Shown here: positions 1 through 64,000 of the stretch, piece after piece
How positions within the stretch are numbered: the stretch's first letter is position 1
How the letters are laid out: every line of letters starts with the position of its first letter
DNA from: Podarcis cretensis
Lineage: Eukaryota
Direction of reading: 5' to 3'
DNA length: 64,000 nucleotides
NCBI GenBank assembly: GCA_951804945.1
Contig: OX638153.1
Span: 98,952,001-99,016,000 of the forward strand
The notes under the pieces: model-generated
Told to the model about the DNA's origin: nothing
Database searches by the model: none
What the model saw: the letters and a program-made list of their open reading frames with translations, nothing else
Position numbers and translations under genes: made by a program

Positions 1-265
1 AACTATGGAACTCACTGCCACAGGAGGCAGTGATGGCCACCAACTTGGATGGCTTCAAAAGAGGATTAGACAAATTAATGGAGGATAAGGTCATCAGTGA
101 CTGCTAACCCTGATGACTATGTTCTATTTGCTAGGAATTTTAGTTGGGGAGTGTGCTGTCATGCTCCCATTCTGCTTCCAGGCTATCCTTGGATATCTCA
201 TTGGCTGCTTATGAGGACAGTCCTGGACTAGATGGGCCATTGACCTAATTGAGTAGGGCTTCTTA
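1..265 (+). mobile_element. CR1-type LINE 3' fragment (degenerate)
   Basis: ggaactcactgccacaggaggcagtgatggccaccaacttggatggcttcaaaagaggattagacaaa is a typical CR1 ORF2 end, followed by a ctggactagatgg 3'UTR motif; boundaries approximate. Confidence 0.65.
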
Positions 266-1266
266 CACAGAACTCTTTATCAGACTGCATGTTTTAATTT
301 TTTGTAAAGGAGGGGGAAAACACTTTGTTGGGGCCAAACAAGATTCATGCTAGTAAGTAAAGAACCATGCTTTATTTCACTTTAAAAAACAAAGCAAAGC
401 TGATTGTTGGAATCTAGCTTGAAGAAGAGTTCTGTAGAACTTTAAAACTCCCACATGTCTCCCATATGATGTGAAGTTCACTGGGTATGTAGATGACAGG
501 GCAGCCACTGAGGCCCATTGCAAAAGAACATCAGTCACATAAATATTTAGTTTATTTGCAACTCTTTTGGGGGGCAGAAATCATGTTGCTTATTTACTGT
601 TGTACATTTTAACATCTATATAATGTCCAATATGTGTTTAATGGAGTTTCTGCATACTGCACAGCAACCACTATTTTCCTGTGGAAATCTCACGCCATTA
701 ACAATAAATTGTGCAGACCAGAATATTTTGCTTCTGGTAGCTGAGTTGTCAAAGAACTTGACTTTCATGGGGAGGGGTGAAGTCACTAAAGGAGTGTGCA
801 AAAGATACTTTGAACATATATTTCTGCCCTACCTAGAGTCAGATAACTGATTCATTGGTCCATCATTGTCTGTTCTGATTGGCATCAGGTTTCCCAGATC
901 TCAAACTGGGGTTATTTCAAGCCCTGCAGGCTGAGATTGTTTAACTGGAGATAATAGCAATTGCAAAGCATATGCCTAACCCCTGAATTGTGGGGTCTTC
1001 CAATTTGGATCAGTGGAATTTAGGAACAGGGATTAGGACCAGGCAATAATAGATATGAGGAACTAGCAAAGGGTTTGTGTGTACGTGGGTGGGAAGTAAT
1101 ATCAAAGGGTATTCTTTCGCTGCTCAGTGGAAATTCAGTCTCATCATCTGACTTTTACTAGATACTTTTCTTTTCATGCTTTTCTGCATGTTTAAGGACT
1201 AGAAACTTGCTATCTTAATCATTCAATGGAACACAAGAAGACACAGAAGGGTAGAAATTTGGTGTA

Positions 1267-1492
1267 CAGTGGTACCTCTGGTTACGTACTTAATTTGTTC
1301 CAGAGGTCCGTTCTTAACCTGAAACTGTTCTTAACCTGAAGCACCACTTTAGCTAATGGGGCCTCCCGCTGCTGCCGCGCCGCTGTTGCAAAATTTCTGT
1401 TCCCATCCTGAAGCAAAGTTCTTAACCCGAGGTAGTATTTCTGGGTTAGCGGAGTCTATAACCTGAAGCATATGTAACCCGAGGTACCACTG
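1267..1492. mobile_element. Tc1/mariner-type MITE
   Basis: TIRs cagtggtacctc(t/g)ggttac at both ends (18/19 match), TA target duplication on both sides. Confidence 0.88.
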
Positions 1493-2841
1493 TACTCTGA
1501 CTTGGGCAACTTGTTGAAAAGGCACCATTAAAAAAAACCTTTATGGACAACCTCAGGGTAGTCTCTGTTAGGATCTCCTGCATTAAGCAAGGTTGGTGAT
1601 CAGTAGAGTATGTGTGTGGAATATTTCTGAGAGATAGAAGATTGATTTGGGAAAGAGCAGACTTACGTTGCAAGGTATGAATATAGCTTTTAGTGAAAAC
1701 TGTCTTCTCAGAATTTAAGAGAAAAAAGCAGGCCAATAGGGTGTCAGCTTTTGAGTAATACAGAACACTATGAAGCACTTTCAATGGCTGTGATTGTTTC
1801 TCTCCCCGCCCTGACACCTGCGTGTCAAAGGTATACACTAAAATGTAAAGCGCTCCTAAATCTTGATAAAAGAGATAAGGGTTTAGTCATTTTCAACAGG
1901 TGCCTAATTAAAACTTTGCTCTAGAGTTATGTGTAACTCAAAATTTTGCACAGGGCTACAGGCCAACAGAAGGCAGGCCCATCAAAGGCTGCTGTTATGT
2001 TACCTAGTTTGGCTGGTCATTCGTGCATTTCAGGGACAAGGGGGTGGGGCAGAGCTGGGCCTTCCTCCCTTGAAACCCACCTGCTTTGCATTGCTAAGCT
2101 TGATGACTTTTATATCTACCCTCCATGACACCAATGCTGTCAAGCTCTGGCATAATCTGTGCAGGTGAAGACAGACGTCAGAACTTGTTTGTACAGAGAC
2201 CTTTTGCATCTATGTTAGCTCAATTTAGACAATTTACAATGCAATATTCATTGTTTACATAGAATTATGCCCTGTTGAGTTCAGTGACGCTTACTCCTGG
2301 ATCAGTTAAGTGTAAAAAGAATTGCAGCTTTAGTGACTAGTTTGGATTTTTTCCTATCTCTAAATCATAAACCTAGCCAATTTATCCAATTTATAGATAA
2401 ACCTAATGCATGCCTCTTGCGTACTTCAGGTGTGTGAAATATTTTAATTGTTTTAAGATAATTTGTATCCTTCCTTACCATTTTTTTTAAACGGGGGAAC
2501 CATGGCATGCTCTCCTCCCAGAACTGCAGCTGGCACCGACATCATTCAGTACTAGCTAAATACCTATCTCTTCATCTGGGCCAATTAGTGGCAATAGGGG
2601 TGAAATATTGAGGCCAGCAGGATATAAAATATATTTTAAAAGCATAGGAGGTGTTGAATAACTCTTTCATTAAAACAAGTAAAAAAACCTCCCAAAACAA
2701 GTGAAAGTAAAAAAGGTGTAAAAGGCAGCATGTCAGACTAAAAACCAGTCAGCATAATAGCTAGCATATAGGTGAGTGGAAAACTTGCTTAAATAGTCTA
2801 AACTAGGCAGCACAAAGTACAAAGATGTACAGCACAAAGTA

Positions 2842-3059
2842 CAAAGGAGAGGCTCTTCTCTGTGTTCCAACACAGGCCAAGGTAAAATTCCTGGGGATGT
2901 TCAACAGGGCCTTTTCTGTGGCCATGCCACACTTAAGAAAACCATCAGTCTGGTTTCTGTGCCTGCAAAGTGGGCATGGCCACAGAAAAGGCCCTGTTGA
3001 ACATCCCCAGGAATTTTACCTTGGCCTGTGTTGGAACACAGAGAAGAGCCTCTCCTTTG
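2842..3059. repeat. Perfect inverted duplication, 87-bp arms (2842-2928 / 2973-3059), 44-bp spacer
   Basis: Arms are exact reverse complements; the ORF track shows the same peptide (KGEALLCVPTQAKVKFLGMFNRAFSVAMP) on both strands. Confidence 0.95.
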
Positions 3060-4580
3060 GAGTGTAGGAAGGATGTTACGGAAGGTGGCCATCTTTCATA
3101 GAACAGGGGTGACAATTCCCTACATGAGTTGGAAGGGACCATGAGGGTCATCTAGTCCAACCCCCTACAATGCAGTAAGCATCACCCAACATGGGGCTTG
3201 ATTCTAGACCTTTCCCGGTTCTTTATCATGAAGACGATGCTATCGATGACTGATTTGTGAACTTTTGCCCTGCATCTTTTCATGCCCATGACTGAGAGAA
3301 GCCCTATGCGAATATGAAAACTGTCCTACTCTAGTAATGTTCTTCCAAACCAACATTTTTGAAATAGTGGCATGACAATGATTGCTATTAATGATGGCAA
3401 AATGCATCCTCCAGGTTCAGATGCTGCATACCTTCAAATTCCAGCTGCTGGAGAACAAGAGCAAGAGATAGCTGTGGCCAGCGTGTCCCTGCTGGAGGGC
3501 TTCCTGTAGGCATCTGGTTGGCCAATGTGGGAAATGGGATGCTGGGCTAGATAACTAGGTCTGATAAGTTGCCCATCTCATAAGGAAAGGACCCTGTTCA
3601 CCCACTCCCTCCTTGCTTCAGCTCCTGTCCTGTTGCAAAGACTGTGATAGTTAATAACATCAGGGTTTTATTAAGGTGAAAGTTGCCCTAATGTGTGACT
3701 GTGGCCACAGCCATTGTGCATGCTGGTTTACGGTTTGTTTTCTCCCAGTCTGTCAGCTCTCTCTTTCCCCACGCCAATTTGGCTGGAAGGAAAGTGAGCT
3801 GATTGTGAGTCATCTGTCAACTTAGATCATTGCCTTAAGATTTAGTTTCCATTTCCCAGGAGAACCAGCTTTATGGGAGGAATAGGCTTGATGGTATAAG
3901 CCAATTTGCTGCTTGTTGTCTTGGAAACCAAACTCTTGCATTCAAAAAGGTTTGTGTTTAAGTCTCCGCTTTTCAGGCAACCTTTTCAAGTTGGGAGACA
4001 AGCAGGAACGGCCCTTTCAGAGTTCCTGGTGGGTGTCCCTCAATAGCAACTTTTGGATGAGAGTCCTTTTCAGAAACAATTAAGTGAACCAAAAAGGATA
4101 ATGTTATTTTTCTCTGCAAAAATAGCCGTAGGCCTTGGGAAGTTCTGGATGTGGACTTGGTCTGTATGTCCTGACTTTGTGTATCCCACACATTGCAGGC
4201 ATCAAGAACATAAGATTACTGCTGGATCAGACCAAAGGCCCATCTTTCCAGCATCCAGTTCTCACAGTTGCCAGCCAGATGGCTGTGGGCTCCCTGCAAG
4301 CAGAACCCTACACCAACAGGGCTGTCCCCTCCAGCCATTTCCAGGCTCCTCTTCTTATCCCTCTTGCTCTGAAATGCAGCTTATGGGGCACATGATTGTG
4401 TTTTCTCATCTGCAGCAGCCAGACGTTGGCACAGTGAATTCCAAGGACTTCGGTGCTCTTCATACATGAACACATTTGGACAGCAAGTGACAACTGTTTT
4501 GCTTGAACACACATTTCTGTGTGTATTGTTCATTTCTGTGCCATCTCTGTGCGTATTGTTTTGCTGCTGAGGTTGCTTCT

Positions 4581-4621
<41 letters not shown>
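4581..4621. repeat. (GTT)n microsatellite
   Basis: seen directly. Confidence 0.95.
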
Positions 4622-4622
<1 letters not shown>

Positions 4623-5309
4623 TCCTGGTTTGTAAGTCATTCTGGGAACTCAATTTGGGTGGAAGATGCAGGGTAGCAATGGTTTCATAAATACAGAGAA
4701 CATTAAATACAATTTTGGCTCAGTGAGGCATTGGATGCCTTCTTGAAAAAGCAAAAAATAAATTTAAAAAATGGCATTCCAGTGTAGTAGAGTGACTCAT
4801 TTGTAGGAATGTGACAGATCTGTTGCTGTTCTTTAAGCCAGCTTTGCAAGGACTTGCTGAGGAAGCGATTCTCTCCCCCACCCCACCCCACCCCCCGCCA
4901 CTCTTCTCCCTTCTCTTGCTGCCCTGCCCTGATTCGTCACCATTTGTCCTGGGCTCTCGGGCTGATAATTGCCAGCTCAGTATTTGAACACATATTGGTA
5001 GCAGTAATTGGAACACAGCAGCTCTCTTGTAAGGAAGTTCAGGTGTTCCAAGGGAGAGTGGCTGAGATCATTCTGCATAAAGCTCGTGTATGGCAGAAAT
5101 GTGCACAGCCAGCCCAGAACTGTGGTTGTGAGCATTTGGACTCCAAACTTACCTCCTGTTCCTACAGTTTATCCCTGTTGTGGCCATGTGTGTTTTTTTT
5201 TTTTTGGGGGGGGGGGAGAAAGAGAACACTGTTAAGGAAGTCATAAGAGTATGGCATTTGTAGATAAGAGACTGATTCAAAAGCAATTCCTATCTGCCAT
5301 AAGAAAGTA

Positions 5310-5629
5310 CAGTGGTGCCCCGCAAGACGAATGCCTCGCAAGACGGAAAACTCGCTAGACGAAAGAGTTTTCCGTTTTGGAGGTGCTTTGCAAAACGAAT
5401 TTCCTATGGGCTTGCTTCGCAAGACGAAAATGTCTTGCGAGTTCCTGCAGGGTTTTTTTCCTCCCCCCCACTTTTTCTAAGCCGCTTATCTGCTAAGCCG
5501 CTAAAAGCCGCTAAACCGCTAATAATGCTAATCCGCTAAGCCATCAATGGGCTTGCTTCGCAAGACGAAAAAACCGCTAGACGAAGAGACTCGCGGAACG
5601 GATTCTTTTCGTCTTGCGAGGCACCACTG
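5310..5629. mobile_element. Tc1/mariner-type MITE with internal cgcaagacgaa repeats
   Basis: TIRs cagtggtgcc(c/t)cgcaagacgaa, TA TSDs at 5308-5309 and 5630-5631. Confidence 0.88.
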
Positions 5630-8061
5630 TAGCAAATTACCAGAGTGCTTCATTCATGTCATTCAGGATGTGGTAGAGTCTGCATAAGCTTTTACCACAA
5701 CACGCTCTTGCAATTTTTAAATAGCTCTGCAGGGAAGACATGATCTCTTCCCTGTGGTTGAGTTTTTACTCTGATTTTCATTAGCCTGAGACTTGACAAT
5801 CCTTGGACTTTACGACAATAATACATATAGAAGGTTAGTAGTAATATGATATGTTACTGCCATCAGGAACTGGGCTTTGCAATTTTTTGATATGACGATT
5901 AAATTACAGCTTTATTACATATAATGTTATGTTACTTTACAGCCTTTTACATGTGTGCTGTGGTGTTATGAGCATTCATAAAAGCAATGAACAAATGCAG
6001 CTCCTGTCCTAGGGCAGCCTTCTGGGGGTTTTTGGGGCTTCGGTTGGGTTTTTTGTGTGTGTCCAGGGGTGTCCAGTTCTATTCTTAATATGCAAGGCAG
6101 GTTCTCTGGTGCAGACAAAAACAGGAGGAGGCTTCTAAATATAATCCTAGCTCAGAGCCTGAGAGTCCTTTTTTCTGTTCTCTGGCTTACAAAGCCCTCG
6201 AGCCTAAACTCCACCACCCTCAGTTGCCCCAAAGCTCCCTGCTTCGTTTAAACACTTTTGGTCCCCTGTCTGGGGCACCCTCCCAGAACACCATACATGG
6301 CATGACCTCTCACTCTTGTTTCCTGCCCCCTAGTTTCCATTACTGAATTTGCTTGAGTCCTCACCCCAATTTAATGTAATGGTATTTGTGTATTTGAAAT
6401 GCTGGCCTTCTACCCAACAGCGGTATCTACTCACATAAGACTAAAAAACAATTAAAACACAAAGAGCGCAGTGCAAACCAAGCAGTGGAAGAAAAAAAAA
6501 CACGTTCGTTTCATGTTACTTTTGCCGCTACCCCTCCCCTTTCTGCTCTGCTGTCATAGAATATAAGCTGCTTGGAGAAGTGATTCACCACCACTCTTGC
6601 TTATCTTCCGTTGTAAGATAGCTGTGGCCGTTTTTGGACCAAAATAATAATAATTTATTTATTTAAGGGTGTTTATTAACTGCTTATTAGGCGCACTTAA
6701 GTGGTTTACATAATATTCTTATCACAATCAGCAGATTTTTGTAAAAAGTTATGATAAGAGGAAAAGGCAATTACCGGTACTGTAGTTCGTTTTAGAAGAT
6801 GCTACTGCTTCTCACTCCGCCCCCCCACCCAAGGCAAACATGGTCCTTGCGATGCTCCTGTAGTAGGAAGCCACTAGGAGAGCTGGATGGTGGTACACCT
6901 CCAAGCTTTTCCCCACTCCCCATAGCTTGGCCACTGTGGTCCTGGCACTGGTAACCTCTGGAATGATTTACTGCAGTGTGTTTTATGTGGGGCTTCCCTT
7001 GGGCTTAGTCCACAAGCTGGTGCAGACTGCAGCAGGTTGGTTGCTGCTTGGCCCACCCTGTTGACGCCACTCCTGCTGAGGGAACTGAAATGGCAGCCAA
7101 TATGTTACTGGGCACAGTTCAGTGCTCTGCTTTTAGCATTTAAAGCCATAAATAACTTGGTGCCAGCTTGCTTGAGGGTCTGCCTCACCCTCTATTTCAG
7201 CAAGTGCACTTCTCACATGGGCACTGCTGAGAGTATCTCCTGCCATGGAGGTATACTTAGTAAGTATTGGAAAGAGGGCTTTTAGTGTTGCAGCTCCAGC
7301 CTTCTAGAATTGGTTGCCTACTGTGTTTAAGCAAGCATCTAGCACCTTGATATTTAGGCATTTATTGAAGACCTTTTTTTAAAAAAAATCTTTCCTTGAA
7401 GTGGGAGCCTGTCATTTTATGGAATCTTAACAGTACAAATAAGGAACTGGTTTTACTGTGTTCATTGAGTCTGTGTTAGTATTTTAATCTCTTTGTTATC
7501 TTGCTGTACACCACCTTTGTAGCTTTTGGCTATGAATCAGTTTATAGATCTGCAAATAAAATAAAAATCATCCTTTGTAAAGCACCATGTACACAGATGG
7601 TTATACGTAACCAGTAAATAATATAATAATCAAGTTCTTAAATGGCCTCTCTGTATTGCAGCTCTTGTATTATTATTTAAAAGTAAGATCCTCATCAGTT
7701 TTAGGATGCACTCGGTGAAATTTTCTCCCATGGTGGTTCTAAAGTTCTGATGAATGGGAACCAAAGATCCATCTTGCATTTCATTCATGTCTCCAGGAAA
7801 TACAGAAACAGGTCATGAAGGCTTGGGCCTCCCTGCACAGCAGCAAGTATTCAGAGATAGACTGCCTCTGAACCTGAAGGTTCTGTTTAGCTATTACGGC
7901 TATTAGCCGTTGACAGCCCAAAGCTCTGTGAATCTGGCTACTTCCTCTTTAAAACTACTTGCCACTGCCACTTATGGGAGCGAATTCTATAAGTTAATTA
8001 TGTGCTGTGTGAAGAAGTGCTTGTTTCTGACTCTCCTGAATCTCTTACCTGTCAATGGGTA

Positions 8062-8215
8062 TGGGGATAGCTCAGTTGGTAGAGCATCTTTCGCCCAATG
8101 TGGGGCTCGAATCTCAGGGCTCTGGGTTTGAGCCCCACATTGGGTGAAAGATTCCTGCATTGCAAGGAATTGGACTAGATGATCCTCGTGACCCCTTCAA
8201 ACTCTATGAATCTGT
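8062..8215 (+). mobile_element. tRNA-derived SINE with CR1-like 3' tail
   Basis: A-box gatagctcagttggtagagc, B-box-like gggtttgagccc, tail ttggactagatgatcctc...aactctatga. Confidence 0.7.
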
Positions 8216-8612
8216 GTGAGAGACGTTGATGATTCTATCCTGCTCTACCTCCCAAAGGAATTTCTGTGTCTGCTTTTCTCTAGACCATGATAAGTTTATA
8301 ATTCATAATTTACCCTTTTAAGCGTTCTTTCTTTAAAAAAGAAGAAATGCTGTTAAAGTGTGGCTGTCACAAGGGAAAATGCTTGGGAGGAAGCTCTCCT
8401 ACCAGGACTGCAGCAGAGGAGCTGTCGCGCCATCTGTCCTGGCATAAGTAGTTGCATTGGAACAGCATGGATGGGGTTTCTGTTGAACTTGAACTGGTGA
8501 CACCACATCCTGCTTATGTTACTGTTTTTCCACAATGATGACATTGTAAAGGGTCACAAAGCAGCGAGGAAATTTTGCCTGCGCAACAGAACTGATGGTC
8601 TGCATTTTTCAG

Positions 8613-8766
8613 GAAGGAGCACTGGAAGTTGCTGGGCAACCTGAAGACGACAGTGGAAGGTTTGGTGTCTATAAACAATCCCAACGTCTGGTCTAAGTAT
8701 GGTGGCTTGGAGCGACTCTGCAGGGACATGCACAGCATTCTGTATCATGGGCTCATTCCAGACAAG
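8613..8766 (+). CDS. RUBCN: RUBCN coding exon (RUN domain start, [16 protein letters not shown]...HGLIPDK)
   Basis: tttttcag acceptor, AAG|gtaggc donor; phase 2 to 0. Confidence 0.95.
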
Positions 8767-11700
8767 GTAGGCTTTCTCGGTTTTCTCTGGAGTTTATGCT
8801 CTTATTTCTGCTTTAGCAGGTGGTTATCTGGACTGGTGTTCACCTGGGACAGCCATAAAACGGATCCCTTAATCATCTTGTCTAAAATCTGACCTAGATG
8901 TCATGTCTTGGACGAGAATAGATAAGAATGTTAGTAGTCGGGTTGCATCCACAGAACAAGATGCTAAGGAAGACGTGAGGCAAGACTGAGACCTGGGCCA
9001 ACTAGTGTTTGTTTTTGTAAAAAAGAAAAAAAGGGGGGGGCAGGTATAGTAGAGCTGTGATCCAAGAGTTAGTTGGATCATATTTCCTTTCCTAGGTGAC
9101 CTTAGGCAAGCCCTTTTGTCTCCCCATCTGCAGTCATTTTCAGTGTTCAGTCCTTCCTGTCTCCAGGGTGATAGCTCCTGCTTTTCCTGAAGAAATAGGT
9201 TGTCTCTGAACTGGAAGGTTTTGTTCTCTTCACACTGTTCATGATTTTACGAAGCTCCATCATGCCACCCCTGCACATTCATACACATTTTTTAGAGTAG
9301 TGGTACTTCTGAGCATGCACATAAGAACACCAGGCCAATGGTCCACCTAGTCCAGCATCCTGTTCTCACAGTGGCTGACCAGATGCCTGTGGGAAACCTG
9401 CAAGCAGGACATGAGCACAACGGCACTCTGCCCACCTGTGATTCCCAGCAGCTGCTAATCAAGGCATGTTGCCTCTCGTGGTGGAGGTGGAATATAGCCA
9501 TTGTGGCATTGATAGCCTTGTCCTCTATGAATTGGTCTAGTCCTCTAGTCTAGACATCCAGTTCCCTAGCCGTGCTGCCATTAAATGTCGAACAGCATTA
9601 ATACCTTCCCTCCTGCAACAACCAACAGTTTCTTCTGCCACTGTAGTTGCAAGAATAAATCATTAACTTGCCTTTATCATCTTGTGGAATGGAATATTGT
9701 CCTTTTGAGATCATAATTAGTAATAATCTGTTCTGTAGGGCTTTTGCAGTCCTCCAGAGATAAAATCAGGCTGTTGGTTGCAATACAGGCAACTACTCCC
9801 GTTTTGTGCGGGGTTTGCATTCCTGACCCTTGCACGCATTGGTGGAGCTTGTGTAAGTGCTCTCCTCCCTGTTACGCCCCTGCCCTGTTATGCCCCCGAC
9901 CTGCCCCTTTTTCCGGGCACTTCTAGGTTGTGGCGATGCATATGTGCACAGTCGAACATATTTTGAACATGCACAGAACAATCATTGCTTGTAGTGGATA
10001 AGCTGTAACCAAAGTTACTAGTGAACAGTGCATTTTCTCCATAGAGAGAAGAAATCAACATCTTGGGAATTTTGGCACAGTTAAATAAGAGCACGAATGC
10101 AGACACCTTAAGGTTCCTACATCCATGCAAAATCTGGTATCTTGAAAGCCTTGGTATTGCCGCTTCAAAAATACACTGATTCTTATTTGGTTCAGTGTTA
10201 TATTAATGTTGGCTGCTCTAGAAAACGTGTTCTTGTTTATAAAACTGTAGCTGTCAGGAGGTGTGGTGTGGTGTTTGCTTGGGCCTTCCTGTCTAACCTA
10301 ATTTAGTTCCATTTGTATTTGCACCAGTCATTGTCTGCTCCATCCACACAGCTGCTCTTAAGGTATCTTAGCCCCCTTGATAATTTTAATCAGAAAGACA
10401 GGATATAACTGTTCCCGCTTTAAAAATATATAATTTGTTGCCTGGGAAAGGTTGAGCCATAACAATGTAATTAAGATGTTATATTCTTGGGCAAGGTTCT
10501 TGAGCAGGTAGTCACAGACCAGATCCAGACGCTGTTGGAGGAAGTGGGTATTTTTAGATCCATTTCAATCGGGTTTTAGGCCCGGTTTGGGCACAAAACT
10601 GCTTTGGTCACCCTGTATGACTTCTGTTAAGAGGAAAACAGGGGAAATGTGTACCCATTAATTCGCCTCAACCTCTCAGCGGCTTTCCATCATGGTGTCC
10701 TTCTGGAGTGACTGTCCAAGTTAGGGTAGGTGGCACTACTTTTTGGTATTTCCAGTCCTATTTAGACGGTCATTTCCGGAGGGTGATAACTGGGGAATGC
10801 TCTTCAGCCTTGTGGAGCTTTCAGTGTGGGGTTCCTCAGGGTTCAGTTTTATCCCATATGCTCAGTGAGGTCATCCAGAGTTTCTGAGTACATTGTCCGC
10901 AATATGCTGATGGCACAACAGTTACTCTTGCCTCAAGCCTTTGTAGTTTTGTGAGTGTTGGTGTGTATGTTTTCAAACAAACCATGGGTAAGGAAAACTA
11001 TTGAATTTACACGTAATGTTAAGCTATGTTTAAAACAAGCCAAGTTTCATAAGCCAGCAAAAACCCATGACTTCAAATCATTGGTTTTTGGCAGAAAATA
11101 ATAGGTAAGCTGCAGGGCAGGGTACACACATAACACTAAAGCATCGTTTGATAAACTATGATTTAGCATTATGTACCAACCAGGTGACTGATTTGCTAAA
11201 CCTGAATGCAGCACGTTCCAGATATCAGGAAGGCATTGAATTCTTGACTCTGTTCTTGTCTCACTTTTTGCAACTGCTTGAGAGAAGGAAGATGCAAATT
11301 AAGCTGTAACAGAGATTATTTTAGAAGTAGCACTTAAGACCACCTGACATGTTTTGGTCCGTAGTTCATAATTGACAGCGGTAAAGGAGTTAATTTCCTT
11401 CCCCTTTCTAAGCCTGCCTCTTAATGAATCTGGTCTCTGAGCACATATTGAGCTGGCACTGCCAGGGGAATTTTAACTCTATGTATTTCCTGGGCAGGTG
11501 TGTTGCAGGCAGAGGGATTATTGGCAGTTTGTGAAGGACCTCCGCTGGCTGAGCCCACATGCTGCCCATCACATTGAAAAGGTGAGCTCATGTTTTGGGG
11601 AAAGAAGATCTTGGTTTTGCCAGGGGGTGGGGGACAAGTTTGTTGAGGTGAGAAGAAGTCACTTGCCTCTTTGTTGTTTTTAACCTTTACGGAAGGTCTG

Positions 11701-14700
11701 AAAGGCAAATCTTGCTGGGATTGTTTGCAGGAAGCCAGTATGTAACTCAAATAAAAAGTGCTGATGGCAGGTGGGAGGGAGCTGATGGGAAACTCCTACC
11801 TGCAGCCCAAGGTTGGTGAGGAAATGCAAGCAGCTTCAGACCTGAGGAAAGTTTAATAATAATAATAATAATAATAACAATAACAACTGAACTATAACTG
11901 AACTATAACTGAATTTCCATCAAGCTCCCTTTGTCTGCTGCAGCTCAAGTTCTGACACTGGATCAATGGCGAGAGTCGTGATATAAAACGGTGAAATTGG
12001 CGTGACTGTCGTGGAAAGCATATGTAGGTGTGTTGTATTGGGGCTGCTGCTACAGTCTCCATTTAGAGAATAATCAGGCAAGAAAATGGGGTCTGCTAAG
12101 GGCAGACAGCTTCCTCCTTCTCAAAGGGTTATAACACATCTCAGGCTTGCAAAGTGAGGCCATTATTTTCCCTGTTGTGCGAATGGGGAACTGATGCTGA
12201 TACAGAGTGGCTTTCCGGCAGCCTAGGCTATGCTGCCTCTCATTTGTCAGCTGGTGCCTCAAGCAGCAGTCCCGCATACGCTTTCAGGGACAGTGGCAAA
12301 TTGAGAGAGATTCTAAGAGGAGTATGTAATCAGGGCTCTTCTGGGACGCTGCTGTCCATTACCTGCTAGTCTCTGCCAGCTTTTCAGAGGAAGTACCATC
12401 TGTCTTCCAGTTTATCAACCTGTATGAGAACGGACAGCGGAACACCGACGGCGTCAGTGATCGAGCCATTGCAGAGGCGTGGCTCCAGCACAGCCTGCAG
12501 TTCCATTGCCTGTCAGCTCAGCTGAAGCCTCTGCTTGGGAACAAACAGTACACCAGGAAGTTCTACGCAGGTAAGATGAAACCCGTGCTCTTCCTCTTCT
12601 TTCTCGTGCCATTCTTCTTCTTTCTTGTACTCTGTGGTCAGCACTTGGCAGCCTACAAATAAAAGGCAGCTTTCAGACAGCCACAGGTGGCTTCTCTCTT
12701 CCTCCCCCATCCCCAAAATTGAGGTTAAAGTCCCAGGCTGGCCATGATGGAAAATATTGTTTAAAGGATGTGGAAAGGTCATGGCTCACTGGTAGGTTGT
12801 CTGCTTTGCATGTGGAAGATTGCAATTTCAATCCCCAGCATTTCTACATAGGCCTGAAACTCTGTAGAGCATGGATAGGCAAACTAAGGCCCGGGGCCCA
12901 GATCCGGCCCAATCGCATTCTAAATCCGGCCTGTGGACAGTCTGGGAATCAGCATGTTTTTTCATGAGTGGAATGTGTCCTTTTATTTAAAATGCATCTC
13001 TGTGTTATTTGTGGGGCATAGGAATTCATTCATTCACCCCCCCCAAAAAAAAATAGTCCATCCCCCCAGAAGGTCTGAGGGACAGTGGACCGGCCCCCTG
13101 CTGAAAAAGTTTGCTGACCCCTGCTGTAGAGCCACTGCTGGGCATTGTACTACAATACTACTATTGCCCCGGGATCTTTGGATAAAAGGGCAAAGGAAAA
13201 AGTCACGTCTGTTGCTCCTCAGAATTTTTTGCATGTGCTCCTCTGGAGGTTTCCCAGGAGGGAATGTGCCTCTTAGGCTGAAAAAGGTTTCTCATCCCTG
13301 GGGGGGAAAAACGAAGCAATGAGCTGTGCTGCCTCGTCTATTGTTTCGCATCATGTCTTTTGTAGCTGTTCTTTTGTATTGCTTTCACTTTATTAAAGCT
13401 GCTTCCTTATTTATTTGGCAGTTCATCAATTTTCATATCCTCTTTTTGTGTTTCATATTCATGTTTTTTTAAACATGGATGACCTGGCTAAATTTGTTTT
13501 ACTGAAGTGCAAATCCTCCGCCTAATATTTTTGTTTGATGTCTCATTTCACTCTGTACATTATATATGTGCACATACAAATGCAAACTAATAAATATGTC
13601 TGGAAAAGTAAGCAATAAACATGGGAAAATGCCAAAATACTATAACTGGCCTAAAAATATATATATAAAGAGCTTAACCAGTGACTCAAAAGGTAGTCAA
13701 AGAGGATAAGGCAATTCATGGGTGGCAAGGCTGTGTTCTATCTCCCTTCTCGTAATCAATATGTTCTTAAAACCAGTTACTAGGATTCCCCAGTGGAAAG
13801 AGTGCTGTTGTGCTCATATCCTTTCTTGCCGTCTTCCCAAGAAGTATCAGGTTGCAGAACATTGGACTAGATGTGTTGCTAGCCTGATCTTGCTGGCTCT
13901 TCTTAGCTTCTCTGGCAGCCCATGGTATATCTGAATGTACGAACACACTGTGTGAACAATCCTGTAGTGACCTCTCATGATAGACACTTATGTGTTGTTC
14001 ACTACTCTTGGGTACTTTGGTTGGTCTGATCCTGTGGCCTGCAGGGAGGTTGAAACAGATTCTCTTTCTTCACTGTCTGGGGTGTGCTGAGGTTCCTGGG
14101 GCGAGAGGAAAGGGAAGCAGTTTCCCAAGCTGTAGGGACAGTGTATTGTCTTGTGCTTTCAGCTGTTGAGCTGCAGTCAATGATAGCAGCACATTTAGGC
14201 AGCACATTGCCTAAAAAGAGCTAGTGTAATATGGATAAGAGCACGTAATATGGATAACACTGAAAGTCAAGTACAGGATAGACATGGAAACCTCAAACTC
14301 TGCGCTAAAGATAAACACTTTTAGGTAACTAAATTTCTTTAGAAAAAGGCCTGCATCTCAGTCAAGAAGGAAGTCTTCTCTGTTGGAGACCCAGGCTTAA
14401 TTCTTGCTGAGCTGTAACTATTTGAGACCAAAAACCGAGCAAAAATCCGCATAGAATACTACAGCGTCAAAGACAAGGGTTCTAGTCTAGCCTTCTCCTG
14501 ACATGTTGGTTTTCAGTGTGCAAGGGATATTCCCATTGCATGAGCCCTCATCTGCAGTCTGAAGTGGAGCAGGCTTACCACTTAAGTGAGAACTAGGCCT
14601 ATGGGGCTCTGCTTTTATGGCAAAGAGTAGAAAGAATAAATGCCCAGGAACAAAGGAAACTGCCTTATACCACATCAGACTATTACTCCAGCTAGGCCAG

Positions 14701-15729
14701 AATTAGCTGCTCTGACTGGGAGCAGCTCTTGCAAGGCCATCTGGAAAAGTCTTTCCTTGCCCTACTATCTGAAATCCTTTTAACTGGGACTGAGCCTGGG
14801 ACCTTCAGCATTCAAAGCATGTGATCTACTACTAAGTAATGGGCCCTTTCCTTTGGGCCTTATTCCTTAACTCCCAAACCCTTGCTGGTGCTTTTTTGTA
14901 TCCTCAGCCCCCACATGCTTATGATCACAGCCTGTTGATACAAAGCCTTAAGTGTGTAGAGCTTGTACCATGAAGGCTGGGGAGGTGGGGGGTCCCTTGT
15001 CCTAATTGGCATGCCATGAAGGGAGACATTCAAGAGGCCTTTGTTGTTGTAACACAGCTGCAGAGTCCGTTTCTGCAATTCTTCTGTTGAGATGGAGTGT
15101 CCATGGGTGATGCAACTGTTCAGGAACATACTAGGGGACTGTTCCTGCAAAGGTGGCTTCTTCCATGGCTGTGTCTAATTGTAGGAACTCTCTGGTGACA
15201 GATGTGGCACGAGAATCATTTACACAGGAACCCATCCCTGTTGCACTGCAGTGCAAACTACTAAGTTGTGGAGAAGGCAAGCCTAGAATTCTCCTGCTTG
15301 ACACGATAGGTTTCCACTGTGCAGGGAAGCTGTATCAGCAGGGTTTGGACTCTATGACACCTGGCCAACTCCCTGATTGTATGTCAACTGGGAAGTGCTA
15401 AGTGAGTGAAAAGCAGAGGATACTTGTCCCGACACCTTCATTTAGGTGGCTGTCTGATTTATAACTTGCAAGACGTTTCTGAAGACTGCTGTGCAACCAT
15501 AGAAATCTTTTCCCTGTGAATTCATTGGGCATTGAATGCTTTCTGAGAAGGACTGTAAGACAGTCAAGTTTGAGTTTTAGTAGTTCAGGGCTACTTTTTT
15601 TTTATAAAAGTCTTCAGTAGCATACTGTATGCTTCACCATGTAAAGGAACAATAAGCCAATACTATTGTATTTTAATATTCTGTTGGAAGCTACCCAGAA
15701 TGGCTGGGGAAACCCAGCCAGATGGGTGG

Positions 15730-15775
<46 letters not shown>

Positions 15776-18700
15776 TCAGCCTGAGTTTCCTTTTTCCTTT
15801 TTTTCCTTTTTGCAGACTCAGCATTCCTGCTCAGTGATGCTCATGTGACAGCCATGTTACAGTGCTTGGAGGCTGTCGAACAGAACAACCCCCGGCTGCT
15901 AGCTCAGATAGATGCATCTATGGTGAGAAGGGTCCTCCTTGCTTCTTGTTTGTGTCCCCTCCCCTTTTGCTCATTGCTTCCCTCCTCCCAGATGCTGCTC
16001 TGCTGCTGTCCTGCACACAATATCTCATTCAGGAGCAAGCAGGGGACTCTTGAAGAAGTACCTTGACTGCTTGACCCCAGAGGTAAATGCCCCAGAGCAT
16101 TTGCTGTAGCTCTGCAAAATGGCTGGTCAGGAGGAAATTGCTCAGCCAGCTATATCTGCGAGAAGGCAGACTGCAGTGCTGGTTCAGAAGCATCTGTCAG
16201 GTAGACTGGACCCTGGGGGATTTTCTCCATTGCTTCAGGGTTTGTTATTAGTTGCTCCACTTAGCTTCCAGGCCTGCTTTCAGAAAGAGCCATTCCTGAA
16301 GCCACAGTGGATAAGACATGAGGAAATTACTGGGCTACTTCTAAAGAATAACTGTCAGTGAAATAGCTGCTGGGGAAGTTGTGGGTGACTCTTCTTTCTT
16401 GGAGGTTTGAAAAGAAGCTTGGCCCAGGGATCAGTGAATGTGCTTTAGCTATGTCACCTTGGAGCAGATGTTGGGTTTGATGAGTGGCTTTCCATGGTGC
16501 CAGAAGTCAAGTGAGAGTTCCTCAATAAGATGATCAGCAACGGTTCGCAAACTTCTCTGAAACGCTGCTTGCCCACCTTTCCCTGCAACACATAGCTTTC
16601 TTAGGGCAACACTTAACATGGGACAACAGTGTTGGTGACGCACAGCTGACATGTTAGTGCCCCTAGAATGTGCCCTCTGCAACACCCAGGGATTCCACGG
16701 CAGCTGATCTGGGGTTCACGGGCTGGCTAAATAAATAAATAAATAAATAAATGTGGACCCTGTTCCTTGAATATGGATTGATTCAGATAATCCACTGCAT
16801 TCCTTCCATTTCTGGTTCTATAGCTCTACTTCCTTGTGTATTCCTTGTGCATTAACTAGGTCCTTCTTTCAGTTTGCCAGGAAGAGCGAGTCCTCTGTGC
16901 CTGTGACAAAGAGCCAAAGTCTCACAGCGCTTCCTGGATCCATATGTACCCCTCCAGCTGAATGCACGACCCACCGGTATTTTGGCTCCTTCTCAGGTCT
17001 TTACTCCGCCTCTGCCAGCATTCAAGGTGAAAGCTCTAGCACCTCAAAGTGCAGTAGTTTAGGTTGTGTTTTTCTGTTGCCATTTCTGTTTCTTAAAATA
17101 CTCAAGTCCCTGCTTCCCCTTCTTTCCCCACCTCTTTCCAGACAGGAGACCTTCAAACACTTGGGTTTGCAGTGGCACCAGCCAGCCTCAGGAAAACTCC
17201 CAGTGTGCCTCATCTCATTGGCAGCCGGAGGGCAGGTCCCCCCAGTGGCAAGCCCCTCCTCTCCCACACCTCACCGTCTCCCCCCCAAAAGATGCCTCCC
17301 TTCCTGGCGAGATGAGTGCCAGCACCTCAGCCAATGATGACTCGTGGGCAGCCAGCCAGGATGACACAGACGGGCCAGAATACCTGGCGATTGGGAACCT
17401 GGGCCGGCAGAGTCGGGCTTGTGGTAGCCCAGCCCAGTCCGGCACTTCCACTAGCAACAGTGCTGAGAGCAGCACCTCCAACCTGTTTTCGTCCAGCAGT
17501 TCCCAAAAGCAGGAGTCCGTTTCCTCCTTGGGAGAGCAGGGAGCAAGTGGTGGTAGCAGCAGCAGCAGCCGAGGGATGAGCCTCTTCCGTAGGTCCAGCT
17601 TCTCAGAGGGTCAGACGGCAGCTTCCTATGGGGGGCTCAAGAGGAGCCATGTACGCTCCCATTCAGACACCAACGTGGCCTCTGGGAAAACTCACGGTAA
17701 GGTGTGGGCAAAAGAGTTGGATATCTTACGACTGCTGCTGTTGAGCACAGACTCAGCTGCCTCTGGGAAAACTTTCAACTTCTGTAATGGTCCCTGCCCA
17801 CTTAACAGAAAAGACAGGATTTGCATGAAAGGTGTTACAATGAATGAATAGCACCTACCTTCCCACCCATACTTGCTATAGCTCAGCCTTTTGCAGTGGT
17901 GGTGGGGGGGGGGGAGATCTCTTTGGTTGGTTCCATGGGCCAGGTCCTTATCAGAATCTGCTTTGTGGGCCAAATTTGATGGGTGTTCAGAACCACCCAC
18001 CCGTCAAAATCCCTCGCAGGATTTTGCTCTAGCTCCGAAGAGCAAAAGGCTAAGCTGATCAGTGAAGATTAAATCCTGCTTCCTTGGCTGCAGGATCCTG
18101 TTCCCTACTTGGAACAGGGTGTGCAGCCAACGTAGCATCAAACCCTGTTCTCCTGCCCATCAGCTGACATCATCAGGGGTGTCAGCTGATGGGCAGAGGT
18201 GCGTGGCTTGAGGGAAAATGGTTTTGTGAGCCAAACTGGATTGATCTATGTTGTGGGTGGACCATAGGAAGCCCTTTTCATGGGAACAGAGGAAGTTGCC
18301 TTACATTGACTCAGACTGTTGGTCCATCCAGCTCAGTAATGTCTACATACTGACTGACAGCTCTCCAGGGTTTCTTATGGGGGTTTCTCCAAGCCCTACA
18401 TCTGCATGCAAAGCAGAGGTTGTACCACTGAACTGGTGCCCTTCCTATGGTGTTGTATTAAAGACTAACTCTGAACTGAGTTTTGAAAGGCTTTGTTAAA
18501 GAAGCAGGTCTTGAGGGGAAAGCTAGAAATTTGGTGAACAGAAAGTTGCAGCTGTGTGGCACTTCTCAATACCTTTTAAACCCCCCCCCCCTAAAATGCC
18601 CCCGTCAGTCAACCTAGCTCACCTTTCCCTTTGATTTGTGACATACTTCATAGATGGTCTTAGGGGAGCAGGTAGAAGGAGATCAAGCTGGGAAGATGAG

Positions 18701-20549
18701 CTGTTATAATTATCTATCAGAGAAAAGCAGACAGGGAGCTCCCAAAGCAAGTGCTCAAAATTCATGGCTGAATAATCCATATTTCATGAACCCACTGTTG
18801 CCCATGTCTGCCAGTCACCCTCATCTCCTGTGATGCCCCTTCTCAAATGCTTTCCTTGGCTGCCTTCCCATCCCCTTTCATTTCCAGCAGAAATACCTTG
18901 GCTCTCCTGCCTCTAAAGCAGGAGCCTTACTATTCCCTTGGTTTCCTTTACAGAGCTGTCTGTGACTTTGGTCTTCTAACCACAGCTGTGTGATGATCTT
19001 CCAACACAACTTTGCCTGTTCTCCTTTCCCGCCCTTCAGTTAGAATAATAGAATCATAGAATTGTAGAGCTGGAATGGACCCTGAGGATCATCTAGTCCA
19101 ACCACCTGTAATGCAGGAATATGCAGCTGTCCCATATGGGGATCGAACCTGCAACCTTGGCATTATCAGCACCATGCTCTAACCAGCTGAGCCATCCAAT
19201 TGTGGAAGTCCCTCTCTGGACAACTACAAGATGCCATCTCTCTCCCTTCTTTCACATCCCCCCTGTGCAACATTTGTTTTAACCTTTTAATCCCTGGCCT
19301 CAGTTGCAACTACACCTGAGTACAGGTAATTGCACTTGGTCACATTTGCTTGCTGCTCTTCTCTCTCCCTCTCTTGACTTTCTGGCCGGCATTTGGATTA
19401 TAGGCTCCTTGGAGACAGAGCCCCTCTTACTTGCTCAGGAAATCCTGCTAAGTGCTATGTACACTTAGGCTGCAGAAATAACAAATTGTATGTCAAACTT
19501 CCTTCTCCGCACAGCATTCATATAGCTGCTGATGTAGCCATGGAGATGCAGAGTCACATTGGTAGCCTTTTGTTGAGCTGCTGACCCCTCCCCAGAAATC
19601 TATCATACTACACAAAACACCATTATTCTTTTCCCCACTCAGCCAGTAGTATGTTAACTTTGCCCACATCTACAAGTGCACTTCTTGAGACAGTGAATAT
19701 CATGCTGAGAAAGGGATTGTAAAGCTTCCTGCTACAAGTAGCAAGACGCATTCATAGGCATGGTACCCTCAGTTAATTTACACACACGATAGCAGCCCAA
19801 TTCCTTGACCCCTGCTCTGTGACCGTTGGAAATAAATAAAATCATACCAGCAAATAGCAGAAGAGAGCTGGAGAGTCCTTGTGGCTTGTGAGGGGACCCT
19901 CCCCAGAGCCTGAAGAGGATGTCAATAAGGGCAGAGGAAGCCCTGAAGAGACCTGAGGTGCAGCAGGGCTTTGTTTAGGCTGCTCAGCCTCCCCGCTTAA
20001 TAGCTGACATGTGGGGTAGCGCAGCAGCAGCAGCTGCTTCTGCTTTCTTGTGCATCCTCCGTCCAGCCCCAGAGCTTTAATTCTAGATATTTTGGTCTGG
20101 ATTGGAGAAAGAGCAGTAGACCAGGGGGAACTAGGCATTTAGAAGCTTTTTAGAGGGTGCTGTCCAATTTACGCGATTTCACTTATGCGCACAGGGGCCT
20201 GGAACTATGTACAGGGGGACGCCTGTACTATGCTTAGCATTGGTGTTAATCCCACACTAGTTAGCTGCTCCTTTGCTCAAAATTCTGCAAGATGGACCCA
20301 CAGAGCCTGACTTGCCACCCTAGAGGCCACCACCAGTGTCATGCACCCGATTCCTGCAGTGGCTGCAAGATCACCAGTCTTGGTCACCGTGCTTCTTTAT
20401 AGTATTCTACATGAGCATATTGGTGAGATTGTGAGGGGCTGCTGGAAAAAGGATAATTCTGAGGCCAACAGCAGCCACAGCAAGCGGCAAAGAAAAAGGG
20501 AATTACAATTGGGCAGAAGAACTTGGTGAACCTGAAATGACTGAAAGGC

Positions 20550-20591
<42 letters not shown>

Positions 20592-23500
20592 GAAAATGAC
20601 TCTAAAGTTGGGGGTCCCAAACAAGGCACTCCTTAGCACCATGGCTCCCTGGATTTAATTGTTGTTTTTGCTTTTTGTTTTAAATGGTGCTTTGGACAGT
20701 TGCCTTTTTTGCAGGGGTGGGGGAGTTTGCTTTTTGGGGGGTATAGGTGTTTTGCCTGGTTTTGGTTGGGGAGGGATTCAGGTACCCACAACAGTTTCTT
20801 AGATTCTCAAGTGTGCCCCTGGGCCCCCCAAATTTGGGGCCTTGTTTTGGGATCTCTACTCTGTTGTATTGTTCATGGTATGGGCAATGGCAGAACCTTT
20901 GGAGGTCTTTAAAGGGAGAACAAATACAACGTCTCCAAAGTGTGGCAGACAGGATTCTGCCTTGGTAAGTAACTTTCCTCTCTCTTTTCCTCTCTCTTCC
21001 TTCACGCTCCCTTTTCTGCTTTGCTGCCTGTCCTTAGGGGGGCACAGAGATATCAGCATTATAATAGAAGATCCTGTTGCAGGTTTGGGAGCCAGCACAT
21101 TGCAAACCCCTTCATCAGCATCTTCTGCACTGACTGCAAGGTCTTTGTAAAATAGAAACCCCCTGGTGTCAACCTCAAGAAGCCTCCAACAACTTGAGCA
21201 TTTTGATTTGTAACATTTCTTTTCATCCCATAATGAAGGTTCTTTGGGTGACAAAAGAGTTGTTTTTTTAAACTATTCTTGTTGGCCCATTGTTGGTTAC
21301 TGGGCTGAAAGGTGAGGAAGCTCAGAGGTCTACCTGCCTAGTTTTTAAGGTGTGGTAGGAAGGAGATTCATTCCTGGTGGCTTTTGGCCTGAATTCAGGG
21401 CACTATGTACATACAGGCCTTCCTTATTTGAAGCTACCTGGTGCTACTCAATGTGTGGGTTCTTGTGAAAGGGTCTTGGGGGAGTGTTTTGTGTCCTGCA
21501 GAGTTTGCAGTTCACCATTTTGACCCAAGAAGCCACCATTGCTCAGTTTTTTGGCATGCTCTGAGATGTCCAAGTGCAAAGATCATGGCTTTCCTCTTCT
21601 TGGTGCAACCCATATGGCAAAACTTTTTGATAAAGAGATTTTGGTCTGCATTCGGAGCTTTGTCAAAATTGGTTATGATGCCAAAAGTGTCAATTTATAG
21701 AGTGGTTCTATCCAGTCTAAACAGCTCTGCAAGGACTGCCTCATTTGTTGTATTTTTCCTAGATGAGGAAGACTTCCCTGTAGCTTATATTGGGCAGTGA
21801 TATTTCACATTGCATAGCTGTCACATGCGGGTTCTGCATTGCTTCCTACATGGAAGTGCATTTCATATTGAGGGCTGGGCGGGCAGGAATATAACCTATG
21901 AAGTGGCCCTAAATTGGGCCTGATCTTCTGAGCTATTGAAGTTGACACCAGTGTCTCCCTTGCCTTGTTCAACCCTCTCCTTTGCCATTGCATGTTCTGG
22001 ATGTACACACTCTCAAATGTTGATTTCCCTCCATCACCTTCTTTCCATGCCATTATCAGCTGGGATAAAGCACTAAAACCAGCTGCCGTCCCGTTCAGCC
22101 TTTGTTGCCCCTGGAACTTCAGTTGTTGGGGGAGGTCAAGCCCACGCTCTGGCCCAAGTGATGCAAGCCTTTCCCTATAGTAGCTGTTTCTCAGAGGTTG
22201 CCTTGTTCCTAAACTTGAAATCTAGGTCAGGACAGACTTCTGTGTGTGGTCAGGAAGCTGGAGAACGGCCGCTGTGGACAAGGCCTTGTGACCTGGTCCA
22301 GAGTTTCAGCAGTGACTTCATAGGAATGTTTCAAGAAGGGATAACCACCATAGTATGTAAGTTGATTTTATAGTGGTGCAACAGTCTAAGAAACAAGGAT
22401 AGTTACATTAAAAAAACCAAAAAAACTGAATTATCCAGGTGAAATGTAACTGATGGTCACGCTTCTCTTTCTGTATTGGCATAACCCTCCTCCTCAATGC
22501 CAAGGCTAGATAAAAAGATCTTGAGCTTTTGAGCTGTGCTTTGCCTTTGAGTCTCCAAGGGTAGCAAGAGGCGGGAATTACTGGTAGGCACTGGTGATCC
22601 CCAGGAACATTTAGTTTCAGAAATGGTAATGTGACGTGGCCATGTGGGTGAAGGTGGTCCCTGGTAGTTGAGCTCAAACCATTCAGCACTTTATAGATGT
22701 AAAACAGCATAGTTTAATTGTTCGCCAAGGATTCAGTGCATATTTTGGAGCAGCCTTCATAGTACTGTAAGTAGCTGAAGCTTCTGGAGAATCATCAAGC
22801 CAAGCTTTGCAACAGAGTGCTTTACGGTGGTCTCACAGAAAAGCTTTTATTATGGCACTCAGTAGACAACAACTTGCCTATGTTTGCCTCGGGGAGGGAT
22901 GGGGAACCTGTCAGGTGCTGCTGAACTCCCAACATCCCTAATCATGGATCAGGCTAGCAGAGGCTGATGGAAGCTGGTCTCCTAAATACACTGGAGGGCC
23001 ACAGGTTAAATTGGGATACTGAACCTGACTCTCTCCAAGATCCAATCCTGATATCTATTGGCACCAGTTGTGAAGACAGATCTAGACTAGCTTGTTAGAA
23101 TACCCCCCTGCTTGAACACATGCATGATTTCTGCTACTGTCCATGAAAGTTCACCCCTCAGCCTGCCTGCCTTCAATGGTTCCTTCTGGGCTCCTGTTTG
23201 CCCAAATGTTCCCGCACCTTCCATCTTGTTGACTTTATTTTTTTCATGTATTTCACGATGTATCACTTTGTCCCATTTAATTCTGTTCATGCCCTGCCCT
23301 GTGGCTCGTTCTGATCATGGCGATTGACTCCATCTTTCTTTATATTATCCCTAGAGTCCAGTGGAGACATTTCCAGGTTTCAAGGCAGCATGTCCCGCTC
23401 AATGCAGAGCAGCCAGATGAGCACCCCTGGATCTGTTTACATGGAATACGGTGAGCACTGTAGGGCTTTCGTTGGGTTATTTTTTGCCTGTTGGAGTTGG

Positions 23501-26500
23501 GCATCAGCATGGTGTGTGAGCCTTTTCCGGTTTTTGATGCAGGTTTTTGCTAAGAGCTGTGCCCCTCCAGCTTCAAATGGCCTTCAGCAGGGGTAGCCAA
23601 TGTGGTGCACCCCCCATTTGTCATTAGACTACAACTCCCATCACCCCTGGCCATTTGCCATGCTGGCTGGAGCTGATGGAAGTTGGAGTCCAACAAAATC
23701 TGGAAGGTACCACATTGGCTACCCAAGGCCTGTTGACGACAGAGAAGCAGGAGCTAGAGCCAGCACAGACCTTGCGAGGTTTTCCAAATGACTTTGCATC
23801 TTCCACCGTTCCCAAAGGATTCTGACTGCCCTAGTCCTGCGTGAGCCACCCCTTGACAAAGTTCATAGGAATGGAACAGTAATTTTCCTTTAACTTTTCT
23901 TTCTCCATCAGATACCGGGCAGTATCTAAGCTCTGGGGAAGGGATGTTCCGGAGGCCCTCAGAAGGCCAGTCCCTGATAAGTTACTTGTCAGAGCAAGAT
24001 TTTGGCAGCTGTGCAGACTTGGAAAAGGTAGGCAATAGGAGAAGTGAAATGTGAGATTAGCAGGGAGCTTGCATGAAATAGTGAGAGAAAAAACACAGAG
24101 AGCAGTGACTCCCAGGTTATATGGCCAGTGCCTGGGCGGGTGTGTAGCTGCCTGGGAACCATATATATGCTTGGGGTCTCTTGCTTGTCTAAGATGACAG
24201 GAATGTCTTTGGCACTCAATTATTTCAGGCAGTATCAATTCCTTACACCTCATAAGATTCCTGAGAGGGTGAGGAAGGGCTGCAGACCATCTCGGTCATC
24301 TGATCCCCAAGGCCTTTCTATTCCTGTTAGGTCGATAAGCGGGCTGAGGTCCAGCAGTATTGAAATGTAAGCTAGAGAGAGAGGATAGTGATCACTTTCT
24401 TTGTGGTCCAAAGTATCTATTTATGTGATACAGGCAATTAAGCGAAGGGCTGACAATAAAATAATCAACACTAGCCCCCAAGTTAGCAGTGTTTTAAACA
24501 TGCGCTCTTTTTAAGGATCCTCGTGAAAAATATTTCTCAGAGTTTAATGTCGGGAATAATTTTATTTCTGTTGGTTTGTTTTCTGAGAACTATGTGATCT
24601 GTGTGTTTCCTAATTTGCATTGGCAGACAGGAAACTTAACTTTGTGGCTCACTTTTGATTGTTCCATTTGTTTTTGTTATGACATTGAGCTAAACAGCAA
24701 AATGATTACTAATGCGGTTGATAGACAAGTTCTGGCCTTGGCAATTTTTTTTAATGCAACATTTAAAAACTCGCTCCCCCAACCATAAGGGCTAAAAAAA
24801 TATTTGCTTGCTGCATTTCCACCAACCCACAGATTTCTGTGCGCATCCATATTCTACAACAGTGTAGATTTTGCACACGGCTGCCAAAGTTTTTTTTTTT
24901 TTTTTTTTTTTTTACCGGGCTTGAGTATTGAAAGATATTTAGACTGTCATGCTACCTGCCCCCCCCCACCCCCCTCAAACCCATTGTCTCTTTCTCGAGA
25001 GAACTTCTCCCTCCTTTTGAGTCTTGTGCAAAACTTAACGCTGCTGCTTCTCCTCTTCCCTTCACCCCAGGAAAATGCTCACTTCAGCATCTGCGAGTCG
25101 CTCATTGCTGCCATTGAGCTGATGAAGTGCAACATGACGAACAGGCAGCTGGAAGAGGAGGAGGAGGACAGTGACAAGGAGATCCAGGAGCTCAAACAGA
25201 AAATCCGCATCCGCCGACAACAGATCAGGACGCGGCACCTGCACCCAGCATACCCGGAGATCAGCTCAGACAGTGGGTGCTTCCTTCCAGCTCTTCCTTT
25301 TGCTGTGTTGAAAGCTTCTTTGGGGATTTAAGTGACTGTGGATCCCTGAGGCTATTTCCGAGGGTGCAGATCCCGGATAGTGCCACAGCTTGATATCCTC
25401 TTGCCAAAGAAACCTTTATTCTTGTGCCAATTCAGCAAGATTAATGAATGGCCTTCTGCTTCTTATCATGTCAGAGCATGAATGAATTGCACTGAAGCTT
25501 TCCTTCCTGACCCCCTGGAAGTGCGGTTCAATCCGGGTGTTGTTTTTCAGGATCTATCCTTGGTAGAAGCTGGCAACGAAAAGGAGATAGAAATGAGACT
25601 CCTGGGGCGAGGGGGGGGGGCGACTAATGTCTATGTTCCATACCAAATTCCACCCTAGTGTAGTGCAGATTACGGCTTTGTTTGTGTGTGCAGCATCTGA
25701 GGATCACAAAACACCTAGAGGGTTTTAGCCTTGTCTTTTAGTTTTGTCATAGGAGTCAATGGCTGGAGCAGGAAGTGGCTGGAGGAGGAAGTGGACTGCT
25801 GGAAATCTAACTCTCCCCCACTCAGGGCATCCTTGCTTCCTTCATCTCCTTTTTAAAGAAGTCAGCAAGGAGGCTCATGGTAACAGATTCATGTGAATGA
25901 GGACGAAAGGAGGCAGTCTGATAAGATGGAAAAAGCTTTATGTGCATTTCAGGCAGAAAGAGGAACTTTTTTCTCTGGGACTTACTCAGAAGGGACTGGT
26001 CAACCCAAGCAAGCAAGAAGACCTATACATGGGCCATGCTGATCTTGTACTCTGCAAGTTTATCCCTACACTCAGCTGGCACTTAAGTTGAGCTCTGTCC
26101 TGTTGCAATAGAAATAAACATTGGGTCCCTCCTGGATGCTGGATTTGAGAATAGTTTCCTTAGTTCTGTGGTTTATTTAAAAGGTGGTTTCGCACTTGGG
26201 TAACAAACAAAGTGGTGTAGAAGTGAATTCTTACCACATGTGTATCCTGGATTACCCCCAGAAGGAGCTGTTTTGGATAATAATAATAATACATTATTTA
26301 TACCCCGCCCATCTGGCTGAGTTTCCCCAGCCACTCTAGGCAGCTTCCAATCGAGTGTTAAAAACAAAATAGCATTAAATATTAAAAACTACCCTAAACA
26401 GGGCTGCCTTCAGATGTCTTTTAAAGAGAAGATAGCTGCTTATTTCCTTCACATCTGAAGGGATGGAGTTCCACAGGGCGGGTGCCACTACAGAGAAGGC

Positions 26501-29500
26501 CCTCTGTCTGGTTCCCTGTAACCTCACTTCTCGCAATGAGGGGACCGCCAGAAGGCCCTCGGCGCTGGATCTCAGTGTCCGGGCTGAACGATGGGGGTGG
26601 AGACGCTCCTTCAGGTATACAGGACCAAGGTATACAGGATCCAAACCAATAGAGCTTATGTGGTTGTCTAAGGGTGTGTGTCGGGACGCGGGTGGCGCTG
26701 TGGGTTAAAGCCTCAGCGCCTAGGACTTGCCGATCGAAAGGTCGGCGGTTCGAATCCCTGCGGCGGGGTGCGCTCCCGCTGCTCGGTCCCAGCGCCTGCC
26801 AACCTAGCAGTTCGAAAGCACCTCCGGGTGCAAGTAGATAAATAGGGACCGCTTACCAGCGGGAAGGTAAACGGCGTTTCCGTGTGCGGCTCTGGCTCGC
26901 CAGAGCAGCGATGTCACGCTGGCCACGTGACCCGGAAGTGTCTCCGGACAGCGCTGGCCCCTGGCCTCTTAAGTGAGATGGGCGCACAACCCCAGAGTCT
27001 GTCAAGACTGGCCCGTACGGGCAGGGGTACCTTTACCTTTACCTTTAAGGGTGTGTGTGTATTTAGTTTGGCTTATTGTCTTGAGGGCTGCCTGATTATT
27101 AGGATGTGTATCAGTTGTGAAATGGGCAAGTGTCAAATCATTAGCATACTTCATTAACATGCAGGTATTTATTAAAAAGATGGCCCTAAGTTTTTGTGCT
27201 TCTGGTTTATCTGTATTTATAGTCTCAGCATAAGAGGTTCTGTGAATTATTTGAGAGCTCCTAGTTAACCCACAGGCACTTCCTTTCCTTTTGATCACGC
27301 AAAACTCATCAATGAGGTGACTTGAGTGAAGAGAGAGAACTTTCTCCTGCAACTTCTATGATTCCTTTTTAAAACACCTACATCTTTACTGAGCATTGTG
27401 CACAGATTTTAAAAGAAGGCAGTCCTTGCCTACAGGAACTAATAGACATGGTACAAGAGGCAAAAGGGACGGAGAAGGAAATAAGTGAAGTCATGTACTG
27501 CTGCTTACTGTGCTTAATGGCCAGCTTGAATTAATGTACTGGCCAGGGGTGATGGGAAATGTAGTCCAAAGCATGGAGGGTGCCAGGCTGGCCAAGGCTG
27601 AACCAGACAGATTCTGATGTGCACTGCAGTCTTTCTTTTTCTACCACTGTTCTCCCAGGTCTTATGGCAACAGACAGTGGATCCCACTTCAGCTCCCGGG
27701 ACTCGACACACTTGTCTGACTCAGGTTCAGCAGAAGAGGTTGACGAGTATGAGATTAGAGGTAAGATGTAATTGGTATAATGAGCCTTATGCATACGAAG
27801 CTCCCTTATACTGGGACAGTTGGTCCATCTGACCCAAGATTGTTTGCCCAAGTTGACAGTAGCTCTCCAAGGTCCTTGGCAAAAATGCTTCCAGGCACAA
27901 GTCCGAGATCCTTTTTAACTGCAGATTTCAGGGACCGAACCTGGCACCTTCTCAGCAGGACTCTGTGTGCGACTCTGAAGACAATAATCTTTGCCTGCAT
28001 TGTCCAGCTCTTAAAATGGGAGTGACACAGTTCTCTAGTATCAGAACAGTGGGCCCAACAGGAATGGAAAAGCACACACTATGGGCCTTGGGAGGATAAT
28101 TGTGATTATCATTTGCTAGTCTGTCAGCTTGAAACTGTCCTTGCTGATCGGTCCTTCCAGTGAAAATGCAAATTTGAAGGCTGTTGTTACAGTGGGGGGA
28201 GACTTGCCCATGCTTGCTTATTCCAACATGAAACTTACTGTTTGAACCCCCTCCAAAGGCATGTTCACATGGCAGAATCGGGCTGGCTTTTGAAAGGAAG
28301 GATCAGTTCCGAATTTTAAAAATGGGAAGTGTAGAGGAGGTACTTGCACTTGGAACAGCCAAAGCTAGTTGTGCAGAGTGCAGGATCAGTCCCAGTGCAC
28401 ATATTACCAGGGCTGGAGACCACAGTGTGTGTGGAGTTTGGCCATTAGGGAAGTGAGGCAATCCTTATTCTGTCTGTACATGATTACCCTGCTCCTGCCA
28501 AAGAAGAGCATGGCAGAGAAACCAGCCCAGCAAACAGCCTTACAAAAGTTGACTAGAGTAGCCTGGGTGATGCTCCCTAACCCCTGTGGAAGCTTCCTAG
28601 TCAAGTTTGTTCCCCGTCAAACTTTTTAAGAGAGATCAGAGAAACAAAAGTAAATATCTACCTTTTTTGGGGCATCAGCCACAAAACATTGCTGGTTTGA
28701 AACTTGGAAACTCACTTTGAAGCAAGGAATAGCTAAGCAGCCAAGACCCAGAGGAGCAGTTGTGCGGGTGGCCTGGCTGTGCTTGGAATACTGTGTGTTG
28801 GGGTGAGGGAGGAGGGGAAAGGATCAAGAGCTCAGAGTTGGTGGGATCTTCTGAACCCCATAATTCAGTGATTTTCAAACTCTATCCTGTGGAATTCTGG
28901 GACTCCCCAGAAGCCTCTTAGAGGCTCCCCAATGAAGTCAGCTTGCACCAGCAAGGAGGGGGTGTCAATTGCATTATCTGGTGCATTTTGGATTACAGTG
29001 GGGGCCTGGCCAGTACCCTATGTGTGTGTGTGTGCGCACACAGCTATGCTCCAGAATAATTTGTGATGTGCAAGGGTTACTTGGCAGACAAATTTGACAT
29101 GGAAAGAATTCCCTCAGGGTAGAAAATTTGAAAGCCACTGGTCTGGTTTGAAGGGCCCTGTGCTATTGGGAGTCTCTCCTATCCTTGCTCTGGTTGTGCT
29201 TACACCCTCTTTCCCCCCTTCTTCCGCTGACATGCAATATTTTGTCATCACCGTATAATGCAGATGGTAACGATGGATCTAACCTGACTCAAATATCCAA
29301 GAACGGCCTGTCTGTCTCAATGGCTTCCTTGTTTTCAGGTAGTAACTTCGCTCTGTGTGTGTCCGTCTGTCTGTGTCACGTGGGCACAACTAGTTAGATC
29401 ACCCTTGGGGTGTATTGCATGTCATGCCTTAGGTGCTGACCTGTAGTGTTTGCATGTTACAGAATTCCCTCCCTCCCTTCTATAAAAGGTAAAGGTACCC

Positions 29501-32500
29501 CTGCCCGTACGGGCCAGTCTTGACAGACTCTGGGGTTGTGCGCCCATCTCACTTAAGAGGCCAGGGGCCAGCGCTGTCCGGAGACACTTCCGGGTGATGT
29601 GGCCAGCGTGACATCGCTGCTCTGGCAAGCCAGAGCCGCACACGGAAACGCCGTTTACCTTCCCGCTGGTAAGCGGTCCCTATTTATCTACTTGCACCCG
29701 GAGGTGCTTTCGAACTGCTAGGTTGGCAGGCGCTGGGACCGAGCAGCGGGAGCGCACCCCGCCACAGGGATTCGAACCGCCGACCTTTCGATCGGCAAGC
29801 CCTAGGCGCTGAGGCTTTAACCCACAGCGCCACCTGCGTCCCTTTCCTCCCTTCTATAGTCAATGTATATTTCCACCTTTTGGTGCTAAGAATATAAACA
29901 GAGGTGAGAGCAAAACAAAGCAAAATCCATATGGGCCAAAGTCTGGTCTAAACCAGGCGGTTTTGACAAAGCAGCAAAAACCTATCAGTTGTACAACATC
30001 CATGGCCCCACTGTGGGAGGGACATTTCTGTTACAATCTATCTAGGACTTCCTGAGCCCTTTCTTTTGCAGTCCACTGAAGGCTACAAAAGCAGGGATAT
30101 CAAATGCAAACTGTCATATTTTGACTGGCATAGTGACCAGTTTGAACTGTGTTCTCTCTCTCTCTCTCTCTCTCTCTCATACACACACACACACACACAC
30201 ACACATTCTTGAGTGACTAACACATCATAACCAACTTATTTCCCTGTGTGTGTGTTTTGTCGGGTAAGGTAAACAGCTAGCAGCTCCTTCCCTGCATGGC
30301 TTATAAGCTTTCCATTTTACCCCACGGTAGTCTTGTTCACTTCCTACGGTTCTCGCTCTCTTAGCTGCTTGCTAGTGTTGATAGAAGGATTAGGCCAGTG
30401 TGAGCAACTGTGGCTAGCAAAACTTTTAGGGGACCTTTTAAGAATTGACAGACCAGGTTGGATTGATGGCCTTTCTGCCAATGGTGGACAACTAGGTGCC
30501 CTGTGGAAGTTTACAAGCAGGGCCTGATTGTGATCTTCCACATCATAGATAAATAACCCACAATATCTAGCAGTCTGTAACTCCTCCTCTCTGAAATGGG
30601 GGCCGTCAATAGCCACTGCCTTTTAGTTATATAAAGTGTAGTTGCTTTTTAAAGCCATTCGTTATAACAGCCCCCCACAGAATTCTGTCAAAATGGGGTG
30701 GTAGATGATGTTAGGTGAGGGAATATGTGGCTTAAACTGGGGAGCAACCTACTCATGTTCTGATGGGAGAACCCACCTATCAAGTCATGCCTTGGGAGTT
30801 TTGTGTGAACAAAGCGTCTCTTCCTTCCTGGTATGTGCCAACAGGCTCAGGAACTGAGGCCACCTTGGAGGTCTCTGTAGCCGTCTCTCTTCCTAATGGG
30901 AAGGATGCAAACAGCTACGAACCAATGCCTCATGTTTCCAACCAGGCACAAATTGGGGTGGAGAGGATCAGATAAAATTGGGTTAGATGCCAGATGTGGC
31001 TTGTGTTTACTTTAGTCTTAGAAACCTCGAACGCAGGCTCTGACACCCTTCTTGACGTGCTTTCTGTGGATGGTGCAGAAAGTGGGCAGACTTTGAAGTG
31101 GTCCATTGTGAGAAGGCCTTGGCCCATAGGTGAATTTGCCCATCTCTGCTGTAGATGAGTTCCTTGTTGTAAAATTGCGATATGTGTTAACCCATCCAGA
31201 ATCTGTTCGGCATGGCCTTTGCCACGTCTAACCTTCCCCCGCTTCATTTGTGCTGTGATTTAGATGCAGACATCAAGAGGAGTGCAGCTCCCAGCAAGAA
31301 GTCCTTCCACTCCTCAGGCTCCACGTATGTATCTCTGATGTAGCATAAGAACACCATGATGGCTCAGTGAAACACTGGGAAGATTTAGGCTGAAAGGTTG
31401 AAGAAGGGACAATTGGGCGACAAATTTAAGAAAGCTCTAAACAGGCTTCTTCTCTTAGTAATATATCTGAAGTAGAATCTGTGCCATTTGGGAGCCATTT
31501 CTGGTAGTATCAGGGCCAAGAAATGACAAGGATTTAAAGCTCTGCATCTGGGTTGGCTTTCCAGTGTGAAGGAATGGTTGAGGACCAGATTGCAGGTCAC
31601 TGAGGTTCTGGCTAGGCTGAGTCTCGCGGATGGTGGCAGCATACTGCCTCCAGGGGCAGGTTCCAAGTAGATAAAAGCAACTAGGTTCGAGCCAGAAATG
31701 GTGGTTTATTGCTTCTGTGCCAAGAGAGGTGTCAAAAGGTGCCAGCTTGGGTCTTCAGTGGAGACTAACCAAGAGGCTGCTTCCACAGGCAGAGGCACGA
31801 CTGATAGGAGCATCTGTTTTAGCTCCTCCAACTGGCCGTGTCTATATTTTGGTTGGGACATGGGCAGAAATAACAAATGAGGGCTAGATGTGAGAAAGTG
31901 CAGTAAAGTGTCCTTAGGACACTTTTAAGTGAGGCAGAAACAGGGGGAGCCAGATCTTCACTCTGCAGACGTTGCTGGATGACAATTTCCACTGCTCCTG
32001 GGCCAGTTGGGCATGCTGACTGGGGCTGAAGGGATTGGGGAGTTGAGCAATTTCTGGAGCCACGGGTTTCCTGTCCCTGCAGTAAGAGACGAAGAGTGAG
32101 GAATTAAGCACAGGGCTTTGTGGGACCTGTAGGGTTTCAAGATGAACGTTAAGGGGGGATGTACAGGAGAGACCTCCTTTCCTGCTGCTTTGTATCTGTG
32201 CTAATCTCCGCTGCTTTGTCCAACAGCTTCCACTCTTTCCTCAACTCCAACTCGGCGGAGGCTGTGGCCATGGGCCTGCTGAAGCAGTTTGAAGGGATGC
32301 AGCTCCCCGCAGCTTCCGAACTGGAATGGCTTGTGCCGGAGCAAGACGCCCCGCAGAAGGTAGGCTTCCTGAGTTCAGCACCCGCCTACCCTGGGCCAGA
32401 ACAGCACAGTCATTTTGTGCTGTGCCCCCCCCCCTTCCCCTCTCTAGTGGTGGTTTAAACTTAGCCACTTTATGGCGGTGGGCAGCAAACACTTAATGTG

Positions 32501-35500
32501 CTGGATGTGGTGGCTTTTAAGCATGGTCACAACCACTCTAGATTAAAAGGGCAAAGGCCAGGTGATGTGGCCAGCCCATCCAGCGGCTCAGGTGGCAAGG
32601 GCAACAAGACCTACGTTTGCACAACACAGTGGGAGATACTACTGACACTGGGATCGGTAGGGAGCAGGAACCAACGTGGCCAAGGGACTGATGGGAGTTG
32701 TAATCCGAAACTTCTGGATGAAGGAGGCTGGGAATTGGTGTTTTGCCCTTTCTATCATGTGCATTGACCACTGACCAGGGCTGTGGCTGATAAAAGTGAG
32801 CTATGTGGTCTGTGAAATTTAGCTGTGGCATAGGGACAGGTTGCTCTGCAGCCAACGCAGAGAAAAGGAGCAAAAGATCAGATGTTTCAATAGGAGGAGC
32901 GTGGCAATCTGAAGTGCCTCCAAAAGCTTTCACCAGGCCCACCTCTGTTCCTGCTTCTCTTCCCAGGAGCAGGGAAGACTTGTTCAGGGAGCGACCTTGA
33001 TAGATCATTTGCTGTTGGTTTTCAGGGCCCAAGACTGTGTCTTAAAAGGCTTCTTAAGCGGCCCAAGTGGTATAAGAAAAGACAGCTTTGCAAAAAGTTG
33101 CTGCTGGTATGTCCCGAATGGGAAGTGTGCCCAGGGAGTGTCGTGTTTACTGCGTGCTCTAACAGCCTTTATGAATGGCCCGTCTGAAGGGGCCCAGGGT
33201 GTGTGAGTGTTGTGGCTGCGCTCTCTGCATGGAAGGCTTTGGTTTAGAGTGGTTTGTTGTGGCTGCTCAGTAGAAAATCAGGTTTATAATCAGGGCTGGC
33301 CACACCTGAAGCCAAAAGACTGCAAATACAAGCCAGCTCAGTGTGACTGGCACCAATCAGTAGCCACCTAAACGTGTGGGTCCAGGCTGCATGCCTCAGC
33401 CTCCACCTCAGCTGTGATTTTGCTGACATTTGACAGCTTCTTGATTTGTGGGAATTCAATGGCCAGAGGAAGAAAGGTGTCTTAGGCATGCTTACAGTCC
33501 TACAGCACTGGGGCACAGCAGGGCATTTTGATGCAGAATTCAGCACCCTGAGAATCTTGGTATGTTTTAAAAGCAAAAAGCCTCCAGCCCTTAAAGCTGC
33601 CATAAAGAACTTGAGTAGACATGGGCTGTGCTGGTTGAAATCCCAGAATCTAAACCAAGGCTGTGCAGGAGTGTGTGGTCAGGGTGTGGAACGTCGGAGC
33701 TCTGCATCGCTCCTTAAACAAGTTCTGTGTGCTCTTCTAATTTTGTCTATTTCAAACCACAGGCTTTGCTTGTATGTGAGAGCGTGAGGCCTTTTAGGGA
33801 GGCAGCAGTCATGCAAGTCACACCGGGAGGAATTCCAGCAAGCGTAATGGCCCTGTTTATATACTTCAGTGGGGTGTAAGGGCCCACCCAGCGCTGATAC
33901 TCTGTGCTGGAGACAGTGAAGCATTTCTGCTCCTTGGTCGCCTTGCAGTTCAGTTCTGCGTTGGCTTTACAAAGGCGCTTCAGTGGTGACCTGCGGTTCT
34001 GCTCCGAAGTTGCTCTGCGAGATGCTGCTTTCTTCCGTTTGCCGTAGTTTTGGGGCTGTTGTTGCTCTCCACCCACTCCCCACTTCACACTCTCAGTTCG
34101 ACAGTGGGCTCTGTTCACAAGGGATCACTGATTGTCGACTTCCTCTTGGGTAATGGCAAAAGGAAGCTCTTCTTTCAGCAGTCAGGAATTCCAAAGTGCC
34201 CTCTTGTTAAGGTTGTGTGCACTCTGGGATTACAAAGTTTCACGTACGCGTGAAATATGAAAAGCGAGGGTGGTGGGCAGGGAGGGGACCGTGACGTGAG
34301 ATTCTGCACTTGTGCAACAGAAATAACATGGAGGACGCCGTCACACGTAGCAGTTTACCACTGGATTGTGGAATAGCCACGGGATTGCTATAGCAGCATT
34401 GACTTAGTGCTTAAATTATTTCCAGAAGATTCTGCAGTAACCAGATCTTGCCTACTTGCTTGTTGGCTAACCATGGAAGCTCTGTGCCCAGACCCAGGTG
34501 CATGTTTGCATTGTGAGTCTTGTTCTCCTCCTGCAGCTCTTGCCAATTCCCGATTCTGTGCCCATCTCTCCCGACGATGGGGAACACGCGGACATCTATA
34601 AACTCCGTATCCGGGTCCGAGGGAACTTGGAGTGGGCGCCTCCCCGGCCACAGATAATCTTCAATATCCACCCAGCACCAACGTAAGGAGACAGGTGGTT
34701 TTCAAGCCTGCAGTGTCCTCTGTCTTTCCCTTCCTCTTTCCTAATATGCCCATTCATGCCCTTGCTAGAATCTGCCAACAGCAGCAAGAGGATTTTTCCC
34801 CTCTTCATAAAAACTTAGAAGTTGTCTTTAAGAATGGAAGCCTTACTCACAAAGGAAGCTGCCTTATGCTGAGTCAGACTGTTGCACCATCTACTAGAGG
34901 ATGAGAAAGCGTCTGGGAGGTGGCTTTCTCATGAGTTGCTTGATGACCAGCCAAAATAGAGCGACTGGTGAGAGTGTCCTCTCCGTGGCCTCTTCCCTAG
35001 CTCATGTCTGGTGGGTGGTGGCATTCTGCAAGCACAGGCCTTTTCTCAGAAATCTAGTGGTCCTTGTGGTTTAAGAACAGGCTTGGAAATGGACAAGTGT
35101 CTTTTGTCCTTTATAATAACATTGCATGGCCATGTAGAGGGTTTTTTTAATTGCATATTCAAATGCTGCATGTTAAATCCTCATAACATTTTCCTTAGCA
35201 GCCCACTCCCTGCCCCCAAGATAGGAGGCTGAGATCTATCTATCCTCTGTCTGCACACATACATAGCACGTGTTTTGTGTGTCTGCAGGAGAAAGGTGGC
35301 AGTGGCCAAGCAGAACTATCGCTGTGCCGGATGTGGCATCAGGACAGACCCTGGTGAGTGCTGGATTTGGCAGAGTTCTTGAGGCCCTGTTTATGTTATT
35401 TTATGTTACTTGGTTTTTAAAAAAGCACTTTATAGATAGCTTAATATTTTAGAAATCTCTTAAGCAGTGTACAAGATTTTTAAAATTAAAAATACAGTTT

Positions 35501-38500
35501 AAAACTAATAAAACAACTATATGGGGGCATATAAAACAGGAATTGTAGGATTCAAAGCATTTCATGCAGGATCTGAACTTGCAGGTTGGGGAAGCCCAGG
35601 TGAAAGGTAAATCTTCACAAGACATCTGAAGCAACTGATAGCTGCTGTTTCACATATGACAGAGGGAAGGGCATTCCAAAATAAGGGACAATAGCAAAAA
35701 ATGCTTATTTTCAGGTCAGCACCCTCAGATTTTCTGCAGGGTGCAATGGCGTGTGTAGAATTTTCCCAGATGGCCTGAATTGATATTATAACTGAATGCA
35801 GGAGGAGGCAGTCTCTCACATAATAAGAAGTCATTGGACATAGCCCAGTAGCTGTTTGGCAACTAGTGCAGTTTCTTCAACACTGCCTGAACCTTGAAAG
35901 ATTTTGTCTTAAAAGGTGGGTGGTATTAATCTGATTTGAGTGGGGCGCCTGTGTATTAATTACTGTTGGCCACTTTGTTCTGAACAGAAAAGCAAAATAT
36001 AATCAACCAACTTTGTGGTTCAAAGCATGAACTGGTAGGGACGAAATTCACATTCCATATATTTATGTACACATGCCCTACACTGGGGGTGTTGAAACTG
36101 GCACCTTGGGCAAGATACCTTCCTTTTGTTCTCGGGATGACTTGTGGATAGGCTCAGCCCCTTTTCCCAGGAGGAGTCTGAACACATTCATTCATTCATT
36201 CATTCATTCATTCATTCATTCTCTCTCTCTCTCTCTCTTTCTTTCTCTTTCTGTCTCCCTCTCCACAACCCCTGTCCCTTCAGACTACATCAAGCGCATG
36301 CGCTATTGTGAGTACCTGGGTAAATACTTCTGCCAGTGTTGCCATGAAAACGCTCAGATGCTCATCCCCAGCCGCATTCTGCGCAAGTGGGACTTCAGCA
36401 AATATTGCATCAGCAATTTCTCCAAGGACCTGCTAAGCAAGATCTGGAGCGACCCCCTCTTCAATGTGCAGGACATCAACACTGCCCTCTACCGCAAGGT
36501 CAAGCCGCTCAACCAAGTCAGGGTAAGGCAGACGGAGTGTGAGGTGCCCCGTGAGGCCATCCCTACCCTGCAAGTGTAGCTTTTATACCTGCTTTTAAGT
36601 GTCAGGGCTCCTGCCAAAGCTGTCTCGGGAACTGTAGATTTGTGAGAAAGCTTGGGGATCCTGTAACAAAGAACAAGTAGAACAACGTTCTGCAACCCGG
36701 TGTGACTTTATAGCTTATATTTCAAACGAGGACCTGCAAAGTTCCTTGCCTGCACCTAAGAAAGAAACATGGTTCTTCTAAATAGTTTAATATGCATATA
36801 TTGAATTGTATTTGTCATTATTGCATAAGCATCTTTTCACTTTCTGTGCCTGCGTGCAATGGGAAAGAATTCTGTTACATATCCCTATTCAGAACTGCAA
36901 ATCCCACAGTTCCCTGGGTTCCAATATGTGTGGGAAAGGAGCAGATACATGTTCTTAGGGTACGTCCCACTCCCCACCACCCATATCTGGAAATACGTCA
37001 TTCTCTTCTACATGCAGGGGCCAATTTGCACCCACCCACCCTTTTTTTTTTGAGAGAGAAAATTACTGTTTGAATCTGAGCCAAGCGTGCAAACCTCTAG
37101 GTCCATCTTTTCCATTTTTTTGAGCCGAGCCTGCGCCTCTGTCACTCACTTCAACCTTATGCATAGAAATCCTGCCTCAAGCACATTTGCAGAGGCCCTT
37201 CATTTTCATTTTATTTCTTTAAACCTCTGCTCAAAATCTTCCATTCGTGTAAATTGCTTTTTTATAGTAGCTTTTCCCACCCCTGGAACTGTGTGTGTGC
37301 AGCAACTGTTACTGAGCACAGGATTCAGCATCCTCAGAATCTCAGTGCTTTTTTACATTTATATAAAGTTTCTAACCCTTAAGGCTGTGCAGATCACCTT
37401 GAAAGTGTGTGGTTGAAACCTGGTGAAATCTCAGAGCAACAGAAAGGACAGGATTTCTGGGGCGTGGAGCTACAGCGCCCTGCAGAATACTCTGCTCCAC
37501 CCCAGAACTACAGAAATGAGTAACCTAAGCCAAAACTGTCAGATGCAGCGAATTTGCATGCCACTTACACAGACTGGCGTTTCTAAAGCAACAAAGCATA
37601 CCCAAACCTGCCTGGGGCAAGTTTTATTGTTATTTCTTCTAGCTCTTGCACCTGGTTGTTGTTTTTTAATTTCCCTTTTTCATTTCCCCCTTCCTCTTTA
37701 ACCATGCATCCCACTGGGTTGGGGAAACACGACAGTCCCTTTTGAGGCAGGGCCAAGTCCTGGGTTTCTGTTCAACTCCTTGCTGTGACACACATACCTA
37801 ATACTTCTAAAATGAAAGAAGCCTTCCAACCTGAGGTTTTCTATTCCACTTGGTCTTTTTTTTAAAAAAAAAAATTATTAAGAGTTTAAAGATTACCAAA
37901 AGAAAGAAAAAGAATTAAACATGACAATATAATAAAATACAAAAAACAAAAACAAAAACACTACATGAAACATTGAATTAACAAAACAAAACAAAGACAA
38001 TTAAAAACACTTCCAATATTTTCAATCTTAACTTTCAATCACTTGTTTCATTGACTTCCTCACGCCTCCCTTTTTGTATTCCACTTCAATTAACTGTTTC
38101 AGCAATTCCTTTCCATCTTCCTCTGTTTTCTGTCCTGTAATTAACATATTCTAAGCTTATTTTTTCCCTTTAATACATCAACAATCTAACTGTACCTAGT
38201 TCCTTATAACATTTCTGCCAAAGCCATGTAACTTCACTCCACCACTATTTCACTTGGTCTTTTCCAGCTGCTGAGAATCCAGCTGTACCACATGAAGAAC
38301 ATGTTCAAGACCTGCCGCCTAGCAAAAGCGTAAGTGCTGTGGGATGCAAGCAAAACGACAGAAGCCCAGCAATGGGGTGGGGGTGGGGGTGGGGCGCAGA
38401 AACAGTAGTGGACTCCTCCCAGTGCACTCCTCCCAGATAGCTGCATCTCCTCCTACAGAACGTCTATAGGACATGCTCTTGAACCACAAGGAACCTGGGC

Positions 38501-41089
38501 TGCCACCACCAGCATATGAACTTCTGTACCTCACTTTTAGTCTTTCAGGCACCTCCACCCTCCCTTTGTTGAGCAGAAGACGCATTCTTCTGCTTCTTGC
38601 TAACCTCTAGGCCTGGGCTTAAGCAAGACAAGATGTCTGTTGCAACTGTCCCCCGACTCCACCTGGTCAGTGGGATCATTTCCTCTGCTTCTGTGCATAG
38701 GGGTGCGCACTGTGTACCAGTGCCTGCTTGTCACGTGTGAAGATTGCACAGCTGTCTATATTTGCCAGTTGGAAAGCTGCGAGCGGCAGCAGATTCCCTG
38801 CAAGTGTTCAGCTGCCCAAACTGTCATGCGTGACATTCACACAAGGGTCTAACTATGTGAATGTACACCCCCCCACACACACACACTGCATCAGAGATGC
38901 ATAGACCTTGCTGGGTTGTTGGAATGAACCTTAGCAACAACAGCAGCAGCACCAGCAATTTTATTATTTATATGCCACACATCTCGGTTGCCCCAGCCAC
39001 TCTGAGCGGCTCCTGACAAAATATTAAAATCAGTACAACATGTAAATGGAAAATAACCATTGCAAGGGAAAGGAGCAGTAGGGCAGTGAGATGTTAGGTG
39101 GGAAATGTGTAGGCTTGAGCTTTTGAAGAACTCTGCCAGCAGCCTTCACTTGCATCAGCTGGTCTGGCTGCAATATTCACTAAGTGAGGGCAAGGAGCAT
39201 TCAGAACAGAACAAGGCTGCTTTGTCATGGCGCTGATTTCTGACTTGGTCCTGCAGGCTCCTGGATGCCTTTGACACCGTGCCAGGTCATTTGACAGAGG
39301 ACCTCCACCTCTATTCCTTGAATGACCTGAGTGCCACCAAGAAGGGGGAGCTTGTTCCTTGCTTGACAGAGCTCCTCAAGGCAGGTACCCAGCACGTTGA
39401 GAAATGCATGGTGGGTAATCTTTTTACTTTCCCCCCCTTTCAGCCCCTTCCCGTCCTCCCAATTTGTATTGTATTTGTTTCTCCCCTGGGTCAAGTTTCG
39501 CACAAAAGCCATGCAGGGAGACCTGGATTTTCCCAGGCAGTGCTCTGGCTGTATGTCTGGGTGCCAGGGAGGCTGATCTTAACCCTTCCTAGTGAGGCAG
39601 CTTGAGCTGCAATCTCTATGGGAACATCGGTGGAGGAACTTAGGATCGCTCTTGAACACAAAGGAGAGGTTAACTTTGGTAGACTTCTTGTAACAGAGAA
39701 CCACCTGCACTGCTAAATTGAAGCTGGGATGAAGTTCATTTGAAACACAGTACCTGTTCTGGCTTCTCCCACATCTCCCCTCACCCCCACAAGAACCATG
39801 GGAGTGTTGGCATGGGGACCCTGCCGAACAGTAGGGTGTGGAGGACTGTAATAGGTATGGGACAACTGGTGAGGATTGGGGGCCCTGCATTGCATAAGCA
39901 GAGATGCTTCCTGCCAGTGTTACGATGGGGAGAGGTGACCCTCTTCAGTTCCATCACCCTCAGAATTTTTTTGGGGGGTGGCCCAGGAGAAGTCATTCTC
40001 TACGGCATTGGAATTCCCTCCCCACAGAGGTGTGTTGGGCACCTTCGTTCTATGGTTTCTGTGGCATTCTGAAGGTGCTCCTCTTTATCCTAGCTCCTGA
40101 CACATGGGAAGTATTTTCAGGATCCACCCTGTTCCTGGGACTGGAATTTGTTTCAGCTGTTGTAAATACTGAATTATAAATTGTTGTGACCAGCCTTGGA
40201 CCCTGGGTAGTGAATTGAAATTATAATTTAATTGATTGATTGCAACAACAGCAAATCCTAGTGCAGTGCCATTGTTGGATAAAACAGTATGTAATCACAT
40301 ACACAGTCTTGCTGTAATCCAACCTTCACGACCTGTAACCCTTAGATAAGGGCACACACAACAACTGGTTAAGATGCGGCAGAATTATTTCTGTGCTGCA
40401 GATTGGGTGGCCAAAGTTGCTTGCCTAAAGCCCTCAATGGCTGAGGCAAGATTTTCACTGGGGAGTTTGTGATTCCTTGGCGATGGTAGTTAATGAGCTG
40501 GCAGGTAGCCTTGTTAGAGATCACTTGCCACTTTTGTGGAGCTACCGTGCCCAGCGCTAAACAGATGCCCGTGGAGGTTGCTTGAGGGTGAGGCAAGGAC
40601 TCCTTGGCAGGGCGTTTGTGTCTCTCTGTGTGTGCACATGCTACAGATCCAGGGCTTCTCTGTCCCTTCAGAAGTGGGGATGCAGCTTCTGCTGGGCTGT
40701 TCTCCTTCACTCCCCTCCGCTTCTTCCTTTTCTCCCCCTCAGCTGTGCCAGGCCAAGGGCTTCATCTGCGAGTTCTGCCAGAACGAAGAGGACATCCTCT
40801 TCCCCTTTGAGCTCAACAAGTGCAGGACGTGTGAAGGTGAGAACGGGAGCCACATCCCCTGCGGCTGGGGGTTTGAGACGCTGATTTTGCTAGTTGCTCA
40901 TTTCCCTCTCCCCTTGCAGAATGCAGAGCCTGCTACCACAAGGTGTGTTTCCGCTCAGGACCCTGCCCCAAATGCGAGCGGCTGCAAGCGCGGAGGGAGC
41001 TGCTGGCCAAGCAGAGCATGGAGGCTGACATCTCGGACTACGAGGAGGAGCAGGAGCAGGAGGCGGCCGTTGAAGGAGCAGCCACGTGA
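8613..41089 (+). CDS. RUBCN: Rubicon (RUN domain and cysteine-rich domain Beclin-1-interacting protein), spliced gene, 5'-partial; 21 coding exons in window (2974 nt, ~990 codons)
   Basis: Exons 8613-8766, 11498-11581, 12411-12570, 15816-15922, 16873-17026, 17142-17696, 21038-21082, 23355-23450, 23912-24027, 25071-25272, 27659-27760, 29264-29338, 31264-31324, 32227-32359, 34537-34682, 35289-35353, 36284-36522, 38268-38329, 39257-39410, 40743-40836, 40920-41089. All have AG/GT ends with consistent phases. Translation matches Rubicon as I recall it: RUN domain ([18 protein letters not shown]...), Ser-rich region, coiled coil ([20 protein letters not shown]...), Cys-rich Rubicon-homology domain. 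Confidence 0.97.
10500..10920 (+). mobile_element. Degenerate L2-clade LINE RT fragment
   Basis: Reads [10 protein letters not shown]... and ...[10 protein letters not shown]... with frameshifts and stops; boundaries approximate. Confidence 0.65.
11498..11581 (+). CDS. RUBCN: RUBCN coding exon ([28 protein letters not shown])
   Basis: cag acceptor, AAG|gtgagc donor; 84 nt, phase 0-0. Confidence 0.95.
12411..12570 (+). CDS. RUBCN: RUBCN coding exon (FINLYENGQ...[30 protein letters not shown])
   Basis: tcttccag acceptor, G|gtaaga donor; 160 nt. Confidence 0.95.
12870..13123. mobile_element. hAT (Charlie-like) non-autonomous DNA transposon
   Basis: Imperfect TIRs catggataggcaaact / agtttgctgacccctg; exact 8-bp TSD ctgtagag at 12862-12869 and 13124-13131. 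Confidence 0.88.
15816..15922 (+). CDS. RUBCN: RUBCN coding exon ([35 protein letters not shown])
   Basis: long pyrimidine tract + cag; ATG|gtgaga donor; 107 nt. Confidence 0.95.
16873..17026 (+). CDS. RUBCN: RUBCN coding exon ([21 protein letters not shown]...)
   Basis: ttctttcag acceptor, CAAG|gtgaaa donor; 154 nt. Confidence 0.9.
17142..17696 (+). CDS. RUBCN: RUBCN coding exon, Ser-rich region (...[10 protein letters not shown]...RRSSFSEGQ...HVRSHSDT...)
   Basis: ctttccag acceptor, CACG|gtaagg donor; 555 nt, phase 1-1. Confidence 0.93.
19045..19200 (-). mobile_element. tRNA-derived SINE with CR1-like tail (related to 8062-8215)
   Basis: Reverse complement begins gatggctcagctggttagagc...ggttcgatcccc and ends ...ttggactagatgatcctc...attctatgattcta. 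Confidence 0.7.
20553..20589. repeat. (GT)n microsatellite
   Basis: seen directly. Confidence 0.95.
21038..21082 (+). CDS. RUBCN: RUBCN 45-nt cassette microexon ([15 protein letters not shown])
   Basis: ~60-nt pyrimidine tract + ttag; GCAG|gtttgg donor; phase 1-1, frame-preserving; resembles an optional segment I recall in mammalian Rubicon isoforms. Confidence 0.8.
23355..23450 (+). CDS. RUBCN: RUBCN coding exon ([32 protein letters not shown])
   Basis: ccctag acceptor, G|gtgagc donor; 96 nt. Confidence 0.92.
23912..24027 (+). CDS. RUBCN: RUBCN coding exon ([38 protein letters not shown])
   Basis: catcag acceptor, AAG|gtaggc donor; 116 nt; too short for the ORF track. Confidence 0.95.
25071..25272 (+). 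CDS. RUBCN: RUBCN coding exon, coiled coil ([20 protein letters not shown]...[17 protein letters not shown])
   Basis: ccccag acceptor, GACA|gtgggt donor; 202 nt. Confidence 0.93.
26277..26630 (-). mobile_element. L2-clade LINE 3' fragment
   Basis: ORF 26375..26644 ([15 protein letters not shown]...FKRHLK); (TTA)n tail; near-identical to 61640-62040. Confidence 0.85.
26683..27045 (+). mobile_element. Sauria SINE, full-length, young
   Basis: tRNA-like head gggacgcgggtggcgctgtgg...ggttcgaatccc; (ACCTTT)n tail; 13-bp TSD taagggtgtgtgt (26669-26681 / 27046-27058); CpGs largely intact. Confidence 0.9.
27659..27760 (+). CDS. RUBCN: RUBCN coding exon ([33 protein letters not shown])
   Basis: tcccag acceptor, G|gtaaga donor; 102 nt, phase 1-1. 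Confidence 0.93.
29264..29338 (+). CDS. RUBCN: RUBCN 75-nt cassette exon ([25 protein letters not shown])
   Basis: tgcag acceptor, CAG|gtagta donor; phase 1-1; downstream TGCATG motifs. Confidence 0.8.
29485..29842 (-). mobile_element. Sauria SINE, full-length, inverted relative to 26683-27045
   Basis: About 6 mismatches to the 26683 copy by eye; 13-bp TSD cctcccttctata (29472-29484 / 29846-29858). Confidence 0.9.
30153..30205. repeat. compound (TC)n(AC)n microsatellite
   Basis: seen directly. Confidence 0.95.
31264..31324 (+). CDS. RUBCN: RUBCN coding exon ([20 protein letters not shown])
   Basis: tttag acceptor, AC|gtatgt donor; 61 nt. Confidence 0.9.
32227..32359 (+). CDS. RUBCN: RUBCN coding exon ([44 protein letters not shown])
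   Basis: aacag acceptor, AAG|gtaggc donor; 133 nt. Confidence 0.95.
34537..34682 (+). CDS. RUBCN: RUBCN coding exon ([48 protein letters not shown])
   Basis: ctgcag acceptor, AC|gtaagg donor; 146 nt. Confidence 0.95.
35289..35353 (+). CDS. RUBCN: RUBCN coding exon ([21 protein letters not shown])
   Basis: ctgcag acceptor, G|gtgagt donor; 65 nt. Confidence 0.95.
36284..36522 (+). CDS. RUBCN: RUBCN coding exon, Rubicon-homology domain ([22 protein letters not shown]...NQVR)
   Basis: cttcag acceptor, AGG|gtaagg donor; 239 nt. Confidence 0.96.
37860..38244 (-). mobile_element. L1-clade 3'UTR fragment, antisense to RUBCN, abutting the exon 38268 acceptor
   Basis: T/A-rich tail on the left; reverse complement shares motifs (acatggctt...gttataa; gtgaggaagtc...atattggaa) with the L1 3'UTR at 49906-50260; TSD ctatt(c/t)cacttggtctttt 37841-37859 / 38245-38263. 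Confidence 0.75.
38268..38329 (+). CDS. RUBCN: RUBCN coding exon ([20 protein letters not shown])
   Basis: tttccag acceptor, GC|gtaagt donor; 62 nt. Confidence 0.94.
39257..39410 (+). CDS. RUBCN: RUBCN coding exon ([24 protein letters not shown]...HVEKCM)
   Basis: ctgcag acceptor, ATG|gtgggt donor; 154 nt. Confidence 0.95.
40743..40836 (+). CDS. RUBCN: RUBCN coding exon ([31 protein letters not shown])
   Basis: cctcag acceptor, G|gtgaga donor; 94 nt. Confidence 0.95.
40920..41089 (+). CDS. RUBCN: RUBCN last coding exon ([27 protein letters not shown]...AAT*)
   Basis: ttgcag acceptor; TGA at 41087-41089. Confidence 0.95.
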
Positions 41090-44000
41090 CAGATGAGAGA
41101 CTGTGGCTTGGTGCGTGGCCTCTGCCTCCAGGGACTGAACTGACAGACTGACTCTTCCACAGCTAATAAGCCAACGTGATGGGAGCCTTGGGGGGGGGGG
41201 GAGTCCCTCAAAGGGTTATTTTGCACTTGCCTCTGGAGGTTTTGGTGCTTCCCTTCTGTCTGAGCCACAGGACGAGGGAGAGAGAGACTTGCTTTCTGTT
41301 TCCGCCACCAACTTTGATGCACTGCGGAGCCCAGCTTTGCTGCCACCGCAAAGAAAGTAGCAGCTGGCTTTGCCTTGAGCGCCTGAACCTCTCTCCACAT
41401 GCCACTTGGGAGAAGCTGGTGGGTGATGCTGGTGGGCTTATGTGGCTGAGCTCCTGGCCAAGTTCCAAAACACTCCTAAAGGGAAAACGGCCCACGTGGA
41501 AACTTGTTATTTGCTGTATTGGCTGCTGTGTGCCAGAAGAGGCAGCTTTTTATGTTTTTCTTTTGCCAAAACCACTGCCTATAACTCTGTATACTTTGCT
41601 GCTGAATGTCATTTATCTGGCCCTAATTTTTTGTGCCTGAAGGAAGCCAGAGAACCGAAAGGGGCATTCAACCTGCCCTTTTATTTCGTCGGGAGCTGCC
41701 TAGCTACAATAGATACTGGGGGTGTAGAAAATCTGCTGGTACCTAGCGGGAGAAGCTGAGGAGGGTGGGGCGATAGTTGGCAAACCCAAGGTTTCCACAA
41801 CTCTTCTCAGAATAATCTGCCCCCACACCCCAACACCCTATTAGAGAGGACCTAGCTCCTGCTTCCTTCCCTACCACCGTTTCTTCCAATTTGCCTAAAA
41901 AGTCTTTTTCCTTGCAAGGGAAATGTGGGTTGGCAGCTTGCAGAAGTAACTGTACCCTTCCAGGATGCTGGATTTGGGAAGGATTCCAGTTTAAAGCCTA
42001 CATAGGACTTTCCTATTGTGGGAGTTAACCTCTGGGCTCTTTCTTAGATCAGAGAAGATTTCTGACACTTTTGCAGCGATGCATTTGCTTCTCCTGCTGA
42101 TATTTCTGCTGTTTCTGTCTTGACACCTAACCTCTAGGACTTACCTGGCTTTGATGGTAAATTGGTAGGTGCCTTTTGTTGTTTAGGGTACAGGAGATTT
42201 CCTATTACTGGTCATGTTTCATGATCAAGCAGACCATGAGGCTGGAAAGGGGCAACTATTTAGTAGGATGAGGGGCAGAAAATGGTGCTGAAGATTGCAG
42301 TTCATCTCCTCATTCTTGCAGAAGCATGGCAGGGTCTCAAGGAGCAGAGCTTAAAGCAGCCTTCCTCCTCCTGATGTTTAGGCTCAATGGGAGCTGCAGT
42401 CCTGGAAGGGGTTCTAAACTGGAGAAGACAGGCTTCCGGCATGCTGGTGAGGTGGTGCTCTCTTGTTAACCACCAGCCATTCTACCAGAATTAGGGGCTG
42501 AAGGGGAGTTAGCTGTCCTGTTGCACTGAATATGGCTTGGGTTCATTCAGAAACAAACAAAACTTCCTTTCCTCATATTAATAGGTGAGCCTCTTTGTCA
42601 GATTCCTTTAATTTGGTACTTGAAATGTGGCTGTGCTTTATAATCAGGTAGGGTTCTTCCACACCAACTAGTCTTTATAGTCTCTTCCCTGCTCCTGTTT
42701 TGCAACGCTTTCTCCTAGCACCTTCTTGCCCAACTTTGCTTCCCGCACCTTGTTCCTCAGCAGAGAGATGTTCATCAGCCCTGCTTAATCTCCAAGAGTC
42801 TACCTTGTCTCTTAATCTCCAGGCTTTTTCATTGGGGAATCTCTGGCCTGTGGGGCTTGCTGGCAGCAAGTCCTGCAGGATCCAGAACTCTGCAGTGCAG
42901 CCAATCCCTGCTTTTGGCACAGATCTTTCCTTTGCAGTCTGGCTTTTGGTATAAAGCCAGGCTGCAGAGGAAGAAACAATTGAGAGCGCTTAAAAGAACC
43001 CTTTCAACATTGGGTCATCTTGTCAAAATGGCCTGCAGGGTTGGAGAAACTTGGGATCTGGCCTGTGCTGTGTGGTGGCGGGATTATTTTACGCTACAGC
43101 TGATGCTGGTATTCCTCTTATGGTGAAAGCACTTCACACCCTTATTGACTAGGTGTGTGCTCACAAACTTCTCCCAGACTCCTTTATGTGGGAGTTCCTG
43201 TGCAGGGGGAGAACAAAATGGGAGGGCCTCTGATGGCTGTGAGAGCAGCCTTCTCCTATCCTATGCTACTGTATGGCAGTATACCCAATTCTGTATATGG
43301 TGCTGTTCCGTAACAACCTCCTAGCAGAGCACATTGTGTGGTGTGGTCCTTCAGAGTACTTTCCTGTGTTGCTGCCTAGAAGCTGGAGATTGTATTCCTT
43401 GCAATATGACCAGACTTTCAAAGTCAGCTGGTTCTTGGACATTTGAAGTGGCCCAGTCTGAAAGGACAGTTGGTTTGTGGATGTTAGTGAGGGTCAGTGT
43501 GGTCTGTAGGTAGAAATGGCATGATGTCCTGAGGAAGGAGGAGGTGGCATTTTTGGCACAGGTCACTCAGCTAGCACACAGCAGAATCTCCTGCAGGAGG
43601 CAGCATATGTCCTTTTGTGCTGGCCTAGACTGCAAGACCCATTTTCTAAAGATGGATAGCAGTGTCATTTTAGCTACTGTATTTTTTTAGCTATACATAA
43701 CACACTAGAAAAACCCTGACCGAGATAAGCAGGACATACAGTTGACATGCGTGTAAAAGAACACGGTGATGCTCTGTGAAGATTTACTTAAAGAATGCTA
43801 TATAAAGGTAGACTTCCTTCTACCTGCTTTTTCTAAGAACAAGATTTGAGTGCTTGCAGTGTCAGGAAGTTGCCCACTTCTGCTCAGACACGGCCTTGGA
43901 AGGTGTAGCTCTGTGGCTTCCACTTGCTTAATTCAGTGGCACCCTCCGGCTTAGAGCCTCAGCCTTTTGCTGCTGCTTTTGGCAAGGCTGAAATATCTCT

Positions 44001-45089
44001 GTGTTGTTTTTTTAGCTCCACGTGTAGTTTGCTCAGAATATGCCCACGTCCATAATTTATAAAGGAAATGTTGAAATAATTGACTTCGGGTATGTTCAGA
44101 AAAAGTTGGTGGTTTGGTGAACTAGCAGTCTGGAATATGAGCGATTGAACCAGCTGAAGTGAAGGAACAAGGAGCCGGGAACACAGGTTACCTCTCTCAG
44201 CAGGGTGGATGCTTGCGAGATGGAGATGGGGGCACACCACAAGCACCCTGTTGACTGAACGCCTTGGGTGTTTGTGGGTTGGGTATTATCGTGAGAGGGT
44301 TCTTGGTGTTTGATGGCAGTGGGGCGGTCCATCCACCTCACCCCACCCCCAAAGACAGGATTTGCTCTGTCTCAAAGAAAACTGCGGGACCACTCCTCCC
44401 ATTTCCTGTGCCTTCACAATTCCTACAGTAGCCTGTTACCATCAGAACTCTACAGAAAGTGCTTCCCAAATAATTCCTGATCTAAGATTTTTAAAAAACA
44501 ACAGCGACAGGTTTGCAGCAGCATAGAGTATTTCATGCATTCTGAAGCCCTCACTTCAGTTAAGAGCCTCTCCCATAGATAACTGTTGAAGAACAACATC
44601 TTTTATCTTGATTACATACATCAGTTCCCTTGACTGCCAAAAAACAGTACACAGCTCTGTTTTATGGATTGGAGCTCCCCCTTGCTATCCTCGCTGCCTT
44701 TCAAAAATTGTTTTTACTTATTCCAGGGCCCAACTACACTTGCTGCTAATCATGTGCTTAAAGAAGCATGTTTTTAGGGCTCCAGTCTGAAATACACGTC
44801 CAACCCAGATCAGTGCCCACCCAGCCTTTGGACATTTGTCTTCTCTATTGAATATCACACCCTCCTGACTATTTGCCCCCAAATGTGCCATGAACAGAAA
44901 AGTCATATGGAATCCTGGTGATTTTTTCCCTCTCTCAAACGGTGGCAGCCTGGCTAAGTGTCTTTTTCTTATTTTAAATGTGACCATCGTCAAACGAAGG
45001 TGAGCGAGCCCTCAACCTTGTGTCACGAACAGTCTCAAAAGATTGTAAATCCACACTGCAATCCTTTACAGTTAAGAAGAAATTTTGTG

Positions 45090-45093
<4 letters not shown>

Positions 45094-45146
<53 letters not shown>
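45094..45146. repeat. (TA)n microsatellite in the putative RUBCN 3'UTR
   Basis: ~26 TA units seen directly. Confidence 0.95.
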
Positions 45147-45148
<2 letters not shown>

Positions 45149-45688
45149 ATCATTGTCAGCACTTCCGTTGATGACATTTCTTGTATTTGTCAGTAAGGCC
45201 CTCTTTAAAAAAGTTATTTTCCAGGACAGACTTTTGCCAGCCTGGTGCTCTCCATCTAGCTATGGGGCTACAATTTCCATCAGCCACAGGCAGCGCAGTT
45301 CTGCTGCCTGGGAGCTGATGAGGAAAGACTAGCTCAAAACATCTTGAAGGCACCAGTTGGCAAAAGCTGTTCTAGATGCACTGATCTAAGTTCCAAAAGG
45401 AGGGTGGCAGGTTGTGGAGTTTTTTTCCCCTTTTACGTGATAATTGTGCAGTCTCCTTTCTGCAGTGCCTGGAAAGCACACAAAGGGAGAATGTAATGCA
45501 CAGCGGAATGGTTAGGAAGCCAAATGGCCAGCCCTGATGAAGCTGTGATAGATTTCTGGTATGCCCACGGTTTTGCAGAATGACTGCTGTCCATATTGTA
45601 AATGCTATGTGAAAGTTCTTTATAAAGAGTTAATGGTGGAGTTGAAACCAGATATCCACCTGCTGTTAACCACAGAAATGCCGTCCAT

Positions 45689-45694
45689 AATAAA
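45689..45694 (+). terminator. Putative RUBCN polyadenylation signal (AATAAA), implying a ~4.6-kb 3'UTR
   Basis: First canonical AATAAA I found after the stop; followed ~20-40 nt later by a GT/T-rich tract (gctgtttttgcagtctctgtttctgtc); TGTA upstream at ~45597. Confidence 0.6.
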
Positions 45695-46062
45695 CTACAC
45701 TAATAAGCATGCTGTTTTTGCAGTCTCTGTTTCTGTCGAACGTGAAACGCCTCCTCATTCGTAGGTTCCAGGCTCTGGCTTTGCTGGGCTACCATCTCCT
45801 CCTGCTACTGCCCACCATTCTGCCACGCAGAAACATGGTAAAAACCTGTCTGCTGTGTGGCACGCGGCTTTGGGATTGCATAGCAGGTAGAGAGCGGGGC
45901 TTCAGGAACGCAGCTTGACCTACTGTTGCTTCTTGTTCCGCACCATCTTAAAAGGGTGAGCAAAACCTGCCTTTTTGCACTACAGCCGTTGTGTAACGTT
46001 AGGCTGGCCTCAGCCGCTGTGAAAAAGGCAACGTCAAGTCTTGCCGTTTAGCCACTTGAGGA

Positions 46063-46217
46063 TTACTTGGAGAACTTTTGAGGGCTGTACTTGCGCTCAA
46101 ACTGGTCCACGTCAAACTTCCTCTTGCAGCCAGCATAGTTCATGTAGCGGATCTTGCCAAACACAGCCCGCTCTGCCCAGCCTTGGTCGTGGATCCCACA
46201 GATAGACCACATACAGC
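46063..46217 (-). CDS. phr: Photolyase last coding exon ([37 protein letters not shown]...KFSK*)
   Basis: catcag acceptor; TAA at 46065-46063. Confidence 0.96.
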
Positions 46218-49200
46218 CTGATGGGAGGAAAAAAGAACAAACGGGTCTCTGCTTTTGCATTCTTCCTCCCTCCTTTCTCTGCAGAAACAGACACAGACAC
46301 AGGTCTGGTGTTTCCAGCTCCGCAGGGGGTTGGACTAGATTGGCTCTTGGGGCCCGTTGCAACCCTATGACTCTATGATACAACCACCCAGCCTCTTCCC
46401 ATGACTGACCTACGTATCCATTGGGGTCCCTGCCATCCAGTTCATAGCGGTCATTAAGGTAGATGGAGAATTTCAGGGCCTCTTCTGGCGAAGTGGTCCA
46501 CTCCAATATTTTCTTGGCCCAATACATCCTCAGGAAGCCGTGCATCTTCCCTTCATGAACCATCTGGAGCTGAAGCACAGGGATGGAAAGGTGGATGAGC
46601 TACGGATGAGGCCTTCTTGGGAAGTGCCACCCGCCCTGCGGAATGCCATCCCATCAGATGTCAAAGAGATAAACCATCATATGACTTCCTGTATCAGGAA
46701 GCTTTTGATGTTTTGGTGTGTTCTTGGAAGCCACCCAGAGTGGCTGGGAATGTGTTTATGGAACCAAAGGGGTGGTGGCCCAAAAAACTGGGGCGCACTG
46801 GTTTAGATAAAAGGTGAGTAAAGGGGGGACTCTATGGGTATCCCATAGGGGCAGCTGGTTGGCCATGGTGAGAAGGAAGTTCTTCATCACCTCTTTCTGC
46901 TCCATCACTATTGTTCACACACCCTTCAATAGCAGTTTCCAGAGTGGGATACAACAGTTTTAAATTCAGAATCAAAAAGAGTTAAAACTCATGACAGTCA
47001 CAGGAATGAAGTGGGGCCCTATGCTCTTAACCCCACAAGCAGGAAATAAAAACAACTGTACACATTCAGAAATGGCCCTTCAGAAGGTAGCCTGCCACTG
47101 AACGTTTAGTTAGTATGGTTAAACAGACATTTTTTCAATCCCCCTTTATTTTTATTTATATATATATAATTTTTTATTAAATTTTCTGTTTCAGAATTTA
47201 AAATACTCATTTAAACATCCTTAAAATATCAACGACATCCCTTCTTCTCTTTCCATGGTTCATTTTACATATCATAAATCCCTTCAGTATTCCATTATTA
47301 CACCCGTCAAAACTTATTTACACTGCTGAATTTATATTAATGCTGCCAACGTTTTCAAGTGTACACAATTATTTCCCATATATTCACTAAACGTTTTCCA
47401 ATCTTCTCTAAGCGTATGTTCTTCTTGTTCTCTTATTCTGTGTGTAAAATCTGCAAGCTGCGCATGTTCTGTCAACTTTAGTTGCCATTCTTCTTTAGTT
47501 GGGACCTTGCTAGTTTTCCATTTTGGGGCTAACGAAACACGCGCCACAGTAGTGGCACACATAAGTAACTTTTTTTGACACCTGGGAATTTCCATCCCTA
47601 ATCCCCCTTTAAAGCCATCTAATCCAGTGGCCATCACAACATCCGGTGGCAGAGATTTGTACCACTTAACAAGGTAGCATGTAACTTTTCCATTCCGATC
47701 GAGCTGCTGCTCCAAAGAGTTTTAGCATTATTGGAGAGGGAGATGCAGATCTCCAAGCACGCGACAGACACGTGCTCGGAAGCCAGCACATGCCCATCCA
47801 AAAACAGGTCCTCACACACCTTTGGAGTTTAGGTTTACCTGCGCAGCATTCCAGAGAGGGTCGTGCGTCTTTCCTGCCTCCAGCTGTTCCATTGTGTATA
47901 GGTAAGGTCGCTTGTCTTTGGCATGCAGCTTCAGCGTAGTCTTGGCCCAGTCGTAAGCCCCTTTGGATGGTATAAGGCATAAAAGATTATGGTTAAAAAG
48001 TAATTGAGCCCTATTAAAATGCAGTATTATCATAAAGGTAAAAAGGTACAGGACCCCTGGACGGTTAAGTCCAGTCAAAGGCAGCTATGGGGTTGCAGCA
48101 CTCATCTTGCTTTCAGGCCAAGGGAGCCGGCGTTTGTCCACAGACAGCTTTCTGAATCATGTGGCCAGCAGGACTAAACCGCTTCTGGTGCAACAGGACA
48201 CCGTGATGGAAGCCAGAGCACACAGAAACGCCGTTTACCTTCCCACCGCAGCGGTACCTGTTTATCTACTTGCACTGACGTGCTTTTGAACTGGCAGAAG
48301 CTGGGACAGAGGAACGGGAGCTCACCCCATTGCGCGGATTCAAACCACCGACCTTCTGATCAGCAAGCCCAAGATGCTCAGTGGTTTAGACCACAGCGCC
48401 ACCTGTGTCCCTGCATTATCATATCACACATAAAGGCAAGCGTCGCAGAAGAGGTGTCTTTGCAGAGCAGAGAAAGGCGAAACAGGTGTTAAAGACAATT
48501 ATGAAAAATGTTGGTCTGAAATTAAAAGGGATCTAGATGTTTGGTCAAGATTGAAACTTTCCTTGACAGGACGTATTGCTGCTATTAAGATGAATGTATT
48601 GCCAAAAATGTTGTTTTTGTTTCAAACTTTGCAGATTGTGGACAAAATGGAGTGTTTTGGGAGGTGGCAGAGAGATATTTCAAAATTTGTCTGGCAGGGC
48701 AAAAAGCCCAGAATTAAGTTTAAGATATTAACTGATGCTAAAGAAAGAGGGGGCTTTGCCCTGCCAGACCTAAAGTTGTATTATGAATCAGCAGCTTTCT
48801 GCTGGTTGAAAGACTGGCTACTTCTTGAGAACACTGATGTTTTAGATTTGGAAGGATTCAACAATGCGTTTGGTTGGCATGCATATCTGTGGTATGACAA
48901 GGCTAAAATACATAAGACTTTCAAGAACCATGTTGTCAGAAAAGCAGTATTTAATGTCTGGCTGAAATATAAAGACTTATTGGAAAACAAGACCCCAAGG
49001 TGGTTATCACCAATGGAGGCTAAGGCCCTGAAAAAACTCAATATGGAGGCCAAATGGCCAAAATATTGGGAAATAATAGAAAAAGATGGAGATAACTGGA
49101 GGTTGCAGAGTATGGAGAAAATAAAAGATAAAGTGCGAGATTGGCTACATTATGCTCAGATTAAAGAAGTTTTTAAGTTGGACAAAAAGATAGGATTCCA

Positions 49201-52200
49201 GGTGGAAAAATCAAAGTTAGAAACAGAACTGTTAGAACCCAGCTCTAAGATACTTTCAAGAATGTATAACTTGCTGTTAAAATGGAATACACAGGATGAA
49301 ACGGTCAAATCAGCCATGATAAAATGGGCACAGGACATAGGGTACAACATCATGTTTGCTGACTGGGAAAAGTTATGGACCACAGGTTTGAGATTTACGG
49401 CATGTAATGCCTTGAAAGAAAATATTATGAAAATGATATACAGGTGGTACATGACTCCAGTCAAGCTTGCAAAGATATACCATGTGTCTGATAATAAATG
49501 TTGGAAGTGTAAAGAAGCTGAAGGAACATTCTTTCACCTCTGGTGGACTTGCCCTAGAGTGAAGGTTTTCTGGGAAATGATTTATAATGAACTGAAAAAG
49601 GTATTTAAGTATACCTTCCTTAAGAAACCAGAGGCCTTTCTCTTAGGCATTGTTGGTCAGAGCGTGCAAAAGAAGGATCGAACCTTTTTTATGTATGCTA
49701 CAACAGCAGCAAGGATACTCATCGCTAAAAGCTGGAAAACTCAAGAATTACCCACACTGGAAGAATGGCAGATGCAACTGATAGACTATATGGAACTGGC
49801 GGAGATGACTGGCAGAATCCGAGACCTGGGAGAAGAACTGGTGGAGGAAGACTGGAAGAAATTTAAGGATTATCTACAAAAATATTGTAAATTGTATGAA
49901 TGTTAAGAAAGATGTAAGATTAGCAAAAACATGGCTTCAACAAACTAGTTATAAAGAATATAAATTTAAATTTAATTGGAAGATGAAAAGATAAATTTTG
50001 GATAAGTAATATTTTATGATTAAGTTTCAATAAGAGTATGTTAAACCCCAAAATTTGAGATATTAATATTGGAAAATTATATTATATGAATTAAACCAAG
50101 TTAATAATTTGCTGGTAAAATTTATGAGTTTAGAAAGCAGGAACAAGGGTTGTGAGGAAGTCCAAAGATGAGTATGAAATGTGGATATTGGAAAAGATTG
50201 TGTTATTATCTATGTATTTTATTGTTAAACTAAAATTTAATAAATATTTTTTTTTTAAAAAAAAGAAAGGCGAAACAGGTGAGCCCATTTACCTTCCACC
50301 TTGTCATAGTTTGGGTTGTAGTAGCAGAAATTGTCCGCCAGCTCCCTCCGCACCACGGCCTCTTCAATGAAGGCTTCTGCCGATTCCTTGTACCGGCTAC
50401 GGAGCTTGCGAACCTCCAGGATCGCTCTCTGTACAGAGATCTGACCTGTGGGAGGGCAGTTACTGTTCAGTGGGCTTCAGAGATCTTTGGAACTTGCAAG
50501 AGAGACTCTACTGCAGGCCACAGCAATCTTCTGGGGGTTCCCTCCCTGCGAGAAGTGAGGTTGCAGGGAACCAGAGAGAGGGCCTTCTCGGTAGTGATGC
50601 CTGCCCTGTGAAATGCCCTCCCATCAGATGTCAAGGAAATAAACAACTATCTGACTTTCAGAAGACATTTGAAGGCAGCCCTGTTTAGGGAAGTTTTTAA
50701 TGCTTGATGTTTTATCGTGTTTTTAATTTTCTGTTGGGAGCCGCCCAGAGTGGCTGGGGAAACCCAGCCAGATGGGCGGGGTATAAATAAATTCATTATT
50801 CTTATTCTATTTATTAATTACTAGGTGCCTAAGGGGTCTCTCTCAAGTAACCTGGTCTTGAGCTGTACAATTGCCATCTTCGTAGTCAAGATAATGCCAC
50901 TATTAATTGGTAGTTGTAACGACGAGCTCATATATGCTTATATTCATGTGCATTGATATAAGCTAATTGGCTTGCTTTTAAAGTTCTGCTTATCTGTGGG
51001 GTTTGGGGTGCTGGGCTCTGAGCCCAGAAAGGAGAATTATCTGTAAGATTTGGGTACCTGCCACCTGTGCCCTCATGTGGGCAGGTGAAGCGATGGGAAG
51101 GCCTGGCCAAAGGGACGTATTCTGCTTGGTGTATAAAGAATGAATGAAGGGTTCCTTAGGTATGGACAAGCCATCTCCTTGCTACCATGTCCGTTCTATG
51201 TCTGCAAAGGCTGGGATAACGGGCAGGCTGGCTTGCTCTAACGGATCACTCTGGCATCTTTGACATCCTTCTTTGGTACCCCTGCTCCCAAATACTCCCA
51301 CAATACTCCCTCCTTTGGGGCAGCAAACCAGGGCAACAGGGCCACAGATGTTGGTACCCAAACCTTGAATTTGCCCAGTAGCAAACTGGCAGCCAGAATA
51401 GAACTAGCAAGCAAGGTGTTACATGCTGGCGGTGGTTTGCCCCACAGCCAACCTAGCAGCCTCCGTATCATAGCCCAAGGGTAGCCCCACATGGAGCACA
51501 CTGCAGTAATCAAAACATCTAGAAGGCCACAACCCTAAATAGTTTTGCAGTCCCCCTCTGCTCCTCCCGTCACAGCACAATTTCTAATACCAACGCAGAT
51601 CTCTTTCAGATTCCACTGCTTCTTCTAAAGGCTGCTACCAACCCTGAACGTTTTTGGGCAGAGTGGACAGCTGATTGGGAACCCACTCAGGGTTTGGCCA
51701 CCCCTGAACCCCCCAAGGGTTTGACCCAGGCCTTGCAGAGGACCAGCTCCCCACTCACCAAAGTGGAACCAGGGCGAGAGGTTGCTCAGAGCCGCCCGGT
51801 TGGGATTGTTCCTGTCTGTGCCAAAGAACTTCAGGCGGTCCTCGATGAACTCTTCCAGCACCGCCAGGCCGGCAGCTGTCCCTGGCTGCGCCCAGGTCAC
51901 CTCCTTCACGGAGCGGTCGACCTGCAGGCTGGCATAGCAGGCGTCCCAGTCAACAGGCTGCAGAGTCAGAAAAGGAAGAGGGGTAAAAGCCGGCAGCAAG
52001 GAGCAGCAATCCAGGCCAAGGACGTTCCAGCAATCCTTAACATCCCAGAGCTCACGGGAGCGTGGGCATCATTCGGCTTTTCATTTATCTTATTTTTATT
52101 TCATTTCTTAAATTCATGCACCGCTTTAATGTTATAGGCCTCGAAGCAGTCTACAAAGAATAAAATAATAAAAATGACCAGACATGCTTACCCAAACACA

Positions 52201-55200
52201 TAGAGTTTACTGCTGATTTTAATCCTTTGAATGTTTTAAATAGTTTTTAACTGTTGTTGCCTATAATTTTATTGTTCTTTTGTAAACTGCTTTGAGGATT
52301 GATTGATTGATTGACTGACTGATTGATTGATTTTTAACAAGCAGCGCGTAAATTTTATGGAATAAAAATAATACATACTATTATTCAGGGCTTTTTTTTG
52401 CTATTCTAAAAGAACAAGGGAGCAGTCCATTGATGAGCTCTGGCGTCTCTTTTTCTCCAGGACTCGAGGCAGCTTACAAAAATACAAGAAAGCTAAACAT
52501 ATATATAAGACAATAGTATGCAATTAAACTTCAACAGGGTTAAAACAATATAAAAGCAAATCTATTAAAATACAGATGGTAAAAAATAAAAACGCATTTG
52601 TGGGGTGAGTATTGCATACCTGTGGCCTTCTGTAAATGTCAAAGGAGCATAGAAGAAGAAGAAGAAAAAGAGGAGGAGGAGTTTGGACTAGATACCCCAC
52701 CTTTCTCTCCTCTTAAGGAGTCTCAAAATGGCTAACATTCTCCTTTCCCTTCCTCCCCCACAACAAACACTCTGTGAGGTGAGTGGGGCTGAGAGACTTC
52801 AGAGAAGTGTGACTGGCCCAAGGTCACCCAGCAGCTGCAGGTGGAGGAGCGGAGACGCGAACCCAGTTCCCCAGATTACGAGACTACTGCTCTTAACCAC
52901 TACACCACACTGGCTCCCTTACACCATAAGATGCTCCCTTACCCCGAGTCAGACCATTGGTCCATATAGCTCACTACTGTCCACACTGACTGCCAGCAGC
53001 TCTCCAGGGTTTCAGACAGGGTGTCTCTCTCAGCGCTTCCTGGAGATGTCTGGATTTGAACCTGGCACCCTCTGCATGCCGACCAGATGCTCTACTGCTG
53101 AGCTACAGGCTTTCCCCAGCTTTTCTGTCCCAAGTTTGCCCCAGCTGCAGTGAAGGGCTAAGGGAGACCTGCTGGAATGTCTGCAGCAGTTTGCCAATAA
53201 TTACATATGTAAAAAAAAGAAGCCCATAAAAAACAACCCAGATCCCTGCTCCCAATATCAACTGCTACCTCTGCTTGGAACTCCGTGGGATAAGGGTGCC
53301 TGATGACAGGTGGGAATTCGGTGAGAAACTCAGCCAGCCGGTCGTGGATTTTCCGGCGGATAGTTCTGGCCCCGTACTCCTGCTTGTCGGAGGCCACCCA
53401 GCAGGGCACAATGTTGTGAGCATCGACCTGGAGAAGCAAAGCAAGAGAAACTGCAATTGCACACAGCTCCCACTATCCTAACACTCGCTATACAAAAATT
53501 CACTTATCCAAACCCAAGGAATTAATACCCAAGCCTCCTAGAATTGCTATGTACACCGCAGATTCAGATATCCAACAGCCAGACCTGCATGTAGCGCTGT
53601 AAACGAATTAGCAGCCTTAAACAAACCTTACTTTTTGTGTTTTCCTGCTTCATGGCAGCCATTTTGCCAAAAACCATGATACGAGGGAGGGAGGGAGCTG
53701 GAGAGATCAGACAAATAAGACAGCGTTTTCCTTCTTTATTTGCCTTTTGCAAAGTTTCAGAGGGTTTTCCTGGGTTTTCTTGTCATTTGGGGGTAAAATT
53801 CCGTGGTTGGGAACGGATTAGAAATTTCCCCATAGGAATCAATGGAAACGATTGACTCATTATGCAAACATCTGCCTAACAAATGATTTCCTGAGAATGC
53901 ATTGTATTTGAATAGCGAGACCTTTGTGTTAACGTGTAGAGACAGGGGAAAGAAGGATCCTAGGAACTTCTACAGCAGTCCTTGCCCATCTGGTGCCCTC
54001 TAGATGCTGTTGGTCCATAGCTTCTCTTAACAGCCACCAATTAATTGTGGCATCAGCTTTTCTGGGATGAAGCTGCTTCTTCTACCATCTGTGACTGGAT
54101 TAAAGACTTTTTGAGGGATCGGAGACAAACAGTGAGGATTGGGACTGTTACATCTACCTCCCTGAAGCTTAGCACTGGCACCCCACAGGGATGTGTGCTA
54201 AGTCCCTACCTGTACTCATTGTACACATATCATCTGATCCATCCACAGTAATTATTAAGTTTGCAGATGATACTACCATAATAGGTCTAATTGCAGGCGG
54301 AGATGAAACAATGTACAGGGGGGAGGTTCAAAAAGTATCTACATGGTGCTTAGAGAGTAACTTGCAACTAAATATTAGTAAGACAAAGGAGATGGTGCTG
54401 GACTTTTGGAGGAAGAGAGGGGAACCTGCCCCATTGTATATTGGGGGCGTTGTGTGAAGAAAATTCCTGGGAGTTTACCTTAGTGAGGACTTCATTTGGA
54501 AAATCAACAAAACTCAGGTGATCAGAAAGGCCCAACAAAGATACTATTTCATCAGGGTCTTACGAAAGAATAATGTTAAACAACAACTGATGAAATCCTT
54601 TGACGGTCCACAATAGAAAGTGTCCTTTCATATTGTATCACAGCGTAGTATGCTGGCCTGACAACCACGGACAGAAAGTCTCTACAGAGGGTGGTGAACA
54701 CAGCACATGATATCATGGGCTCTCTCTTGAGTCCGCTAGATGACATCGCAAGGGATCCTTGCCTTAGGAGAGCAAGAAATATTCTCAGGGATGACTCACA
54801 CCCCGGCCAGAACCTTTTTAATCTTCTACCCTTGGGCAGGAGATATAGAAGTATAATCAGCCGTACCAACAGGCTAAAAATTAGCTTCTATCTGTGGGCT
54901 GTTAGGCTGTTGAATGGAAAATAACATAGCAAAATTGACTTTGCGAGGTGGTGTGTTGTGCGATAAGCACACAGAGTGCAATGAAATTGAGTGTTTGGGT
55001 GAGCGCGGAGAGAGGCTCAGTTAGGATCCATTAATTTCATTGTACACAGGTTGTACACTGACAATAAAAGTATTATTATTAAGCTTCCTTTGTCAGATTC
55101 AGTGAACGTGACGGAGGTTATGAACTCAGGAATCCAGGCAAGATGGTGGAATGCTCCTAGGAGGGAACCACGACATCTGTGTCACCATGGAGACACCCCC

Positions 55201-58200
55201 CACTGCCCTGCAGCTCTGCCCAGATCACACCCCAGCTGCCAGACTCCAGGCCTCCCTACCTGGACAAAGGGCACATCAGGTGGCAGCCTCGCCTGGACAT
55301 CTTGCACCCACTGCATGGGGACGCGGAGGGGGGCGAAGTCCGTCACCACCCCGCCAATGCCGTGGGTCGTCACAAAGGGGGGCAGCACGTCCTTTGCGAA
55401 GCCGATGAGCAGGTGGAACGGGATGCTTAGTTCCCTGCATTCCTAGGAGAGACGAAAAGGAAGCAGAGAATATTTGGTCACACAGAAAGCTCGTGATATC
55501 GACTCATAGATTACCAGTTAGTCTAACTCAGTATTTACCACACTGGCTGGCAGCAGCTCTCCAAGGTTTCAGGTAGGGGACACCTCCTGGGCCTACCTGG
55601 AGAGGCCGGGGGCTGAACCTGGAACCTTCTGCATGCAACGCATATGCTCCCCCACTGAGTATCTAAAAGATACAAGTTTCTAATCCTCATTGTTTTGAAC
55701 GAAGGGTGAATTTGAATAGGAAGCCGGTTACATTATAAGCTGCCTTATACTAGACCAGTGGTCCCTCTTGTCGAGTATTGTCAACACTGACTGGCAGTGA
55801 CTCTCTAGGTTTTCAAACAGGGGTCATTCCCAACTCTACCTGGAGATACCAGGGTTTGAATCTGGGACCTTCTGCATCCCAAGCACATGCTCTTCCACTG
55901 ACTATGGTGTCCATCAAAAAGGAACAAAGTTCCAGCAGGTACAGATTTTTAGTTGCACACATAAATACAAGCCTGTGTCATATCTTGGCTATGAGTGCAA
56001 CTATTCAGGTACCAATTGTTTCTTTTAAGTCTGTCTCACTGCCGCAGTCATGCACCGGCCCAGCAACACAAGTAAAGGTAAAGGAAAAGGGACCCCTGAT
56101 CATCAGGTCCAGTCGTGACCGACTCTGGGGTTGCGGTGCTCATCTCGCTTTATTGGCCGAGGGAGCCGGCATACAGCTTCCGGGTCATGTGGCCAGCAGG
56201 ACTAAGCCACTTCTGGCAAACCAGAGCAGCGCAAGGAAAAGCCGTTTACCTTCCCGCCGGAACGGTACCTATTTATCTACTTGCACTTTGATGGGCTTTT
56301 GAACTGCTAGGTTGGCAGGAGCAGGGACCGAGCAATGGGAGCTCACCCCGTTGCAGGGATCTGAACCGCTGACCTTCTGATCGGCAAGTCCTAGGCTCAG
56401 TGGTTTAACCCACAGCGCCACCCCCCCACCCCCCGAATAAAACCCCAGCTTTTCCAAAGCTCTCCTAGGTTTCCCAGATGGAAAGTGTAAGTCATCCCCC
56501 CCGCCCCATCAAAAAAGTGAAGTTGGCACACTTCACCAACACCCACCAAAAGGCTGACTTAGCGTGCAAAAGAATAAGAGCACAGAAATATTTCTGCTGC
56601 AAGAGGAGTCCCACCCGTGCGCTTCTGCACAAGTCTCTGTTCTGAGTACTCCCCTCGACCGGAAAGACGAAAACCCAGAGTGCTGCCTCTTTCACTGACC
56701 CAAAAATCAATTTTCTTTGGAGAATGGGTTGCTCTGCCGGGTAAGTGAACGATCCAGTCACACCTGACGCAGAGACCCAAGACAAAAGGCCAGAGCAGTT
56801 CATCATGCAGAGCTGTTGTGGGAAGACTCCTCTGCCTACAGCTGCTTTGGGCTCGCAGGCTATTTACAGCATCCAGTAATATCCAAGGCAACACGATGAC
56901 CAAGTACAACAATGCAATATCAATATAAACTCTTTATATAATCTATACGGAACATTGAATGATATGAAAAACCAAATAAACAGAAATCTTATAAATCTCT
57001 GAAAGTCACAAAATGGATTCTCCTGAAAACATAGGACCAAATAAACATACCGGTAAGTCTTATAAGTCTCTGAAAGTCTTTGTAGACTATGCAAGGCTCT
57101 GAGAGAAGCAAGGGGCCAGATTCTTATCTGATGAAAACAAGCCATAAAGCTTTGTTTTATGACGTTTAATGCTGCCGAAGTGGTCCGCAAACAGACGTAG
57201 TGAACAGTGATTCCGGATATACCCACTGTTTCATAGAATTCTTCTTTAGCACAGCAGAAGGATACAGAAATGCTTCATAAACCCATCTATATGGTGAATG
57301 TATAGTTAAAGCTATGGTTAAACCCATCTATATGGTGAATGTATAGTTAAAGCTATGGTTTTCCCAGTAGTGATGTATGAAAGTGAGAGCTGGACCATAA
57401 AGAAGGCTGATCGCCAAAGAGTGGATGCTTTTGAATTATGGTGCTGGAGGAGACTTGAGAGTCCCATGGACTGCAAGAAGATCAAACCTCTCCATTCTTA
57501 AGGAAATCAGCCCTGAGTGCTCACTGGAAGGACAGATCCTGAAGCTGAGGCTCCAATACTTTGTCCACCTCATGAGAAGAGAAGACTCCCTGGAAAAGAC
57601 CCTGATGTTGGGGAAGATGGAGGGCACAAGGAGAAGGGGACGACAGAGGACGAGATGGTTGGACAGTGTTCTGGAAGCTACCAGCATGAGTTTGACCAAA
57701 CTGCGGGAGGCAGTGGAAGACAGAAGTGCCTGGCGTGCTCTGGTCCAGGGGGTCACGAAGAGTCGGACAGGACTAAATGACTAAACAACAATAACAACAA
57801 CATGGTGAATGGAATTGTATAACAACAATATCTATGGAGCAGTGGTCATAAAGTTATGATATTAGATTGTTGTACTTGGTCATCGTGTTCCCTTGGATAT
57901 TACTGATAATTGTTTGCAACATAGGGGTTTAATTGTTTGGTTACTATTTACAGCATCCGGCACGCAGCTGCGAATCTATGACAGCTGGCAGCAGCCTGGT
58001 GCCCTCAGGATATTTTGGATAAAGACTCCCATCAACCTTGCCCACAGGGCATGCTGTCTGCAGTTGATGGGCATTTGGGAAAAAGCTGGTGCGGCAAGGC
58101 TGCTGTGCCCAAATTCATGCTGCAGGTGGCTTGCCCACTAGAACCTCTCCCGGGTCCACAACCACTTCTGACACCGATGCAACACCTTCCCGACACAACG

Positions 58201-60647
58201 CCGGTACCTCGGCCACTTCCTTGAGGCCTCTGATCAGGAAACCGAAATGGCGGATGGTAGCCTCCAGGAACTTGGGCACCAGGCAGAAGCAGACATGAAG
58301 TGGCAACTTCTGCTTCAGGGCCAGTCGCTGGGCATAGAGAAAGGCCCAATTATCTGGGGAGAAAAAGAGCAGGAAAAAGCTTAAAAGAACAGCTCTGCAG
58401 CAGATGGTCAGTGGCTGGGAGTGTAGGGGGCACAAGAGACATGCAGCGTTTGGGCTTCCCCAAGCCTCTGTGCCAGCTTGATGGGCGCAAGTGCCCCAGT
58501 TCTGAAGGCAAGGCAGGGCACCTGGTGGTATACAGTGTGGCTCAGGACTGCAATACCTCAAGGAGCGCCGCTTTCTATATGAACCTCCCCGGACCCTGAG
58601 AACATCTTCTGAGGCCCCCCCTCCTCCTCGAGAGGTCCGGAGGGTGGCAGCACGAGAGCGGGGCCTTCTCTGCAGTGGCTCCTCGTCTGTGGAATGCTTT
58701 CACCAGGGAGGTTCGCCTGGCACCTTCATTATACAATCGTACCTCGGGTTACAGTTGCTTTAGGTTGCGTTTCTTCGGGTTAAAGACGCGCCAAAACCCG
58801 GAAGTACTGGAACGGGTTACTTCTGGGTTTTGGCGGTTGCGCATGTGCAGAAGCACCGAATCGCAACCTGCGCGTGCACAGACGTGCTGCTGCGGGTTAC
58901 GAACATGCCTCCCACATGGATCACGTTCGCAACCCGAGCGTCGACTGTACATCTTTAGGCGCCAGGCAAAAACGTTCTGTTTAACCAGGCCTTTGGCAGA
59001 CCTGATCAACACCCTATAGCCTTTTAAAATGTGGCTCTTTTGGGGGGTTGTTATTAGGTTATTGTTTTTATTTTGATTTTATGTACTGTGATCTTTTTTG
59101 TGAACTGCCCTGATACTTCCGGGTATAGGGCGGTATATAAATTCAACACATAAATAAATAAAAATACAGATTCCCTTCCTCCCCAGGTGGCTGGAGACCT
59201 GTTGCTATTTCTACAGCAGGGTCTCAGAGGGTCCCTATCTCCAGCATTCTAGGGCTGCCCAATCAGCATAAATGGGGGATATTTTTAGTCACCATACAAT
59301 ACGATATCTCTATTGTCACTGTCCCATACAGAACAACGAAATTGAAAAAATCTACACCAGACATTCAAAAACCAACCAGCCTTCTATCCCAGCTATCCCA
59401 GCCTGGTTAGCCCCCTAAAAACTCTGATACCCCATAATTAAATACAATATACTCCAACAGAGACTCTTTACACTGCATTTAAAACCAAAACCGCATTTGG
59501 GTAGAAACTGTTTCTCAGGCGGCTAGTCCTAGTCTTTATAACCCTGGACCTTCTTCCAGAAGGCAGAAGCTGAAAGAGATCATTTCCGGGGTGCGCACTA
59601 TCCTGCACTATCTCTGCAGATTTCTTATGGCACCTGGAAGCGTAGATTTGATCCAAGGTGGGAAGAGTGCACCCAATTATTCTCTCCGCAGTCTTTACAA
59701 CCCTGGACAACACTATTTTCTCCCTGACCGTGCAGCTCCAAAACCACACACACAGACCATAAGTTATGCTCCCAATCTAAACACTGAAAGCGAAGGGTGC
59801 TTCAGCTTCAAAGGAATTCTGTGCAACGTCCGCTCTATACAAGGGAACTTCATAGGAAAGTCACCCAGAAAGCAAGAAATACCGCCAGGCTCCCTTGAAT
59901 CAGCTGCCCCTGATAATCTGTTGTTCTCTTGTGTTTCATACGCATTATAAAACAAAACAAATAAATAAACAAACAAACTTTACAAAAAAAGACACAGTTT
60001 GCACACACACAAAAATTAGATCTAGCCGAAAGGCAACACAGAGAGACCTGCATTAATTACTGCAATGCACCCCTATAATGGTCATTAATGTATAATTGCA
60101 TAATTATAAAATTATTGTGTAACTTGGGAAGGTTGTATAATCTTAGAAGGGGTGTGGCTGTATCAGGAAGCGAGACGGCACTTCTGAATTTGCCACAATG
60201 CAATTGCTTTATACATAGCAAGGATGCTTTTTCCCAGTGTTTTGCCAGCCTTCACCCCCAGCCACTCCATCCCACCAATTACACAGAGGGGAAGAGGAGG
60301 CTGGGGCTGGGGGTGGGGGAAAGGTAAAGGTAAAGGGACCCCTGACCATTAGGTCCAGTCGTGACCGACTCTGGGGTTGCAGCGCTCATCTCACTTTACT
60401 GGCCGAGGAAGCCAGCGTACAGCTTCCGGGTCATGCGGCCAGCATGACTAAGCTGCTTCTGGCGAACCAGAGCAGCGCACGGAAATGCCATCTACCTTCC
60501 CACCAGAACGGTACCTATTTATCTACTTGCACTTTGACATGCTTTCGAACTGCTAGGTTGGCAGGAGCAGGGACCGAGCAATGGGAGCTCACCCCGTTGC
60601 GGGGATTCGAACCACCGACCTTCTGATCGGCAAGTCCTAGGCTCTGC

Positions 60648-60691
<44 letters not shown>

Positions 60692-61992
60692 TTATTTGTA
60701 ACCTACCCATCTGGCCGGATTTCCCCAGCCGCTCTGGGTGGCTTCCAACGAAATATTAAAAATACAATAAAGCATCAAACATTAAAAGCTTCCCTAAACA
60801 GGGCTGCCTTCAGATGGCTTCTAAATGTCAGATAGTTGTTTATTGCCTTGACATCTGCTGGGAGGGCGTTCCACAGGGCGGGTGCCACCACCGAGAAGGC
60901 CCTCTGCCTGGTTCCCTGTAACTTCGCTTCTCGCAGGGAGGGAACCACCAGAAGGCCCTCGGAGCTGGACCTCAGTGTCTAACCAACTACAAGTAGTGAA
61001 CTGTTGGTGCTCTAATTTTACTGCAAATATCAATACAAAATAAAAAAAATTCCTTCCAGTAGCACCTTAAGGACCAACTAAGGTGAGGTTGATGGACTTC
61101 CATTTCATGCGGCTCAGTGTGGTGCCTTCCATAGTTCCAGTTACAGATAGGATGGATGGCGGCTAACAGATTGAGGTTGAATCCTGACAAGACAGAAGTA
61201 CTGTTTTTGGGGGACAGGAGGCGGGCAGGTGTGGAGGATTCCCTGATCCTGAATGGGGTAACTGTGCCCCTGAAGGACCAGGTGCGCAGCCTGGGAGTCA
61301 TTTTGGACTCACAGCTGTCCATGGAGGCACAGGTCAAATCTGTGTCCAGGGCAGCTGTTTACCAGCTCCATCTGGTACGTAGGCTGAGACCCTACCTGCC
61401 TGCAGACTGTCTCACCAGAGTGGTGCATGCTCTGGTTATCTCCCGCTTGGACTACTGCAATGCACTCTACGTGGGGCTACCTTTGAAGGTGACCCGGAAA
61501 CTACAACTAATCCAGAATGCGGCAGCTAGACTGGTGACTGGGAGCGGCCACTAAGACCACATAACACCAGTCTTGAAATACCTACATTGGCTCCCAGTAC
61601 GTTTCTGAGCACAATTCAAAGTGTTGGTGCTGACCTTTAAAGCCCTAAATGGCCTCGGTCCAGTATACCTGAAGGAGCGTCTCCTCCCCATCGTTCTGCC
61701 CGGACACTGAGGTCCAGCTCCGAGGGCCTTCTGGCGGTTCCCTCACTGCGAGAGGTCAAGTTACAGGGAACCAGGCAGAGGGCCTTCTCGGTAGTGGCGC
61801 CCACCCTGTGGAATGCCCTCCCATCAGATGTCAAAGCAATAAACAACTACCTGACATTCAGAAGACATCTGAAGGCAGCCCTGTTCAGGGAAGTTTTTAA
61901 TATGTGACATTTTAGTGTATTTTTCATCCTTGTTGGAAGCCGCCCAGAGTGGCTGGGGAAACCCAGCCAGATGGGCGGGGTACAAATAATAA

Positions 61993-62043
<51 letters not shown>

Positions 62044-62575
62044 GGTAGCCATGTTGGTCTGCCATAGTCAAAACAAAGGTGCTACTGGAAGGATTTTTTT
62101 TTATTTTGTTTTGACTATGGCAGACCAACACGGCTACTTATCTGTAACTGCAAATATCAATGCACCTCTTGTAGTTTGGTTTTCCCACCCAAAAATAAGC
62201 CAGGACAGATTGTGGATCCCAAGCACCAGCCAAGCTCTCACCTTGCACTCTCTGATCTCGTGACATCCAGTAGAGGATGCCCCGAGCATCTTCCTTGAGA
62301 TCGGGATCTTGCGAGATGAGACGGACGCGCTTCTTATTGTACTTGAACTCTGCGACGGAGGGCGCCGCGTCCAGGCGGGCTCGCTTGACGGCCTCGGCCA
62401 GGGCGGCAGAGCCTCTGCTGCCCACATCCCCTTCCCCAGCCGCCTTCTTAGTGCCAGGCGGTGCCCCAGATGCCAACCTCCCGTTGTTCTCCAACCCATC
62501 AGGGAATAGCGCTCCCTCTTCTGCCCCTTCCTGCTTAGACTCGGCTGAATTCCGCTTTCTCCTCTTCTGTGACAT
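46063..62575 (-). CDS. phr: Class II CPD photolyase (deoxyribodipyrimidine photo-lyase), spliced; 9 coding exons, 1611 nt, 536 aa from ATG 62575
   Basis: Exons (-): 62242-62575, 58208-58353, 55260-55442, 53269-53427, 51759-51957, 50293-50445, 47839-47960, 46410-46569, 46063-46217. All GT-AG and in phase. Class II motifs: [105 protein letters not shown]. Confidence 0.97.
46410..46569 (-). CDS. phr: Photolyase exon ([24 protein letters not shown]...DGRDPNGYV)
   Basis: cttcag acceptor, G|gtcagt donor; 160 nt. Confidence 0.96.
47149..47599 (-). mobile_element. L1-clade LINE 3' fragment
   Basis: ORF2 C-terminus in ORF 47332..47715 ([14 protein letters not shown]...[10 protein letters not shown]...EDWKTF); 12-bp TSD aatcccccttta 47137-47148 / 47600-47611. 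Confidence 0.85.
47839..47960 (-). CDS. phr: Photolyase exon ([41 protein letters not shown])
   Basis: AAG-type acceptor (ccaaag), CAG|gtaaac donor; 122 nt. Confidence 0.93.
48035..48411 (-). mobile_element. Sauria SINE (older subfamily)
   Basis: aaaggta tail; shared core (aaacgccgtttaccttccc, tttatctacttgcac); head cacagcgccacc. Confidence 0.85.
48489..50263 (+). mobile_element. 5'-truncated L1-clade LINE, intact ORF2 C-terminal part (48551-49906, 451 aa), antisense to photolyase
   Basis: [17 protein letters not shown]...[12 protein letters not shown] and CCHC knuckle CWKC...HLWWTC; AATAAA + A tail; perfect 18-bp TSD agaaaggcgaaacaggtg 48471-48488 / 50264-50281. Confidence 0.95.
50293..50445 (-). 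CDS. phr: Photolyase exon ([12 protein letters not shown]...[26 protein letters not shown])
   Basis: ccacag acceptor, G|gtaaat donor; 153 nt; not in the ORF track. Confidence 0.95.
50527..50810 (+). mobile_element. L2-clade LINE 3' fragment
   Basis: Same family as 26277-26630 and 61152-62040 (gggccttctcggtagtg...ccatcagatgtcaagg...cagccagatgggcggg). Confidence 0.85.
51759..51957 (-). CDS. phr: Photolyase exon ([14 protein letters not shown]...[18 protein letters not shown])
   Basis: ctgcag acceptor, G|gtgagt donor; 199 nt. Confidence 0.95.
52652..52918 (-). mobile_element. tRNA-derived SINE, Squam3/CORE-like
   Basis: Reverse complement gggagccagtgtggtgtagtggttaagagc...gggttcgcgtc...gggtgaccttgggccagtcac; (TTC)n tail. 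Confidence 0.75.
53269..53427 (-). CDS. phr: Photolyase exon ([24 protein letters not shown]...EFQAE)
   Basis: ctccag acceptor, GAG|gtagca donor; 159 nt. Confidence 0.95.
54078..55080 (+). mobile_element. Rex1/Babar-clade LINE, 5'-truncated and frameshifted
   Basis: [54 protein letters not shown]; ends aataaaagt(att)n. Confidence 0.85.
55260..55442 (-). CDS. phr: Photolyase exon ([14 protein letters not shown]...[14 protein letters not shown]...PFVQ)
   Basis: cctag acceptor, CAG|gtaggg donor; 183 nt. Confidence 0.95.
56072..56421 (-). mobile_element. Sauria SINE
   Basis: taaaggtaaagg tail and cacagcgccacc head; homologous to 60319-60645. Confidence 0.85.
56875..57943. mobile_element. Putative Penelope-like insertion (inverted terminal repeat + 39-nt tail) containing a nested Bov-B
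   Basis: 15-bp TSD ctatttacagcatcc 56860-56874 / 57944-57958; IR arms ~56875-56920 / ~57859-57904; no ORF seen, so the class is inferred from architecture only. Confidence 0.55.
57342..57801 (+). mobile_element. Bov-B (RTE-clade) LINE 3' fragment
   Basis: [26 protein letters not shown]...LEKTLMLGK...[10 protein letters not shown]; (CAA)n tail; 10-bp TSD atggtgaatg 57332-57341 / 57802-57811. Confidence 0.93.
58208..58353 (-). CDS. phr: Photolyase exon ([49 protein letters not shown])
   Basis: ccccag acceptor, GAG|gtaccg donor; 146 nt. Confidence 0.95.
58734..58947. mobile_element. Tc1/mariner-type MITE nested in an older L2 fragment (~58555-59160)
   Basis: Imperfect TIRs caatcgtacctcgggtt / aacccgagcgtcgactg, TA flanks; removing it restores the L2-like cttcattatacatctttaggcgccaggc. 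Confidence 0.75.
59290..59755 (-). mobile_element. Rex1/Babar-clade LINE 3' fragment
   Basis: ORF 59468..59749 ([10 protein letters not shown]...[18 protein letters not shown]...RLRNSFYP). Confidence 0.82.
60319..60645 (-). mobile_element. Sauria SINE, 5'-truncated
   Basis: (AAAGGT)n tail and core as in the other copies. Confidence 0.85.
60647..60979 (-). mobile_element. L2-clade LINE 3' fragment with (TTA)n tail
   Basis: Reverse complement of the 61700-62040 sequence. Confidence 0.85.
61035..62146. mobile_element. Putative Penelope-like insertion with inverted repeats, interrupted by an L2
   Basis: 15-bp TSD actgcaaatatcaat 61020-61034 / 62147-62161; IR 61035-61068 / 62076-62109; 37-nt tail 62110-62146 whose inverted copy lies at 62045-62077. 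Confidence 0.65.
61152..62040 (+). mobile_element. L2-clade LINE, 5'-truncated
   Basis: ORF 61156..61554 ([13 protein letters not shown]...[10 protein letters not shown]...[14 protein letters not shown]...[11 protein letters not shown]); (TTA)n tail; short atagg duplication at its ends. Confidence 0.92.
62242..62575 (-). CDS. phr: Photolyase exon with ATG (MSQKRRKR...[10 protein letters not shown]); the exon probably begins at acceptor 62699 or 62669
   Basis: gccATG Kozak context; CAAG|gtgaga donor; CpG-rich. Confidence 0.88.
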
Positions 62576-62731
62576 GGCTGGCCGCGCCCCGGGGACCGCA
62601 GAGAGGTTGCGCACCAACCACGAGACCCAGGCGGGGCCGGAATGGGGAGAGACGCAAGTGATGACCCGTCTGGGGAGCAGGTTGGAAGGAAGAAGCAGCC
62701 TGCAAGCAAGCACATAAGAACATCATTAGTG

Positions 62732-63305
62732 AGCTTCTGGGAGATGATATATAATGAGATGAAAAAAATGTTGAAATACACATTTATAAAGAAACCAGAA
62801 GCATTTTTATTGGGCATTGTGGGGAGTGATGTAAACAGAAAGGAATGCAAGCTTTTTTTATATGCAACAACAGCAGCTAGAATATTATTGGCCCAAAAAT
62901 GGAAACAAGAAGAATTACCGACGATCGAAGAATGGAGGATGAAGTTAATGGATTATGCAGAATTAGATAAATTAACAGGAAGGATTCGAAACCGGCGGGA
63001 CCAGAAATTCACGGAAGACTGGAGTAAATTTATGGAATATTTGAAAAGTATTTGTGAAGATCTGACGACGTTTGTAGGGTTGCAAAAAGTTTTGTGAGGA
63101 GTATTATTGGAATTATTACAAAAATGGATAAAGGGGAGGATGATTTGTTAAGAGATTTAAAGGTAATATAAAATGCAGAAGTGATTACAACGGTGGATTT
63201 TCAGAGGTGTTGATGGAAGTCTAAAAAGATTGTATAAGTGATAAAGTTGTGTGGTACATTTTATAATTTATATGTTAAAATCAATAAAAATTATATTAAA
63301 AAAAA
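62732..63305 (+). mobile_element. L1-clade LINE 3' fragment, antisense to photolyase
   Basis: [30 protein letters not shown]...[14 protein letters not shown], homologous to the 48551 ORF end; AATAAA + A tail; TSD aagaacatcatt(a/g)gtg 62716-62731 / 63306-63321. Confidence 0.92.
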
Positions 63306-63836
63306 AAGAACATCATTGGTGGATCAGGCTATGGGGGCCTCCATTCCAGCCGTCTCCAACTAGAGTCCATATTGGTGTGGCGGTTAAGAGTGCCGACTAC
63401 GACCTGGGAGAGACCTGGGTTCAAATTCCCACTCGGCCACGAAGATCGTTTCCTCTCAGCCTGACCCACCTCACAGAGATTTGAAAAAGAAAACTCAGAA
63501 CCCTGTGCAGCACCTGGAGCTCCTAGGGGGAAAATGTGGGATAGAAATGCAGCAATAAAATAAATAAATTCCTGGCCCTTCAGGTATTTGAGACAACAAC
63601 TCCAGAACTTCTGGAGGGTACCAGGACGCTGTAATCCCATTTACTCCCCCCCCCCTGCAGTGAACGATTACCGTATTTTTCACTCTATAGGACGCACTTT
63701 TTCCCCTCCAAAAATTAATGGGGAATGTGTGTGCGTCCTATGGAGCGAATGCAGGCTCCTTGGCTTCAGCGAAAGCAACACAAAGCCTCTGAAGCGCAGA
63801 GGGAGTGCTCCCTCCACGCTCCAGAGGCTTCGTGTT

Positions 63837-64000
63837 GAATCATAGAATCCTAGAGTTGGAAGAGACCACAAGGGCCATCGAGTCCAACCCCCTGCCAAGC
63901 AGGAAACACCATCAGAGCACTCCTGACATATGGTTGTCAAGCCTCTGCTTAAAGACCTCCAAAGAAGGAGACTCCACCACACTCCTTGGCAGCAAATTCC
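63837..64000 (-). mobile_element. CR1 LINE 3' end (runs off the window)
   Basis: gaatcatagaatcctagagttggaagagacc...gtccaaccccctg is the reverse complement of the CR1 terminal motif with its ATTCTRTG-type repeat. Confidence 0.8.

What the first reader, a model, noticed from the sequence alone, without database searches (positions are those of the whole stretch)
26683..29842. Young inverted Sauria SINE pair brackets two RUBCN exons: candidate circRNA with an endless 59-codon ORF
Seen: two full-length SINEs, each with its own 13-bp TSD, in opposite orientation 2.4 kb apart and differing at only ~6 of ~357 nt. They enclose exactly exons 27659-27760 (102 nt) and 29264-29338 (75 nt), both phase 1-1. 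Established: inverted intronic SINE pairs (e.g. primate Alu) pair in pre-mRNA and promote back-splicing, exon skipping and ADAR A-to-I editing. Inference: a 177-nt circle would join ...TCA G|GT CTT ATG G..., giving an AUG and no in-frame stop (repeat unit [59 protein letters not shown]), a possible rolling-circle template. The reciprocal linear mRNA would be an in-frame Rubicon lacking 59 aa just after the coiled coil. This would be a recent, lineage-specific, SINE-created switch on an autophagy inhibitor.
Basis: partly seen in the sequence, partly recalled or inferred. Interest (0 to 1): 0.72.

Follow-up and report, generated by a model that had tools for sequence, protein, structure and literature searches.

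The report
Polymorphic SINE pair around RUBCN exons
Two near-identical young jumping-element copies face each other across two exons of a lizard's autophagy gene RUBCN and likely pair in the RNA, but hundreds of such pairs are expected by chance in this genome, one copy appears absent in another individual, and no circular RNA or exon skipping was shown.

Summary
The anatomy is real: two full-length Sauria/Squam1-type SINEs (26682-27045 +, 29485-29845 -), 6/358 mismatches, separate 13-bp TSDs, around RUBCN exons 27659-27760 and 29264-29338 (phase 1-1). It is what chance gives. The subfamily has 22,517-29,226 exact-match copies in this genome, unrelated copies are as alike as these two, and about 350 tail-to-tail pairs within 2.5 kb are expected. 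The 'endless ORF' is the ordinary RUBCN frame: 7 of 17 two-exon circles of this gene have one with an ATG, and the proposed AUG is Met in only 62 of 170 homologues. The 75-nt exon is an old cassette exon in lizards and birds; the 102-nt exon is kept in 165 of 165 informative proteins. New here: contigs of a second individual carry the upstream SINE but run through an empty site at the downstream one, and a related species lacks both. The pair is therefore likely an unfixed insertion polymorphism, not an established switch. Duplex formation, editing and trace back-splicing in carriers are plausible by analogy with Alu pairs but untested: no usable RNA from a carrier was available. Low interest, with modest value as a natural experiment.

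The parts
26682..27045 (+). SINE copy A, full length Sauria/Squam1 type (A box 26693, B box 26747, (ACCTTT)n tail)
   Evidence: present in run X2 (contig enters the tail to 27025), absent in run X8 of organism D
26669..26681 (+). 5' TSD of copy A (repeated at 27046-27058)
27046..27058 (+). 3' TSD of copy A
27659..27760 (+). RUBCN exon 'b', 102 nt, phase 1-1, constitutive in all informative homologues
29264..29338 (+). RUBCN exon 'c', 75 nt, phase 1-1, old cassette exon (in or out in lizards and birds)
29472..29484 (-). 3' TSD of copy B (repeated at 29846-29858)
29485..29845 (-). SINE copy B, full length, inverted relative to A; likely a polymorphic insertion
   Evidence: empty site inferred in runs X2 and X8
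29846..29858 (-). 5' TSD of copy B
25071..25272 (+). upstream RUBCN exon 'a' (acidic/basic coiled-coil-like segment), donor of the hypothetical skip
31264..31324 (+). downstream RUBCN exon 'd', acceptor of the hypothetical skip

Best explanation
Two independent insertions of a very young, very abundant Sauria/Squam1-type SINE subfamily sit in opposite orientation in the introns around two RUBCN exons; the downstream copy is likely still polymorphic, and in carriers the copies likely pair in the pre-mRNA and would yield at most ADAR editing and trace back-splicing or skipping as a by-product, not a selected switch. Shown: anatomy, abundance, independence, duplex stability in silico, age of the cassette exon. 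Inferred from contig geometry: empty site of copy B in another individual, both sites empty in a related species. Inferred by analogy with mammals: pairing in vivo, editing, low-level circle.
For: Abundance and chance expectation. Independence: different TSDs; A and B share no derived letter against the column majority of 26 other copies, and 94 of 325 pairs of those copies differ by 6/358 or less. Not fixed: in run X2 an unbroken 2095-nt contig at full depth passes 29484 and continues 316 letters that do not fit the SINE tail; 316 letters from the end of the TSD reach 30174, inside the (CT)12 run at 30154-30177 where a contig would stop; run X8 gives 318 letters there and 68 letters at copy A. 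Endless ORF is common: 20 of 51 one- to three-exon circles, 19 with ATG; 14% of human circRNAs in PMC9242994 (passages). Exon c splicing predates the SINEs: skipped in 17 of 63 squamate isoform records and in most bird records. By-product model: PMC8516420 (abstract and passages).
Against: The geometry is favourable for an effect: predicted duplex -833 kcal/mol against -167 and -160 for the copies alone, 613 nt from the acceptor and 146 nt from the donor, and no competing copy of this family inside the gene. One new Alu pairing with an old one does change splicing and phenotype at TBXT (PMC10901737, abstract), and inverted Alu pairs are enriched around skippable exons (PMC13019027 passages; PMC13019944 abstract). 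The empty site rests on one individual and on contig lengths, not on read letters. The protein records are annotation models from genomes not known to carry the pair, so they cannot exclude skipping in carriers.
Confidence: 0.78

Rival explanations
1. Copy B is a segregating splicing modifier: in carriers the duplex loops out exons b and c strongly enough to give a measurable 59-aa-deleted Rubicon and a 177-nt circle, as the new Alu does at TBXT.
For: Near-perfect 358-bp duplex close to both splice sites with no competitor in the gene; in-frame skip; exon c is already alternatively spliced; precedents PMC10901737, PMC13019027, PMC13019944. The deleted residues 553-610 lie inside the Pfam PI3K-binding domain span 480-713.
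Against: Exon b has consensus-like splice sites (long pyrimidine tract, GAG/gtaaga) and is kept in 165 of 165 informative proteins. PMC13019027 finds very many inverted pairs around constitutive exons too and only a small energy difference between skippable and constitutive sets. No RNA evidence.
Confidence: 0.13
2. One reading: the circle is made, translated by rolling circle from the AUG of exon b, and works as a SINE-created switch on autophagy.
For: Stop-free frame with two in-frame ATGs; rolling-circle translation of coding-only circles is documented (PMC9242994 passages); the second Met is conserved in 58 of 58 proteins that include exon c.
Against: The frame is the host reading frame and such circles are common; first AUG not conserved and both ATGs have a pyrimidine at -3; products are mostly scarce and rapidly degraded; copy B appears unfixed.
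Confidence: 0.02
3. The pair has no effect on RNA at all: splicing of the short introns is finished, or each SINE folds on itself, before the duplex forms.
For: Each copy folds stably on its own; co-transcriptional splicing competes with pairing (own knowledge).
Against: The duplex is about 500 kcal/mol more stable than the two self-folds together; SINE hyper-editing is documented in a lizard (8,663 sites in SINEs, PMC5625713 passages).
Confidence: 0.05
4. The near identity reflects local duplication or gene conversion between the two copies, or an assembly artefact.
For: 98.3% identity at 2.4 kb.
Against: Different TSDs; no shared derived letters; 13 of 30 copies from another contig match A over 327 nt or more at 98.3% or better; the locus is single in G000.
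Confidence: 0.02

Closest known systems
Inverted young-SINE pairs flanking circRNA exons in mammals (Alu, B1, ID, opossum SINE1; PMC8516420)
   Same: Recently active, species-specific SINEs in opposite orientation in the introns flanking coding exons; predicted to pair and favour back-splicing as a by-product.
   Different: Squamate SINE; no circle demonstrated here; one partner appears polymorphic.
Alu loop-out exon skipping: TBXT exon 6 (PMC10901737) and genome-wide surveys (PMC13019027, PMC13019944)
   Same: A new insertion completes an inverted pair around an in-frame skippable unit.
   Different: TBXT is fixed, shown by deletion and has a phenotype; here two exons, one constitutive, nothing shown, not fixed.
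Rolling-circle ORF (rcORF) circRNAs (PMC9242994)
   Same: Length a multiple of three, host frame, no stop.
   Different: No evidence that the circle exists or is translated.
Sauria/Squam1 SINE (Sauria_POM type) of lacertids (PMC10670947, PMC10058329, PMC13295347)
   Same: About 360 bp, A and B boxes, (ACCTTT)n tail, TSD starting with T; tens of thousands of loci differ between two Podarcis species.
   Different: Not aligned to a published consensus here; subfamily not named.

Membership tests
Sauria/Squam1 SINE | about 360 bp with Pol III A and B boxes | tested here: met
   364 and 361 nt between TSDs; TGGCGCTGTGG at 26693, GGTTCGAATCC at 26747; feature from PMC10058329 passages; box patterns recalled
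Sauria/Squam1 SINE | 3' tail (ACCTTT)n | tested here: met
   feature from PMC13295347
Sauria/Squam1 SINE | TSD beginning with T (then A), T stretch about 10 nt upstream | tested here: inconclusive
   both TSDs begin TA in element sense; a clear upstream T stretch is weak at A and missing at B
Sauria/Squam1 SINE | high copy number in lacertids | tested here: met
   22,517 and 29,226 exact matches; published 65,000-131,000 per lacertid genome
Sauria/Squam1 SINE | sequence identity to the published consensus and Bov-B-derived 3' part | not testable with these tools
   supplement with the consensus could not be read; no repeat library on hand
repeat-driven exonic circRNA | reverse-complementary repeats in both flanking introns | tested here: met
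repeat-driven exonic circRNA | back-splice junction reads, RNase R resistant | tested here: inconclusive
   only RNA of an organism lacking both SINEs, at depth 0-4
repeat-driven exonic circRNA | dependence on the repeat pair | not testable with these tools
   needs carriers against non-carriers or a minigene
loop-out exon skipping (TBXT type) | isoform lacking the enclosed exons | tested here: inconclusive
   0 of 165 proteins with exon d lack exon b, but none is known to come from a carrier of the pair
rolling-circle translated circRNA | stop-free frame around the circle | tested here: met
   common in this gene
rolling-circle translated circRNA | junction peptide or ribosome footprints | not testable with these tools
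   no proteomic or ribosome data

The most novel reading that the evidence does not exclude
Copy B is a still-segregating SINE insertion that, by completing a near-perfect duplex with copy A, makes carriers skip a normally constitutive RUBCN exon and produce a 59-aa-deleted Rubicon plus a 177-nt circle: a TBXT-like splicing change caught before fixation in a reptile, and one of some hundred such loci created by an ongoing SINE burst.
Probability: 0.12. Interest if true: 0.55.

Novelty: new member of a known kind. Interest (0 to 1): 0.2.

Why it matters
As a single locus it matters little: the layout is well known from mammals and expected hundreds of times in this genome. Its value is practical. 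If copy B segregates, carriers and non-carriers are a natural with/without control for whether a near-perfect reptilian SINE duplex changes splicing, and the deletion would fall inside Rubicon's PI3K-binding domain span. The wider point is that a burst of more than 20,000 near-identical SINE copies should create many new intronic duplexes in this lineage; my searches for circRNA or editing work on lizard SINE pairs listed no paper devoted to that, apart from a cross-species editing survey that includes a lizard.

Tried and rejected
No RNA holder listed for this stretch; not used as evidence. Raw RNA of organism D: run X23 (about 12% read) covers exons b and c at depth 2-4, run X21 not at all; no back-splice joint among the 15 rows shown, 33 rows hidden, and organism D lacks both SINEs, so this says nothing on the hypothesis. 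The status of the two SINEs in samples S1 and S3 of organism A and in organisms B, C and E was not obtained, so allele frequency and the age of copy A remain open. DNA search of G000 with the whole SINE returned nothing because common words are skipped; exact patterns were counted instead. A 35-mer that includes copy A's minority letter at 26690 gave only 208 hits and is not a measure of subfamily size. Rfam: 0 matches at E<=1 over 26600-29950. 925-aa lacertid isoforms, 59 aa shorter than the 984-aa ones, looked like the predicted skip but keep both exons. Three proteins scoring negative for exon b end or read into the intron after exon a. Gene conversion or local duplication rejected. The overhang arithmetic started 3 nt late and is replaced. 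Literature search for a RUBCN circRNA: 0 occurrences of 'circRUBCN' among the 20 listed of 67 papers (listing only). Mapping the p22phox-binding region onto these exons failed: the passages read give no residue numbers. Earlier-findings look-ups by words and by relatives were empty.
Full report
Observation. The inverted repeat is present: arms 26683-27040 and 29485-29842, 358 nt, 98% complementary, 2444 nt apart, with 6 mismatches. Each copy has its own 13-bp target-site duplication: 26669-26681/27046-27058 and 29472-29484/29846-29858. Both have the head, A and B boxes and (ACCTTT)n tail described for Sauria/Squam1 SINEs (PMC10058329 and PMC13295347, passages). I could not align them to a published consensus because that supplement was unreadable, so the family name rests on these features. 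The host gene is RUBCN of a lacertid lizard: the exon-a peptide is 100% identical to a Podarcis lilfordi protein carrying RUN, PI3K-binding and Rubicon-homology domains. Spliced mapping gives 20 coding exons with one terminal stop; exactly two lie between the SINEs, 27659-27760 and 29264-29338, both phase 1-1. The 177-nt circle has one stop-free frame with the quoted 59-residue unit and the a-to-d skip is in frame.

Is it more than chance? No. A 32-mer from the SINE's 3' end occurs exactly 29,226 times in G000 (14,769 forward, 14,457 reverse, reversed-pattern control 0) and a 34-mer from its 5' end 22,517 times. Uniform placement predicts about 354 tail-to-tail pairs within 2.5 kb and as many head-to-head; among the first 100 listed copies (5 Mb of contig C1) there are 2 tail-to-tail, 1 head-to-head and 3 same-strand pairs within 2.5 kb. 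With a recalled figure of about 200,000 coding exons, 25-30% of such intervals would hold an exon, so of the order of 100 or more loci should look like this one. The identity is ordinary too. Of 30 copies fetched, 26 were kept (4 dropped as truncated or more than 12% divergent; all were chosen by the exact 32-mer, which favours young copies); 94 of their 325 pairs differ by 6/358 or less, and A and B differ from the column majority at 2 and 4 positions with none shared. They are independent insertions, not a converted or duplicated pair. An earlier unchecked note describes a similar layout with another element elsewhere in this genome.

Age and fixation. Laying public runs on 26995-29535 gave contig geometry at both insertion sites. 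Run X8 (organism D, a relative): one contig starts to fit at 27046, the first base of the TSD, after 68 letters that do not fit the SINE tail; another stops fitting at 29484 and continues for 318 letters. Run X2 (organism A, 5 differences in the two long contigs of 512 and 1779 aligned letters): one contig enters the tail of copy A to 27025, so A is present; but an unbroken 2095-nt contig at depth 83, the full depth, passes 29484 and continues for 316 letters unlike the SINE tail. Counted from the end of the TSD, 316 and 318 letters reach 30174 and 30176, inside the (CT)12 run at 30154-30177 where an assembly graph would break. I infer that D lacks both copies and that the X2 individual lacks copy B on both chromosomes. 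This is inference from lengths in one individual; the overhanging letters were not displayed, and other samples were not obtained. It fits the published scale of presence/absence differences for this SINE between two Podarcis species (19,914 and 31,580 loci; PMC10670947, passages and tables).

The exons. Among 120 homologues, 21 have both exons, 96 have only exon b and 3 end or read into the intron after exon a. Among 63 squamate isoform records, 46 have both, 17 skip exon c, none skips exon b. Over all 174 proteins fetched, 165 have exon d and all 165 keep exon b. Exon c is thus an old cassette exon and the phase symmetry long predates the SINEs. These are annotation models, none known to come from a carrier of the pair, so they do not exclude skipping in carriers. 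The 59 residues (553-610 of a 984-aa isoform) are Ser/Asp/Glu/Gly/Thr-rich and lie inside the Pfam PI3K-binding domain span 480-713. A review places a serine-rich, p22phox-binding region after the coiled coil (PMC9604520, passages); that it is this segment is my inference.

The endless ORF. Any run of coding exons with equal phases gives a stop-free circle in the host frame. In this gene 7 of 18 single-exon, 7 of 17 two-exon and 6 of 16 three-exon circles are stop-free, 19 of the 20 with an ATG. In human, 14% of circRNAs have such a host-frame rolling-circle ORF and most products are scarce and quickly degraded (PMC9242994, abstract and passages). The proposed AUG is Met in 62 of 170 homologues, Val in 68, Leu in 36, Val in six isoform records of a close lacertid, and has C at -3. 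Nothing marks it as a selected start.

Mechanism. Shown in silico: a duplex of -833 kcal/mol against self-folds of -167 and -160, 613 nt upstream of the exon b acceptor and 146 nt downstream of the exon c donor, with the only other copies of the family in the window 76-80% identical and outside the gene. Inferred: in carriers the pre-mRNA likely forms this duplex and is edited (SINE hyper-editing is recorded in a lizard; PMC5625713, passages), and likely yields a little circle or skipping. PMC8516420 (abstract and passages) finds circRNAs tied to young species-specific SINE dimers and reads them as by-products. Against dismissing it: TBXT shows that one new inverted copy can matter (PMC10901737, abstract), and inverted Alu pairs are enriched around skippable exons (PMC13019027, passages; PMC13019944, abstract), although the first of these also finds very many pairs around constitutive exons. 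No RNA of a carrier was available, so circle, skip and editing are neither shown nor refuted.

Verdict. Real feature, known kind, expected by chance, probably unfixed. About 78% neutral by-product with at most trace effects, 13% measurable splicing modifier in carriers, 2% translated functional circle. Interest 0.2; the likely polymorphism makes it an easy test case, which is its main merit.

Noticed in passing
G000 genome-wide; window 26683-27040: This SINE subfamily has more than 22,000 copies with exact 32-34-nt matches, several within 2 letters of copy A over 358 nt: a very recent, probably ongoing burst that should create many new intronic duplexes.
   Followed up: partly
window 46063-46599 (-): Exons of a DNA photolyase gene on the minus strand downstream of RUBCN; best solved-structure match E 4e-48. 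Other exons appear to run to about 62700.
   Followed up: partly
window 60648-60979 and 61703-62033: A second inverted repeat pair of another family (90% complementary, about 720 nt apart, TAA-repeat ends), apparently within the photolyase gene region; not checked for an enclosed exon.
   Followed up: no
window 2842-3059: Perfect 87-nt inverted repeat with a 44-nt spacer, a 218-nt hairpin with little else between the arms; origin unexplained, could be a MITE-like remnant, a local inversion-duplication or an assembly artefact.
   Followed up: no
window 56874-57905: 49-nt terminal inverted repeats, 94% complementary, about 1 kb apart, beginning CAGT: resembles a non-autonomous DNA transposon (family recalled, not tested).
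   Followed up: no
window 48434-49906 (+): 490-codon stop-free frame resembling the C-terminal part of a LINE ORF2 (recalled resemblance; no Pfam match), with a shorter related piece at 62573-63097.
   Followed up: partly
window 48042-48411, 56074-56423, 60320-60646: Three older copies of the same SINE family, 76-80% identical to copy A, outside RUBCN.
   Followed up: partly
window 29264-29338: The 75-nt cassette exon is strongly conserved at the protein level from lizards to birds and is alternatively included in most species with several isoforms; its function may be more interesting than the SINE pair.
   Followed up: partly
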